From the IMG/VR virus record IMGVR_UViG_3300032050_000011: 64,000 nucleotides of DNA, one strand, 5' to 3'. Below the pieces are notes generated by a model. That model was not told where the DNA came from. It saw nothing but the letters and a program-made list of their open reading frames with translations, and searched no databases. Within the stretch, counting starts at the first letter, position 1. Each line of letters opens with the position of its first letter. The translations under genes and the position numbers were made by a program. Shown here in pieces: positions 1 through 64,000 of this stretch. The stretch is from a virus.

Positions 1-1206
1 TGTATTTGTTGTGTCATTTATGGTTATGCTGTTAGATCCAGAAACTATAGATGTGCCAAAACCAGAAGTTAAAGACCTAAATCTTAAATTAGCACCTATT
101 TTATCTTTAAAAAAATTTATGCCAGTTCCAACGTTAGAAGCAGTATTGGCCTCACCGCCAAGTGATATTAATTCTATTGACTCTGATAGTTGATTTATAG
201 AAAATCCTGCTCCAGCCACTAGTGATTTAAACTCTAGATTTGCTCCAATTTTTTGTTTAAAAATACCAGCACCAGTACCTACGTTAGAGGCGGTATTGGT
301 TTCACCAAGAGGCGTAGATATTATTATTTCGTCTGACATGCTACTAATAGTAGTTGCTGTACCAGCTACTAGTGATTTAAACTGTAGATCAGTTCCAATT
401 TTTTGCTTAAATAAGCCTATGCCTGTGCCTGTATTAGAGGCTGTATTAATTTCTACAGCTCCAGTACTTATAGATATACTATCTATGCTAGAAGTAATAG
501 TGGCATTACCGGCTGCAACTAAAGATTTAAATCTTAAATCAACTCCAACTTTCTGCTTATAAAAGCCTTCGCCAATGCCTACATTAACAGCATTATTTAT
601 TTCGCCGCTGCCTTCTCCGCCTCCACCAGATCTAGAGTCAAACCTAAATATATTGGAATTCTCTATTATGTTAGATGCTGAGCCAGCAGTTTTAAATTTA
701 CCGCTAGAATCAGTACATTGTAATATTACGTAACCAAGAGGAAGACCGCTCGATACGAAAAAATTACCTGGATTTTCTAAATTTGTCTCTAAAGAAAATT
801 CATCAGAAAATATGACTGATATTTTTCCAGCACCAACTAGTGTAAATCCTGCTATTCTATAATAGCTAACTGTATTAGACGTAGGCCATGTTATCTCAAA
901 GTCTGATGTATTAGATACTGTTTGAGCCTGGAAATCTATCCATAGAGAAGCTAGATCAGTAAATATTTGACCTTGAATAGGTAAAGTTATACTTACAGTA
1001 TTATCTGCTGCTATTATTTTTGAGTCAGAGAAGTTTATTTTTGAATCTGGAGTGGGAAATGACGCTGATATTTTTAGTGGAAAATCTAGGTCTATATTTA
1101 TATTGTCTACTAAATTACTTAGCAAATAATTATTACTAAGGCCTAGTTCTCTTGAATTATCTGTTTTAGAACTTATTTGTCTGAGATCTTGCTTTGTGTT
1201 TGACAT
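1..1206 (-). CDS. Tail fibre/adhesin protein, paralogue of 1214..3895 (partial, runs off window start)
   Basis: ATG at 1206, translated by hand (MSNTKQDLRQISSK...LDFPLKISASFPTPDSKINFSDS). The N-terminus is homologous to the 893-aa neighbour and at least 4 GE(A/I/T)NTASNVG-type repeats follow. No stop codon in the window, so it is absent from the ORF track. Confidence 0.8.
   Translation of the reverse strand, partial: MSNTKQDLRQISSKTDNSRELGLSNNYLLSNLVDNINIDLDFPLKISASFPTPDSKINFSDSKIIAADNTVSITLPIQGQIFTDLASLWIDFQAQTVSNTSDFEITWPTSNTVSYYRIAGFTLVGAGKISVIFSDEFSLETNLENPGNFFVSSGLPLGYVILQCTDSSGKFKTAGSASNIIENSNIFRFDSRSGGGGEGSGEINNAVNVGIGEGFYKQKVGVDLRFKSLVAAGNATITSSIDSISISTGAVEINTASNTGTGIGLFKQKIGTDLQFKSLVAGTATTISSMSDEIIISTPLGETNTASNVGTGAGIFKQKIGANLEFKSLVAGAGFSINQLSESIELISLGGEANTASNVGTGINFFKDKIGANLRFRSLTSGFGTSIVSGSNSITINDTTNT
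872..981. repeat. 110-bp exact repeat shared with 3561..3670; a second 67-bp exact repeat is 636..702 = 3325..3391
   Basis: Direct comparison of the two paralogous fibre genes; the flanks are diverged. Confidence 0.9.
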
Positions 1207-1213
1207 AATGTAT

Positions 1214-3895
1214 TTAATTGTTTATTTTAATATATTTATTACTTTCAGTCGGTAGATATAAGATATTATTAGATTTAATAAATAAATAAGCTTCACCGGC
1301 ATTAGGCACTCCCTCTGAAATATCATCATCTAAATAAGCCCCTATTACTATATGTTCACCATCTATAGCTACCGAATTGCCAAATCTATCAGTATTACTT
1401 TCATTAGGCGAATTCAGAGTCTTGATCCATCCCCAGTTATTGGGTCCACCCTGATTTTTTTTAAATATGTAGACTTCACCGGCTCTACTAATAGCATCAG
1501 TAGAGCCACCGTCATCGTAAGCTCCCACTACTATATAGTCACCATCTATAGCTACTGAATTGCCAAAAAAATCATCTATGTCTTCATCTGGCGAATTAAG
1601 TATCTTAATTAAGCCCCAGTTATCAGGTCCACCTTGATCTTTTTTGAATATGTAGACTTCACCAGCTCTACTAATAGCATCAGCAGTACCATCATCTAAA
1701 TAAGCCCCTATTACTATATGTTCACCATCTATAGCTACTGAATTGCCAAATCTATCAGTATTACTTTCATTAGGCGAATTTAGAGTCTTAATCCATCCCC
1801 AGTTATTGGGTCCACCCTGATTTTTTTTAAATACATAGGCTTCACCAGCGCTACTTATAGCATCAGTAGAGCCACCATCATCGTAAGCTCCTACTACCAT
1901 ATAGTCATCATCTATAGCCACTGACCAGCCAAAATTATCACTTGCATCTTCATTGGAAGAATTAAGTGTTTTTATTAAACCCCAATTGTCAGTTCCGCCT
2001 TGATCTTTATAAAATACATAGGCTTCACCAGCGCTACTTATAGCATCAGTAGATCCGTCATCTTGAGGTGCCCCTACTACTATATAGTTACCGCTAATAG
2101 CTACTGACGAGCCAAAATAATCACTTGTATCTTCATTGGAAGAGTTAAGCGTCTTAATTAAACCCCAGTTGTCAACTCCGCCCTGATCTTTTTTGTAGAC
2201 ATATGCTTCACCAGCACCGCCTATAGCATTAGTGGAACCTCCTTCGTAAGGTGCTCCTACTACAATATAGCTGCCACTAATGGCTACTGAAAAGCCAAAA
2301 TCACCAAGTGGCAAAGTAAGAGTCTTTATCAGTCCCCAGTTGTTAACTCCGCCAAAATCTTTTTTATATATATAGACATCTCCGTCAAGAGAAAGACTAC
2401 CAGCAGACCCATCATCCGACGGAGATCCTATTACCATATAATCACCATCTATAGCTACTGAATAACCAAACCAAGCACCTATAGCTGGCATTGGTGAATT
2501 TAAGATGCGTTCTGGTATCGATGAAATGTCTGGAATAAGCACGCTTTCGCTAGCATTTCCGCTATTAAGTAAATCACTGCCGGCTATGCTCCTTCCATCC
2601 ATGGGCACCCAGTTAATTCCGTCCGGTCTAGATGATTGAAAATCTAAATAATTAAGATAAGATACTCTTATATCGCCCAACTCATTTTCTTGTGGTGGGA
2701 TAATTGTATCTATATTTACAGAATTAGCACTAAAAGTTAAATTTATATTTGTGCCAGCTACTAGTGTTTTAAATTCTAGATTTACTCCAGTCTTCTGTTT
2801 GAATATGCCGGCTCCAGTTCCTACGTTAGATGCTGTATTAATTTCACCATTTATTGCACTTAAAGTTACAGCATCTGCACTAGAAGTTAGCACTAGATTT
2901 CCAACTGGTGTTAGTGTTTTAAATTCTAGGTTTACTCCAGTCTTCTGTTTGAATATGCCAGCTCCAGTTCCTACGTTAGATGCTGTATTAGCTTCGCCAT
3001 ATGATGTGCTTATTTCTATGGAATTAGTGCCTGGAGTAATAACTGCGCTGCCACTTGCTACAAGCGACTTAAACTCTAGATCAACGCCAGTTTTCTGCTT
3101 AAATACACCGGCTCCAGTCCCTACATTAGACGCAGTATTAGTTTCGCCTGGCGGTGTGCTTATGGTAATGCTGTCTGTACCTGGAGTTAGTGTTATGTTT
3201 GAACCGGCTACTAGAGTTTTAAACTCTAGATCAACACCAGTTTTCTGCTTAAATATGCCTTCACCACCACCTACATTAGACGCAGTATTAGCTTCGCCAG
3301 CAACTATACCACCGCCAGCTCTCCAGTCAAACCTAAATATATTGGAATTCTCTATTATGTTAGATGCTGAGCCAGCAGTTTTAAATTTACCATCAGCATG
3401 AGTACATTGCAGTACTGCGTAGCCTATAGATATTCCGCTTGGAATAAAGAATCCGCCTGCGTCTGGTAGGCTAGCTTCAGAGGCAGCCTCACTTGAAAAC
3501 AATGCAAGAATATTGCCAGCAGTAGTAAGAGTAAACACTGCTATCCTATAATAGCCAACCGTATTAGACGTAGGCCATGTTATCTCAAAGTCTGATGTAT
3601 TAGATACTGTTTGAGCCTGGAAATCTATCCATAGAGAAGCTAGATCAGTAAATATTTGACCTTGAATAGGCGGATGAACTTTGGTGACACCATCTGGACC
3701 TAGTATGGCAGAATCTGAGAAATTTATCTTTGAGTCTGGCGTAGGAAAAGAGGCTGATAGTTTTAGTGGAAAATCTAGGTCTGTGTTGATCTTGCTTATT
3801 ATCTGGCCTAGATGAGAGCCCTGAGTTAAGCCTAGCTGCTTAAAATTTTGTGTTTTGGCTTCTATCTGTCTAAGATCTTGCTTTGTAAACGGCAT
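1214..3895 (-). CDS. Tail fibre/adhesin with GExNTASNVG repeats, tail-collar-like segment and 7-bladed FG-GAP beta-propeller
   Basis: Four GExNTASNVG..G.FKQKTGV.LEFK repeats and seven FG.SVAI.G...VGA..DD...GEAY repeats. A collar-like GDIR...WVPMDGRSIAGSDL segment and a C-terminal NKYIKIN flank the propeller. Confidence 0.8.
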   Translation of the reverse strand: MPFTKQDLRQIEAKTQNFKQLGLTQGSHLGQIISKINTDLDFPLKLSASFPTPDSKINFSDSAILGPDGVTKVHPPIQGQIFTDLASLWIDFQAQTVSNTSDFEITWPTSNTVGYYRIAVFTLTTAGNILALFSSEAASEASLPDAGGFFIPSGISIGYAVLQCTHADGKFKTAGSASNIIENSNIFRFDWRAGGGIVAGEANTASNVGGGEGIFKQKTGVDLEFKTLVAGSNITLTPGTDSITISTPPGETNTASNVGTGAGVFKQKTGVDLEFKSLVASGSAVITPGTNSIEISTSYGEANTASNVGTGAGIFKQKTGVNLEFKTLTPVGNLVLTSSADAVTLSAINGEINTASNVGTGAGIFKQKTGVNLEFKTLVAGTNINLTFSANSVNIDTIIPPQENELGDIRVSYLNYLDFQSSRPDGINWVPMDGRSIAGSDLLNSGNASESVLIPDISSIPERILNSPMPAIGAWFGYSVAIDGDYMVIGSPSDDGSAGSLSLDGDVYIYKKDFGGVNNWGLIKTLTLPLGDFGFSVAISGSYIVVGAPYEGGSTNAIGGAGEAYVYKKDQGGVDNWGLIKTLNSSNEDTSDYFGSSVAISGNYIVVGAPQDDGSTDAISSAGEAYVFYKDQGGTDNWGLIKTLNSSNEDASDNFGWSVAIDDDYMVVGAYDDGGSTDAISSAGEAYVFKKNQGGPNNWGWIKTLNSPNESNTDRFGNSVAIDGEHIVIGAYLDDGTADAISRAGEVYIFKKDQGGPDNWGLIKILNSPDEDIDDFFGNSVAIDGDYIVVGAYDDGGSTDAISRAGEVYIFKKNQGGPNNWGWIKTLNSPNESNTDRFGNSVAIDGEHIVIGAYLDDDISEGVPNAGEAYLFIKSNNILYLPTESNKYIKINN
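1974..2062. repeat. 89-bp exact repeat shared with 22065..22153 (FG-GAP blade in the giant baseplate gene)
   Basis: attaaaccccaattgtcagttccgcc...agtagatccgtcatc is identical at both loci. Confidence 0.9.
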
Positions 3896-3942
3896 GCCTA
3901 GTCCTATAACTATATTAAAGCAAAATACTGCTTAATACTATA

Positions 3943-3951
3943 ATTATACCG
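3943..3951 (-). promoter_or_regulatory. Putative late promoter -10 box (CGG-TATAAT)
   Basis: Intergenic, 47 nt upstream of the 893-aa gene; no recognisable -35. Confidence 0.45.
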
Positions 3952-4001
3952 GATTAAGGCTTATACAAGTTTAACTTATATGGCTAATTTTACTAGTATT
4001 T

Positions 4002-5522
4002 CTAGTTATCTGTTTCTAGATACACCGAAGCCACATCAACGCCAACTGCTAGACCCGTTGCTGCATTGTGTCTCCAGATCTGCCAAGTAAGTAATTGAGT
4101 ATTTAGTGGAATATTTGTAATAATTGCACCAGTTGTAGAAACTCCAGTAGATAAGTTCACGACCTGATAATCAACCTCAATTCCATTAGGCGGGCAATAT
4201 AGAGATAGCTCATAGAAATCAGTATTTGTTGATTCTGGAAAGCTGGCCCCAAGATCTATCTTTGTAGCGGTACCCGTTCCGTCGTTATGCATGATTTGAA
4301 GTGTTGTATCGGCCGCATCCAAGCCTACACCTATAATGTTAGTAAAACTTGATGGTTCAGCATTTCCAAGTACAGCATTACTTGAGGTTAATCCAACAAA
4401 TAGTCTCGCACCTGTTGCAAGGGTTGCATCACTTATCCCAAATCTTGCAACAAAATGGAAACCTCCTCTGCCTGTTCCATTACCGATTCCAAACTGAAGA
4501 ACTGTACTTCTAAGACCTGAAGATGCGTTGCCTGTGGCAGCTGAAACATAACCAACACGCCTCATCCAAGTGAAAAAGTTTGTTGTAGCAACGTTTCGAA
4601 TTGTGGCTGTTCCGTTACCTGTAGGAGCTGCACCGCCAAATACAGTTGATGTTGTTGCGTTACCATTTGCCTTAAAAGCAAATACTGCATTTCTTGCAAA
4701 GAAAGGTTGAAAAGAATAATCTACACCAGATTTACCAATCTGAGCAAACATCTGTCTTCCGCCAACATCTTTAACATAGGTTGAGACCCCTACAGATGGA
4801 ACGGATGGCGTGGAACTTTCATTCCAGCTTAATACAGTTTCATTTCCTGTGTGAGTTGATCTTGTTCTTAGGTTAGCAGCAGATACGTTATCCACGCTGC
4901 CTAGCCCTAAATCAGACTTTTGCAATGTAACTATTCCAGTAAACCCGTTTACAGAATTTACGTCTGATGGAGAAACTTCAACATAAGTAGAGCCTGACCA
5001 TCTATATGCTTTATTAGTGTCAAGCGCTAAATATACCACAGACTGTTCACCTGTAGTAGGAAACTGCGACAGCTGTGAAAACTCTAAAACTTCATCAACA
5101 TAAGATGGCAGATACGCACTCGGAACTTTGCCTGCTTCTAGAGGAGCGTATCCATTTAGCGCGCCTCTGTTAGCTGTATTTTCTTTTAAGTCAAGTGCAG
5201 ATTGAGTAGCACTTGAAATAGGCTTATTAGCGTCACTTGTATTGTCTACATTTGACAGTCCAATCTGTGCTTTTGTTACAGAGTGAGGATTGCTAGTATT
5301 ATTAAAATGAGAATCGAAAACAGACTTAGGAGTAACTTCAGCAGCTTGTCTTTTAGCTTCTAGTTCAGCTGTAGCGTCTAAAACCTCAATTGAGTAGTTT
5401 CCAGAAGCTCCCCAAACACCTTGAGCAATACATGTGTCGATCCAGGTCTGATATTCGGAGTTATTCTTATAAGCAGATAAAACTTTACTAGGTGATATTA
5501 GCGTTACGTTTATTCTTTTCAT
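4002..5522 (-). CDS. Tail fibre protein
   Basis: Typical fibre segments NPHSVTKAQIGLSNVDNTSDANKPIS and GKVPSAYLPSYVDEVLEF...YRWSGSTYVE, with a beta-rich C-terminal head. Confidence 0.75.
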   Translation of the reverse strand: MKRINVTLISPSKVLSAYKNNSEYQTWIDTCIAQGVWGASGNYSIEVLDATAELEAKRQAAEVTPKSVFDSHFNNTSNPHSVTKAQIGLSNVDNTSDANKPISSATQSALDLKENTANRGALNGYAPLEAGKVPSAYLPSYVDEVLEFSQLSQFPTTGEQSVVYLALDTNKAYRWSGSTYVEVSPSDVNSVNGFTGIVTLQKSDLGLGSVDNVSAANLRTRSTHTGNETVLSWNESSTPSVPSVGVSTYVKDVGGRQMFAQIGKSGVDYSFQPFFARNAVFAFKANGNATTSTVFGGAAPTGNGTATIRNVATTNFFTWMRRVGYVSAATGNASSGLRSTVLQFGIGNGTGRGGFHFVARFGISDATLATGARLFVGLTSSNAVLGNAEPSSFTNIIGVGLDAADTTLQIMHNDGTGTATKIDLGASFPESTNTDFYELSLYCPPNGIEVDYQVVNLSTGVSTTGAIITNIPLNTQLLTWQIWRHNAATGLAVGVDVASVYLETDN

Positions 5523-6793
5523 TATTCAGCCGCCCTTACGATTAAGTTTAACTCTGTAGCTAATAAGTTGTTAACAGTAGTATTGTTAGCTATAAACATC
5601 TCTATAAAGTCATTTGGCACTAAAGTCGCTATTGTCTGACAGAAAAAGTTTTCATTTCTACCTGCTTGAGAGGTAGTAGCTTGAGACTCAGAATCTGCTA
5701 TAGTTGTTCCATTTTTTGCAATTCTGATTGTTATATTGGCGGCTTGTGTTGATACCGAATTTGCCGATACAGAAGCTGTAACAACAAATTCTTTAGTAAT
5801 ACCGCCAGTATAGGTTAGTCTGTTATTAGTATGTGAAAATTTTTGATTTATTGAAGATGCAACGGTTGTTCCTTCAATTTTTTCAAATACGCCTTGTGTT
5901 ACTATGGGATTTTCTGTTGCGTTATTTGAAAATGACATCAATCCAATTGAGGCGGTATTTGTAATACCTTTACAGTTTTGGAATAAGGCTGTGTTGCTTG
6001 TATAGGTCAATCCACCAGTGTAAGTAGCTCCACCACTAAAATTAACTGTAATTAGTATGTAACTTTCTGCGCCAGCTGTAAAAGTAACTGCGGGATCAAC
6101 AAAAATGGCAGTAGCTCCGCCAAAAGCAACGAACGAAGAATAGATTACTCGTATTCTTCTGCTTATAGTCAGTGTAGATGGGAAATTTAAAGTAGTCTGA
6201 CCTGCAATACCAGTAAACAAACACTGATCGAAACCCACAGTTGATATCGTGCCGTCAAAAGTCATGTTAGCTGAGCTTAGCAACGCGCAGTCAGTCATGA
6301 TAAAGTTGTTATAGCTCTTGATTAGCCCCACGCTAGCACAGTTGGTGAAGTTCACCCCGAACCAGTCGATAGCCTGGTTGGCATTTCCAGTAGCATCTAG
6401 ATTTAGTGCTGTGCCGTGTGTGATTGAGATGTTTCTCATTGGTATGGACCAAGCAGAACTTAGTAGCGCCGTACTGGAACTTAGCCCAGTAGATATAAGG
6501 AAGCAGTTCTCTGATGAACCGCCTATTATGGTCGTGTTTTGACTACCAACCAGCCTGTCTCCAGTCAAGTCAACGGTAGTAGTTATAAAATAAGTAACGT
6601 TAGCAGCTAGTGTTATTACACCAGAAACAGCAGCAGGAAAGTCTGATTTGCTGTTTACAAATATCATATTTGGAAAAGGCGATGTATCAGTTATTGTGTT
6701 TATCTGCGTCTGAAGGCCTGATTCAATTGCTTCAACCTCAGCATCCGTAGCCATGTCAGCAGAAATAAATTTTGGATTAATAGGTAAGGTCAC
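5522..6793 (-). CDS. Putative tail fibre/virion protein (beta-rich)
   Basis: 423 aa, Thr/Ser/Gly-rich, GTG start with AGGAG SD, in the fibre cluster. Confidence 0.6.
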   Translation of the reverse strand: MTLPINPKFISADMATDAEVEAIESGLQTQINTITDTSPFPNMIFVNSKSDFPAAVSGVITLAANVTYFITTTVDLTGDRLVGSQNTTIIGGSSENCFLISTGLSSSTALLSSAWSIPMRNISITHGTALNLDATGNANQAIDWFGVNFTNCASVGLIKSYNNFIMTDCALLSSANMTFDGTISTVGFDQCLFTGIAGQTTLNFPSTLTISRRIRVIYSSFVAFGGATAIFVDPAVTFTAGAESYILITVNFSGGATYTGGLTYTSNTALFQNCKGITNTASIGLMSFSNNATENPIVTQGVFEKIEGTTVASSINQKFSHTNNRLTYTGGITKEFVVTASVSANSVSTQAANITIRIAKNGTTIADSESQATTSQAGRNENFFCQTIATLVPNDFIEMFIANNTTVNNLLATELNLIVRAAE

Positions 6794-6807
6794 GAGTTCT
6801 CCTATTT

Positions 6808-6830
6808 AAGAAGGGGCGCCGAAGCGCCCC
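6808..6830 (-). terminator. Intrinsic terminator GGGGCGC-TTCG-GCGCCCC-TTCTT
   Basis: Perfect 7-bp stem with a UUCG loop just downstream of the 1130-aa gene. Confidence 0.75.
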
Positions 6831-6845
6831 GAACTTTAAAAGCTA

Positions 6846-9800
6846 TTAGCTAGCCTTTCTTTGATACGTGAAAAACAAGTTATCAGTTGCAGCAAGCGCC
6901 TGAGGTCCTGGGGATGTCAACGCATTCATAAAACGAACACGAGTAACACCACCAACAGTTTCTACCCAGTAGTCATTCAAGCTGTCACCAGTTGATGCAC
7001 CCTCATGAATAGCTAGACGATCTACAAAAGCAACTATTGACTTATCTTCTGCAAGATATGCAAGATCTACATAGCCGTTTGTTATGTCAGCGGCTAAAAG
7101 ATCAATAGCTTGTTTGTGCCAAATTATATTAGACTTTATACCACTAGCAGAAACTGAAAGTGATGAACCGTCTAATTTAATTTTTAAGTTATCGCTACCG
7201 TCATCTTCTAATCCGTCACCAGCAAAATCAGCAGGTTCAACTGCTAATTCTGTAGCATCAATTTTTAGACCACCAGCAGATTTTAGGTCAACAGAGAATA
7301 CACCAGTAGCAGAGTCGTAGTCTAATCCGTCACCTGACGATAGTTCATTTCTTACAGCAGATTGAAAATCACTTACTTGAGTAGATACAATACTAATATC
7401 TTGCTCAGAAGCAGATGTCAATCGACCTTGTGCGTCTACAGTAAAACTAACAGCTTTTGCGGCAGTTAAACCATAAGGTGCAGCAGTTACTGCAGTGTTT
7501 TGCAATGAAAGACCTGAAATCCCAACAGCTAATGCACTATTAACCGGATCAAGCACTAAATCAGCAGAAAATTGACCAGACGAATAGCTCATATCAATTG
7601 AACTAGTATCACCGACAGATAGTTCATTTCTTACAGCAGATTGAAAATCACTTACTTGAGTTGATAGGATGCTGATATCTTGTTCAGAAGCGGCCGATAA
7701 TCTACCCTGTGCATCGACAGTAAAACTAGCTGTTTTTGCAGCAGTTGTACCATAAATCGCAGCAGTTACTCCAGTGTCTGTAAGTTTAAGATTGTTACTG
7801 CCATCGTGAACCAATCCTGAACCAGCAATTTCACTAACATTAACGCTAAAGACTGTACCGTCAAGATCTAGACCATCACCGGCCTGATAAGAACCAGCAC
7901 CAGAGAATTGCAAGAATCTAATAGGACTTACGTCTATTGTTGCAACAGTTTCTGTCTGAACCCAACCAGTATCAGCATACTGAGTACCTTCTTGTACGAA
8001 GATAAAGTCACCACCAGCAGCTTCTTGTGGAGAATTAAAGTCTGCAGCTCTTGAGAGCTCAGTAATTTCTCCTGCACTTACAGCACTAACTTCGTAGATA
8101 CCGTTTTGTTCGCTAAATTCATCATTTTCTTGATTAGCAAGGATAACACGCTGACCAACTACCCATGAACCTACACCGTCGATAAGATCCACTGGAGTAG
8201 AAGATAAATCAATAATACCAGCAGAAAAATTAGCACTACCGATATCTACTACAGCAATTACTCTAGCAGGAGCGTGAACGTGTAAACCTTCAGCTAGATT
8301 ATCAACATATTCTTTAGTGGCAGCACTGTGAGCATCGCTTGTCATTACTAAGTTAGTAATGCTATTGCTGCCCATAGCAATGTTTCCAGACATTGTTCCG
8401 CCAGCAAGATCTAGTTTAAGTGCTAAACCAGCATCTAATTGAGATTTTGCAACAGCGTCTTGAGCAGAAACAGCATTTTGTAGATTAGTAATTTTACCAG
8501 CATTCTGAAAGTTCATTTCAGTATTAATCAAAATACTGCCCTTAGTTCCTGTAGCAGTACCTGTATATAGAAAAATATGACCAGAGTTACCAGCAGAGGC
8601 ATTACCTGACTGAATTTGAACAGCTCCAGTAGTTTGTGCAGCTCCAGAAGCTACAACCGCAGCTCCAGAATTTGAACTTCCGGCTCCAGATAGCAATCTA
8701 GCAGCTCCAGAGATTCCTCCAACAGCATTTCCAGAAAAAACATCCACCCCTCCGGAGTTTCCGCTTACCTGAGCATCTCCTGAAGCAACCTGTACTATTC
8801 CGGAAGCAGCCCCAGATGAAAAACCTGAAGCAATAAGAACTTTTTTAGAAGCGGTTCCAGCAAAAGCTCCTAGTTGATCTCCTGATCCTGCATAGAATTG
8901 TTTTGGACTACCGTCTTCCATTGCAACAGCAATGTAGTTAGGGCCCCAAGAAGGAATTCCAATATTTAAATCAAGCAATTCCGCCGCATTTCCTGAAGCA
9001 GGATTAATGATGAGCGTTCCCGTCATCGTATCGCCAGACTTTTTAACTTTCTCAACATCTAACTCTTGAATGGCAGCTTGAACTTCTATAGCAGATATGT
9101 TGCTGTCAACATAGCTGTTAGAAAAAGAAATAGCTGAGGCAGCATGAGCGCCAGTTAGATTATTTACGTGATCAGAGACAGCATCCTCTACTGCAGTAAA
9201 TTGATCATCAACATACTTCTTAGAAGTTAAGTGTGTGTCTAGAGTAGGAGCAGGAGCCAATCCGTCAAACCCTATGTTTGAAACTGGCAAGTTAGGTTCC
9301 GCGGTAAAACTAGCAACTCCACTTCCGTTATTTACTGCAATGCTTGCTACGTTATGCTGATAGCTGGTATTAGACGTAAGACCTGAGTTTTGATCTTGAA
9401 AATCTAATACTAATGCATCAGCATTAATCGATACGGTTGATACAAACTGGTTAACTATATCATTTTTCTGAAACACTATACCAGTAGAAGTTTCTATTGT
9501 AATAGAACCATCATATGTAGTTCCGTTAGAGGCGTAGTTTAAAGATACTACTCCATCATATACTTCCGTACTGATGACAACATCTCCACCCGGATCATTG
9601 TATGTAATTGCAAAACCGTCTACGGCTCCAATGTTTGTTGAATAATCTCCAGCCGTAGTGGTAAAGCCTAGTTGTGTAGACGATAAGCTAGATGTGGCAA
9701 AAGATGCTTCATCAAATGTCAAAGCACCAGACATCTCGTCGCCAGCTTTAGCTACTTTTTCAGTATCTAGCTCTTCAATAGCAGCCTGGACGTCCTCTGC

Positions 9801-10238
9801 CTCAATGGCACCAATAGGAGCAAATGAGATGTTTTCTGCAGAAAAACTTAAACCACCAAGTGTTGAGTTAATCGTGTTAATATCGCCTTGTAGCTCGGAT
9901 AAGGCACCCTGAACATCTGTGGCTGCAAGATTTGTAATGCCTGCAGCGACTACGATATCATCCGCATTATGCTTTTCAGCGAGCCCTTGAACGTGATCAT
10001 CGATCCTATCATTAACGCTGCTGATCTCGCTATCTACATAGGATTCAGTGCTTAAATTAGAATCTATCGTAAGATTTACTATTTTTGGGATTTCGCTTAA
10101 TATGACCTTATCTTGATCAGGCCCACTCCCACCTACTTTTAATATTTCAATATCGCCATCATCTGCGGCGTTTCTTGCTCTTAGTGCTTCACCATTTAGA
10201 AGCCTAAAAAATTTACCTTTTACTGGATTTACCGACAT
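6846..10238 (-). CDS. Long tail fibre/virion structural protein
   Basis: DVQ.AI.EL repeats, AGGTMSG and ATK.YVD fibre motifs, an internal duplicated segment (TVDAQGRL.AASEQDISI.STQVSDFQSAVRNELS) and AGDGL repeats. Confidence 0.75.
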   Translation of the reverse strand: MSVNPVKGKFFRLLNGEALRARNAADDGDIEILKVGGSGPDQDKVILSEIPKIVNLTIDSNLSTESYVDSEISSVNDRIDDHVQGLAEKHNADDIVVAAGITNLAATDVQGALSELQGDINTINSTLGGLSFSAENISFAPIGAIEAEDVQAAIEELDTEKVAKAGDEMSGALTFDEASFATSSLSSTQLGFTTTAGDYSTNIGAVDGFAITYNDPGGDVVISTEVYDGVVSLNYASNGTTYDGSITIETSTGIVFQKNDIVNQFVSTVSINADALVLDFQDQNSGLTSNTSYQHNVASIAVNNGSGVASFTAEPNLPVSNIGFDGLAPAPTLDTHLTSKKYVDDQFTAVEDAVSDHVNNLTGAHAASAISFSNSYVDSNISAIEVQAAIQELDVEKVKKSGDTMTGTLIINPASGNAAELLDLNIGIPSWGPNYIAVAMEDGSPKQFYAGSGDQLGAFAGTASKKVLIASGFSSGAASGIVQVASGDAQVSGNSGGVDVFSGNAVGGISGAARLLSGAGSSNSGAAVVASGAAQTTGAVQIQSGNASAGNSGHIFLYTGTATGTKGSILINTEMNFQNAGKITNLQNAVSAQDAVAKSQLDAGLALKLDLAGGTMSGNIAMGSNSITNLVMTSDAHSAATKEYVDNLAEGLHVHAPARVIAVVDIGSANFSAGIIDLSSTPVDLIDGVGSWVVGQRVILANQENDEFSEQNGIYEVSAVSAGEITELSRAADFNSPQEAAGGDFIFVQEGTQYADTGWVQTETVATIDVSPIRFLQFSGAGSYQAGDGLDLDGTVFSVNVSEIAGSGLVHDGSNNLKLTDTGVTAAIYGTTAAKTASFTVDAQGRLSAASEQDISILSTQVSDFQSAVRNELSVGDTSSIDMSYSSGQFSADLVLDPVNSALAVGISGLSLQNTAVTAAPYGLTAAKAVSFTVDAQGRLTSASEQDISIVSTQVSDFQSAVRNELSSGDGLDYDSATGVFSVDLKSAGGLKIDATELAVEPADFAGDGLEDDGSDNLKIKLDGSSLSVSASGIKSNIIWHKQAIDLLAADITNGYVDLAYLAEDKSIVAFVDRLAIHEGASTGDSLNDYWVETVGGVTRVRFMNALTSPGPQALAATDNLFFTYQRKAS

Positions 10239-10278
10239 ACGTTTCCTTTTTTAAAAAAATTTCTTATAATAATTATTA

Positions 10279-10401
10279 CTATTTAACAAAAATAATTGCA
10301 ATGGGTGATTTAGACCTAGATTTAAGCTCAGACTCAGGTCTAAAATTAGACTTTGCTTTTGAATTTTTATTAATATAGTATTTTTGAATAGTTACAAACA
10401 C
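10279..10401 (-). CDS. Possible 40-aa basic peptide
   Basis: GTG start preceded by an AAAGGGGG SD and a TGT-TAAAAT box, in an otherwise AT-rich gap. Confidence 0.35.
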   Translation of the reverse strand: MFVTIQKYYINKNSKAKSNFRPESELKSRSKSPIAIIFVK

Positions 10402-10439
10402 TCGTTATCCCCCTTTAAAGATATGTTATTTGTGAGTAT

Positions 10440-10448
10440 ATTTTAACA
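10440..10448 (-). promoter_or_regulatory. Extended -10 box (TGT-TAAAAT)
   Basis: TGn plus -10 match in an intergenic gap. Confidence 0.45.
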
Positions 10449-10496
10449 TATTTTTAGGTTAAACATGAACGAGTATAACTATAAGAATGTCAACGA

Positions 10497-11009
10497 CTAG
10501 CCTTGATAATAGTATTTAACTCTTATAACATCGGTAGTGTCCAGTGCTTGATCTCCGCCAACTGCAACGTCGCCGGCCCAGGTTATTCTAGTTACAAAAA
10601 CGGTAGGCACTATTTCTACTATTGAGACAGTGTAATCGTCGTCTTCATGTAGCAGAAGTCTATCTACTGAAACTTCTATAGTTTCTTCTATAGCCTCATA
10701 CTGAAGATCTATATAGATAAGATTTGATGGCTGTGCACTCATCAAATATTTTTCTTTAGTCGGTACAAGACTCTGAACACCAGCAATTGAGTCCTGCAGA
10801 TCCTGAATATCTTCTTGTATTTGGCCAAGATCAACATCATTATCAGGCATAGTTATGGTTCTTGCACCTGTTATGATTCCAGAGAAAGTAATAAAATCAC
10901 TACTGCCTAACTTTATCTTTATATTATCTACTACTATAGTGTTGGTAGATAAACTGATGCTTCTATTGGCACCATCAATAATCTTAGATAGTTTACTGAT
11001 CTCAACCAT
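10497..11009 (-). CDS. Virion structural protein
   Basis: Its C-terminal domain (VDRLLLHE..DY.V...TRI.W) resembles the C-terminus of the 1130-aa protein. Confidence 0.6.
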   Translation of the reverse strand: MVEISKLSKIIDGANRSISLSTNTIVVDNIKIKLGSSDFITFSGIITGARTITMPDNDVDLGQIQEDIQDLQDSIAGVQSLVPTKEKYLMSAQPSNLIYIDLQYEAIEETIEVSVDRLLLHEDDDYTVSIVEIVPTVFVTRITWAGDVAVGGDQALDTTDVIRVKYYYQG

Positions 11010-11010
11010 G

Positions 11011-11196
11011 CTATTCCTTCCTGCTCATCTCAAAGAAAATCTGAGCTTTAAGTCCATATCTAGACAGTAATTTATTTATATCTTTGTCTGCTTTATTTAA
11101 TATGTTAGATACTCTGCTAGATATAAGTTCTTGAACTTTCTGCAATTCTTCTTCTGTTAGTTTCTCTACGTTTACTTTTTTAGTGGATGACTGCAT
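11011..11196 (-). CDS. Small hypothetical protein
   Basis: 61-aa ORF tightly packed in the operon. Confidence 0.6.
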   Translation of the reverse strand: MQSSTKKVNVEKLTEEELQKVQELISSRVSNILNKADKDINKLLSRYGLKAQIFFEMSRKE

Positions 11197-11197
11197 A

Positions 11198-11638
11198 CTA
11201 TAGTTGACCTATAATCTGAAAGTTAATAAAAAGATCCATTAATAGTGGATTATCTTTGTTTTTGCCTATTACTCCAACTTTTATAACCCAGTCTCCTGAA
11301 GTAAAACCGCCAACGCCTTCGCTAGGCAGGATGTTAGTTAGACCACCAGTCTTGGATACATATATGAAATCGCCAAAATTAAAAGAGGACACATCTTCGA
11401 CTTTTCCATGAGTTATAGCATAACCATAATCGCCATTGTTTATAACGTCGCTAGCTATTCCAACTACTCCAAGTGCGTGAGCATCTAGCGATACGTCTAT
11501 TACCGAAAGATCGCCGCTTGTGCTTAGTCTAACTGGCGCGTGCTTCTGTATAGTAAGCCCTGAATTGTTTAGTAGGTAACTTCTAACCCTAGAAGAATCA
11601 ACTAGACTTGATATAGCTGCATAAGGTCTATAAGTCAT
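11198..11638 (-). CDS. Putative decoration/fibre-base protein
   Basis: 146 aa with a GVVGIA...G.V.....F.GD.IYVS.TGGLT pattern seen in phage cement/fibre domains. Confidence 0.5.
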   Translation of the reverse strand: MTYRPYAAISSLVDSSRVRSYLLNNSGLTIQKHAPVRLSTSGDLSVIDVSLDAHALGVVGIASDVINNGDYGYAITHGKVEDVSSFNFGDFIYVSKTGGLTNILPSEGVGGFTSGDWVIKVGVIGKNKDNPLLMDLFINFQIIGQL

Positions 11639-11648
11639 AAAACTCCAA

Positions 11649-14600
11649 TTAAATTATATACCAGTTTGATCCATCGCTCACTACGCTTACAGATTCATAT
11701 TGAATAGCTATATCTAATGAGCTAGAGAATATATCTATGCCATCTAGAGTATCGCCAGAAACGCCCTTTATCCTAACAATATTTCCGCCATCTATCTTCT
11801 TAATGTCAAAGCGTTTGCCAGAGTTTAGACTCGCAGAAGGAAGCGTTATATCGACGTTTAAGCCTAAGTTATTTACTAAAATAACATCATTAGAAGAAAG
11901 CGGATCATAGTTTGTGCCATTTATTGTTACTACATTGAGCAGGGCACCCGTAGGAGCAGAACTTATAACTAGTGAATCTGAAGTCTGAGATATAGACATA
12001 CCGGCGCCAGCAACTAGTGTTCTAAAGCGCAGATCTTCTCCAACTTTAGACTGAAAAACAGCAGCGCCTAGGCCAACGTTAGATGCAGTATTTATTTCGC
12101 CATAAGCGGACTCTGAACCACCAGAACCAATAGTATGGTTGTCAATTCTGAATAGCAGTACGTCACTAAGATTAAGATCTTGAAGCGTAACTATCTGTTT
12201 AGACATCGCTCCAGCTGATCCTACTTCAAGCCAGTCTTGGCCAACTGTTAGATATTGGCCATTTAAGAATAGTTCTAGTTGACCTTCGCCAACCGTGTAA
12301 CTTTTAACCTGATTGCTATTCTTAGAATCAAGCGGAAGATTCAGAGTAGTTCCAGATGCTATCAGCGATGTGACATTTATTTTTTCTTCATAGGCTTGCT
12401 CAGGAGTAGAGAGCATGACCTCATAGATTTTTTGATCTAGTTTTTTAATGGCTGCCTCAAGCAAGTCACCGTCAGAAACTGTATGCAGCGCTGAGCCAGA
12501 TCCATCTATCTCTATAAAGACACCAAAACCACTGCCTACGTTAAAGTTTTCAGCGTCTGTACAGAAGCCAGCAAGTGTATTAGTCACAGTTATGGTGCCA
12601 TTAAAATTATTTATGACGCTAAAATCTAATGACGCAGTAGCTACTATAGCATTGGCTGTTTTTTGTGCAACAGTTGCAGCTGTATCAGCGCTAGATATAT
12701 TTACAGTTATGCCTATTCTGCCTATTACTAGTGGATTTACACCTGTGCTATCTTTATTAAACCAGACATAGTATTTGTTTAAGTCAAGGCCTGAGTTTAT
12801 CAGGAAGTATTGATTGCTGGTTATGTTGGAGGCTGCTGGAAGCGTTATTTCAGTAACTTCGGCTACTACATCTGCTATTATTGATTCATATTCTCTTACA
12901 GGAGTCTTATCCCAGAGCATTACAGAGCCGGTGCTTCCTCTTATGGCGAATACAAATATGTTCTCACTTAACGGCAACTGATCATTGTCTACGACTATTA
13001 GTGATGCTAGACTGCCTATTGCACTATTGCTATTTCTGTTTATAGAGAAATAGGCCGTTTGATTTGCCTGTAGACTAACTGTGCTTGTTAGCGTCAATTC
13101 TGTCTTATAACCAGTAGATGGTTGAATAACTACAAGCTTAGGTGTATAGCCTGTTTTTGCAAAAACAGCGATATCTTGATAAGATCCATTTGGATTACTA
13201 ACTATAGCATGAACATTCTGAAGTTCAAAAGTTAGATTTCTATCTTGAATTCTATCTGCCATCATGGCAGTTAATTTTGAAGCTCTTTCCGTTAGACTAT
13301 CTGCTGAACTTGAATTATAATTTACAAAACCATCTAGTGTATTGTAGTTTAGTTCTGTAGCATAGACAGGTTTCATCATCGCTGAATTATCCATGCCTAT
13401 AAATGACATTATATTTTGAGAATCTACTTTACCTATCTCTTTACTTTCGCCTTGCTCAATTTTAGTAGGACCAAGATCTGCTCTAACATACATCTCAATA
13501 GACGTAGCCTTTGGAAAACCAGAGGTGTAATTTTCAGCAACTATTGGACCAGCTATAGGAAACGTGAACTGAGTGGCAGTTTTAGGAAACACCTTGAACT
13601 CGCCATTGAAGTTACCGCTGCCTGCTATGAATACGTTGCCGTCTACATCTAGGCCATGATTAGCAGATTCAAGTGAAAAACCATATGCAGTAGAGTTAGC
13701 AGAAGTTGTTGCTGTAGCGTAATAAGCAGGTCTGGATAGCTCGTCTAAAAAAGGTCCACCAGTTTTTGATATGAAAAATATATCGCTGCTTTCAACCTCT
13801 ACTTGATATTCACCATTAAAATTACTAGTTGCTAGTATTTTTATTCTCTGTTTGTCAGATAAGCCGTGTGCTATCTTTGTACATTTAGCTCGCTCTCCGT
13901 CATGATCTGTAATATCTATTAGTAATTGAGTGCAAGACAAATTGGATACATTGAGTACTCTGTCTGATCTCGATGCTAACCAACAAAGATTTCCGCCTGC
14001 CTCATAAAGAACAGGGTCTGTTCTATCAGCAACTTGAACTTCAGAGGCTAAAAATTGACCCTTAGTATATATGCCCTGAGAAGAGCCGCTTGCTCCAGAG
14101 TATGCTGCACTTAGTCTGATAGATTTAGCCTGAGATGGCGTAGTAGTTCCTCCACCTAGACTTATAGAATCATAAAATTCTTCTACTCTTAGATATAGAT
14201 TATCTCCGTCGCCAGATCTCTTTATCCAGTCACCCTTAGATAGATTTTCAAAGTAGCCAAGATCTCCGTTAACATATGGCAACCCATTAAACCAGTCTAG
14301 TGGCACAGTACCGCTGTTTGCCTGCAGATCTCTCTCATGCTGTACAAACATTACCTGATTATTTAATAGTGTCTTGCTGCCAGATCGTATGATTATATCT
14401 TTAAGATCAGTCATAGATTGAAGAACAATGTCTTCAGTCCAACTAAGTTGACCAGGTGTACTGTCAGAATTTTCCCAGGTTCCTTTAGATCTTATTGAAG
14501 TAGCTAGAGCATCTTTAAATACGTTTATCAAGCTGTATGTGGATGTGTCCTCATACCAATATGTACTACCGCTTAATTCTAGTAGTCTTGTCATGACTAC

Positions 14601-15335
14601 GTCCATCCATTCTTTTAGCGTATGGATATTTTTATCGCCACCTCTAAAAGAGTTTGGATCAGACTTATTAGATATTGTTGTATTTGGCTCTAGTCTTTTA
14701 TATGCTGCAAGAGGCTCTTCTCTAAATTCATATCTTGCTAGCGGGTTTGGACCAAGACCACCGGTACCTAACCTAAACATCATGTCGCGGCAGTCTTCTA
14801 TAGATTCAATGAAATTTGTACCGACTTTTATTTTACATATAGGAATTACATTGTCGGGAAATGATGCGGCAGAAACATTCACATCTGCTGTAAGTACAGA
14901 TTCAGTGTTTATGTCTTGCGTAAATTCGCCACCAACTCCGCCTTCTTTATCTGGATCCCAGAAAGCGCGTGTGTCTTTTGCTGATTCAAAAGTTGTCAAT
15001 ACAAGATAAACATAATTTGTAGCATTTTTTCTAAGTTCTGGAACTAGCGGCGCCGCGTTAGGATCGCCTTCTTCTAGGCCATAAAAAAATGGACCAGCAC
15101 TTGATTCTGGATAGTAGACTACTGAGTTAGCTATATTGATAGCCACAGTCTGAGATCCTATAGAATTACTAGGATCTACAACCTCGAATCCTTTAAGAAT
15201 ATACGGACGATCTGATCCCACGAATGACTTCATTAGGTATTTGAAGTCACCCTGAGTATAAGAGTCTACGCTTAAAAGATCTTGTAAATCAAGACGTTCT
15301 GCCGAACCAATCAGAACTCTTCCCAATACGGCCAT
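11649..15335 (-). CDS. Baseplate/proximal tail-fibre attachment protein
   Basis: Follows the wedge genes. Contains HGL..G..FNG repeats, one copy of the YF.....WF...TA..VAQKTANAI domain also found in the giant protein, and one GEINTASNVG repeat. Confidence 0.65.
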   Translation of the reverse strand: MAVLGRVLIGSAERLDLQDLLSVDSYTQGDFKYLMKSFVGSDRPYILKGFEVVDPSNSIGSQTVAINIANSVVYYPESSAGPFFYGLEEGDPNAAPLVPELRKNATNYVYLVLTTFESAKDTRAFWDPDKEGGVGGEFTQDINTESVLTADVNVSAASFPDNVIPICKIKVGTNFIESIEDCRDMMFRLGTGGLGPNPLARYEFREEPLAAYKRLEPNTTISNKSDPNSFRGGDKNIHTLKEWMDVVMTRLLELSGSTYWYEDTSTYSLINVFKDALATSIRSKGTWENSDSTPGQLSWTEDIVLQSMTDLKDIIIRSGSKTLLNNQVMFVQHERDLQANSGTVPLDWFNGLPYVNGDLGYFENLSKGDWIKRSGDGDNLYLRVEEFYDSISLGGGTTTPSQAKSIRLSAAYSGASGSSQGIYTKGQFLASEVQVADRTDPVLYEAGGNLCWLASRSDRVLNVSNLSCTQLLIDITDHDGERAKCTKIAHGLSDKQRIKILATSNFNGEYQVEVESSDIFFISKTGGPFLDELSRPAYYATATTSANSTAYGFSLESANHGLDVDGNVFIAGSGNFNGEFKVFPKTATQFTFPIAGPIVAENYTSGFPKATSIEMYVRADLGPTKIEQGESKEIGKVDSQNIMSFIGMDNSAMMKPVYATELNYNTLDGFVNYNSSSADSLTERASKLTAMMADRIQDRNLTFELQNVHAIVSNPNGSYQDIAVFAKTGYTPKLVVIQPSTGYKTELTLTSTVSLQANQTAYFSINRNSNSAIGSLASLIVVDNDQLPLSENIFVFAIRGSTGSVMLWDKTPVREYESIIADVVAEVTEITLPAASNITSNQYFLINSGLDLNKYYVWFNKDSTGVNPLVIGRIGITVNISSADTAATVAQKTANAIVATASLDFSVINNFNGTITVTNTLAGFCTDAENFNVGSGFGVFIEIDGSGSALHTVSDGDLLEAAIKKLDQKIYEVMLSTPEQAYEEKINVTSLIASGTTLNLPLDSKNSNQVKSYTVGEGQLELFLNGQYLTVGQDWLEVGSAGAMSKQIVTLQDLNLSDVLLFRIDNHTIGSGGSESAYGEINTASNVGLGAAVFQSKVGEDLRFRTLVAGAGMSISQTSDSLVISSAPTGALLNVVTINGTNYDPLSSNDVILVNNLGLNVDITLPSASLNSGKRFDIKKIDGGNIVRIKGVSGDTLDGIDIFSSSLDIAIQYESVSVVSDGSNWYII

Positions 15336-15368
15336 GCTAGTTCCTTGTAACTATTATAAATCACTTAA

Positions 15369-15377
15369 ATTATACCA
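15369..15377 (-). promoter_or_regulatory. Extended -10 box (TGG-TATAAT)
   Basis: Perfect TGnTATAAT, 33 nt upstream of the start at 15335. Confidence 0.55.
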
Positions 15378-15386
15378 GGATAACGC

Positions 15387-17516
15387 TTATCCAGGATCTA
15401 TGCCACTAGAATAAACATCAATCGTTGAATAATATTGCGCCGGATATCTAACTATAAAGTTTAAGAATATACCGACTGACTTTACTTTTTTCATTAGATC
15501 TTTCAATATCTCTGTAGCAACAGATGGATCTGTTATATATGGCGCTCTCTCTGATCCAAGCCCTTGAAATTGTATACCGCCACGTCTTCTTATCATGGTC
15601 ACAGATGATCCGTAGTCATGATCTTTTTTAAATATATAGGCTGGGTCAAGCGCTATTATTGAACTATTTGGCTTATAAAAGTATCTTACAGGACCTTCTT
15701 GCCTCTCTGTGCCAAAATCAAATATAAGTCTACCCTCTGCGTCAGGTATGCTATTTGGCCCTATCTCTATGTTCTTTTTAGTAGTGCCTGCTTTTATACT
15801 AGTTATAAGCGAGGCGGTAAGTGAAGATAGTACGAAGTCAGCGGACTCATCCCACAGATAAGGTCCAGGAGTACGCTCTTGCATGATAGATGACCTAAGC
15901 ATAACTACGCCACCAATTTCTGAGCTTGCCGCGTCCTCCATCCTTACAGTTCCACCGCTAGAATTTCTAGCACCGCTCGAACCAGCAAATGAATATGCCT
16001 GAAACTGAGTATTACTTAGTATGTTCTTAATTTGCCATGTCCCATTGGTAGAAGGACCGCTTCCAGCACCCTGAACTGCATTTTCTATTATCACATACTT
16101 ACCTACTGAATAGTTGTGGGGTGTAGCTGTAGTTACTGTTATTAGATTTGCAGAATTCCTATTAGCCGAAGATAAATTAAACTGATTTAGTGAAGAAATT
16201 GTTGGCAATTCTGGAGTTATGCCTTGCAGCAGATTTCCAACCCTAGAACTATAGGTGTATATTGGCATATCACTTACTAGTCTGCTGTTGAAATTAAATT
16301 CGTTTACGTCTCCCGTATCTGGAAAAAGCGTCTGTATTTCATTCTGAGGTATGAAGTAGAACTGTGCTCCAGTTTCTGGAAATTTATCTGGATTTACTAG
16401 TGTTAGGTTCGCAGAAGAACTACTGAATGAGATAACTTCTGAAACTACTCCGTTTATATGGCAAGCACCTTTTCTATTTCGTCTAACTACTGGTGGAGAT
16501 GACGGAACCTCAACTACTATTTCTCCAGGCGAAACTTCCCAGACTATAGCTCGTCTCTCTTTAAGAAAGACATTGTTTTTTACCGGTGTCATAAATCTCA
16601 CTATAGAAGACGAAGATGTGGTAAAAGTTTCTGGCGTGGCAAATAGGTTATTAAATTTAATATAGTTAGCGACAGCATCTAGCTCTGTTATTAAAAAACT
16701 ACCAGCGTTGCCAGCTCTGTCTATTATAACTACATCGCCTTCTTCCAGCTGATCTATGCCAGGATACTCACCATTGCCTGTATATGTCATTGTGACAGAA
16801 TCGCCTATTTTCGTTATCTGCCATTCCGTAGCAGTGCCAAATCCTGCCTCAGTATTAAAACCATCAAATTGAAAAGCTATATTTGCTCTTCCGCCAGTTA
16901 TAGCGACTGATCCTCTTGCTCCAACAGTGTTAGTGAATATTCTTATGGACACTTTTTTAGTTATAGCATTCTCAAAAGCTATAGCATAAGAACCAGAGGC
17001 TTGTCTATTTATTACAGAGACTACTTCTATGGCTGATGCGCTGCCTATATTGGTAAATTCACTCTCATTGAATACTATTCGTTCTTTAGTGTACGAGTCT
17101 ATCTCGTACTCTAGCTCCCAGCCATCTTTAAGACTAAAAGGCTCATTCAGTATCGATGATGTATAAGATGTTGTTGACTCTTTGTTATAGAAAATATCTA
17201 CAAGATCATCAAATATAGCCTTTACTTGCTTTGGATTATAAGCCATTACTGGAATAAACCGCCTAAAGGTAGGATCATCCATGCCAATAAATCTAGGTCT
17301 CTGAACCATATTTGCAGCACCAAGTCTATCTAGATATGGCCTGCTTGCTGTTTTTACAAAAAACTGATTTCTTACAGCCTCGATAAGCTCCAGAGTCTCC
17401 TGATCTGATTCTCCAACGGTACCTATGAGTGCCTTCCAAACAGTGTTTTGCTGCGTGTTAAAAAGCGCAGGCATTTGATCATGTAAACTATCGATCATGT
17501 TCTTGTTTGCGGGCAT
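15387..17516 (-). CDS. Baseplate wedge protein (gp7/gpI-like)
   Basis: Directly follows the baseplate-J-like gene. N-terminal TA...YLDRLG...RP...DD..FR and C-terminal VKSVGIF resemble wedge subunits. Confidence 0.6.
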   Translation of the reverse strand: MPANKNMIDSLHDQMPALFNTQQNTVWKALIGTVGESDQETLELIEAVRNQFFVKTASRPYLDRLGAANMVQRPRFIGMDDPTFRRFIPVMAYNPKQVKAIFDDLVDIFYNKESTTSYTSSILNEPFSLKDGWELEYEIDSYTKERIVFNESEFTNIGSASAIEVVSVINRQASGSYAIAFENAITKKVSIRIFTNTVGARGSVAITGGRANIAFQFDGFNTEAGFGTATEWQITKIGDSVTMTYTGNGEYPGIDQLEEGDVVIIDRAGNAGSFLITELDAVANYIKFNNLFATPETFTTSSSSIVRFMTPVKNNVFLKERRAIVWEVSPGEIVVEVPSSPPVVRRNRKGACHINGVVSEVISFSSSSANLTLVNPDKFPETGAQFYFIPQNEIQTLFPDTGDVNEFNFNSRLVSDMPIYTYSSRVGNLLQGITPELPTISSLNQFNLSSANRNSANLITVTTATPHNYSVGKYVIIENAVQGAGSGPSTNGTWQIKNILSNTQFQAYSFAGSSGARNSSGGTVRMEDAASSEIGGVVMLRSSIMQERTPGPYLWDESADFVLSSLTASLITSIKAGTTKKNIEIGPNSIPDAEGRLIFDFGTERQEGPVRYFYKPNSSIIALDPAYIFKKDHDYGSSVTMIRRRGGIQFQGLGSERAPYITDPSVATEILKDLMKKVKSVGIFLNFIVRYPAQYYSTIDVYSSGIDPG

Positions 17517-17524
17517 ATTTAACC

Positions 17525-20500
17525 TTAGGTAATACTAATATCAGAAGGCTGAATAAAAGCTTTTTCGCCCTCAGATATAGATATTCTTTCGTTGTTTGGT
17601 GTAGGCGAAACAAATGTTACCGCTTCAACACCTACTATATTCTTAATTCTTACAATTATGTCAGAGAGTATCACGTCTTCGCCTACTCCAAGATTAGACA
17701 CATAGCTTATTATTGCTGAAGCTATCTCGTCGGTTATCTCACTTAAGTTAACACCATCTTGTGTTGTTATGTCTACAGATATAGATACTTTAACAGGTAT
17801 AGGCGGAAGAACTTCTATCGCACTTCCAACTGCTTTTCTGCCAGGAAAAGAGGACGAATCAGGGTCAAATCCATCTACAATTCTTTGAACTTTTCTGAGT
17901 AGTCCTGTATAGTATTTATAACCGTCTATACCAACTACTATCGAGTTATCATAGCCAATTTTACCTACACTAGATATAAAGCTAGAGTTGTTCTCATTCC
18001 ATTTATAATCGCGATCTCCTCCAGAAAGATATACTATACGTCTATTTTCGTTTAGCGGATCTATGGCTGTATGATAGACTTCTCTTATTGACGTAAACTT
18101 ATTGTCATCATTTTCAGTTATTAAGAATTTACTATTTGCTAAGCCAGCACTAACATCTATTTCAGAAAGTCCACTAGAATTATTTACTCTAATATACTGT
18201 CTACCAGATAAGCCATCTGTTCCTAGATCCTGGATATCAAAGTTTCCTGAATTAGAAAGACTAAACCAGCTATCGCTTGTATTTTCACTAATGAATAAGT
18301 TGTCACTAACTCTTGCTGAGTCGCCTTCTAGTATTCTAATATCAGATGCATTATTTAAGTAAACGCCTTTGCCTATATCTGAGTTTTGATCTAGTGCATG
18401 AGAAGGAGAGTTTCCGCTGTCTCCAGTGTAGCTACTACTTAGTGTAACTATTGTAGCATCTTTAGCAAGCGAAGAATTAAATCCACTTACTTGAACCAGC
18501 AGTGTGTCTTCGTCTGTTGTTTTCTTAACCCAGTCACCAATACTCAAATTACTAAAAGTTCCAGGTATGCCAATTACGATATTAGAATTAGATGTCCATG
18601 TTGGCTCTAGGCTATAATTATTAAAGGCAACAAATGTGTCCAGCTTTTCTAGCGCCTGCATATTTCTATAGACAATAGAATCGTTGTCTAGCGCCAGTAT
18701 TCTAAACGCACCGTTATTTGCAGAGCCAAAGCTAGATCCACTTACTAACAGTAAGTCGTCTACTGCTGCACCACAACTTAAAAATTTAGGCGAGTCACCA
18801 TCAACCAAAGAAAGCCTATTCATACCGTTATGCCCAAGTGACTCAATCTTGTAGCGAGTTCTAGTTTGCCCAGGTTTGAGAATTAGACCTGCAGGAGAAA
18901 TACTTAGCGCATTTGAATTAGTTGAGGCGTACGTAAATTTATTTGAGTCTACTATGCTTAGAACTATTCCAGTATTTGGACTCGCACTGCTTGGAATATC
19001 TATGGCTGTAAAAATATCGCCAACGTCTAGACCATGAGGATTTTCTGTAGTTGCAGTTGCTATATTCGAAGCTATAGCTATAGACTGAATCTTATTAGGC
19101 GCTGAGTGTGCTAGATGCCATTCTAGTGCAGGTGCTGCAGATATTATAATCTCGTTTCCACCTATCTCTGTAGCAGACATAGCTTTTCCATCTGGATTTT
19201 CTACGTCTAGATATTTGGCAGATTGATTTACTGCCACTATAGGAAGTCCACCAATCACATTAGAGCCAGTATTTTTACAGAAATTACCTGTACTCCAGCC
19301 GTCTACTGCTATACCACTTTCAGAAAATAATGTTAATAAGCTGCCCTCGGTTACCTGAGAAAGTGTAGCTCCAGGAGTTTGACCTATGCTAAAGTCACTA
19401 GATATACCATTAATAGAGAGTGCTATGCCTAGTTTGGCTATTATCTGATTAGGTGTATCTGTACTTAATACGTCTACTCTAACAATATTATCTGCAGATA
19501 TAGGCACAGTAGCATCAGCTACGCCATTAGTCGTCACACCAAATATAAATCCAGGTGAAGGCGATCCATTTGAGCCTGCAGTTATCGGGCCATTTTGCGA
19601 GCTAGTTGCTGTTATAGAAGCTAGAGCAAAACCATCATCAGAACCAGCAGTTACTACACTAAAATTAAAATTCGTAGATGGAGTACCGTCAGCACCTGCA
19701 GCTACTAAACCATTGTCTGCATTATTTACAGTTATAGTTGCGCCGCTTATAGTCTCGCCTGTTCCAGGAGAAATCAGAGAAAAGTTAAAACCAGTAGCAT
19801 CAGCACCAGCACCGTCTACTCCAGCAGTTATTAAACCAACTTGTGCATTGGTTACAGTTATAGTAGCAGAATTAACAGTTGTTCCACTGCCAGAGCCAGC
19901 AGTATTAAATATGTAAGCTTTAGCATTACCGCCGTCTGCGCCAGTCGTTGCTATAAAATTACTAGAAATGGAAACACCGGAGCCAAAACTGGTTCCAACG
20001 TTTTCAAAAGGGTTATTTAATGTAGAAAGTAATCCCCAGTTATCAACTCCGCCTTGATCTTTATAGAATACATACGCTTCACCAGCGTCAACAGTTGTAT
20101 CAGTAGAACCATCATCACTATATGCGCCTACTATTATGTAGTTGCCACTGATAGCGGCTGACCAGCCAAATAAATCGCCGGCATCTGGGTTAGGCGATGT
20201 TAACGTTTTAATCAAGCCCCAATTTTCAGTTCCGCCGTAATTTTTCTTAAAAATATGCAGATATTCATATGGAGTTTCAAGTGCTATGATATAGTCGCCA
20301 CTAATATTTACTGAATAGCCAAAATTACCATTTGGTGGCCAAGTAGAAAAATTTGGAGCAGTGATAGTTTTGACTAATCCCCAGTTATCAACTCCGCCCT
20401 GGTCTTTCTTATACACAATAATAGTTGAATTAATAATTGAAGATAAGTTAGATGGCTTTAATACTAAATAATCACCACTTAAATGTAAAGGCGCGCCACT

Positions 20501-23500
20501 ATTGTTGCCAGCAACCTCAAATCCAGGAGTAAAACTCTTGATTAAGCTCCAGCTCTCTAGTCCCGTATCTTTCTTAAATATATATACTTCGCCAGCATCA
20601 TTGACTGTATCAGTAAAACCATCGTCACCTGCAGCATGTACCGCGATATAGTTTCCGCTTATTGCAACATAGGTACCAAATCGATCGTACAAGTCTTCAT
20701 CTGGTGAATTAAGTGTAGCAGTAAGTCCCCAGTTATCAATTCCGCCCTGATCTTTTTTGTAGACGTAGGCTTCACCAGCAGCACTGATAGCATTAGTAGA
20801 ACCGCCGTCCTCAAAAGCACCGACGACTAGATAGTCTCCATCTGCATCAATAATAATACTATTGAATCCGCTAAAAGGCAGCGTCTTGATTAGTCCCCAG
20901 TTATTTAATCCACCTTGATTTTTCTTATGTATGAAAACTGATGATAGCAGGCCATTAGATCCGACAGCGAACATGTAATCGCCTGATATTTTTGTATATA
21001 TACAATTGTAACCGCTAGGAGTAGCTGCTGCTTTAATATAAGAGCCAGGGGTTATTACTGGTGCAGTTGTAGTTGTTACTATTGCGCTAGCAAAAGCTGA
21101 ATCATTGTCAATAATATTCGCCGTCTTAGTAGCCACTTCTTCAAAATCATCATTGGTGCTTATATTAATCTCTCGCGACCTAGTAGTGGTTCCTACCGCA
21201 GGTTCAACTGTTCCGCTGTTATTGTTGTCATACCAGAATTTAACAGTATCTCCGTTACCAGCTTCTAGTACAAAATAAGAACCATTAAGTGAGTTAGAGA
21301 CGTCTGGTTGACAGCCTATTGTCTGTATAGCGATATTGCCAGGAACCGTCGTGGTTGTCACTGTTGCACTAGCAAAAGCTGAATCATTATCGATCGCATC
21401 AGCTGTTTTAGTAGCTACTGCTAGAACATCGTCATCTGTATCTACATTAATCTCTACTGATCTATCGGAAGGAACAGCAGGAACACCCGCTACGCCAATA
21501 GTATCTATTGACAAAATAAAATTCGTAGGTGTAGTGCCGTCAACTCCAGCATTAACTGGACCATCAGCAGAATTAGTCACTGTTATTGTCGCAGGACTTA
21601 GACCGTCAGGTGTTCCAGTCAAAACCACACTAAATGTAAAATTAGTAGCAGGAGTACCGTCAGTGCCAATCGCTACCGGTCCAGAGTCAGCATTTGCTAA
21701 ATCTATAGACGCTGGAGTTGGAGTTGCAAGATTGATACTATATATATATGCTTCACCAGCGTCATTTAAAGTTTCAGTAGAGCCGTCATCAGAAGATGCT
21801 CCAACCACTATATTGTCGCCGTCTACAGCCACTTGACTTCCAAATCTATCTCCGTTCTCATTAGGTGAGTTAAGTTGTTTTAAGAAACCCCAGTTATCAG
21901 TCCCGCCTTGATTTTTATAGAATAAGTAAGCCTCACCAGCGCTACTAACGCCATCAGCAATACCTCTATCGAAAGGTGCACCTACTACTATATAGTTACC
22001 GCTAATAGCTACTGACCAGCCAAAATAATCATTTGCATCTTCATTGGAAGAATTAAGCGTCTTAATTAAACCCCAATTGTCAGTTCCGCCTTGATCTTTA
22101 TAAAATACATAGGCTTCACCAGCGCTACTTATAGCATCAGTAGATCCGTCATCGCCATATGCACCTACTACTATATAGTCACCACTAATAGCTACTGAAT
22201 AACCAAATTGATCTGCAGTATCTTCATTGTCGGAATTAAGTATCTTAATTAAGCCCCAGTTATCAACACCACCCTGATCTTTTTTGAAGACATAAACTTC
22301 ACCAGCGTCAATAATAGCGTCTATGGATCCGTCATCAACGAATGCCCCTACTGCTATGTAATCACCACTAATAGCTACTGACCAACCAAATTGATCTCCA
22401 GTATCTTCATTGTCGGAATTAAGTATCTTAATTAAGCCCCAGTTATCAACACCACCCTGATCTTTTTTGTAGACATAGGCTTCACCAGCACTACCAATAG
22501 CATCAGCAGTACCATGATCTGTTCTAGCCCCTACTACTATATAATTACCGTCTATAGCTACTGAGTTACCAAATGTGTCTCCATCATCTTCATTGTCGGA
22601 ATTAAGTGTCTTAATTAAGCCCCAGTTATCGGCTCCACCCTGATCTTTTTTATAGACATAGGCTTCACCAGTACCAATAGTACCAGTAGAACCTTCATCG
22701 CCATATGCACCTACTACTATATAGTCACCATCTATAGCGACTGAATAGCCGAATGCGTCATCTGTGTCCTCATTGGGTGAATTAAGTGTCTTTATTAAAC
22801 CCCAGTTGTTTGCTCCACCTTGATTTCTTTTAAAAATATAAGCTTCACCAGCAGTAGTGATAGTGTCAGTAGAGCCGTCATCTTGAGGTGCTCCTACCAC
22901 TGCGTAGTCTCCGCTGATAGCTACTGAGTTACCAAAAGCATCTGCTAAAGATTGATTAGAGGAATTAAGTTGCGCAACGAACCCTGTATTAGAAATTTCA
23001 GGCGTTATTAGCACACTTGCAAAAGCTATATCAGATGATATTGCTGTAGCTGTATGTGTAGCTACTGCATCAGAATCATCATTTGTAGATATGGAATTGA
23101 TCTCTACTGACCTAGTAGTGGTTCCTACTGCAGGCTCAGCTGTTCCGCTGTTATTATTGTCATACCAGAATTTAACAGTATCTCCGTTACCAGCTTCTAG
23201 TACAAAATAAGAACCATTAAGTGAGTTGGAGATATCTGGTTGCAGCTGAATTCTTTGTATAGAAGGCACCCCAGATCCTGGCATTATTACGCCTGGTGTT
23301 ACTATTGCACTAGCAAAAGCTGAATCATTATCGATCGCATTAGCTGTTTTAGCAGCAACCTGATTCACATCATCGTTCGTGTCTATATTAATCTCTAGCG
23401 ATCTAGTAGTAGTACCTACTGCTGGTTCAGCTGCTCCGGCATTATTATTGTCATACCAGAATTTAACTGTATCTCCGTTACCAGCTTCTAGTACAAAATA

Positions 23501-26500
23501 AGAAGTATCCAGTGAATTAGATACATCTGGCTGACATTCGATAAGCTGTATAGACGGTGATCCTGGTATGCCTAAACCAGGCTCAGTTGTGCCAGCATCA
23601 TTGTTATCATACCAGAATTTAACCACGTCGCCGTTTCCAGCATTAAGTGTAAAGTAAGAACCATCTAGTGAATTAGCTATGTCTGGCTCACAATCGATAT
23701 CATGAACAGTAGGAGACCCGGTAATAATTCCTCCAGGTGTCACTGCCGCGCTAGCAAAAGCTAGATCGCTGTCTATTGCTGCTGCTGTTTTAACGGCTAC
23801 TTCATTTACGTCGTCATCTGTGTCTATGTTAATCTCTACCGACCTAGTAGTAGTACCTACTGCTGGCTCTGTTGCTCCGGCGTTATTATTGTCATACCAG
23901 AATTTAACAGTATCTCCGTTTGGAGTTTGTAATATAAAGTAAGAAGCATTAAGTGAGTTTGCTACATCTGGCTGACAACCAACTGTCTGCACAGATGGGG
24001 TTCCGCCTATCAGCATAACAGGAGGCGTTAGATTACCGTCTACAGAAAACCATGCGATCCAGCTAGAATCAGCACTGTTTATAAATCTAAGATAATCTGC
24101 ATGATCAGGTACTCCAGAAGAAGTTACTCTGAAAACTAGATTGTCATCAGAGTCTCCAGCCTGAGTTACTTCTTGATGAATTTCGCTATTTGATGTTAAT
24201 GCACCTATTGCATTTCGCATTTGCGGATTGTAGTCTACGGATCCTTCGTCTGTATCTGACAATATGAGATATGAACCTGAATCATCATGAGTCCATCGCC
24301 AGACAATTCCAGGAGTAGGATAGCTAATTGGATCTAGCGAGTGAGCATCTACTATATTTATCTTAGTATACTGATTAAAATTAGTATTCTTAGAATTATA
24401 CATGTACTCGCAAGTGCTGTCATTCTTCTTAACAACATCTATACTGTCATTTTGACCTAGTCTGCTTATGCGCTCAACCCCATAGTCATTTTCAAGTTGA
24501 ACATGGTGTCCTGGCTGAAGTGTATTTGGCGAAGCTGGTATTTTAAACTGCAAGAAATTATCAGAATCTTCAACTATCTGAGAGCTTCCTATTAATTTAA
24601 ATTTTGCGTTATTTGCACTACCACCCACTATTTCTATAGCTCCACTAGATCCAAGCTGCTGTGATTTTATCTGTATTGAACTGCTGTCATTGGCAACAGA
24701 AACTCTAGACACTATATTTAGCTGTGAAAGCGCTCTATGTGTCATATGATGTGCTAGATTATCTAGAGTTGATGGTATAAGTTTAAATTTTTCACCAGTA
24801 GTTCCATCTAGATTTATTGCAGTATCTAGCTCGTATAGTGGCGTTACGCCTACTAGAACTAGTGGTTTTTTAAGTTGAAAATTAGGATTAGCATTTTGAA
24901 AACTTGATATCCAGTTCTTTGAGTCCCAGAAAGATATAAAATCATGATAATTGCTAGAAGGATTAGGATTATGATAGTAGGCTACTTCATTGATAGCGAC
25001 GCCAGTTATATCTCTAGTGGCCTTAATCAATGTGCCAGATGTGTGCTCTACTGCTTCAAGCATAGGATTTGTATTTATTTTAGCAACTATGTCTGCAATA
25101 GTATTCTGTTTTATAGAGAAAATTTCTAGCTTATTTACTAGATTTATAGTTTCATAGCTGTCAGCAACTCCAGCTATATCTAGTAAAAATGTAAAACCTG
25201 TAGGCACTACTCCGTCTTGGCCTGCAGTAACTGGGCCATTGACTGCATCTACTATAGATATGGTGGCAGAAGTTCCAGAGGCATTTGTCACAGAAGCAAA
25301 GGCTGGGTCTCCTGCCATTATGATGGCAGTTTTTGTGGCGACATCTATATCTGTGTCATCGTTAAGGATGTCGATCTCCCAGCTTCTAGTTGTAGCTATT
25401 GAAGCAGGCTCTAGTGTACCGCTGTTGTTATTGTCATACCAGAATTTAACCGTATCGCCATTTGCTGCGCTAACTATAAAATAGCTTCCATTTAGACTTC
25501 CACTAGAGTCTGCAACGCATACTATCTCTTGAACTGAAGCTGAACCTACTGCTGTTGCTACTCCGTCTATGCTATAAAAATCTAGTGTTTTAGCGATATC
25601 ATCCTTTTGAAGAATGCTGAAAGTTCCGCAATTTGCTGTTGAAAATCCGCTTGTTTCACCTATAGATATGACATCACCTATATTTATAGAATTAACACTA
25701 GCAGTAGTAGGAAATTTTAACCTAAGTATGCTAGAGCCTAAGTCTGTCAGTGTGAACTGGTCTCCTGGAGAGATGTCTGTATTTATTGCGCTGTTTGAAC
25801 CAAATACATATCTAAAAGAAGTTACGCCTGGAATTGTAGATTGCACAAGCGTGCTCTCGCTATCGGCAGTACTAGGGTAGTCGATTCCAAAAGTATATTG
25901 TTCGCCTATTGGACCATAGTCGCTAGCTCTTATTATCATGGCTGCGCCATTATCATAATACCAGTTTCTAGCTCTAAACCATATATTGTAGTCGTTAAAG
26001 TTAGTGCTCCCCTGAGATGGCAAAGTGCCCCAGATATCTGCTTTACCGAAATCAATACCAGACTCGTTATCTATGTCATCTGCAGAGAATGCTATGCTAG
26101 TAGGTATGAAATTTGAAAGCTGCGAACCGCTATTGATCTGACCAGTTCTTGAGAGTGGCATATCTATGGTTTTAGCTATAGGATCATTGTCTAGTATCAT
26201 TACGATATTATCTTCGGATGAAAGTTCTAGACCTTTAACTGCACTATACTCATCTCCAGCAGTGTAATCCATTAGAGTTCTAGGCGTAGAGTTTCTTGTG
26301 CCTATTTGACTTGAGCTTAATATGGACCTAATATTTCTTGATTGGCCCTTATTTTGACCACTTGTTATTTCTATGAAATCGTCATAGCTTATATCATTTA
26401 AAAAATCCGTAGCAGTGTCAGTTAATGTTTCAGAATAAAAACCAGAGCCGTCAATGCTAGGCTGTGAGTTTGCAGTAAGTGAACCTCTTATTTCGCTATA

Positions 26501-29170
26501 AACGTGTCTATCTAGCCAAACATTATCTGATTCTGGCTCAGATCGTTTAAACATTGTTAAGTAACTTTTGCTTGGAATAACATTCGCTATATGCGACTCA
26601 GTTCCAAGCTGAGTGCCTTGTGCAGTATTAAAAACTCTAGATGCTGCACCTACAGAAACAGGTATAGCAATGCTTCCACTTGTTTCAGTAGCTGAAGTAA
26701 TTTTTATATAGCTTGTTCTAAAAGTTTTTGCTTCTACGCCTTTAATTAAACTGTTAATAGATGCAACTACTTCATTTATGCTAGCAGAGACTGGAGCTGA
26801 CAGCGAAGAAGCTCTCCATATCTGCGGATACTTATCGGAATAGAATGCCTGAATATCAAGCGCATCCAATATTGCATAAGATCCGCCAGAAACCATGTTT
26901 ACATTTTTTACATCTAGGTAGCTGTCTACTCCAGCATATAAATGTTCGCCTTTTGCATGTACCTTAAATAGACCGCTAGAAGCGTCATCTACCCAGCTGC
27001 CTGATCCAGGCGGATCAATTAGTGGATTTGCTCTAGTTTCGCCTCTGCTAACTATATAGATATAGTCACCAGCTTGTACATTGCTAAACGAAGATATGGC
27101 ACTAGACATTATTCTCATAATGCTGTTGCCTTGATCTAGTAGAGTTATAGTAGACGCAATTGGTAGACTAAGCGATCTTGGAACAACTCTTGCAGCATCT
27201 GCTACAATGACCATCTCTGCGGGTCTATTACTAGAATCGTTAGATAAATTAAATATTCCGTTAGATGCAGCGCTGGATACTATGAATCCCTTTGAGTCAC
27301 TTGATCCGGCTGTGATAGTATCTCCAGCCTCTATATCTACTTTAATTTGTAGATTACCATTCTGCCTATTAAGGATAAAATCAGAATTTTGACCACTAGA
27401 CTCTAGTGTCTGAGAGCTAAACATGTTTTCTAGATATGATCCGCCAACTATCTTAATAGAAGACTCTTCGCCACCTTTATTTGATGTAACAACAAGCCTT
27501 CCAGCAGCAGTTGCCGTAGCAGTCAATCCTGCAAACTTATAGTTAAATACACGAACCCAGTCTTGAAGAGTTACAGAAAAAAAGCTACTGGCGCCAAAAT
27601 CTAATAGTGTAAAACTACGATCTTGAGGCGGAGTATCGTCCACAGAAATTATTAAGTTACCGCCAGTAGATATTCCCCATGTAGAAAATTCTACGGTCGC
27701 TACAGAAGCAGACAGCTCTTTTTCTCTTAGCAGTTTATTATTTTTATATAGTTTTATATTTGAAAATTCATTTAATGGAAATTTTAGCGATGAGTTAGCA
27801 TCGAATCTCCCACCATCTCCTGTGACTTTAATTGTCTCAGCTGTATGATCTGTTGGATACAGTAGAAGTCTAGACGAATTCTCTGTCAATCTACACTTAA
27901 AGCTGACTGATTTAGTGTTTATTGTTGTAGCTAGATCATAGATACTCACAGAAGAAATATTGCTAAAATCAGAATCATAAAGAACGATAGATTCCTCTAG
28001 TCCATCTACTTCAACTTTAAGAGTCATAGAGTCTGCTAATAGATATGGCGCTTCTGCAAGATTTACTACCTGAGCTCTAGGTAGAGGATAGTTAGCGAGC
28101 TGTAAAAATTCTTCGCTGCCATTAGCTGAGGCCAACAATAGATCTACAGACTGTCCTTTATAGCTTGGTTGAAAACCTTGACCATCATCTATATAGATAA
28201 TGCTTGGGTCTGCTATTGATGCTGGCTCTGTTATATTGGCAGATTCAACCTGCTTGCCATCTGTTTCCTCAGAAACACCGTATATAGCTGATAATATAGC
28301 TTGACGAGTACCTCTCGATAAAGAGTTCGAATATGCTTTTATTCTATCTCTAAAAGATTCATCTGATTCTGCATCTCTGCCATTAGTAAAAGCAATAGTA
28401 TTTGTTACAGCAGCGCCCAAAAATGGCGGCGTCGAAAATCTTGTTATGGTGTTTATCCCAGCATTTCCAGATGTGCCAGCGTTTACTGCAACAACGGGAA
28501 CTGAGTCCACAAATGTTTCACCAGCTGGAATTACCGCATTTCTTAGCGTTACATAGCTGATATCTGGACTAACGTTATTTGCAGGTATTCTTACTAGCGT
28601 ATTAGCTGGTATCTGCCTATCAGCTGTCCCTTGGCCATCTATAACGCTGTCAGTAAGAAGATGATCTTTCTGAAGCGAGGCTCCTAGAGTTATAGTATAA
28701 AAACTACCATTGTCTGTAATGGATGTATATGGAATTGGACCTTCAAAATTCTGAGTACCTCTACCAATATAGAGATTTCCAGTGAGATTCCACTCAGATG
28801 CATTTGCCACGTACAGAGTAGTAGCTCCTCTTATAGGGGCAGGCTTTATTGAGTATAATCTGGTGCTTCTCTTTGTGATATTTGTATCGGTAATCTTGAT
28901 TTGACCTGAAGCTCTAGCCGCGACGTTTCTAGTAAGGCCATAATTAGAGCCATAAGAGTCTAGATCGTTGTTTCTAACGGCGTCTATGTTCATTAGCTCT
29001 AGAACATTCAGTATGGCAACATTGTTTTCAAAGTCATTAGAGGCAGCCGCTTCAAGTAGAGTTAGCAGCGCGGATCCGGTATTGACGTCATTTATCGCAG
29101 TATCGGCAATGATTTTTCTTACCATTGCTCCCAGAATTTGATTATAGCTTTTAATCTCTACGTTAGCCAT
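17525..29170 (-). CDS. Giant baseplate J/gp6-like wedge protein with nested repeat domains and two FG-GAP propellers
   Basis: Baseplate-J-type N-terminus (LD.YG...GLTR..A..ASG; NG.DAESDESFRDRI...SRGT..AI) and C-terminus (I.SYVSNLGVGEDVILSDI...I.GV). The internal expansion is described in the findings. Confidence 0.8.
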   Translation of the reverse strand: MANVEIKSYNQILGAMVRKIIADTAINDVNTGSALLTLLEAAASNDFENNVAILNVLELMNIDAVRNNDLDSYGSNYGLTRNVAARASGQIKITDTNITKRSTRLYSIKPAPIRGATTLYVANASEWNLTGNLYIGRGTQNFEGPIPYTSITDNGSFYTITLGASLQKDHLLTDSVIDGQGTADRQIPANTLVRIPANNVSPDISYVTLRNAVIPAGETFVDSVPVVAVNAGTSGNAGINTITRFSTPPFLGAAVTNTIAFTNGRDAESDESFRDRIKAYSNSLSRGTRQAILSAIYGVSEETDGKQVESANITEPASIADPSIIYIDDGQGFQPSYKGQSVDLLLASANGSEEFLQLANYPLPRAQVVNLAEAPYLLADSMTLKVEVDGLEESIVLYDSDFSNISSVSIYDLATTINTKSVSFKCRLTENSSRLLLYPTDHTAETIKVTGDGGRFDANSSLKFPLNEFSNIKLYKNNKLLREKELSASVATVEFSTWGISTGGNLIISVDDTPPQDRSFTLLDFGASSFFSVTLQDWVRVFNYKFAGLTATATAAGRLVVTSNKGGEESSIKIVGGSYLENMFSSQTLESSGQNSDFILNRQNGNLQIKVDIEAGDTITAGSSDSKGFIVSSAASNGIFNLSNDSSNRPAEMVIVADAARVVPRSLSLPIASTITLLDQGNSIMRIMSSAISSFSNVQAGDYIYIVSRGETRANPLIDPPGSGSWVDDASSGLFKVHAKGEHLYAGVDSYLDVKNVNMVSGGSYAILDALDIQAFYSDKYPQIWRASSLSAPVSASINEVVASINSLIKGVEAKTFRTSYIKITSATETSGSIAIPVSVGAASRVFNTAQGTQLGTESHIANVIPSKSYLTMFKRSEPESDNVWLDRHVYSEIRGSLTANSQPSIDGSGFYSETLTDTATDFLNDISYDDFIEITSGQNKGQSRNIRSILSSSQIGTRNSTPRTLMDYTAGDEYSAVKGLELSSEDNIVMILDNDPIAKTIDMPLSRTGQINSGSQLSNFIPTSIAFSADDIDNESGIDFGKADIWGTLPSQGSTNFNDYNIWFRARNWYYDNGAAMIIRASDYGPIGEQYTFGIDYPSTADSESTLVQSTIPGVTSFRYVFGSNSAINTDISPGDQFTLTDLGSSILRLKFPTTASVNSINIGDVISIGETSGFSTANCGTFSILQKDDIAKTLDFYSIDGVATAVGSASVQEIVCVADSSGSLNGSYFIVSAANGDTVKFWYDNNNSGTLEPASIATTRSWEIDILNDDTDIDVATKTAIIMAGDPAFASVTNASGTSATISIVDAVNGPVTAGQDGVVPTGFTFLLDIAGVADSYETINLVNKLEIFSIKQNTIADIVAKINTNPMLEAVEHTSGTLIKATRDITGVAINEVAYYHNPNPSSNYHDFISFWDSKNWISSFQNANPNFQLKKPLVLVGVTPLYELDTAINLDGTTGEKFKLIPSTLDNLAHHMTHRALSQLNIVSRVSVANDSSSIQIKSQQLGSSGAIEIVGGSANNAKFKLIGSSQIVEDSDNFLQFKIPASPNTLQPGHHVQLENDYGVERISRLGQNDSIDVVKKNDSTCEYMYNSKNTNFNQYTKINIVDAHSLDPISYPTPGIVWRWTHDDSGSYLILSDTDEGSVDYNPQMRNAIGALTSNSEIHQEVTQAGDSDDNLVFRVTSSGVPDHADYLRFINSADSSWIAWFSVDGNLTPPVMLIGGTPSVQTVGCQPDVANSLNASYFILQTPNGDTVKFWYDNNNAGATEPAVGTTTRSVEINIDTDDDVNEVAVKTAAAIDSDLAFASAAVTPGGIITGSPTVHDIDCEPDIANSLDGSYFTLNAGNGDVVKFWYDNNDAGTTEPGLGIPGSPSIQLIECQPDVSNSLDTSYFVLEAGNGDTVKFWYDNNNAGAAEPAVGTTTRSLEINIDTNDDVNQVAAKTANAIDNDSAFASAIVTPGVIMPGSGVPSIQRIQLQPDISNSLNGSYFVLEAGNGDTVKFWYDNNNSGTAEPAVGTTTRSVEINSISTNDDSDAVATHTATAISSDIAFASVLITPEISNTGFVAQLNSSNQSLADAFGNSVAISGDYAVVGAPQDDGSTDTITTAGEAYIFKRNQGGANNWGLIKTLNSPNEDTDDAFGYSVAIDGDYIVVGAYGDEGSTGTIGTGEAYVYKKDQGGADNWGLIKTLNSDNEDDGDTFGNSVAIDGNYIVVGARTDHGTADAIGSAGEAYVYKKDQGGVDNWGLIKILNSDNEDTGDQFGWSVAISGDYIAVGAFVDDGSIDAIIDAGEVYVFKKDQGGVDNWGLIKILNSDNEDTADQFGYSVAISGDYIVVGAYGDDGSTDAISSAGEAYVFYKDQGGTDNWGLIKTLNSSNEDANDYFGWSVAISGNYIVVGAPFDRGIADGVSSAGEAYLFYKNQGGTDNWGFLKQLNSPNENGDRFGSQVAVDGDNIVVGASSDDGSTETLNDAGEAYIYSINLATPTPASIDLANADSGPVAIGTDGTPATNFTFSVVLTGTPDGLSPATITVTNSADGPVNAGVDGTTPTNFILSIDTIGVAGVPAVPSDRSVEINVDTDDDVLAVATKTADAIDNDSAFASATVTTTTVPGNIAIQTIGCQPDVSNSLNGSYFVLEAGNGDTVKFWYDNNNSGTVEPAVGTTTRSREINISTNDDFEEVATKTANIIDNDSAFASAIVTTTTAPVITPGSYIKAAATPSGYNCIYTKISGDYMFAVGSNGLLSSVFIHKKNQGGLNNWGLIKTLPFSGFNSIIIDADGDYLVVGAFEDGGSTNAISAAGEAYVYKKDQGGIDNWGLTATLNSPDEDLYDRFGTYVAISGNYIAVHAAGDDGFTDTVNDAGEVYIFKKDTGLESWSLIKSFTPGFEVAGNNSGAPLHLSGDYLVLKPSNLSSIINSTIIVYKKDQGGVDNWGLVKTITAPNFSTWPPNGNFGYSVNISGDYIIALETPYEYLHIFKKNYGGTENWGLIKTLTSPNPDAGDLFGWSAAISGNYIIVGAYSDDGSTDTTVDAGEAYVFYKDQGGVDNWGLLSTLNNPFENVGTSFGSGVSISSNFIATTGADGGNAKAYIFNTAGSGSGTTVNSATITVTNAQVGLITAGVDGAGADATGFNFSLISPGTGETISGATITVNNADNGLVAAGADGTPSTNFNFSVVTAGSDDGFALASITATSSQNGPITAGSNGSPSPGFIFGVTTNGVADATVPISADNIVRVDVLSTDTPNQIIAKLGIALSINGISSDFSIGQTPGATLSQVTEGSLLTLFSESGIAVDGWSTGNFCKNTGSNVIGGLPIVAVNQSAKYLDVENPDGKAMSATEIGGNEIIISAAPALEWHLAHSAPNKIQSIAIASNIATATTENPHGLDVGDIFTAIDIPSSASPNTGIVLSIVDSNKFTYASTNSNALSISPAGLILKPGQTRTRYKIESLGHNGMNRLSLVDGDSPKFLSCGAAVDDLLLVSGSSFGSANNGAFRILALDNDSIVYRNMQALEKLDTFVAFNNYSLEPTWTSNSNIVIGIPGTFSNLSIGDWVKKTTDEDTLLVQVSGFNSSLAKDATIVTLSSSYTGDSGNSPSHALDQNSDIGKGVYLNNASDIRILEGDSARVSDNLFISENTSDSWFSLSNSGNFDIQDLGTDGLSGRQYIRVNNSSGLSEIDVSAGLANSKFLITENDDNKFTSIREVYHTAIDPLNENRRIVYLSGGDRDYKWNENNSSFISSVGKIGYDNSIVVGIDGYKYYTGLLRKVQRIVDGFDPDSSSFPGRKAVGSAIEVLPPIPVKVSISVDITTQDGVNLSEITDEIASAIISYVSNLGVGEDVILSDIIVRIKNIVGVEAVTFVSPTPNNERISISEGEKAFIQPSDISIT

Positions 29171-29178
29171 GCGTCTTC

Positions 29179-30777
29179 CTATATATTTATGTTAAAGCTT
29201 ATGGGTATATTCTGATCTGATCCAGCCAGTTTAACTATCAATTTAACCTTAAATGCTGATACTGGCTTTGAGTCCAGACTATTCACATACTCTATATTCA
29301 GGGACTCTATGTTAGAAAATCTAGTATCTGCTTTTATGGCAGAATCTATAGAGTCAACTAAAATTCTTCTCACCGCGTCCACATCTATGTTGCTGTCACC
29401 GATTACACTTATAAGGCCATAGTCTTTATGTCTAATAAGTTCACCCTGTTCAACTGACATCTTTAACTTGATAGCCTGTATGGAGTTCTCTATTCCATAG
29501 ACTGGCTGTATGTCGTTATTAGAGTTAAAAACTAAGTCACCTTCAGTATTTATACTTAAGTCTACTTTTTGTCGCTTTTCTATGTTGTCACTTGTTTTTA
29601 AAAACCAAGGCGTTTCACTTCTTAGGTCATCTGGTAGAGGATCAGAGGACGGTATTAGAACAAAAAAGGAACTATTTATCGTATTAGATTTATAAACTCT
29701 AACGTAAGCTCCTTCTGATACTTTATAGCGGTCTAGATCTTTTTCACCATCTAGTTCTAGTATTATGTCGTCAGATATAGGAATCTGTCGTATTGCTGCA
29801 ACTACTCGCTGCTCTGGAAAATTTTGAGTCGTGGACTGCAGCAGTATAGGCTGACCAACATAAAAAAGATCTAGCGCTGGTTGACCAAGAAGTAATCCGC
29901 TGATATTTATCTTATTGTCTACGCCGTTAGACATTATAAAGAGTTTTTGGCCAACCTCATCAATATAAGGCGGTTTTAAGCCATTAGCTATAGCTATGTC
30001 TATCCATCTATCAGGTGATCCTAGTGTTCTTTGAGCAAGAGACTGCAGATCTTCACCATAATTTAACTTAACTAGTGTGCCAGAAAGGTATGAGATTATA
30101 TCAATATCTGGGTTATTTGCATTAGCTTTTGCTAGTGCAAAAGGATCAACCGATGCAGTTTCTAGTGAAAAATAGTTAGCCAATATATAGTTTATCATGT
30201 CTATTGATTTCATCAACTCATTCATGGCATTCATGTCTTTATTTTTGACATCAACTCTAGCTGGGCGTGAACTTCTTTTATAGACTGTGTTATAGCTATC
30301 GTCTTGTAATCCAACTTTATCAGCCATGGCGTCTCGCTCTATTTCTAGCTCAGAGCGCATGTTGAGAAAATCTGATCTTATATATTTCTGCACTTCTTCT
30401 ATTTTTGATTTAACTATTGCAGATTCTTCGCCGTTTAGTGCTATTGAATTTATATTCGTAGAGTCGAATATAGAATAAAATATATATATGATATTCTTAT
30501 TATCAAATGGGTTTTTTTTATTTTTAGAATTTCTTTCAGTTCTTATAAAGCGAGTAAATAATTCTATTTCACTTCTGAGGCGCTCTGGATCCTGATAGCT
30601 AGAAACAAAGTCAAGATATGTGGCTCTGAGCGTTTCCCAGTTGTCTCTAAAATAAGGCCATCTCAGTCTTATTAGTTCTGGAATATCTGCCAGAGTAAGC
30701 AGAGAATTCTCTCTGACCTTGACCCAGAGATCTAGCTTGGATAGCGGCTCTATAGCTCCTTCCATGTCTACTAGCAT
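29179..30777 (-). CDS. Baseplate protein with LysM-like segment and C-terminal gp25-like domain
   Basis: LysM-like GEDLQSLAQRTLGSPDRWIDIAIANGL and gp25-like GIENSIQAIKLKM..EQGEL..H.DYGL...DTRF. Confidence 0.65.
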   Translation of the reverse strand: MLVDMEGAIEPLSKLDLWVKVRENSLLTLADIPELIRLRWPYFRDNWETLRATYLDFVSSYQDPERLRSEIELFTRFIRTERNSKNKKNPFDNKNIIYIFYSIFDSTNINSIALNGEESAIVKSKIEEVQKYIRSDFLNMRSELEIERDAMADKVGLQDDSYNTVYKRSSRPARVDVKNKDMNAMNELMKSIDMINYILANYFSLETASVDPFALAKANANNPDIDIISYLSGTLVKLNYGEDLQSLAQRTLGSPDRWIDIAIANGLKPPYIDEVGQKLFIMSNGVDNKINISGLLLGQPALDLFYVGQPILLQSTTQNFPEQRVVAAIRQIPISDDIILELDGEKDLDRYKVSEGAYVRVYKSNTINSSFFVLIPSSDPLPDDLRSETPWFLKTSDNIEKRQKVDLSINTEGDLVFNSNNDIQPVYGIENSIQAIKLKMSVEQGELIRHKDYGLISVIGDSNIDVDAVRRILVDSIDSAIKADTRFSNIESLNIEYVNSLDSKPVSAFKVKLIVKLAGSDQNIPISFNINI

Positions 30778-31616
30778 TATAAACCTATAGATTTAAAGGC
30801 TGAAACTATACCGTAAGCAGTATTTTTTGCAGCTCTTACTTTATTAGATATCTTTGAAAATTCTGTTGTGTTCAGCCCATCTAGTCCGAAGCGACCTAGG
30901 TCTAGCGAAACAGGTTTTATAGCATCATCAATTGATCTAAGGTTATAGGCTCTCATAGATATGCTATAGTTATATAATAGTGGACTTGAGGCGTCTCTGG
31001 TCATCGAGAAACTGGTAATGCTAACGTCGTAGGCATTATTATCTTTGTAGTTAAAGAAGGATAGTGGGTGACCGGTCTTTGGTTTTTTACCCAGAGCAAC
31101 GCTGTCCTTGTACTCTAGTAGAAACTTGTAAAAATTATGAAAAGCTACGTAGCCAGATTCGTCATTTTTTATTGCGCTAACAGCAACACTTTCCGACGCA
31201 CCTTTTACTTCGCTATATTGCTGCTGTATCTTGTCTATAAGGCTGCGCGTTTTTCTAAAAAAAGATGAAGCTGGATTTGCATTTATATCTATAGTAAAAC
31301 CGCTTCGACCCTCAGCTGGTCTAGTTGATCCAGCTTTGGCTTCTTTTTTATGATAGAGCGGAGCCATACCCGTTGTGCCAGATATATTTATGTCAAAATA
31401 GCGCTGCTCCGAATGCTCCTCGATAGTTCCATACATAGTGGGCACTACTGCTGTAGCAAAATGAGTATTTATCTGAATGTTGCGAGGCGATATGGGTAGG
31501 TTAAAATAGCTAGACTCACTATCTGTTTTTCGCCACCTAAAAGTATAGGGAAACTGCTTGTACCAGTTACTGGATACCGTCGCATATCTTTCAGATACTG
31601 TCTTATTTTCGGCCAT
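30777..31616 (-). CDS. Baseplate/tube-initiator-like protein
   Basis: LPISP.NI...T.YG..EEH...I.ISGTTG and F..TRD..SPLLYNY.I pattern; baseplate context. Confidence 0.5.
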   Translation of the reverse strand: MAENKTVSERYATVSSNWYKQFPYTFRWRKTDSESSYFNLPISPRNIQINTHFATAVVPTMYGTIEEHSEQRYFDINISGTTGMAPLYHKKEAKAGSTRPAEGRSGFTIDINANPASSFFRKTRSLIDKIQQQYSEVKGASESVAVSAIKNDESGYVAFHNFYKFLLEYKDSVALGKKPKTGHPLSFFNYKDNNAYDVSITSFSMTRDASSPLLYNYSISMRAYNLRSIDDAIKPVSLDLGRFGLDGLNTTEFSKISNKVRAAKNTAYGIVSAFKSIGL

Positions 31617-31650
31617 ATAAACTCCGAATAATATTATATACTGAAAATAG

Positions 31651-32601
31651 TTACGCTTTCCTTGTCTTTAAAATATTTAAGGTGTTTATGGAGCTTAGGC
31701 AGTCTTCGATTAGGGCTCTACTTACGCTAATTTGAAATCTAATATCATTCAATCTAGCTAGTGTACCGTTAGATTGAGTTAGACGTAATTTTATTATGCT
31801 AAAGAACTCTTTTTCTCTTTTTTCTGATCTAGATTCTAAGTATTTGATTCTATTAGAAATCTTGCTATTTACATCAGTTATGATATACTGAATACAGTCT
31901 TTTATTTTTTGTGATCTAAGTTTTTCTAGACTATTATCATCTAGACTCTGTGGTATTGAAGCCAGTATTGCCTCTATCTTAGAGTCTAAATCTTGCCAGA
32001 ATATTTTTTCAGTCTCTATCTCGGCGTTGTATAGGTCAGTAACCAGGTCTCTGGATATCTTGCTTTTCCAGGCTGCTAGCTGCGGCTTACATTGCCATAG
32101 CTTAAATTTAGTCACGTCATTCATTGACGGCGTGCTGTCCTGGCTTGATGCAACTCCATGTAGTAAGGTTAGAGCAACTATTGCCTGCTGACGTAATTCT
32201 GGCTCTGTTGCTCCAGCATAGGCCCTATCTCTTGACCATATGCCAGAACCAGCTGAAGTGCTTATAAAGTGCGGAGATATACCGCTGCCTATGCTTTGTC
32301 TTGTTCGACTTATTGGAAAATAAGGATTACAATCGTCGTCGCTTATTCCTGCTACTAGAGGCCATCTTTCTATCTCTGCAGACTCATAGACCCTTGGCCA
32401 TTTGCCACTAAAATGACGAAGCTCTCTATATAAAGAATTTAAGTCAATTCTTATATCAGCCTCTTCCTCTTTACATACAGAATCTAGTCTAAATAACTCT
32501 TTTTCTAGTTCAACAAGATCTTTAAGAATTTCCCTATCGTTGCCTAGCTCTTCTAGTCTTCTAGATATGTCTGCATCTATAATATTTACTATTGACTTCA
32601 T
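31651..32601 (-). CDS. Hypothetical baseplate-region protein
   Basis: 316-aa ORF with a 4-nt overlap with the spike gene. Confidence 0.6.
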   Translation of the reverse strand: MKSIVNIIDADISRRLEELGNDREILKDLVELEKELFRLDSVCKEEEADIRIDLNSLYRELRHFSGKWPRVYESAEIERWPLVAGISDDDCNPYFPISRTRQSIGSGISPHFISTSAGSGIWSRDRAYAGATEPELRQQAIVALTLLHGVASSQDSTPSMNDVTKFKLWQCKPQLAAWKSKISRDLVTDLYNAEIETEKIFWQDLDSKIEAILASIPQSLDDNSLEKLRSQKIKDCIQYIITDVNSKISNRIKYLESRSEKREKEFFSIIKLRLTQSNGTLARLNDIRFQISVSRALIEDCLSSINTLNILKTRKA

Positions 32602-33710
32602 GATGCTTTTGTTTTTTTAGTAAGTTTTACTATAGCTTGGCTAATAACCGGACTACCCAGATTTCCAGTGCCCTGTATTCTAGTTATTTCATATATAAGA
32701 GGGTACTTTCCTCCTGCTAAAAGTGTCTCGCCTGAGGTAGTAAGTTTGCCCTGTATTTCTGTGTCACCTTTCTGCGATATGTTTCCTTTTATAGCCATGT
32801 CGCCTTCTTGAGACCAGTTGCCCTTAGTCTTTATGTCTTTTGCCTCTGCATCTATTAGTTCAGATGATTTTACCAAGGTCTTCTTGGTCTCAAGACTCCA
32901 CTCTTCGCTAGATTTAAAAGCAGTTTTCTTTGTATTTACATTAAACTCTTCTTCAGAGTTAAAAGTAGTTAGTTTATTATCTATAGTGTAGGATTCCTCT
33001 TCCTTGTCGATAGTAAGGAGTGTTTTACCTGAGCCTATAAATATCTTATTTTGCTCTTTATCTAGCATTAGATATTGCGGTCCAGTAGTTGAGTTATCCG
33101 TTAAAAAATATGAACCGTTTTTGTCGAATTGATAAAAGCTAGAGCCAATTTCATAGTTGTATTCTGGTTCTGGATAGAGCGAATTCTCGCTTGGCGGAGA
33201 ATTAAGCGCACTTATGTTAGTTGGAATACCTTTAAAAGTTACACGATATTCGCCACTGCTGTTTATTACTTCCTGTATTCCATTAAATTCTTTTATATAC
33301 GATATGCTGCCGTCTGCAGGTAGAATTTCTTTTCTGCCTAGGTGTGACAATGCACCAATTATTACGCCTTCTAAGATCTGACCATTTATGCAGGCCACTA
33401 GAACTGTATCACCTGCTACGCACTTTAGATTTCCATAGCTTACATTGGAGCTACCAGGATCAAAGCCTCTTAGATTAAACTCTTCATAGTTATATAGTCC
33501 ACCAAACTTGACTAAAATTGTACATGTTATAGGTACGAGTCTACCTCTATCTATTGTCTCAACTATATATTTGGTTTGATTTTTTTCACTTGAGTAAACC
33601 AACTCCCTAACTGTTCCAACTTTAATAGAATAATCCCTATTGCTTGCGCCGCTAAAAAGATTATGCTCGTCCTCTATATATTCTTTAGGAAGATCGTTTG
33701 ATATTCTCAT
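32598..33710 (-). CDS. Baseplate central spike (gpV/gp5-like)
   Basis: OB-fold-type GDTVLVACING...GVIIGAL followed by beta-strand repeats (I.G.....GD..I.G); follows the hub gene. Confidence 0.65.
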   Translation of the reverse strand: MRISNDLPKEYIEDEHNLFSGASNRDYSIKVGTVRELVYSSEKNQTKYIVETIDRGRLVPITCTILVKFGGLYNYEEFNLRGFDPGSSNVSYGNLKCVAGDTVLVACINGQILEGVIIGALSHLGRKEILPADGSISYIKEFNGIQEVINSSGEYRVTFKGIPTNISALNSPPSENSLYPEPEYNYEIGSSFYQFDKNGSYFLTDNSTTGPQYLMLDKEQNKIFIGSGKTLLTIDKEEESYTIDNKLTTFNSEEEFNVNTKKTAFKSSEEWSLETKKTLVKSSELIDAEAKDIKTKGNWSQEGDMAIKGNISQKGDTEIQGKLTTSGETLLAGGKYPLIYEITRIQGTGNLGSPVISQAIVKLTKKTKAS

Positions 33711-35665
33711 TTATTGCCACCTAATTTTTGTGCATCTGGATCAGCAAAAGATGAAGAGGTCGATGCTCTGTAGTTCTTTTCTTCAGTAGGCGTTAGAAGC
33801 GAGGCATCCTGATCTAGTGCGCCACCACTATCGGTCTGTATTCTATTTAAGTTTTCATCTACAAATATACCTCTAGAAAATACTATGTTTGTAGTAAAAG
33901 ATCGATGATCTTCTTCATATGAAATATTGTGAGATATCGATTCAACATGTGCAATAAAGAAAATTGTTTCTTTTTTATTTTTCTGAATATCGTTGAAGTT
34001 GTTATTTATGTCTAAAACTCTAGAGTCTATCTTGATATTGTCACCAACCTGAATATATCGATCCTGTCCTACTAGATGCAGTGATCCGTTTAGCATAGTG
34101 TGAGTATGGAAATACCATTCTTTCATTAAATATTTTAGGCCATGCATCTTACTAATGTCAGCATCACGGGCTATAACTGCGTTAGGGAGAACGTATGTTG
34201 TCTCTCGCCTGCTCCTAAGGCCATCTCTCGCTATAGATCTGGGATCATAGAAATTGCTACCAAGAGCAAGATAGTTTGCCATAGCCTGAGTGTCAGTGCC
34301 GCTAAACGCATACGAGGCATCTATAGATACCTCTACGAAATTGATCTTATCTCTCCAGTTGGTTCCGCAGCTACTAAACAATACATCGTTGTAGTCTATT
34401 TCTATACATCTTATATTCTTAAATTCAGAAACATATTGATCTACAAGACTACTAACTGAGTCACTAGACTTGCCATCACCAACATAATAGCTATCATTAT
34501 ATAAACGAGATTTATCTACTACGAATGGTTTGCACCTATTGTATAACGCTAGGGACGGCGTGCTTTCATTTTCAAATCTAACTTCTGCTATAAGTTCACT
34601 AGTGAGTCTATTCATGTTACGAGTTATGACGTCCCACATAGTATGCTCGCCATAAACGCTATCATGAGTTAGAAAAACAAAAGAATCGTCTTTACCACTA
34701 TATTTATCATAATCGACGAGTATTCCGCACCCACTTTTTGTATCTATAAATCCAGTTCCTGTATTTTCTTTCAAATTCATGTATTTTTTTAACTTGTCTG
34801 GCAACCTAAATTCGTTCTGGGCTCTCCCTAGAAGTTTTCCCTGAGTAACTTGATTAATCTTATCGCCAAAAAGTGCCTTGGCATTATTTTGATTGACGCC
34901 CCAGAGTTTTATTAAAAAATCAATAGTATCAGAAACATTAAAATAATTTTTATTTTTCGCAGCTTTATCAGCTACTTCAGATTTGGCAGGAGTGTTATCT
35001 ATGGCAGATTTATTTTTTGCTGCCTCTTTTACCTCTGAACTAGTCTTAGTCATATCAGCAAGAGCACCACTAGTCTGCTTATCTTTACTTATTGGCGTGC
35101 TCTTTGAACTCTTACCAACGCTTCCTTCTACATTAGATCTTTGTATAAAGTCTGTGTATAGAAAACTTAGTGCCATACCCACGGCAGTTTCCTCTGGATT
35201 TCTACCAAGAGGATCCACATATAGCATGCTGTTAAATATAGTACCCCAGTCAGTTCCAGTCACAACATAATATTTTAAGGTAGAGCCATCTTGTGGATTA
35301 ACCGATGATACACTTCTAACGGAGTCTATTCTTCCTAGCATCTTAAATGATTTTTCATTTACCGTATCTGTGTGGTTGTATTTAGCTCCAACGCCTATTT
35401 GAGAATTTGACATTAAAATTACACACCAACTGCCTGGTGTTATAGCACTTACCCAATTTTTAGAAGCAGCTAGTCTTATTTCAAAAGTGCCAGCGGGAGC
35501 TCCCTTGCTCTTATTTGTTGCCATAGACAAAAGAGATGCAGAGTTTAATATAACTTGATCAGGCTCAAACTCATCTTTATTTATGTATTTATTGCCAAAT
35601 CTTTCTCTATAGTTGTATACTATAAATAACCCATTTGGGGTTTTTACTTTTACTTTATTTGTCAT
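33707..35665 (-). CDS. Baseplate hub (gp27-like)
   Basis: Lies between tape measure and spike, with G.F.I.L, Y.VTG.DW and LNGSL.L.G...IQVG..I...HVESISH patterns. Confidence 0.6.
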   Translation of the reverse strand: MTNKVKVKTPNGLFIVYNYRERFGNKYINKDEFEPDQVILNSASLLSMATNKSKGAPAGTFEIRLAASKNWVSAITPGSWCVILMSNSQIGVGAKYNHTDTVNEKSFKMLGRIDSVRSVSSVNPQDGSTLKYYVVTGTDWGTIFNSMLYVDPLGRNPEETAVGMALSFLYTDFIQRSNVEGSVGKSSKSTPISKDKQTSGALADMTKTSSEVKEAAKNKSAIDNTPAKSEVADKAAKNKNYFNVSDTIDFLIKLWGVNQNNAKALFGDKINQVTQGKLLGRAQNEFRLPDKLKKYMNLKENTGTGFIDTKSGCGILVDYDKYSGKDDSFVFLTHDSVYGEHTMWDVITRNMNRLTSELIAEVRFENESTPSLALYNRCKPFVVDKSRLYNDSYYVGDGKSSDSVSSLVDQYVSEFKNIRCIEIDYNDVLFSSCGTNWRDKINFVEVSIDASYAFSGTDTQAMANYLALGSNFYDPRSIARDGLRSRRETTYVLPNAVIARDADISKMHGLKYLMKEWYFHTHTMLNGSLHLVGQDRYIQVGDNIKIDSRVLDINNNFNDIQKNKKETIFFIAHVESISHNISYEEDHRSFTTNIVFSRGIFVDENLNRIQTDSGGALDQDASLLTPTEEKNYRASTSSSFADPDAQKLGGNK

Positions 35666-35824
35666 GATATAGATCTTTTATTATCCAATACTCTTGTGAA
35701 TTTCTTATATATCGTATGTCGTCTTCCACTGTATTTGGCTTTATTAAATTTAGTTGAAATTTAATGTCTAAAAATTGTATAATTTTAGATAGAATAAATA
35801 TTGAAAAAAATAGTATGACAAATA

Positions 35825-38800
35825 TCATTCTGATTTTCCAGTCGTGTTGTTTGTGGGCTTCTTTTCTTGTTTTACCCCAGCGTTATTCTGCTGTAATTGC
35901 TTAGTAGAATTTACAGTTGTCACATTTGTTTGAGCCGATTGTCCAGGTGACTTCTTTCCAGTAATTTTTTCATGAAAATAATCGGCAGCACCTCTTATTA
36001 CTGTTGCAAAGCTTTCAGCACCATCAACAATAGTTTTAGCAGCACCATCTTTCATGTCTTCAGTTGATTTTGGTTTAGGTTTTGATACATCTGTACTAGC
36101 TATAGCTCCAGCAAATTTTGCCATAAGCTCTTCTAAACCTTTAGTCGGACTTTTCTCGTACTGTCCAAAGAGTTTTTCAAATGCTTTCTGCGCATATAGT
36201 CGTTCTTGCTCTTGCTTAGATGCTTGTGCCTTATCGACAGAAGCTTGCGGAGTATCTGGTAGAGTATTTGTTTGATCACTTAAATTAGCATTTGCAGGAG
36301 TAAGTCTAGACATAAGTTCACTAAATCTTTGTTTACCCATTATTTGTCTAAGCTTTTGCTCGTTTTTCTTCATGTACTCAACCGTCTTATCCGGATTATT
36401 ACCTTCTTGTAACATATCATTTAATTGAAGAAGCTCAGGTCCACTAGTTGGCATTGAAAGAAGATCAGTAGTGAATGATTTTCTGAGCTTACTGTAATAT
36501 GCTTTAGAGATGTTTTCAGCATTAACGCCACCGCTCTCAAGTGCCTCTAACTTTGATTTTTCGTCCTCAGTGAGTCCTCCTTTTGCTTTTTTTTCTAATA
36601 GATCTTTTGCACGCTTAACTTCATCCAAACTCATTTCAGCAACTCTAAATGCCTCTAAAGGATTAAGGCCTTTATTCATTAACTCATTAGCCTCTACAGC
36701 AGTGGCAAAACTTCGACTAGTGGAAGAAGATCTATCTGTTGTTTTTTGAATTGACTCTACTGCTGCTGCTCTGGCAGCTGAGTCAGTGAAGCCAGATTTT
36801 TTAAATTGAGATACCAGTGACATAATAGACTGTCCAAGTTGCATATTTCCGCCACCGTATTTTTGCATTGTCACATTAAGGTCAGTAATTGTGTGACCCA
36901 GCTCTTTAATAAAATCGTTGTCAAATCCTTCTTGTATACCTATAGCAATAGATTGATTTAAGTCTTTTTGAGTGCCACCAGCACGATTATTTTGAGCCGC
37001 TAGCTGTATATAATCGGCCTCAGTCATTACTCCTTTTTGCTCAAGAAGACCGGCTGTCTGAAATACACTTCCAAACTCGCCTTTCTTAAACCTACCCTTT
37101 ACCATGGTAGGCATATTTCTAATTACATCATCGTAGCTTACTCCGTAATTACTTAAGCGATCAAGTTCACCGCCGCCATACTCACCTGTAATTGCTATTT
37201 TTTTTGCGTAGTCAAGCGCTGCATTGTTGCCAATACTGGCTCTAGCTAAGCCTATCCCTCTGTCCATGTACTTATTACCTAGATAAGTTTCATACGCATT
37301 GGCTGCTATTTTTTCTTGTTTTATAGTTTCGGCTGTAGCTGCAACTTTTTCTGCACTAACTGTACCTTCTGCCACGGCCTTTGCATCTCCAAAAATATTA
37401 AGAAGACCAAAAAGACCCGCAGCCCTGGTGTTTCTCCTGGCTTGATTAAGTATTTGCGCGCCACCAACTAATTGACTATTTTTTTGCAATTCAATCGCTT
37501 CATTTTCTGCTTGTTTTGCATATATACTTTGAGACAAATCTGATATGCTCAGATTGTCCACTCCCCTAATATTGCCCATAACAATTTGATTTGCTTGCTG
37601 TTGTAGTACAGTATTGGCTCTTGTTTTTCTTAGCTCACCTTCTACGAATAGATCCTCGTAAATCTTAGCCGCTCCACCGCCAAACATCGCAGCCGCTCCA
37701 AGATAACCACCGCCAACGCCTTCTTGGCGCTCTTGCCTTTCTTTTTGCTGCTCTTTTTGCCTGTTAATTTCGCCTAACTTCAAATTATCTTGCTGAACTT
37801 TATTTAGCTTTTCTACAGTTTTAGTTAAAGCATCCAGTTCTTTACCGGCCTTAAGTATCGCGTCTATATCTCCACTTTGATCGGCTGACTGCTTTGTCTC
37901 AAATGCTGTGGCCTGCATTTTCCTTAATTCATCTATGCCTTTGCCCTCAGTAAGAGCAGCAACATCTTTACTCAAACCTAAGCCAAGAGCCTTACTAGAC
38001 CACGTGCCTTGCTGAATATTTTTTATAGTTGCAACATTAGCAGCTCTGTCGGCCCTGTAATCTCTTGAACTCTTTTTACCAGCTCTAACCTCTTCTTTAA
38101 GCTCATCAAATCCTACGTCTTCAGCAAAATCTTCTAAAAAACCTTCAATTCGTCTCTGTACTTTCTCATCACCATACTCGCTCACACGCTTTACTTCGCC
38201 AGCTTTTTTATATGCCGCTGACTTTTTTGAAGAAAGTGCTATTTCTCTGTCAATTTCTTCTAGTCGCTTGGTGTCTGCTGCTACTTGTTCAGGAGATCTA
38301 TCTTTTGATTCATTTATCGTGCGCATTAATTCAGTGCGCTCACGACTCTTCTCATGCGCAGCTTTTTTAAATATCTGCTGTTGCTGCTCTAGACTTATTG
38401 CAGAAGAGTATCGAACATCGCTATCCCCTATATAGTCTCTATAAGATATCGCCATTCCAGCTGAATGAGATGAAGTAGCTATACTTCTAGAAATATTTCT
38501 TTCTGTAGAAATTACTGCAGAGTGTTTATGTAGTTGTGTAGCAGCCTGAGAATAGAATCGTTGAATTGACGATATTGCGTCGTTCTCAATGTCAGTAATC
38601 GCACCAGATGCATCTTCGGGGGACATGTTAGATGTTTGAATTTTTTTTATCGCTATTTCATTCTGTCTTTTGATTATGGCAACGTTCTGCTCTAGTTGTT
38701 GCAATAGCGATTGTGCAACTGTCTTTAAATTGCCAGAAAGAGCGTCTACATTTGCAAATACGGAATTTTGTCTGGCATACTCCGCTGCTTCATCGGCTAC

Positions 38801-38836
38801 ACTCTTATTATCTCGCTTTGTGTTCGGTTGCTGCAT
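35825..38836 (-). CDS. Tape measure protein
   Basis: 1003 aa, helical and Ala/Gln/Lys-rich with glycine-rich hydrophobic patches; directly follows the frameshift chaperone pair. Confidence 0.75.
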   Translation of the reverse strand: MQQPNTKRDNKSVADEAAEYARQNSVFANVDALSGNLKTVAQSLLQQLEQNVAIIKRQNEIAIKKIQTSNMSPEDASGAITDIENDAISSIQRFYSQAATQLHKHSAVISTERNISRSIATSSHSAGMAISYRDYIGDSDVRYSSAISLEQQQQIFKKAAHEKSRERTELMRTINESKDRSPEQVAADTKRLEEIDREIALSSKKSAAYKKAGEVKRVSEYGDEKVQRRIEGFLEDFAEDVGFDELKEEVRAGKKSSRDYRADRAANVATIKNIQQGTWSSKALGLGLSKDVAALTEGKGIDELRKMQATAFETKQSADQSGDIDAILKAGKELDALTKTVEKLNKVQQDNLKLGEINRQKEQQKERQERQEGVGGGYLGAAAMFGGGAAKIYEDLFVEGELRKTRANTVLQQQANQIVMGNIRGVDNLSISDLSQSIYAKQAENEAIELQKNSQLVGGAQILNQARRNTRAAGLFGLLNIFGDAKAVAEGTVSAEKVAATAETIKQEKIAANAYETYLGNKYMDRGIGLARASIGNNAALDYAKKIAITGEYGGGELDRLSNYGVSYDDVIRNMPTMVKGRFKKGEFGSVFQTAGLLEQKGVMTEADYIQLAAQNNRAGGTQKDLNQSIAIGIQEGFDNDFIKELGHTITDLNVTMQKYGGGNMQLGQSIMSLVSQFKKSGFTDSAARAAAVESIQKTTDRSSSTSRSFATAVEANELMNKGLNPLEAFRVAEMSLDEVKRAKDLLEKKAKGGLTEDEKSKLEALESGGVNAENISKAYYSKLRKSFTTDLLSMPTSGPELLQLNDMLQEGNNPDKTVEYMKKNEQKLRQIMGKQRFSELMSRLTPANANLSDQTNTLPDTPQASVDKAQASKQEQERLYAQKAFEKLFGQYEKSPTKGLEELMAKFAGAIASTDVSKPKPKSTEDMKDGAAKTIVDGAESFATVIRGAADYFHEKITGKKSPGQSAQTNVTTVNSTKQLQQNNAGVKQEKKPTNNTTGKSE

Positions 38837-38845
38837 ACTTAACCT

Positions 38846-39288
38846 TTAAAAATCGATGTTGACGTCGTCTCCAAAATTATCGCCATACTGCTTCTTTAAC
38901 TCCTGCACCATCCATTCTTCTTGATCGTCAGTGCGCTGCTGCGAATTATTGCTGTTTGCAGTAGACTCCATCTCGGCGCGCTCCTGTTCATCAGCCCAAT
39001 CAAGTGCTTTCTGGCGCTTATCATCTTCTATTTTATCAGTTTCTTCCTCAAGTCGTCTTTCGCGCTGCTTTTCTCTCTCATGTTTATCAAAAAATTCATA
39101 TAGTAACTCGTAAACATTGTAAGAGTTAAGCAGCGGATCTTTTAGTGGCCTATTATAAGTTTTGCTCCACCAACTTCGTAGAAATAACTCGGTGGAGTCT
39201 AGAGAGTCTGCTTTAAGCAAACTATTTGAAATTGCTATGTTATGTATAGCCTCGTATACTGGGAGACCCTCTAGATCTCCCGCCGTCA
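38846..39288 (-). CDS. Tail assembly chaperone, -1 frameshift extension (gpGT-like)
   Basis: The -1 frame is open from the slippery site (K-L-T-A-G-D-L-E...S-L-L-K-A-D-S) into the track ORF 38846..39220, whose TTG start has no SD. Confidence 0.75.
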
Positions 39289-39295
39289 GTTTCCC
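39261..39295 (-). promoter_or_regulatory. Programmed -1 frameshift signal: G-GGA-AAC, 7-nt spacer, 8-bp hairpin
   Basis: X-XXY-YYZ heptamer at 39295..39289 immediately before TGA; hairpin GGGAGATC-TAGAG-GGTCTCCC at 39281..39261. Confidence 0.8.
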
Positions 39296-39663
39296 GCTAG
39301 AGGTTCCCCAACAGACTTCTTTTTGACTTCAGAGGTCCATTCTTCGCTTTTTTCCATACATTTTGAGAATACTTCATACAAAATATCTTCATCTAGAAAA
39401 TCAAGATTATCTATAGATTGCTTGAACCATTCTGGTCCCTGAACTACTCTTATTCTAAGATTTGCCACAACACCAGAAATTGCAGATAGACTAACAGACG
39501 GATTTACCGTATCTGCTGATAATCTAGATCGCTCTATCTCTAGGCGTCTTTTATCTGAAATGTTCAATACGCACTTTACAGTAAAAGTGCCCTCGTATTT
39601 TTTCCCAGTTGTCTCGCCTATTAAACTTACGTCAAAAGATTTTTCATTCTTTGGAAGTTCCAT
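39286..39663 (-). CDS. Tail assembly chaperone (gpG-like)
   Basis: Lies between the tube genes and tape measure and ends at the slippery site. Confidence 0.75.
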   Translation of the reverse strand: MELPKNEKSFDVSLIGETTGKKYEGTFTVKCVLNISDKRRLEIERSRLSADTVNPSVSLSAISGVVANLRIRVVQGPEWFKQSIDNLDFLDEDILYEVFSKCMEKSEEWTSEVKKKSVGEPLAGN

Positions 39664-39724
39664 GACCTCTCCTTAGTGCTTATTTTTATTTATTATACGC
39701 AAATATGCGCAAAATCAGCAGATG

Positions 39725-40249
39725 CTATCCTGGCTTAGCTGGATTGACCACTTCATCTATAAAACCAATTGCCATAAAGTCTAATGTCATTTCTGCCATT
39801 CCTTCTGACCTTACTGACTCTGATCTTCTAGTTATAAGTGCTTTATTTGTCTGAAAAATTAAATTATCTGTCTGTGAATCGCGAACTTCTATATCTATAT
39901 ATTTTTGATGTGCAAAATTTAACATGTTAGCCTGCATAAGCTTATAGCCCGGACCATTGCCTGGTATTCTAAGGCCAGATATAGTGCCGTTTACTTTTAC
40001 ACGATTTGGAGCAAGTTCATGCGGCATATAGGAGTCTATAGTTGTTATCTCTTCAGCTTCGGTGTGTATAGTCCAAGATATCCCGGTGGCAAAAGCTAGT
40101 ATATTACCGTTAACTCTAAGTATACATCTAGCACCGCTAAAATATTTAGCAACGGGTTTTGCCGCCACTATAGAACCAACGCCACTAATTGCGTTACTAG
40201 CTACACTCTCTAATAAATTAAAATTATCTAGCTTATTTTGTCCACTCAT
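39725..40249 (-). CDS. Tail tube-like protein (paralogue 4)
   Basis: YFSGARCILRVNGNILAFATGISW aligns with the other three tube-like genes. Confidence 0.65.
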   Translation of the reverse strand: MSGQNKLDNFNLLESVASNAISGVGSIVAAKPVAKYFSGARCILRVNGNILAFATGISWTIHTEAEEITTIDSYMPHELAPNRVKVNGTISGLRIPGNGPGYKLMQANMLNFAHQKYIDIEVRDSQTDNLIFQTNKALITRRSESVRSEGMAEMTLDFMAIGFIDEVVNPAKPG

Positions 40250-40251
40250 AG

Positions 40252-40809
40252 TTAGTCAAATTGTTGCCCTCTGCCTGAAAAATCAGCCAGAAAGCTATCC
40301 TCATCTGCATAAAGTGCTGTAAAAGAAAATACTTGCTGTGCAAGCGTATCTACTGATACACTAAAGCTAGCACGCGTAATTCTGGCATTTCTTATTTTAG
40401 CAGCTGGAACGTTGTCCTGCCATATTTCTATATCAAAGCCAGAAGCCTGATCTAGTCTGCCTGGATTAAGCGATTCGTTAGTTCTAGAATCAGTGGCATA
40501 TTTAAGAGGATCATTTGCCGGACTGTTGAAGCTCTTCCAGTTTCCTATTCCGTTGCCAGTCTCTTTGTCTGCAGTGTTTACTATGTTAGCATCAGAGATA
40601 CCAGAGACATATCTTATTATAGTAAACTCACCATTAACTTTATAGCTTAAAGGCTCTACGGAAGAGGCCTCATACATACCCAACAGCACTGGCGCAGAGT
40701 GATTTATATCAATCGAATACGATATATTGGTTGCGTAGGCAAGAGTCTTATTATTGACCTTTATTTTTGCTCGTGCACCTGTAAAAAAAAATGGTCTAAT
40801 TTTGCTCAT
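40252..40809 (-). CDS. Tail tube-like protein (paralogue 3)
   Basis: FFTGARAKIKVNNKTLAYATNISY...EPLSY.V.G.F.IIRY. Confidence 0.7.
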   Translation of the reverse strand: MSKIRPFFFTGARAKIKVNNKTLAYATNISYSIDINHSAPVLLGMYEASSVEPLSYKVNGEFTIIRYVSGISDANIVNTADKETGNGIGNWKSFNSPANDPLKYATDSRTNESLNPGRLDQASGFDIEIWQDNVPAAKIRNARITRASFSVSVDTLAQQVFSFTALYADEDSFLADFSGRGQQFD

Positions 40810-40811
40810 GA

Positions 40812-41411
40812 TTAACTCAGATCTCTTTTTGTCGTTGAGTGAGAGGATGACCTATCTCCGTCGCTATCCATAAGTATACCGTTAAAAGAAAACTGATCAG
40901 TCATAAGTGCGCGCTTATTTAACGACCCAGATTTTCCAGTTATACGACAATCTCTTATTCTAAGAACAGGTATATTTTCATTTGTTTCAAATTTAGATTT
41001 AACATATATCTCTAAGTCAAATGTAAGCGAGCTAAGTATAAGTCCTGGATCCAGTTGATCGCCTATGCGTCCAGAATTGGCGTCGTTCCATTCATTTACT
41101 GAGTTGCCACCTTTGCTTGCGCCTACAATAGCTTGACCAGCAGATGAAATCTCGGCCTGTCCATCTACAAATCTTACTAGCGAAACTTGATCAGAGCCTG
41201 CTTCTTTAGTGTAGCGTATTACAGAAAAAGTACCTGAAACAGCATAGGATGTAGGTTCATAGCTTGCTACTTCTAGCATGCCCATGGCCCTTACGCCTAC
41301 ATGACTTATGGTTAACTGATAAGAAACATCTGTAGCAAACGCCATAGTTAGACTACCTAACTTTATCTTAGCGTTTGCCCCAGTTATGAACGAAGGCGTT
41401 ATTCCCGCCAT
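40812..41411 (-). CDS. Tail tube-like protein (paralogue 2)
   Basis: PSFITGANAKIKLGSLTMAFA; closely similar to 41433..41999. Confidence 0.7.
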   Translation of the reverse strand: MAGITPSFITGANAKIKLGSLTMAFATDVSYQLTISHVGVRAMGMLEVASYEPTSYAVSGTFSVIRYTKEAGSDQVSLVRFVDGQAEISSAGQAIVGASKGGNSVNEWNDANSGRIGDQLDPGLILSSLTFDLEIYVKSKFETNENIPVLRIRDCRITGKSGSLNKRALMTDQFSFNGILMDSDGDRSSSHSTTKRDLS

Positions 41412-41432
41412 TCTTGCCTCATTTTACGGAAA

Positions 41433-41999
41433 TTATCCGTTGAGATCAATGTCTCCAGAAGTTCCTGCCGCGGTATCATCATCGTGATTCATGAGTACAG
41501 CAGTGAAGCTAAACTGATCTACTATAAGACCACGTTTAGTTACTGAACCTGATTTTCTAGTAAAACGACAATCGCGTATTTTCACGATAGATTCTACCGG
41601 TCCACCAACAGGATTATCTGAGGCTAGTTTAGAAAATATTTCTAGATCAAAAGTTTTAGAAGATATTATTTTAGCCGGATCAAATTGATCGCCAACTACA
41701 GAATTTGTAGTAGTATCTTGCCATTCATTGATAGAGTTACCATTATTAGATGAACCTGGTATGCTAGTTCTTCCAGTCATCTGAGTAGCTGCTTTAGTAT
41801 ATCTGATTACACTAAGAGTGCCGCTAACATAATAAGATATAGGCTCATTTGTAACTACTTCAAATCGACCGATTGTCTCTACGCCAATAGTAGCTACATC
41901 AACTGAGTAGCTGACATCTTGAGCATAAGCCATAGTCATACTGCCTAACTTAATTTTGGCGTTTGCGCCGGTAATAAAAGAAGGAACTTGTCCTGCCAT
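41433..41999 (-). CDS. Major tail tube protein (paralogue 1)
   Basis: First tube-like gene after the sheath. Start moved to ATG 41999 (GGGAG SD, alignment with paralogue 2); it has its own upstream -10 box. Confidence 0.7.
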   Translation of the reverse strand: MAGQVPSFITGANAKIKLGSMTMAYAQDVSYSVDVATIGVETIGRFEVVTNEPISYYVSGTLSVIRYTKAATQMTGRTSIPGSSNNGNSINEWQDTTTNSVVGDQFDPAKIISSKTFDLEIFSKLASDNPVGGPVESIVKIRDCRFTRKSGSVTKRGLIVDQFSFTAVLMNHDDDTAAGTSGDIDLNG

Positions 42000-42063
42000 A
42001 AAAAACTCCCTGTGGTTCGGTTCCACGTACCTTGAATTTGTGCTTACTTATGTAAACTTATAG

Positions 42064-42072
42064 ATTATATCA
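42064..42072 (-). promoter_or_regulatory. Extended -10 box (TGA-TATAAT)
   Basis: Perfect TGnTATAAT just after a terminator and upstream of the tube genes. Confidence 0.55.
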
Positions 42073-42087
42073 GCTATATACTTAAGC

Positions 42088-42114
42088 AAAAACAAAGGCC
42101 CTCTTTCGAGGGCC
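42088..42114 (-). terminator. Intrinsic terminator GGCCCTC-GAAA-GAGGGCC-TTTGTTTTT
   Basis: 7-bp stem, GNRA loop and U-tract. Confidence 0.8.
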
Positions 42115-42147
42115 CAGTAGCATATCTATAGACATAGAATTTGCGGA

Positions 42148-42864
42148 TTACGGTTTTTTACTTTTTGCTTTTTCAGCCTTTTCTTCTGCTCGTATCATCA
42201 TATCTTCTGGATTTCCAGTTTTTGCACGAATTGAATCCATGCGGATTCTTCCTTTGCCACTAGCCCCTCTGTGTTGAGGCTCTGACAAAATGGAACCGTC
42301 GTCCGTATTTGATTTTTCAGAATCTTTTTTAGACTTTGTAAGAGCCCATTGGCCATTTGGAAAAGAAATTAGGACCTCTTCGCTCTTCTTAAGCTTCATT
42401 TCTTTTTTAGCAGAATCTTCGTCTTTATCTTCGCCATGTTTCTTTTCGTTGTGACGATCAAGCGCTTCAGCTATAAGCTTCTTATCTTCTTTCTCGTCCG
42501 GATGCTTATCTTCTTTCTTCTTGACATTTACACCACCGCCAGAGATACCAGCAGTGATAGAAGAACCAAGATTAGACCCCAAAGGTGCACCCTGTGATCC
42601 AAATTTAGCTAACTGCTCTTTAGACTTCTTCTTTTTTTGACGAAGAGCCGCAAGATCTTCAGCTTCAATTTCTCCATCGCCATCGACATCTAGTTTATGT
42701 CGCTTGCCTTTATGTGAAGATTTACTGTCTTCAGATTTTGCAGTGTTTACCATAGAAGAGCCAACACTCATAGTATCTGAACCATCGCTTAGCATCGCTG
42801 CTTGCTTTTCCAGCGCTTCCCTGGCTTCCAAAAGTTTTTTCTCAAGTTCTAGTAATTTTTTCAT
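42148..42864 (-). CDS. Charged, low-complexity putative internal head/core protein
   Basis: EF-hand-like DVDGDGEIEAEDL loop, several L-x-K-S-like sites and an NGQWALTKS motif. Confidence 0.5.
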   Translation of the reverse strand: MKKLLELEKKLLEAREALEKQAAMLSDGSDTMSVGSSMVNTAKSEDSKSSHKGKRHKLDVDGDGEIEAEDLAALRQKKKKSKEQLAKFGSQGAPLGSNLGSSITAGISGGGVNVKKKEDKHPDEKEDKKLIAEALDRHNEKKHGEDKDEDSAKKEMKLKKSEEVLISFPNGQWALTKSKKDSEKSNTDDGSILSEPQHRGASGKGRIRMDSIRAKTGNPEDMMIRAEEKAEKAKSKKP

Positions 42865-42892
42865 ATATTTCTCGTTTTAAGATTATAACTAA

Positions 42893-45073
42893 TTAAGCTT
42901 CAGCTCTTGTGATAGTTATATCATTAAGTACGAAATCAATGCCTTCAACTAAAACAGCTACTAAACTTATGTTGATCGTATTGCCAGTTATCTTAACAGA
43001 TAGATCTTTATAGCCATTTGGTGCGGCAGTAGTAGATACTGTTATTCCTTGTGCAAGATATGTGCTTAATAGCGATGAGGCAATAGATCTAACTTCAGAT
43101 ACAGATATGGTATTCTTTTTACCAACAAATACGTTTTCAAGTTGATTTCTAAAATCAAAACTTAACACGTCTGCAGCATACATAACATTTGCTCTGTTGT
43201 ATACCCAGTTTCCGTCTTTTTGATAAGTGGTATTATCAAGAAGACATCTGATACCACCAGACTGAGGCTGCTCAAAGAAAGTTATTCCGCCTTGTATAGC
43301 TTCGTTGTATTTAACATTAGGATTAAAGTCTTGTACGATATCTTCTTCAGGGGTAGACATCGACTGAGAGGTGTGTCTAATTCCGCTAACATTAAAGAAT
43401 TTAAACGTTAGAGGAGTTCCTATTGGCGAACCGCAACGAGCTCCAGCAAGCATACATGATTGTGCCCAAGGCTGAAACCACTTTATGTTACCCTGAGAAT
43501 CAGTATTCTTAGTGTCCTGAATACATAGCTGTATACGCGGATCAGCAAGTAGACCAGATCTCTCTCTACATGCATCAAAGCTATTTTTATAAGAAAGATA
43601 AGCCTGTCTCTCACTTCTATTTTTTGTAGTACTCATTAAGTTACAGTGAGTCTTAACTGCCTGATGTATACCAAGTATTGTGTAGCTAGACGAGGAATCT
43701 GTTGTGTTATCTGCAATATCACTAGAAGGAGTATCTGAGGCTAGGATTGCATCTCTAGAAAATAGAGGAACCACAGCGCTAACTCTGATCTCTTCGAATG
43801 CCGCTAAAGCTGCAGTTATAGAAGACGTAGTTGTTGCTCCAAGAGCTCCACCAGAAAGTCCAGCTTCACTCATCGCATCAACTAGACCAACAGCAGATTG
43901 ATCATCGATATCTGCAATAGATGAATCTTTAAAAAAGCTTGCCACTTCAGACGCATCTTTTTTGATACGAGCAGGCTTGATAGTTAATGAATTTGAACAT
44001 TTCGCACCAATAGTAACTTCATCAAGTACGCTAGGTGATAATGAGTTATATAGCGTGCTAGTAAGAGAAGCTTTCCAGCCTGGATTAAGATTTATCGCGT
44101 TAACTAGTTGAAGTAGGGTTGGATAAGACTCTTTGCTTATTGAGATCGCTGAGCCAGCATCTAGAATAATTGAACTAGACGTTACTTCTACTGTAGCAGT
44201 TGCACTAGCTCCGCTAAAACCAACCTGCATAACAACGTTACCGCCAATAAGTTCTTGCTCTTCTAGTAAGTCTCTTGTTTGCTTAAGAGTAAGTGTCATT
44301 TTTGATTCTTGAGATGATACTTCAAGACCCTCGGCAATATTCATTGCAGCAAGAGGTGCACCAGTGCCATCTTTAAGTTCTAGTGCTTTACCAGAACCAT
44401 TTCGGCTCGCTAATGGATCTGCATCAATTTCTATAGATAGAGAAGATGCGCCATCAACGCCGCTAACAGTAAATGATACGTCAGCAACAGACCACGTAGC
44501 AGCGTCAGCAGCTAGCGCAGCGTTGTCGGCATAACCGCCTGCAACACTTACAGAACTCTTAACACCGTTAACATAGATATCGAATGATCCAGCAGCAATA
44601 AGTGACTCGTCAAAATCCGCAGATGATTCAGACATTGGCGCAACTTCAGCCGTTTCTTCTGCAGAGAAAGTAATAGTATTTCCACCTATTCCGTGCTCAA
44701 GAGAGCGAACAGTGCCGAATGAGTTTGGCAATGACATAGTGGCTCTAGTGGACGAATTAGTTTTATAAATATAAACAGCCTGTGCACCATTAGGCACAGC
44801 ACCATCAGAAGCTGGAGAAAATAGAAAGTTCATCGCATCTACGATCGGACCAGATCCGTATTTTTGTCTTACTTCAGAAATCTGATTAGGTAAGAAAAAA
44901 TTTCTAGACATATCGGCTTCTTCACTACCAGGTTTACCTCTAGTAGATTCACCAAATATTGCCACTAGACCTACGATACCAAGCGGAAAATTACCACCTA
45001 AATCTATTGTCAACTTAGAATAAGCACCAGGCCTATAAATAGTTGCGCCATTGAAGGATACATTAATCGCCAT
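42893..45073 (-). CDS. Tail sheath protein
   Basis: F.GATIYRPGAYS N-terminus and a sheath-type C-terminal domain (G.P.TFK...GITFFE...D.TTY...N...V...AD); 726 aa; upstream of the tube genes. Confidence 0.85.
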   Translation of the reverse strand: MAINVSFNGATIYRPGAYSKLTIDLGGNFPLGIVGLVAIFGESTRGKPGSEEADMSRNFFLPNQISEVRQKYGSGPIVDAMNFLFSPASDGAVPNGAQAVYIYKTNSSTRATMSLPNSFGTVRSLEHGIGGNTITFSAEETAEVAPMSESSADFDESLIAAGSFDIYVNGVKSSVSVAGGYADNAALAADAATWSVADVSFTVSGVDGASSLSIEIDADPLASRNGSGKALELKDGTGAPLAAMNIAEGLEVSSQESKMTLTLKQTRDLLEEQELIGGNVVMQVGFSGASATATVEVTSSSIILDAGSAISISKESYPTLLQLVNAINLNPGWKASLTSTLYNSLSPSVLDEVTIGAKCSNSLTIKPARIKKDASEVASFFKDSSIADIDDQSAVGLVDAMSEAGLSGGALGATTTSSITAALAAFEEIRVSAVVPLFSRDAILASDTPSSDIADNTTDSSSSYTILGIHQAVKTHCNLMSTTKNRSERQAYLSYKNSFDACRERSGLLADPRIQLCIQDTKNTDSQGNIKWFQPWAQSCMLAGARCGSPIGTPLTFKFFNVSGIRHTSQSMSTPEEDIVQDFNPNVKYNEAIQGGITFFEQPQSGGIRCLLDNTTYQKDGNWVYNRANVMYAADVLSFDFRNQLENVFVGKKNTISVSEVRSIASSLLSTYLAQGITVSTTAAPNGYKDLSVKITGNTINISLVAVLVEGIDFVLNDITITRAEA

Positions 45074-45106
45074 ACTTTCTCCTATTGCGTCATTATTGCT
45101 TTAATC

Positions 45107-45115
45107 ATTATAACA
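45107..45115 (-). promoter_or_regulatory. Extended -10 box (TGT-TATAAT)
   Basis: Perfect TGnTATAAT, 33 nt upstream of the sheath start. Confidence 0.55.
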
Positions 45116-45126
45116 TGCATATTTAG

Positions 45127-45372
45127 TTAAATACTAACACCATATAATTTAAGGGCCCTATCAAACTGTTCCATGGTGGCTTCTGATTCTAGCCCCCTGG
45201 CCTTAAAGTCAGCAGCCAATATTTCTTTTTTATGTATAGGTGGTATAAGATCTTTTCTTTGTGAAAACCAGACATCAAACTTCACTCTCTTCTGAGCTAG
45301 TCCTTTCGCTGAAGAGGCGGCATGACGCTCTAGTTCCATTTTTTTTATCTCAGCTTTCAAATTATCATTCAT
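45127..45372 (-). CDS. Small hypothetical protein
   Basis: 81-aa ORF overlapping the upstream gene by 4 nt. Confidence 0.6.
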   Translation of the reverse strand: MNDNLKAEIKKMELERHAASSAKGLAQKRVKFDVWFSQRKDLIPPIHKKEILAADFKARGLESEATMEQFDRALKLYGVSI

Positions 45373-46058
45373 ACATCGCTCCGATACTGACTTATGTTTG
45401 TAACTACTTCTTCTATATCGCCATCTGACATATTAATGTCGCTGTTCGTAGTAGCACCTATATCTAGCTCTAGTACTGGCTCTACATATTGATCGCCCTC
45501 AAGATAGTTCTGGACTGTGCATCTAAATCTTATCCATCTAGACCAGACGTTATCAGCCATATACTTGCTCTCTTTATTGTACTCAGAGGCTCTAAATGTA
45601 TATAATTGCAGACCAAGATTATACCCAGCCATCTTTTCTTTATAGAGAATATAGTTTAGTATATAGTAAAGCCAAAGAACATGATCCTTAGACTTATCGG
45701 CATGTATCCCTATATCTAATGAAACGCTAGAGACACCAGTCAACATCTCAGAGTTCTCGCCAGAACCAAAATAATCTGAAACGGCAGCCCTGCTCTCATC
45801 CTCACTCTCATCTGCAAGATGTATCGTAAAAGAAGGCACTTTAGTAGGGTCAAAGGACCATGCCTGTAGTACAGGTATTTTTGTAGTAGTAAACCAATTA
45901 TATATCTTGTCTATGTGTGCTTGACCATAGGACGCCTGCATTTCATTTCTAAGAAACTGTGCAAATATGCAATCAAATGCAGCTCTGTTATTTTTTAGGT
46001 TAGCTATTCCTAGCTGTACAAGTCTTTGGAGAGCAACTTCTGACATAACAAAAGCCAT
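45369..46058 (-). CDS. Putative tail terminator/completion protein
   Basis: P.F.I.LADESE and beta-strand pattern; position before the sheath. Confidence 0.5.
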   Translation of the reverse strand: MAFVMSEVALQRLVQLGIANLKNNRAAFDCIFAQFLRNEMQASYGQAHIDKIYNWFTTTKIPVLQAWSFDPTKVPSFTIHLADESEDESRAAVSDYFGSGENSEMLTGVSSVSLDIGIHADKSKDHVLWLYYILNYILYKEKMAGYNLGLQLYTFRASEYNKESKYMADNVWSRWIRFRCTVQNYLEGDQYVEPVLELDIGATTNSDINMSDGDIEEVVTNISQYRSDV

Positions 46059-46061
46059 AGA

Positions 46062-46784
46062 TCATCCTCCGTATTGTGCCATAATGTAGCGTATGGCATC
46101 GTCTATTCTGTCCTGGAGCTGATTATTTATCTGCTCTAGCTTTTCAGTCATATCGGCCTTTTTAGCAGGCCTTACCCATTTTGAATTAGGATCTTGCTTA
46201 TCGCTTGCGGTTCTAAATTGAGTTGCAACAGACTTTGAATTATCATATGTGTATTCATGCTGCGGCACAGGTAGCGCCTCTATTGTGTCTATAGACTCTG
46301 TAGGATCACTGGATCCGCCTCTTTGCTTTTCAAGTCTTGCCTGCTTGTCTGCCTTTAATTGCAGTCTTTGCTTATTGATTTGTTTTATTGCGTTTTCTAT
46401 AGTTTTTGGCATTGAGCTTTCGCTAGATCTTTCGCGCATAGGTATTTTTTTATATCTAGAGCCATCATGGGCCATTTTTGCATTAGATAGTAGTTTTGGC
46501 AACATAGGGAACGGCGGTTCCGAAAAGTCAGTTTTTCCAGATAGTGTAGTTATCTTAAACAGATTTCCATCGCGTATCGCCATAAGCTCTTGTACAAATT
46601 TATGAGAGTTATGGTCTCCTCCGTCTATAACAGCCTCTTCTAGAGCATCAGCTACCATATCTATTACAGCTTCTCTTACATTATCAGATGCACTATCGCA
46701 AATGCTTTCAGCCTCATCTAGAGAAAAGCCTTTTGCCATCAGTCTGTGTTTTAAATTTTCTAACTCATGACCTACATCTAGCAT
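46062..46784 (-). CDS. Putative neck/tail-completion protein
   Basis: Synteny and an FRTAS.KQDPN.KW.RP motif. Confidence 0.45.
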   Translation of the reverse strand: MLDVGHELENLKHRLMAKGFSLDEAESICDSASDNVREAVIDMVADALEEAVIDGGDHNSHKFVQELMAIRDGNLFKITTLSGKTDFSEPPFPMLPKLLSNAKMAHDGSRYKKIPMRERSSESSMPKTIENAIKQINKQRLQLKADKQARLEKQRGGSSDPTESIDTIEALPVPQHEYTYDNSKSVATQFRTASDKQDPNSKWVRPAKKADMTEKLEQINNQLQDRIDDAIRYIMAQYGG

Positions 46785-48295
46785 TAGCGTGCCTTTTTAA
46801 TTATTCTGGCTTTCATGTCACATAGGAAGTTAGATTTTTCTAGATCTGTCCATTCTTTGTCAAATGTTATAGATATTTGACCTTTATTATCTATTTCTAT
46901 TTTTGGTCTAGGTAAGTACATGTATTCATTTTCGTAGACCTTTTTTGGATCTATCTTTTTAGATTGTACGACATCTACTTTAGAGGGTTTTTTAGAAAGT
47001 TCATCTACTTTCTCTTGCAGTTCTAACAACCTAGACTCTAGATCTTCTATTTCTTTGCCAGCATCTTGGTTTAGTTTGTTGTGCTTATCTACGACAGTTA
47101 GTAGCGAATTCTCTAGCTTATCAAATAGCGCCATTATCTTAGACTCTACTTGCTGAAGGTCTACCGCAACGCCATTGCGTATCTCTTTTCGCATATTTTC
47201 TACTTCAGTGTAGATATTGGCAAGATTGTGTTTTCGATAATTATCTGCAAGTTGCTCTAGTCCGCCATATATAGCGTCATCTGAAAGTTTTTCATCGTCT
47301 AGTATGTCGAATACTTTTTCATCTTCATCTGAGTACCACTCGAATACAGACATGACATCTGCACAGAGCTGAGGCAGTGACTTATTAGTAAATTGATGTA
47401 TTACTTTATGGCCATCACTTATACGACCAGAATACACATCATTCATGTGTTTTCTTAGGCTTATAGTATAGGAATCTATCTTGACATCTCTAAAATCCTC
47501 ATCACTCATATCTTTAACGGCAGTGCTAAGCATTCTGAAGCAGCCATTACCTATGAGCTTCAGTGCTTCGCCATGACTTATGTCAAATGTAGCAGTTCGC
47601 TGATTATCACCACGAAGTATATTTTTATTTAGTTTCTCTAATATAACTAGATCTTGTAGTTTGCTGGATTTTTTTAAGGCAGAGTGCGCATACATTTCTA
47701 GCCCTACTCTGCAGCAATCCCGCAGTTCCCAGTCTAATAGACTATGAAGAGGTGCAAACTGCAGATCTTTAAGTTCATGTGTATCTTTTGGTTTTCCGTC
47801 AAAAGAATCTACTAGAAATACTTTAGAGTCATTACCGTTTATCTTAGCATGACCAATTTCATTTAGATCTCCAGCGTCTAGTCCTGTCTCTTCTTTAAGT
47901 TCTCTTTTTGCTGCTTGGACAAAATCTTCACCGGGATCAACGTGCCCTCCTGGCGTTTGCCATTTACCATCGTTTCCAATGCCAACAAGAATATGCCCAC
48001 TATCGTCAGTAACAACAAGACCTACCCCCTGTCCTCTATAATATTGCTCAAATGATTTTTTAAGTTTCTTTTTAGATTTGCGCTCTGTTTTTTCGCCCTT
48101 GCCATGTTTTTCATGGTGCTCGCTAGTCCAATCGCCGCCTCTATTTTTGTTTTTACTTTCTGGCGCATCTGAATTTGAAGAGTATTTTGCGGCTACACTT
48201 TTAGGTGGACATCCACGAGCCTGAGTGCACTTGCCTTTCCCATGAAGGATCTGCATCATAAATCTATATTGTTTTTTACTGGCTGCTTGAGGCAT
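46784..48295 (-). CDS. NUDIX-domain protein with C-terminal coiled coil, probably virion-associated
   Basis: Complete Nudix box G-HVDPG-E-DFVQAAK-RELKEETGL. Start moved to ATG 48295 (GGAG SD; TATAAT box at 48323..48328). Confidence 0.8.
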   Translation of the reverse strand: MPQAASKKQYRFMMQILHGKGKCTQARGCPPKSVAAKYSSNSDAPESKNKNRGGDWTSEHHEKHGKGEKTERKSKKKLKKSFEQYYRGQGVGLVVTDDSGHILVGIGNDGKWQTPGGHVDPGEDFVQAAKRELKEETGLDAGDLNEIGHAKINGNDSKVFLVDSFDGKPKDTHELKDLQFAPLHSLLDWELRDCCRVGLEMYAHSALKKSSKLQDLVILEKLNKNILRGDNQRTATFDISHGEALKLIGNGCFRMLSTAVKDMSDEDFRDVKIDSYTISLRKHMNDVYSGRISDGHKVIHQFTNKSLPQLCADVMSVFEWYSDEDEKVFDILDDEKLSDDAIYGGLEQLADNYRKHNLANIYTEVENMRKEIRNGVAVDLQQVESKIMALFDKLENSLLTVVDKHNKLNQDAGKEIEDLESRLLELQEKVDELSKKPSKVDVVQSKKIDPKKVYENEYMYLPRPKIEIDNKGQISITFDKEWTDLEKSNFLCDMKARIIKKAR

Positions 48296-48341
48296 AGTAC
48301 TCCAAATATCTCTTGCCCTTACATTATATCTTAAATGCTGG

Positions 48342-49136
48342 CTAGAGCTCCTTACCATCCGGCTTAAATAAAAAATCTCGCTTAACCATAATATGCTGAG
48401 GCAATCGTTTAGCTACTTTTTGACCATTGACCATCTGCTGCGTGGCGCGTATCTCATGCATGTTCTGCATTACATTATACACAGGATTCGCGGAATATGT
48501 TATAGATAGCACTTCACCTATATCTTCTATGCTATCATAGCTAGGAGCTTTTCCTGCGACCCAGACTATATTGCCATTAACTATAGTAAAATCAACATCT
48601 TGCACATACTTCTTAAGTGCGCCATTAACTACGGACGATATATCGAAAACTCTTATTATTGGATACTTGACGCTGGTTGCTCCACTTGTTCCGTCATATT
48701 GTCTCAGGTCAGTTAGACGTATCTGAAAATCAGGGCACAATAACTTATCAAATATATTGAAGTCAGCCTGATTGCCATCTGGATACTCGGTAGGGAACGT
48801 TATCACCGCTGTCCCTATTTCCCAGACTCCTTGGACTTCAAATAGTTTTTCTAGTGAATTATTAGTAAAAACACCAAATATCTCTTTTTCTTGTATATAT
48901 ATTATCTGACTATTGTCGCAAAATGCACAATCTGGATCGTGGTTGTTATCGTCTAGACTTTTCATGTTAGGGCATGGCGCTGCCATGCGATGCACAAAGC
49001 GTATGCCTCTGTTTTGAACTATCTGATCCCAGGATTCGCCTCTGATGCTTATATCAGTTATAAGATCAGGCATCATAGATGGATATGACTTGGCTGTTTT
49101 AGGATACTGCTGATTTGGTTTATCTAGTGGCGACAT
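48342..49136 (-). CDS. Putative neck/head-closure protein
   Basis: PCP...C..C cysteine motif and Y...PVY.V....HE.R pattern; position in the head-tail joining block. Confidence 0.5.
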   Translation of the reverse strand: MSPLDKPNQQYPKTAKSYPSMMPDLITDISIRGESWDQIVQNRGIRFVHRMAAPCPNMKSLDDNNHDPDCAFCDNSQIIYIQEKEIFGVFTNNSLEKLFEVQGVWEIGTAVITFPTEYPDGNQADFNIFDKLLCPDFQIRLTDLRQYDGTSGATSVKYPIIRVFDISSVVNGALKKYVQDVDFTIVNGNIVWVAGKAPSYDSIEDIGEVLSITYSANPVYNVMQNMHEIRATQQMVNGQKVAKRLPQHIMVKRDFLFKPDGKEL

Positions 49137-49151
49137 TAGATGCCTCTTATC

Positions 49152-49286
49152 TTATTTAGTTTTTACTTTATATAGATGATCGATATGTGGATGAACTTCA
49201 AGCTCATGAATCTCACCCGCTTGAAAAGGCTGTTCAGTCTTCGCTAAGCTCCACTGACCATTATATAAGTAGGTAACTTTTTCCAT
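49152..49286 (-). CDS. 44-aa peptide carrying the NGQW-x-L-x-K tag
   Basis: MEKVTYLYNGQWSLAKTEQPF..., whose N-terminus matches that of the 210-aa ART; below the track cut-off. Confidence 0.6.
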   Translation of the reverse strand: MEKVTYLYNGQWSLAKTEQPFQAGEIHELEVHPHIDHLYKVKTK

Positions 49287-49293
49287 AGCTTAT

Positions 49294-49302
49294 ATTTTAT
49301 CA
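49294..49302 (-). promoter_or_regulatory. Extended -10 box (TGA-TAAAAT), probably leaderless
   Basis: 7 nt upstream of ATG 49286; no SD. Confidence 0.45.
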
Positions 49303-49307
49303 GACTG

Positions 49308-49997
49308 CTAGTCTGAGATACCAAACTTTATACGCATTATCTTCTCTTCTCGCGGTGAAAGAGTTTTCAGTATTATCTTTAGGTTACGTGCTATATCTTC
49401 TGTATCTAGCTTGTCGGCACTGAATTCTATGCTAGACTTATGCAGTCTATCTAGTAGACTTCTGTCTTCTTCTGAATTAGGACTACTGTCTAGTGATAGT
49501 GGTATCTTAGCTATCTCTAGCAGATCTTTTAACTTATCTTCTTTCATGTTCATAAGTTTACTAAGTTCTTCTAGATTAGGTTCTTTGCCATATAGACGAA
49601 CATGCTGACTCATGATCTGAAATATTTTATTTACACTCTCTACTAAATGCACTGGCAGTCGAACAGTTCTTCCAGTGTCTGCTATGGCTCTAGTAATAGA
49701 CTGACGTATCCACCATGTTGCATAAGTGCTAAATCTATAGCCACGCTTATACTCAAATTTCTCTACGGCCTTCATGAGGCCAAGATTTCCCTCTTGTATA
49801 AGATCTAGCAGATCCATGCCGCTATAGGTATATTTCTTAGCTATAGAGACTACTAGTCGCAGATTTGACTCTACTAATCGCTGCTTGGCTGCCTCATCGC
49901 CTTCAAAAGCGAGCTTAGCAAAGTAGAGTTCCTCTTTAAGAGTCAGCATCGGTATAGCACCCATCTGCTCTAAATAAATCTTTAGTCTATTGCTCAT
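49308..49997 (-). CDS. RpoD/sigma70-family factor lacking regions 1.1 and 4.2
   Basis: [54 protein letters not shown] and RLPVHLVE are present. The protein ends at [17 protein letters not shown], before the HTH. Confidence 0.9.
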
Positions 49998-50003
49998 GAA
50001 ATG

Positions 50004-50012
50004 ATTATACCG
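50004..50012 (-). promoter_or_regulatory. -10 box (CGG-TATAAT) of the sigma gene, probably leaderless
   Basis: 6 nt upstream of ATG 49997; no SD. Confidence 0.5.
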
Positions 50013-50056
50013 ATTAGCCTACATGCTGCTTGTATGCCTTTACTTTTTAGACTATT

Positions 50057-50689
50057 TTATTTGTGGATTTTAAACTTTCCTGGTGCAACCAGAATCTCAT
50101 CCTCTCCGTATGCAGACTGCTGCTGTTCTTTGGCGCTAGATCCCCAGTCTTCGTCTGGCTCGTTTGGCCCAAGAGCAGCCCCATCAGGCTCATGCAGTCC
50201 ACCTCTGTGTCCATACATCTTAGGCATACTATGTATGTCATCTTCAGGAACCCACGCGCTCGAGAAGTCGCCTGGCTTAGCATCTGCTCCGAAACTAGCA
50301 TTGTGTGAAAAACCTGCAGCAATACCTGGAGTCCATGACCAACTTGTCATTTCATCGTTATGATAGTGATCGCCCTTATTGCGCCTAGCATAATTTTCAG
50401 CACTATTGTCGCCTCTATGTAGCAAAAACTCTAGTTTGTTAGTTATTGGATTTTTTCTATATTGAGCTAGTCTCATTAATTTATTAAGAGCTCTAGCTCT
50501 CATGTTGCCGCTCATGCGAGGAATATCCTGCTTATCTACACTACTAGTAACATCACCAGTCACCCATCCTTGCACACTATATCTATCTTTGTTAGATATA
50601 TCCTTATCTGGGTTAAACGGAATTTTCTTCTGTCTAGATCCTTTCTCGAGTACCCATTGTCCGTTATGTAGATATGATATTTTTTCCAT
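50057..50689 (-). CDS. Putative R-S-E class ADP-ribosyltransferase with N-terminal NGQW tag
   Basis: LLHRG (R), MTSWSWTPGIAAGF (S-x-S..A..F) and GEDEILV (E-x-E) occur in the canonical order. Confidence 0.65.
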   Translation of the reverse strand: MEKISYLHNGQWVLEKGSRQKKIPFNPDKDISNKDRYSVQGWVTGDVTSSVDKQDIPRMSGNMRARALNKLMRLAQYRKNPITNKLEFLLHRGDNSAENYARRNKGDHYHNDEMTSWSWTPGIAAGFSHNASFGADAKPGDFSSAWVPEDDIHSMPKMYGHRGGLHEPDGAALGPNEPDEDWGSSAKEQQQSAYGEDEILVAPGKFKIHK

Positions 50690-50702
50690 AAATATCTAAG
50701 TG

Positions 50703-51008
50703 TTAGTGATCATGCGGATATTTGTCTGATCCAGACTCATCATGTAAAGATAACCAGCTATTAACATGATCGTCGAATTTTTCTTGATGTTTTGGATTGC
50801 TTAGCTGAACATGTGCAGCAGGGTGATCTATTGAAGCATATGCATGTCCGGCATCTTTATGATACTTAATATGTTTTGGTTTAACTTGATTATTGAAATT
50901 AGCTATTGCTCTTTGGAAATGAGCTTCGCTTTTTTGCAATATCTCTTCTATCTGCTCATCGGCCTTCTTTTGAAGTATCCACTTGTCCCAGTCTGGAAAT
51001 TCTTTCAC
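50703..51008 (-). CDS. Hypothetical His-rich protein with an ILQKS site
   Basis: GTG start with AGGAG SD; first gene of the leftward operon. Confidence 0.6.
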   Translation of the reverse strand: MKEFPDWDKWILQKKADEQIEEILQKSEAHFQRAIANFNNQVKPKHIKYHKDAGHAYASIDHPAAHVQLSNPKHQEKFDDHVNSWLSLHDESGSDKYPHDH

Positions 51009-51054
51009 GTGATGCTCCTGTTCATTTAAGTAGCTCAGTTTTTCTATAGTCTAT

Positions 51055-51063
51055 ATTCTACCA
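51055..51063 (-). promoter_or_regulatory. Extended -10 box (TGG-TAGAAT)
   Basis: In the divergent intergenic region, 46 nt upstream of 51008. Confidence 0.45.
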
Positions 51064-51175
51064 TCTCATCGAGTCAATCTAGTATAATATTCTCACGCAT
51101 TTACCTGATCCGCGAAGCGGTTAGGGGGCCCCTGCCAGTTAGGTTACAACTACTTAACTCACCTAAGAGACCACT

Positions 51176-51301
51176 ATGACTCAGTATCTATTTACCGAAG
51201 ATCAGATTCATCGCATGCTCATACTCTATGCGCTCTTGAATCTAAACATAGACTGGCGTGCGATCAAATACGGAGAGCTGCTATGCCACAACGACTACTA
51301 A
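51176..51301 (+). CDS. 41-aa micro-protein (motif variant ALLNLNI)
   Basis: Hand-translated; first of a chain of overlapping small ORFs. Confidence 0.5.
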   Translation: MTQYLFTEDQIHRMLILYALLNLNIDWRAIKYGELLCHNDY

Positions 51302-51426
51302 GACTAAACGGCGTAATAAACTCACAGCTAGACATACGCGATATCATAGAGACCTATGCGCTGCTCAAAATAATCAGAAAACTAGAGATCTATGGCGATC
51401 ACGAGGCCTGGTATGACCACATATGA
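51283..51426 (+). CDS. 47-aa micro-protein (IIRKLEI)
   Basis: GGAG SD; hand-translated. Confidence 0.6.
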   Translation: MPQRLLRLNGVINSQLDIRDIIETYALLKIIRKLEIYGDHEAWYDHI

Positions 51427-51526
51427 ACTACTGCGTGTCGTACTCGCGGCCGCGCAGCTAGTTGCCACACTGGCAGCACCCTGGGTCGTCATCTATCTTG
51501 ATCGGAGACGCAATGGCGGACAATGA
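51413..51526 (+). CDS. 37-aa membrane peptide
   Basis: GAGG SD; hydrophobic stretch followed by DRRR. Confidence 0.5.
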   Translation: MTTYELLRVVLAAAQLVATLAAPWVVIYLDRRRNGGQ

Positions 51527-51686
51527 GCAAGTGCGCATATATTCGGCCGATGAGCTGCGAGCAATCTGCCCGATGCTTCGCATCCTGCATCAGCTCGGAT
51601 TAATCGGCCTGGTGAGTGTGCGCATGGCTGGCTATATCGATTGGGGCAGCGAAGGCTATATAATAACTAGTTATGACAGACTTTGA
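51513..51686 (+). CDS. 57-aa micro-protein (ILHQLGL)
   Basis: GGAG SD before ATG 51513, inside track ORF 51462..51686. Confidence 0.6.
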   Translation: MADNEQVRIYSADELRAICPMLRILHQLGLIGLVSVRMAGYIDWGSEGYIITSYDRL

Positions 51687-51849
51687 AGCACGCAAGACTA
51701 TCTGGGCCACTATCGGCAGACTCTTCGTCTGTGACGAGGTGACGATCTGGATTTTCTCAGCAGACGATATGATAGAGGCGAACCGGCTGCCTGATGGCAG
51801 CGGAAGCAGACTCTATTATTGCGGCGTAGCGCATGGTATAGAACCATGA
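51673..51849 (+). CDS. 58-aa micro-protein (TIGRLFV)
   Basis: Fills the gap; ATGA overlap with the next gene. Confidence 0.5.
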   Translation: MTDFEARKTIWATIGRLFVCDEVTIWIFSADDMIEANRLPDGSGSRLYYCGVAHGIEP

Positions 51850-52010
51850 GCTGGCGTGAGCTCATGGCGGGCGAAGATATGCGAGTGGTGCGAGATATGT
51901 TTCTCACGGTGCAGCGGCTGGATTTGCTCGATAGAGCCACGTCGTTTCAGGAGTTTGTGGACTGGATGGGAGCGCTGAGCTGGTATGCATCAACCTATAA
52001 GCCTAGATAA
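51846..52010 (+). CDS. 54-aa micro-protein (TVQRLDL)
   Basis: ATGA-coupled start within track ORF 51819..52010. Confidence 0.55.
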   Translation: MSWRELMAGEDMRVVRDMFLTVQRLDLLDRATSFQEFVDWMGALSWYASTYKPR

Positions 52011-52248
52011 TTTTGACGCGATGATGCGGCTGCTAGATGTGTTTAATGCTCTGGGTATTCTGGAGGGAATGGACTATCTGGTGGTCTGGGAGAAGAGGCC
52101 GAAGCTGACGCTGAATAGGCTGGGTAATTTTGAGTTTGTGAATCCTCAGGAAGTCTATGGCGCGAGTTTGAGTTTCTGGGACGACGCAGGTCGTGTGGTG
52201 GCCACGAGAAGATTTACGCTAGTGGAGCGGTTTGATGATGAGTATTGA
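51985..52248 (+). CDS. 87-aa protein (VFNALGI)
   Basis: Track ORF; GGAG upstream. Confidence 0.6.
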   Translation: MHQPISLDNFDAMMRLLDVFNALGILEGMDYLVVWEKRPKLTLNRLGNFEFVNPQEVYGASLSFWDDAGRVVATRRFTLVERFDDEY

Positions 52249-52315
52249 TGAAGAGTTCTATGTAGAGTTGAGCATGTGGTTTACGCTGTTGAGGCTGGGG
52301 TTGGCTGAGTTATGA
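52238..52315 (+). CDS. 25-aa micro-protein (TLLRLGL)
   Basis: GGAG SD; ATGA overlap with the next gene. Confidence 0.5.
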   Translation: MSIDEEFYVELSMWFTLLRLGLAEL

Positions 52316-52440
52316 GTAGAGTTGATCTAGAGCATCTGTTGTATATTCTAGAGTTCATAGATAAGCTGGATGTTATAAAGCACGAGATGAGTCAGTGTTC
52401 GAGTTGGCGAGGCGGCGGTTATTTCTGGCCACGCTGTTAA
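52312..52440 (+). CDS. 42-aa micro-protein (FIDKLDV)
   Basis: ATGA-coupled; hand-translated. Confidence 0.55.
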   Translation: MSRVDLEHLLYILEFIDKLDVIKHEMSQCSSWRGGGYFWPRC

Positions 52441-52734
52441 AAAATAATAAAAAAATATTATAAAAAAATTAGGGTACCGGTACCTCTGTGTTTGATCTAT
52501 TAGGGATCAGAGGCCAGTGGGCCCTATTTTTATGAAAAAGTGCTCTGCCAGAGTTCGCAGGGTACCAGAACCTGACCGGCTCGAAGTAAGGTTAGATGGT
52601 TTAGAGGTTACCCGGTCCTAACCGGTTAAATTTTTTTAAACCTGTTAAAACTGTTTTATAATTTTAAACCGGCTCGATATAGTCTACGAGGCCGGTGGCG
52701 GGCAGCGCCTGCGCAAGGGTTGCCGGTCTAGACT

Positions 52735-52811
52735 GACTCGATCTAATAACAACAAAGCAAGCATAAAGCTTGCCAACTAGGGGGTTATATGAATCAGCGT
52801 AAAGCAACTGT
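52735..52811 (+). repeat. 77-bp exact repeat (motif + hairpin leader + SD + gene start) = 53765..53841
   Basis: gactcgatctaataacaacaaagcaagcataaagcttgccaactagggggttatatgaatcagcgtaaagcaactgt at both loci. Confidence 0.9.
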
Positions 52812-53280
52812 GTCTGCGATCCTGTTCGTTCTCTCTGACAAAGGCATCAGCTACGAGTTCAACGGTCCTGTGAATGCGAGTGATCTCATGACCGAGAATG
52901 ATAGGTCTAAGACAGTAGACATGATCTGCAAGGGTTTTCTAGAAGGCGAGGTCGAGATGAGCGATGAAGGCAAGGCCAAGTATTTCACTCAGCCGACAGA
53001 GCTAAGAAAGTATGTAGTTGGCCTTGTTAACAACTGGCTACGTAAGGCGCCAGAACTAAACGGTGGCCAGAAGTATCAGGTGAAAAACCCTGGTTCTAGA
53101 GCAGGATCTGGAAACGAGACGATTAAAGCTCTTAAGCAACTGCTGACGATAACCGATGACCAGGACGCGAGACGAGCGATTGAAGCCGAGATCGCTAGCC
53201 AACTCGAGACCATCAAACCCAAAGTCGAGATAAACTTCGACGCCATCCCAGCTCACCTACGCCATCTGCTAGACAGATAG
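52789..53280 (+). CDS. Hypothetical early protein, paralogue A1
   Basis: Shares GE.EMSDEGK.KYF.QP.EL.KYV.GL.NNW.RK...NGG...KNPGSR and IPAHLRHL with A2 and A3. Confidence 0.85.
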   Translation: MNQRKATVSAILFVLSDKGISYEFNGPVNASDLMTENDRSKTVDMICKGFLEGEVEMSDEGKAKYFTQPTELRKYVVGLVNNWLRKAPELNGGQKYQVKNPGSRAGSGNETIKALKQLLTITDDQDARRAIEAEIASQLETIKPKVEINFDAIPAHLRHLLDR

Positions 53281-53287
53281 GTCAATC

Positions 53288-53315
53288 GGGGGACGAAAGT
53301 CCCCCTCTTTTTTTT
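53288..53315 (+). terminator. Intrinsic terminator GGGGGAC-GAAA-GTCCCCC + T-tract
   Basis: Perfect stem with GNRA loop. Confidence 0.85.
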
Positions 53316-53387
53316 GACACTGCTACGCCAGCAAGCCAGCTCAGACAGACTCGATATACTAATATGAGATTAATAAAGGGGGGTTTT

Positions 53388-53567
53388 ATGGAAGAGAGTT
53401 ATAATGATAGTGTTCTTGATCAGATGATAGTCAGTCATGAGTGGAATCAGAATGGCAGAGTGTTTAAGAATCAGTCAGAGTTAGAGGATTATAAGAAGAG
53501 GGCGATAGAGTTCTTTGGAGATCGAGAAGAGGTGGTGAAGTATCTGGAGTACTGGAGGAAAGGGTAG
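53388..53567 (+). CDS. 59-aa hypothetical early protein
   Basis: Strong GGGGGG SD before ATG 53388. Confidence 0.7.
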   Translation: MEESYNDSVLDQMIVSHEWNQNGRVFKNQSELEDYKKRAIEFFGDREEVVKYLEYWRKG

Positions 53568-53818
53568 GCTCTGCCTGTCCTCTCCTCTATATATTGACAC
53601 TGCTACGCCAGCAGGCTAGCAAGCCAGCTCAGACAGACTCGATATATAAACAACAACCAGATGGTTGTAAAAGTCCTGTATGGACATTGGCTTGGGCTAG
53701 CTTATTAGCATCCGGTGGGCAGTTGGCAGTTCAGACACCTAAAATGATGAACTGCACTTTAACAGACTCGATCTAATAACAACAAAGCAAGCATAAAGCT
53801 TGCCAACTAGGGGGTTAT

Positions 53819-54310
53819 ATGAATCAGCGTAAAGCAACTGTAGCAGCTATTGTTAGTGTACTAGCAGATCGCGGAGTGGCCTATGAGTTTGATGGTCCGG
53901 TCTCTGCAGCAGATATGATGACCAGTGCAGATAAAGAGAAGACAGTCGACATCATCTGCAAGGGTTTTATGAGTGGCGAGGTAGAGATGAGTGACGAGGG
54001 TAAGACCAAGTATTTCTCTCAGCCAGCAGAGCTAAGAAAGTATGTGGTTGGCCTTGTTAACAACTGGCTGCGTAAGGCCACCGAGCTGAATGGTGGCCAG
54101 AAGTATCAGGTGAAAAACCCTGGCAGTCGCAAAGGCTCTAGCAACGAGACAGTCAGAGCCCTTCGCCAGCTCTTGGCTATCACTAGCGATTCAGAAGCGA
54201 AGCAGGCTATCGAAGCCGAGATCGCTAGTCAGCTAGAAAGCCTTAAGCCAAAGGTCGAGATAAATAGTGATGCGATCCCAGCCCACCTAAGACATCTGAT
54301 TAAGTTCTAG
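53819..54310 (+). CDS. Hypothetical early protein, paralogue A2
   Basis: Same motifs as A1. Confidence 0.85.
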   Translation: MNQRKATVAAIVSVLADRGVAYEFDGPVSAADMMTSADKEKTVDIICKGFMSGEVEMSDEGKTKYFSQPAELRKYVVGLVNNWLRKATELNGGQKYQVKNPGSRKGSSNETVRALRQLLAITSDSEAKQAIEAEIASQLESLKPKVEINSDAIPAHLRHLIKF

Positions 54311-54315
54311 CTAGT

Positions 54316-54342
54316 AGGCGGGACGAAAGTCCCGCCTTTTTT
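54316..54342 (+). terminator. Intrinsic terminator AGGCGGGAC-GAAA-GTCCCGCCT + T-tract
   Basis: Perfect 9-bp stem. Confidence 0.85.
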
Positions 54343-54434
54343 GACACTGCTACGCCAGCGAGCCAGCTCAGACAGACTCGATATATAAACATGAATGAGA
54401 TGAATAGGTCATCTCAGCAGCTAGGAGGTCAGCT

Positions 54435-54737
54435 TTGATAACAACCAATGACATGTTGGCAGTTCTTGAGAGTTTTGAGAGTGCGCCCAGTGCACACATC
54501 CTGGTGAAGAGTTTTGTGACTGCAGTATCAGAAGAAGAGATTGATGAGATCTATTCAGCCAGCGAAGGCTTTAATGACCAGCAGACAGAGTCGATACTTA
54601 GTGAGATGGATAAGAGTCAGATGACTGAGCTGGTTGAGCATTTTAGACAGATAGCTGAAGAGCTGAGAGAGGCTATGGAGCCTGAGGACTTCGAAGAGAG
54701 CTATGGCGAGGCAACCAGATTGCTGGAGAACTTCTAG
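54435..54737 (+). CDS. Acidic 100-aa early protein
   Basis: AGGAGG SD, TTG start, Glu-rich. Confidence 0.75.
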   Translation: MITTNDMLAVLESFESAPSAHILVKSFVTAVSEEEIDEIYSASEGFNDQQTESILSEMDKSQMTELVEHFRQIAEELREAMEPEDFEESYGEATRLLENF

Positions 54738-54740
54738 ACC

Positions 54741-54764
54741 GGAGGGCGAAAGCCCTCCTTTTTT
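54741..54764 (+). terminator. Intrinsic terminator GGAGGGC-GAAA-GCCCTCC + T-tract
   Basis: Perfect 7-bp stem. Confidence 0.85.
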
Positions 54765-54860
54765 GACACTGCTACGCCAGCAGGCCTAGGCTGACAGACA
54801 GAGCGCGCACACTCCTCGACAGACTCGATATACAAACATGAGATAAAAAGGGGGGAATTT

Positions 54861-55019
54861 ATGGAAAGACTGCAGCTGATTCAGGCTATCGAGCTACTAG
54901 AGTATAAGGCAAAGGTCTATGCAGAGTTCTGGGGACCCGGCAGTGCAGAAGTAGTCATGATCGGCTACGAGATTAGCGAGCTTAAGTTTAAGCTGCTTGA
55001 CCTTATGATCGAGAATTGA
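54861..55019 (+). CDS. 52-aa protein, paralogue B1 (WGPG)
   Basis: MERLQLIQAIELLE...EFWGPGSAEV; similar leader and sequence to 57341..57505. Confidence 0.75.
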   Translation: MERLQLIQAIELLEYKAKVYAEFWGPGSAEVVMIGYEISELKFKLLDLMIEN

Positions 55020-55023
55020 CCGT

Positions 55024-55125
55024 TCGCGCAAGCGATAATTTGGCGGCTGATGAGGTCAACCGCACGCTGAAGCTCCGAGGGAGCTGCTCTTTAAACGCCA
55101 GGCTTCAGCGACCCAAAGCTCCCTC
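55024..55125 (+). ncRNA. Candidate structured RNA (GNRA hairpin, two stems, possible pseudoknot)
   Basis: TCGC-GCAA-GCGA hairpin; 55043-50 pairs with 55056-63; 55065-74 with 55101-110; loop 55077-85 is complementary to 55117-25. Confidence 0.4.
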
Positions 55126-55199
55126 ACCTTATAAAAAACCGACTCGATTTATTCATATGCCGAAGCACTAGCGCCTCGGCTGTAACTAAGGGGTTAAAA

Positions 55200-55685
55200 A
55201 TGGTAAATCAAAAGAGAGCAGTCACAAACGCGGTCCTTAAAGTCAAGCCAGACTATGTCCTGAACGGCGACGTGACTCTAGCCAGCGTGCTCACAGACAG
55301 CGACAAGGCAGAGCTGAAGCAGATACTCATCAGCGGCTTCCTAGAAGGCGAGATAGAGATGAGCGACGAAGGCAAGACCAAGTATTTCTCTCAGCCAGCA
55401 GAGTTGGCTAAGTATGTCACCGGCCTAATCAACAACTGGGTTAGGAAGAACTCAGAGTTCAATGGCGGCGGCAGCTTCAGCTACACAGCCAAGAATCCTG
55501 GATCCCGCCGTGGTTCCAGCAATGAGACAGTCAGAGCCCTTCGCCAGCTACTGGCAATAACAACAGACCAAGAGGCTAGACAGGCTATCGAAACAGAGAT
55601 CACTAGTCAGCTAGAAAGCCTTAAGCCAAAGGTCGAGATCAAGATCGAGGCTATCCCAGCCCACCTAAGACATCTGTTAGGCTAG
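55200..55685 (+). CDS. Hypothetical early protein, paralogue A3
   Basis: Same motifs as A1; N-terminus more diverged. Confidence 0.85.
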   Translation: MVNQKRAVTNAVLKVKPDYVLNGDVTLASVLTDSDKAELKQILISGFLEGEIEMSDEGKTKYFSQPAELAKYVTGLINNWVRKNSEFNGGGSFSYTAKNPGSRRGSSNETVRALRQLLAITTDQEARQAIETEITSQLESLKPKVEIKIEAIPAHLRHLLG

Positions 55686-55694
55686 TCATCTAGC

Positions 55695-55726
55695 AGGCAG
55701 GAGCATAACACTCCTGCCTTTTTTTT
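55695..55726 (+). terminator. Intrinsic terminator AGGCAGGAG-CATAACA-CTCCTGCCT + T-tract
   Basis: 9-bp stem and T-tract. Confidence 0.8.
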
Positions 55727-55924
55727 GACACTGCTACGCCGCGGGAGCTCAGTTGGCCTGCCACTAGCCTGACATCCGGCAGGCGCGCGTGACCGACGTG
55801 AGCCAGAGCATGGGACGAGGCTGTTCGCGGCTAGACCCCCACCCTCTTCGCCTACACACGCCAGTAATATTAATCACTTGTATAACTCCAACAGATTCGA
55901 TATGACACCCGGAGAGGTGCATTC

Positions 55925-56152
55925 ATGGTGGTTTATGAAGCAGATTTAGAGCGCTCGCTAGTAGGTCTAGGCGGTCTAGCCTCTGAGAGCTCTAGTAGCA
56001 ATTCTAAAGTTGACGAAGTCGAAGCCTCGTCCCAGGCAGGTGAGGCTTCTAGCTCTCCAAGTAGGGCTGATACCTATGTAGAAGCAGACAAGCTCCTAGG
56101 TCTTCTGATTAGCTTTATGATGGGCAGAATACTGTCTAGACTAGGTATATAG
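55925..56152 (+). CDS. 75-aa protein (ends ILSRLGI)
   Basis: GAGGT SD; track ORF. Confidence 0.6.
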   Translation: MVVYEADLERSLVGLGGLASESSSSNSKVDEVEASSQAGEASSSPSRADTYVEADKLLGLLISFMMGRILSRLGI

Positions 56153-56166
56153 TGAGGTAGTAAGTT

Positions 56167-56298
56167 ATGTGTCTAGACTTTAGACTAACGATGCTAGTGC
56201 TTGATATGCTGCTGCGAATAGGCGTTGCAACAGGATCAGGGCGAGTTCAATCTCTATATAGCAAAAGGAGTAACCTCTTATGGAAGCAATCGAAATAA
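56167..56298 (+). CDS. 43-aa micro-protein (MLLRIGV)
   Basis: GAGGT SD; hand-translated. Confidence 0.55.
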   Translation: MCLDFRLTMLVLDMLLRIGVATGSGRVQSLYSKRSNLLWKQSK

Positions 56299-56486
56299 TC
56301 AAAACCATCGCACTCCTATGTCAAATAACGGTAGCAACCTCCGGGGTAGCCAGAGACGCAAGGTTAAGCTCAGAAGAAGCTCAAAAAGACTGTCACAAAT
56401 ATTATGCCAAATGTATCCATAGCCCCAGAGCAAGAATGTCATACGATATGGCAGATGACCTCAGAAAGTGCATGGAAAAACGGTAA
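56280..56486 (+). CDS. 68-aa Cys-containing, possibly exported protein
   Basis: AAGGAG SD; hydrophobic N-terminus; 4 Cys. Confidence 0.65.
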   Translation: MEAIEIIKTIALLCQITVATSGVARDARLSSEEAQKDCHKYYAKCIHSPRARMSYDMADDLRKCMEKR

Positions 56487-56508
56487 ATCGCACGAACTGG
56501 AGTAGATT

Positions 56509-56607
56509 ATGGTGGCAATAACTAGTAGAAAAACTACACGTCTAAGATACTGGATGAGCTGGGTTATGCTAGATATAGTAGCTAGGCTAGGTATAGGAGA
56601 TGAGTAG
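56509..56607 (+). CDS. 32-aa micro-protein (IVARLGI)
   Basis: GGAG SD; hand-translated. Confidence 0.55.
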   Translation: MVAITSRKTTRLRYWMSWVMLDIVARLGIGDE

Positions 56608-56608
56608 T

Positions 56609-56776
56609 ATGACAGAGCTATGTGACTTTCAAGGAAAGGCTCTGCTGCGCTATCGGAGAAAGGTTATGGAGCGCTGCTTTTTAGTGGCGCTGTTTAAACT
56701 AGAACTGATAACTAGCAGTCAACTAGTAAGCATGGGCAATATAAGCTGGCTACGGGTAGGTAGACCCTATGGATAA
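56609..56776 (+). CDS. 55-aa micro-protein (ALFKLEL), tandem paralogue of the next gene
   Basis: FQG...RY.RK...R.F.VALF.LE.IT.S.L is shared with 56769..56951. Confidence 0.7.
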   Translation: MTELCDFQGKALLRYRRKVMERCFLVALFKLELITSSQLVSMGNISWLRVGRPYG

Positions 56777-56951
56777 GTTAACTGGATTTCAGGGGAGGAC
56801 TATGTGTCGCTATGAGAGAAAGATTGCGATGCGCTATTTTATAGTGGCGCTATTTAGACTAGAGATAATAACGGGCAGCGATCTAGAGGCTATAGCGAGC
56901 CGGAACTGCGAGCTCATAAATCACGAGATTATGTGGAGTTTTTTAAACTAG
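56769..56951 (+). CDS. 60-aa micro-protein (ALFRLEI)
   Basis: Track ORF; paralogue of the previous gene. Confidence 0.7.
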   Translation: MDKLTGFQGRTMCRYERKIAMRYFIVALFRLEIITGSDLEAIASRNCELINHEIMWSFLN

Positions 56952-56961
56952 GGAGGTCTAG

Positions 56962-57135
56962 ATGTTCTATGAGAAAAGAATTCAGCGAAAGGTCTCTAGA
57001 GAGCGAGATCAGCTAAACAAGATGACTAGGTGTATAAGCATCATGCTGGCTATGAGCAAGTTAGGCATTCTAAATAAGAGAGACTACAGCTCTTTTAGAG
57101 AACGAGTGCTCAGGCTATTCAACAGTGATTTCTAG
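56962..57135 (+). CDS. 57-aa micro-protein (AMSKLGI)
   Basis: GGAGGT SD; hand-translated. Confidence 0.65.
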   Translation: MFYEKRIQRKVSRERDQLNKMTRCISIMLAMSKLGILNKRDYSSFRERVLRLFNSDF

Positions 57136-57150
57136 CAGGCTGAACTAGAC

Positions 57151-57282
57151 ATGGACAGCGAAGGCGATCTACTACTGCTTAAAACTATATGGGGAATGGC
57201 ATTTGTTCTTGTAGTTTTTGAATTTAGAGGCTACAGGAAAGCAATCTGGATAAATACTCTGCATAAAATTAGTATAGTTTGA
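57151..57282 (+). CDS. 43-aa micro-protein (TLHKISI)
   Basis: Hand-translated; weak SD. Confidence 0.45.
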   Translation: MDSEGDLLLLKTIWGMAFVLVVFEFRGYRKAIWINTLHKISIV

Positions 57283-57340
57283 GAGGTCTAGGTCTGCTAC
57301 AACAGATTCGATATAAACACATGAGATAAAAGGGGGATTT

Positions 57341-57505
57341 ATGGAAAAGCAACGGCTTATTGAGAAGATTGAAGAGCTTGAGAAGCGACTAGATGTTCAC
57401 TGGGAGTTGTGGGGTCCAGGCTGTGTTGAGGTGGCAGAACTAAAGGCAGAGATCTATGAGGCCAACATGCAGCTAATCGACTGTATAGCAGAGGAGGTGG
57501 CATGA
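57341..57505 (+). CDS. 54-aa protein, paralogue B2 (WGPG)
   Basis: MEKQRLIEKIEELE...ELWGPGCVEV; GGGGG SD. Confidence 0.75.
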   Translation: MEKQRLIEKIEELEKRLDVHWELWGPGCVEVAELKAEIYEANMQLIDCIAEEVA

Positions 57506-57744
57506 GACTGGTTTTGCACACTATGAAGTATCCGCTATATACGGTGTTCTTCTCGCTAGCAGACGACGAAACTATAGCAGAGAGTCCTGACTTCTATGAG
57601 CTAGAGGATGCGCTGGAATTCTTTAACTCTGTAGCGAGTGATTTCAAGCAGATTAACAGATACGACTCCTATGAGTCAAAAACCAAGGTTATCTTACAAA
57701 CAACTGCAAGTGCAGAAAGGAGCGGCTATGGGCTATTTGTATGA
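57502..57744 (+). CDS. 80-aa hypothetical protein
   Basis: GAGGAGG SD; ATGA overlap. Confidence 0.75.
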   Translation: MRLVLHTMKYPLYTVFFSLADDETIAESPDFYELEDALEFFNSVASDFKQINRYDSYESKTKVILQTTASAERSGYGLFV

Positions 57745-57928
57745 GAATGACGGCTTGCCTTATAAGCTTACAGTAAACCTAGAAAACGAGTTTGGCTTTA
57801 GCGAGTTCGATGAGCTGCCAGACGACGGCGAGTTCGAGAACATCGATCAAGAGGTTCTTGCACTAGACTTCGAGAACCTAGATGTAGGCGATGAGCTAGA
57901 AGACTACAGTGATGACTTTGAAGAATAG
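57728..57928 (+). CDS. 66-aa extremely acidic protein
   Basis: AAGGAG SD before ATG 57728; 24 D/E against 1 K. Confidence 0.7.
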   Translation: MGYLYENDGLPYKLTVNLENEFGFSEFDELPDDGEFENIDQEVLALDFENLDVGDELEDYSDDFEE

Positions 57929-57940
57929 CTAGCACTAGCG

Positions 57941-57973
57941 CCAGCAGCCAGTTAAACTGCGCTGCTGGTTTTT
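57941..57973 (+). terminator. Intrinsic terminator CCAGCAGC...GCTGCTGG + T-tract
   Basis: 8-bp outer stem followed by TTTTT. Confidence 0.6.
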
Positions 57974-58056
57974 TACATTTCTATACCAGAGCTGGCTTCG
58001 GCAGGCCCGATATAAACGCGTGGTTGATAATTCAGTCAGCCTAACTAGGGAGCAGC

Positions 58057-58341
58057 ATGTCTAAGTTGCTAAGTGTATCAGTCAGATATGAAGGCGATAT
58101 CAATAGCTTTGTCAGCCTGCGCTATGCCGATGGCAGCGAGCAGCATTTCAGCTCTATAGAAGGTCCCTGGGAAGATGACGCCAGCGGCAGCAGAGTTTTC
58201 GAAACTGACCCAGTAATGGATAACTTTCTTCGCTCTATCTGGGAAAAGCACGCAGCAGACTCAGACACAATTTCAGAGCTAGAGCTTGACAGTGAGCTCA
58301 ACTTGATATCTAGAGTAGACGAACCAGCTTTTGAGCAATAG
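58057..58341 (+). CDS. 94-aa acidic hypothetical protein
   Basis: Hairpin leader and AGGGAG SD; followed by a CGAGGC-GAAA-GCCTCG hairpin. Confidence 0.75.
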   Translation: MSKLLSVSVRYEGDINSFVSLRYADGSEQHFSSIEGPWEDDASGSRVFETDPVMDNFLRSIWEKHAADSDTISELELDSELNLISRVDEPAFEQ

Positions 58342-58406
58342 ATCTAGGCGAGGCGAAAGCCTCGTACTCTAGCAGGCAGTATATTTATACCATCAAAGGA
58401 TCTAGT

Positions 58407-58628
58407 ATGAACGAGACTACACGGCAAAAACTAATAGATATGCTATCTGACTATACAGAGAGTTCATTTGATCTTAGTGATCATATTAACTATGGCAGTA
58501 GTTTTAAAGGACTCTACAATATGACTGACCAAGAGCTAGTAGAAGAGTATGAGATGTATGCAGATGATGATGACGAGTTGCTAGCTGAATCCCGAGCAGC
58601 TCTAGCTATAGACAAGATGCTGGAATAG
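58407..58628 (+). CDS. 73-aa acidic hypothetical protein
   Basis: AAGGA SD. Confidence 0.75.
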   Translation: MNETTRQKLIDMLSDYTESSFDLSDHINYGSSFKGLYNMTDQELVEEYEMYADDDDELLAESRAALAIDKMLE

Positions 58629-58632
58629 CTCT

Positions 58633-58743
58633 ATGACTGACCGTATGGCTACATACATGCTCTGGCATTTTTTATGGCGGATAGAGATAATAGGCGACGA
58701 AGTTAACTGGAAACTAGGCAGCAGAGGAAGATACTGCGACTAG
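58633..58743 (+). CDS. 36-aa micro-protein (FLWRIEI)
   Basis: Hand-translated. Confidence 0.5.
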   Translation: MTDRMATYMLWHFLWRIEIIGDEVNWKLGSRGRYCD

Positions 58744-58761
58744 AAAAGAAGCGCTGGCTAA

Positions 58762-58887
58762 ATGAATAAGCGTATAGAAGAAGGAGTTATCTATGCAGTA
58801 TGGCGCCTAGGCCTACTAGACTACTATGAGGCTAGAATTATGTTTAGTATTATAGCGGTAAGACGAATGTATGAAGACTGGGAATGA
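58762..58887 (+). CDS. 41-aa micro-protein (AVWRLGL)
   Basis: EE..IY....LG.LD...A is similar to the next gene. Confidence 0.55.
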   Translation: MNKRIEEGVIYAVWRLGLLDYYEARIMFSIIAVRRMYEDWE

Positions 58888-59020
58888 GGGCGCCGCGTAT
58901 CTAGAAGAGCGCATGATATTCCTGCTGCGCAAGCTAGGCGTTATAGATCACAGCGATGCCTTAATTCTGCTTAGTCTGCTGCTGCGGCACTTCTATGATG
59001 ATTACACTGAGGAGGACTAG
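58871..59020 (+). CDS. 49-aa micro-protein (LLRKLGV)
   Basis: Hand-translated. Confidence 0.55.
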   Translation: MKTGNEGAAYLEERMIFLLRKLGVIDHSDALILLSLLLRHFYDDYTEED

Positions 59021-59032
59021 CTGAGGAATAGA

Positions 59033-59146
59033 ATGTATAATGGCAATGAATTTAAACGTTTAGCAAAAGTTCTGCTCAAGCTTGAAGTCATCAATGAATC
59101 TGCTTATTGGAGTATACTAATGAGCGGTGTAATAGTCTGGGAGTAA
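59033..59146 (+). CDS. 37-aa micro-protein (VLLKLEV)
   Basis: GAGGA SD. Confidence 0.6.
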   Translation: MYNGNEFKRLAKVLLKLEVINESAYWSILMSGVIVWE

Positions 59147-59149
59147 GCC

Positions 59150-59365
59150 ATGAGAATAATTATGTTAGTGTTAGCCATAAGCTGTACTAGTATATCTAAG
59201 CGAGAAGTCTATTATCTAGTGACTACTGATCATACCGTCTACAGATGCAGCGAATATCATCATGGAGCCTATGGAGCATCAGCTCTAGACTGCCTAGACT
59301 TGTCTACAAGCGAGCACATAGATCTGATAGCAAATCCCTATAACATAAAGGAAGTGGAGAAATGA
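59150..59365 (+). CDS. Putative small lipoprotein
   Basis: MRIIMLVLAISC is lipobox-like; GGAG SD. Confidence 0.55.
   Translation: MRIIMLVLAISCTSISKREVYYLVTTDHTVYRCSEYHHGAYGASALDCLDLSTSEHIDLIANPYNIKEVEK

Positions 59366-64000: not shown

Follow-up and report, generated by a model that had tools for sequence, protein, structure and literature searches.

A baseplate wedge protein of 3881 amino acids, encoded by a contractile-tailed phage of ~166 kb, very probably carries a nested and forked insertion, judging from the order of its sequence segments, in which copies of one small domain are inserted into one another and two FG-GAP propellers lie at the tips. With this architecture weighted as the core of the claim, a nested forked arm that serves adhesion is the likely reading; given the architecture, adhesion as the role of the arm is in itself moderately probable.

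The window (the whole 64,000-nucleotide stretch of viral DNA that was analysed) contains the complete gene.

17525..29170, minus strand: Baseplate_J-like (BW2) wedge protein, 3881 aa, a single uninterrupted open reading frame (ORF)
28181..29170, minus strand: N-terminal half of the BW2 core, aa 1-330 (PHROG 6 profile positions 161-282 at aa 183-326)
17528..17953, minus strand: C-terminal half of the BW2 core, aa 3740-3881 (PHROG 6 positions 278-406, E 2e-12)

Profile searches matched the protein to PHROG 6 (E 3e-30) and to PDB 8kea gp31 (E 9e-6), and the N-terminal helical and wing region scored 60 bits against the Baseplate_J Pfam family (cut-off 21.1). With Baseplate_J/BW2 matches at both ends of one unbroken ORF, the sequence-only reading was right to treat it as a single baseplate protein. 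The PHROG 6 profile resumes in the C-terminal half where the N-terminal half ends. The protein resembles the BW2/Baseplate_J family (PF04865, PHROG 6; A-1(L) gp31, Milano gp29) in its N- and C-terminal core and its gene neighbourhood, but differs from these relatives in that a middle part of about 3400 aa splits the profile at one position. Contractile-tail genes nearby include a sheath gene (42893-45073), and the BW2 gene sits between a BW1-like gene (PHROG 120/975, 29179-30777) and another baseplate gene; a weak PHROG 1160 match (E 3e-4) suggests that ORF 15387-17516 is a further baseplate/wedge gene. The nearest cultured relative is a 1925-aa J-like protein of Myxococcus phage Mx1 (30% identity over aa 7-826), in which no module of the kind described below was detectable. 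Since an identical 3881-aa protein occurs on contigs of two separate assemblies (ENA ERZ27247979 and JGI 3300008120), and since the five module copies share only 55-93% DNA identity, the expansion is unlikely to be an assembly artefact.

The repeated unit is present in intact form in the same protein, where an uninterrupted domain of ~125 aa had been noticed near 25157-25537, and again in a neighbouring gene.

25151..25549, minus strand: module U in intact form (parts A-B-C; aa 1208-1340), from which the five copies probably derive
12468..12881, minus strand: a further uninterrupted but divergent copy of the module, within the adjacent 1228-aa ORF (11649-15335)

The AF2 model of U is one alpha/beta domain (pLDDT 95.5, pTM 0.89) to which the C part contributes the final two strands (residues 96-101 and 120-125), and structural matches cover residues 3-125 as a single domain. 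The best structural matches were outer domains of sheath proteins (8kee, 9cb9, 9khy), led by 8kee VIA (Z 8.7, rmsd 2.4 Å, 89 aligned), with further matches to KP1 9f4b (Z 8.3) and T4 gp11 1el6 (Z 7.8). All of the top ten rows were phage-tail, capsid-accessory or flagellar proteins, at Z values near 8 that are modestly above background, while FliC and FliD outer domains gave Z 5-7.5, a middling fold match that does not in itself prove homology. On the modelled structure, U appears to resemble the fold of tail-sheath outer, T4 gp11 and flagellin-FliD D2 domains. There was no consistent Pfam match for the module, PHROG 165 (sheath) was matched by 3 of 71 module members, and PDB sheaths were reached only at E 0.1-0.6. 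Clustered at 50% identity, the relatives of the module fall into about 2,490 clusters, and nested copies are also present in sheath P0104.

Local alignment with the three parts of U recovered five additional segments of each kind, with scores of 134-160 for A, 67-80 for B and 61-88 for C, where the next matches scored no more than 41 and the maxima for shuffled proteins were 40-51. Family HMMs gave the same five of each, in the order AB A AB AB (440 aa) C C B AB (405 aa) C C C, so the count of exactly five A, five B and five C in the sequence-only reading stands. Also borne out were its two seven-bladed FG-GAP inserts and its placing of the whole block between the halves of a degenerate sixth copy, here A0 and B0, both of which are homologous to the module.

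24149..24286, minus strand: putative C0, with which domain 0 opens; probably a C segment in circularly permuted position (weak match, hhalign 1.3%, E 0.039)
24017..24148, minus strand: A0, half of host domain 0 ahead of the insertion (hhalign 97% to the module)
19499..24016, minus strand: lineage-specific insertion in the A0/B0 loop, 1506 aa, aa 1719-3224
23735..24007, minus strand: A1-B1, outgoing part of domain 1
23573..23719, minus strand: A2, first third of fork domain 2
23297..23563, minus strand: A3-B3
23003..23272, minus strand: A4-B4
21725..22993, minus strand: propeller P1, seven FG-GAP_2 blades, in the B/C hairpin of domain 4
21608..21718, minus strand: C4, closes domain 4
21485..21598, minus strand: C3, closes domain 3 (pLDDT 62-71)
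21356..21475, minus strand: B2, middle third of domain 2
21071..21340, minus strand: A5-B5
19895..21055, minus strand: propeller P2, about 50% identical to P1, with seven FG-GAP blades that are more divergent
19760..19873, minus strand: C5
19637..19750, minus strand: C2
19514..19627, minus strand: C1
19373..19498, minus strand: B0, the other half of host domain 0, after the insertion (hhalign 83% to the module)

The five inserted copies form one clade in a tree (support 100/96). Domain 0 is probably a C-A-B circular permutant.

Enumeration of bracket parses yielded a single non-crossing solution for this segment order, identical to the balanced brackets first proposed. In this parse, domains 0, 1 and 2 would form a stalk, with one branch (3-4-P1) in the A/B loop of domain 2 and the other (5-P2) in its B/C hairpin; the Y shape is drawn from the parse. 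The probability of a parseable order arising by chance is 0.015% under free shuffling, 2.2% if the four intact AB units are held together, and 31% once circular permutants are admitted as well. Homologues provide a second line of evidence. The expectation that those without the expansion would join A0 directly to B0 was confirmed in 63 of them, where the two are separated by 5-11 (about 9) residues, compared with 1510 here. Domain 0 is missing in 12 homologues and U in 4, and the joins are short in both cases, which places the module termini next to each other. As relatives show, the module can be gained or lost as a unit and takes inserts at several loops. The direct A0-B0 join in relatives, the unique parse, the two strands provided by C and the many unrelated proteins that nest at the same loops together support the nesting well. 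Two outer brackets had been missed in the sequence-only reading: domain 0, too, is an insert that homologues may lack, and the ~3400-aa middle lies inside the BW2 profile.

An AF2 model of aa 1870-2564 (695 aa) contains a propeller, with pLDDT 88-94 for C4 and lower values for C3, which includes a strand; the AB4-C4 pairing in this model was imposed by the supplied alignment, and domain 3 lacks an assigned strand 5. A fold search with the model returned a match list dominated by propellers. Complex prediction with three fork fragments (A2-A3-B3, C3-B2-A5-B5 and C5-C2) scored 0.62, and one control scored 0.43; neither value is taken as support for the fork. The moderate confidence of C3 would fit an account in which the A-B units and C runs are independent beads, or a largely disordered repeat expansion without function, as would the finding of such expansions in only this one lineage in database searches, which is weak evidence of uniqueness. 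This account is extremely improbable, given that C supplies two strands and a loop to a fold that is one domain, that the segment counts are exactly balanced, that the reading frame is intact over the 4.5 kb of the insertion, and that another copy of the expansion differs at only 6 of 1505 residues.

Under the nested pairing, the distances between C segments do not mirror those between A or B segments (rank 33-99 of 120), and the A and B distances are also mutually discordant. This test did not favour the nested assignment, and it can be read in favour of swapped complementation, where C strands complete the AB parts of other copies, in the same or a neighbouring BW2 chain, and build a cross-linked lattice or skirt in place of separate Y arms. 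The AB parts, at 60-80% identity, could be interchangeable, and BW2 is normally paired. Swapping is nonetheless very unlikely: the segment junctions in the insertion are all short (roughly 7-20 residues), a closed propeller brings the chain back to its own domain, and unrelated proteins of the family keep the bracket order.

In the nested, forked arm, each branch would end in a propeller. P1 and P2 each have seven blade repeats (FG-GAP PF14312, E 2e-100), and the model of P1 is an integrin-alpha-like propeller (Z 35.1, rmsd 3.2 Å, 355 aligned). The integrin-type calcium hairpin motif DxD/NxDGxxD has no match in aa 2059-3095, and hence in neither propeller. Members of the propeller family are mostly secreted or surface proteins of bacteria, and some are viral proteins. 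The same phage has a third propeller and several fibre-like genes, contrary to the suggestion that the arm is encoded without separate fibre genes.

1262..2524, minus strand: third FG-GAP propeller, at the C-terminus of an 893-aa fibre-like ORF (1214-3895), 65% identical to P1
4002-5522, 5522-6793 and 1214-3895: fibre-like genes

A search for the fibre propeller across viral contigs found none.

We propose that the insertion provides the baseplate wedge protein with an accessory arm at the virion surface. In this lineage, U was probably copied into the A/B loop of domain 0 and then re-copied into its own loops, and two FG-GAP propellers were added that are relatives of the one on the phage's own fibre-like gene. 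The chain would run outwards laying down A-B parts, fold each propeller, and return donating pairs of C strands in reverse order. In T4, pyocin and T6SS, each wedge is established to hold a pair of BW2 chains, 12 in the whole baseplate; the same stoichiometry would give up to 12 arms and 24 propellers around this baseplate. The arms would most likely bind weakly, multivalently and reversibly to a cell-surface or matrix polymer, beside the ordinary fibres. Receptor binding by the propellers is what we infer from their position, their family and the cargo of relatives. Since the arm is missing from all relatives found, it is not essential.

The same nested fork could instead be a structural arm, with propellers that brace wedges, sheath or fibres, or stabilise the virion, and bind no receptor. 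Seven-bladed propellers are common protein-docking platforms, and no calcium or sugar motif was recognised in these two, both of which count for a structural role. For sheath outer domains with this fold, a role in stabilising tails has been proposed besides one in adhesion (PMC9230969). A purely structural arm is unlikely, however, as the 63 relatives build the same baseplate without the insertion, a propeller also caps a fibre-like protein, and four relatives carry a known surface-binding domain, the ice-binding DUF3494, in different loops of the module at the position of U. An adhesive arm would represent a route by which phages gain multivalent branched surface organs through internal duplication within a core baseplate gene, with no need for a new fibre, adaptor or chaperone gene, and host-range predictors confined to fibre and spike genes would overlook such heads.

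No description of this arrangement was found in the literature on nested or matryoshka domains, or on FG-GAP together with baseplates. The branched tailspike complexes of CBA120 and G7C are multi-subunit trimeric enzymes with several heads on one baseplate branch, whereas the arm described here would be a single chain with non-enzymatic propellers. The contrast drawn with multi-subunit branched phage adhesins was overstated, since single-chain branched adhesins on split domains are known in bacteria: the RTX adhesin AhLap of Aeromonas presents several ligand-binding domains from split Ig-like domains of one chain, and has a vWFA domain, itself carrying an insert, within a beta-roll (PMC12077191). 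AhLap is bacterial, with an Ig fold and heads that bud singly off a linear tandem stalk; the phage stalk, in contrast, would be built of nested discontinuous domains, and would fork. Self-nesting of a FliD-D2-related domain has already been published for a flagellin, that of Geovibrio thiophilus, studied by cryo-EM, where D5 is a duplicate of D4 in a D4 loop and D4 is related to FliD D2 (PMC11532411); in FliD, domain D3 is inserted in a loop of D2 (PMC11532411, PMC8533109). That nesting has two levels and is linear, whereas here five copies lie within one another, nested as many as four deep, a single domain takes inserts at two loops, the tips are propellers, and the host protein belongs to a phage baseplate. 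In multi-domain tail sheaths, outer domains are made from outgoing and returning chain segments, with a role in adhesion or stability proposed (PMC9230969); the host here is a wedge protein instead of a sheath, and branching or propeller tips were not found for sheaths in the accessible portion of that study. A report on the giant-flagellin DE domain (PMC6248924) treats discontinuous folding and shows no link to the module.

Self-nesting is usual for the module, as judged from segment orders across the family. All 22 non-tandem proteins with equal segment counts parse without crossing, 21 of them in strict A-B-C order, where 3.3 and 0.3, respectively, are expected by chance, although kin among the 22 are not independent and about nine represent one AABCBC family. 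Most apparent tandems are nested as well, since 150 of 184 C-to-A junctions are shorter than the first strand needs. Inserts in the same two loops as in domain 2 occur in other proteins too, at A/B in the AABCBC proteins and at B/C in P0162 and P0105. A tentative generalisation is that this uncatalogued, widespread module (about 2,490 clusters) acts as an adaptor of general use that nests in itself, has four or more loops available and grows single-chain stalks and trees with exchangeable binding heads in phage baseplates, sheaths and bacterial flagellins, the 3881-aa protein being the first two-loop fork with two receptor-binding propellers on a baseplate wedge. The module is absent from Pfam, turns up again in sheaths, baseplates and a giant flagellin, and has a bracket grammar that is legible in the sequence, making it a tractable system for the evolution and folding of deeply nested discontinuous domains and a natural scaffold for designing branched single-chain proteins. 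Forks also occur in two other proteins of the family, P0141 and P0165, and one flagellin is apparently nested nine deep in module copies.

The arm lies within a Baseplate_J-like baseplate wedge protein (BW2) encoded by a single open reading frame:

17525-29170, minus strand, ORF for the BW2 wedge protein, 3881 aa (ORF call)

In profile searches, the N-terminus of this protein matched Baseplate_J and PHROG 6, with the last match at aa 326 (PHROG 6 position 282), and the PHROG 6 profile was picked up again at position 278 by aa 3740-3881. Since the profile halves at the two ends continue each other, the entire middle is an insert in a BW2 wedge protein. The gene is part of a contractile-tail module that also encodes a sheath protein, a BW1-like protein and a further baseplate protein, and the longest contig bearing it is 166 kb. 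The protein was found identical in two separate assemblies, and a further copy departs from it at 6 of 1505 residues. Among cultured phages, the nearest relative is Myxococcus phage Mx1 (30% identity). In a variant assembly (P0001 and P0091, 165,836-base contig), the gene is broken near aa 850-872, giving products of 850 and 3009 aa, which reflects either a sequencing error or a real break.

The middle contains a 125-aa module of three successive parts, A, B and C, that matched no Pfam family. AF2 models the intact copy, U (aa 1208-1340), with confidence as one domain (pLDDT 95.5) made up of seven strands and one helix, the last two strands coming from C; its fold resembles tail-sheath outer domains, T4 gp11, T7-type nozzle inserts and FliC/FliD outer domains (Z 5-8.7). 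With U as the query, local alignment and family HMMs detected exactly five A, five B and five C segments, scoring well above shuffled maxima, in the insertion (aa 1719-3224) that separates the halves, A0 and B0, of a host domain 0. The two large inserts, propellers P1 and P2, each have seven FG-GAP blades. Enumeration, with circular permutants permitted too, gave a sole non-crossing parse for domains 0-5: 0(1(2[3(4(P1))][5(P2)])). The sequence-only reading had given the same segment numbers and order, blade counts and brackets, and its anatomy is upheld overall. When shuffles kept intact AB units together, a strict-order parse was possible for 2.2% of them, rising to 31% once permutants were allowed; segment order by itself is therefore suggestive, not decisive, and the case for nesting rests mainly on comparative evidence.

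That evidence comes from 77 full-length homologues, mostly 2360-2510 aa. As would be expected if homologues lacking the expansion joined A0 directly to B0, domain 0 is intact in 63 of the 77, with a spacer of 5-11 residues at the insertion site versus 1510 in this phage's protein. In 12 homologues domain 0 is wholly missing; the unit lost with it begins ~45 aa ahead of A0 and stops directly behind B0, and domain 0 probably has the permuted order C-A-B, with weak homology in its putative C part, C0. The U position holds one module in 55 homologues, two in 11, none in 4 and larger inserts in 4. Paired modules are nested, copy two following the first strand of copy one, and the four larger inserts, all of them ice-binding DUF3494 domains, interrupt the module at varying points. 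Taken together, presence and absence, nested doubles and DUF3494 inserts indicate that the module is an optional element of the BW2 family whose termini lie next to each other, and that it nests and carries binding cargo. In the BW2 homologues P0072-P0075, DUF3494 occupies different loops of the U-position module (aa ~1230-1640) of a phage baseplate protein.

A profile search yielded 2,490 representatives of the module. Of the best 150, 22 are non-tandem with equal segment counts, and every one of these parses as brackets versus ~3 expected, a comparison that overstates independence because the proteins are partly kin. Examples of the strings are AABCBC, AAABCBCBC, AAAABCBCBCBC, ABABCC and AABABCCBC. 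Most seeming tandems have too little space for the first strand, and most are therefore nested too. Two very large phage-like proteins without Pfam matches, P0141 (L012:5446-19002) and P0165, carry a forked nest, 0(1(2),3(4)), near the C-terminus; this fork consists of two sub-stalks within one loop, and a non-systematic look among module relatives noted no second protein in which one domain uses two loops. In P0092 (L013:3460-8880), a 1806-aa giant flagellin that is one of the seeming tandems, FG-GAP repeats are seemingly split around nine module copies, apparently nested nine deep as a first-strand stack followed by nine remainders. The 1157-aa tail sheath protein P0104 has about five nested copies, and in P0110 (L008:3-4826) circularly permuted (C-A-B) nested copies flank a 403-aa insert of unrecognised type.

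An AF2 model of aa 1870-2564 formed the propeller (Z 35 versus integrin alpha heads), with pLDDT 88-94 for C4 and 62-71 for C3, the C segments closing domains 4 and 3. Given that the C4 pairing was steered by the input alignment, the model is consistent with nesting, short of proof. All junctions between segments of the insertion are short. Weak structural matches to ferredoxin-like domains suggest that the module's B|C hairpin lies opposite its termini, in which case branch 5-P2 would be axial and branch 3-4-P1 more lateral.

In the tree, the five AB parts group as one clade (support 100/96) within U modules of the BW2 family, weakly sister to the phage's own U (93/66); with few columns, both bootstraps are rough. 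The suggestion that the arm is encoded without separate fibre genes is contradicted by ORF 1214-3895 of the same phage, an 893-aa protein that ends in an FG-GAP propeller sharing 65% identity with P1 and also has a collar-like segment and five short repeats of fibre-like character. Other best matches of this propeller reach 34-45% identity, many with T9SS or other surface-protein domains, and no close full-length relatives of the ORF were seen outside this phage. In the simplest history, a bacterial-type propeller would have been captured and copied within the genome, and the module duplicated internally in series; distances from A, B and C segments are discordant. The main rival for the arm's function is a structural brace. 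Because propellers stand at the tips and on the fibre-like protein, and relatives carry ice-binding cargo, the most likely role is predicted to be accessory multivalent adhesion.

Out-and-back domains like those predicted for this arm are known in sheath proteins (PMC9230969) and in FliD (PMC8533109). Flagellin cryo-EM revealed a FliD-D2-related domain inserted into itself (PMC11532411), comparable to the module's self-nesting, and RTX proteins are single-chain, multi-headed adhesins on split domains (PMC12077191), comparable to the arm as read from sequence. A search of the available literature found no account of the module family, nor of any baseplate wedge protein bearing a forked, propeller-tipped arm self-nested over several levels. 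In the part of 17990-28140 that lies beyond the expansion, the BW2 protein has a conserved arm of 1900 aa; inspection by eye shows several small repeats resembling beta-barrels there, and this arm may be nested as well. A 1228-aa ORF at 11649-15335 carries one divergent intact module and a weak PHROG 165 sheath match, and relatives have a gene of similar size at this position. GC skew changes sign at ~51000-52000, where the minus-strand structural module gives way to short plus-strand ORFs.
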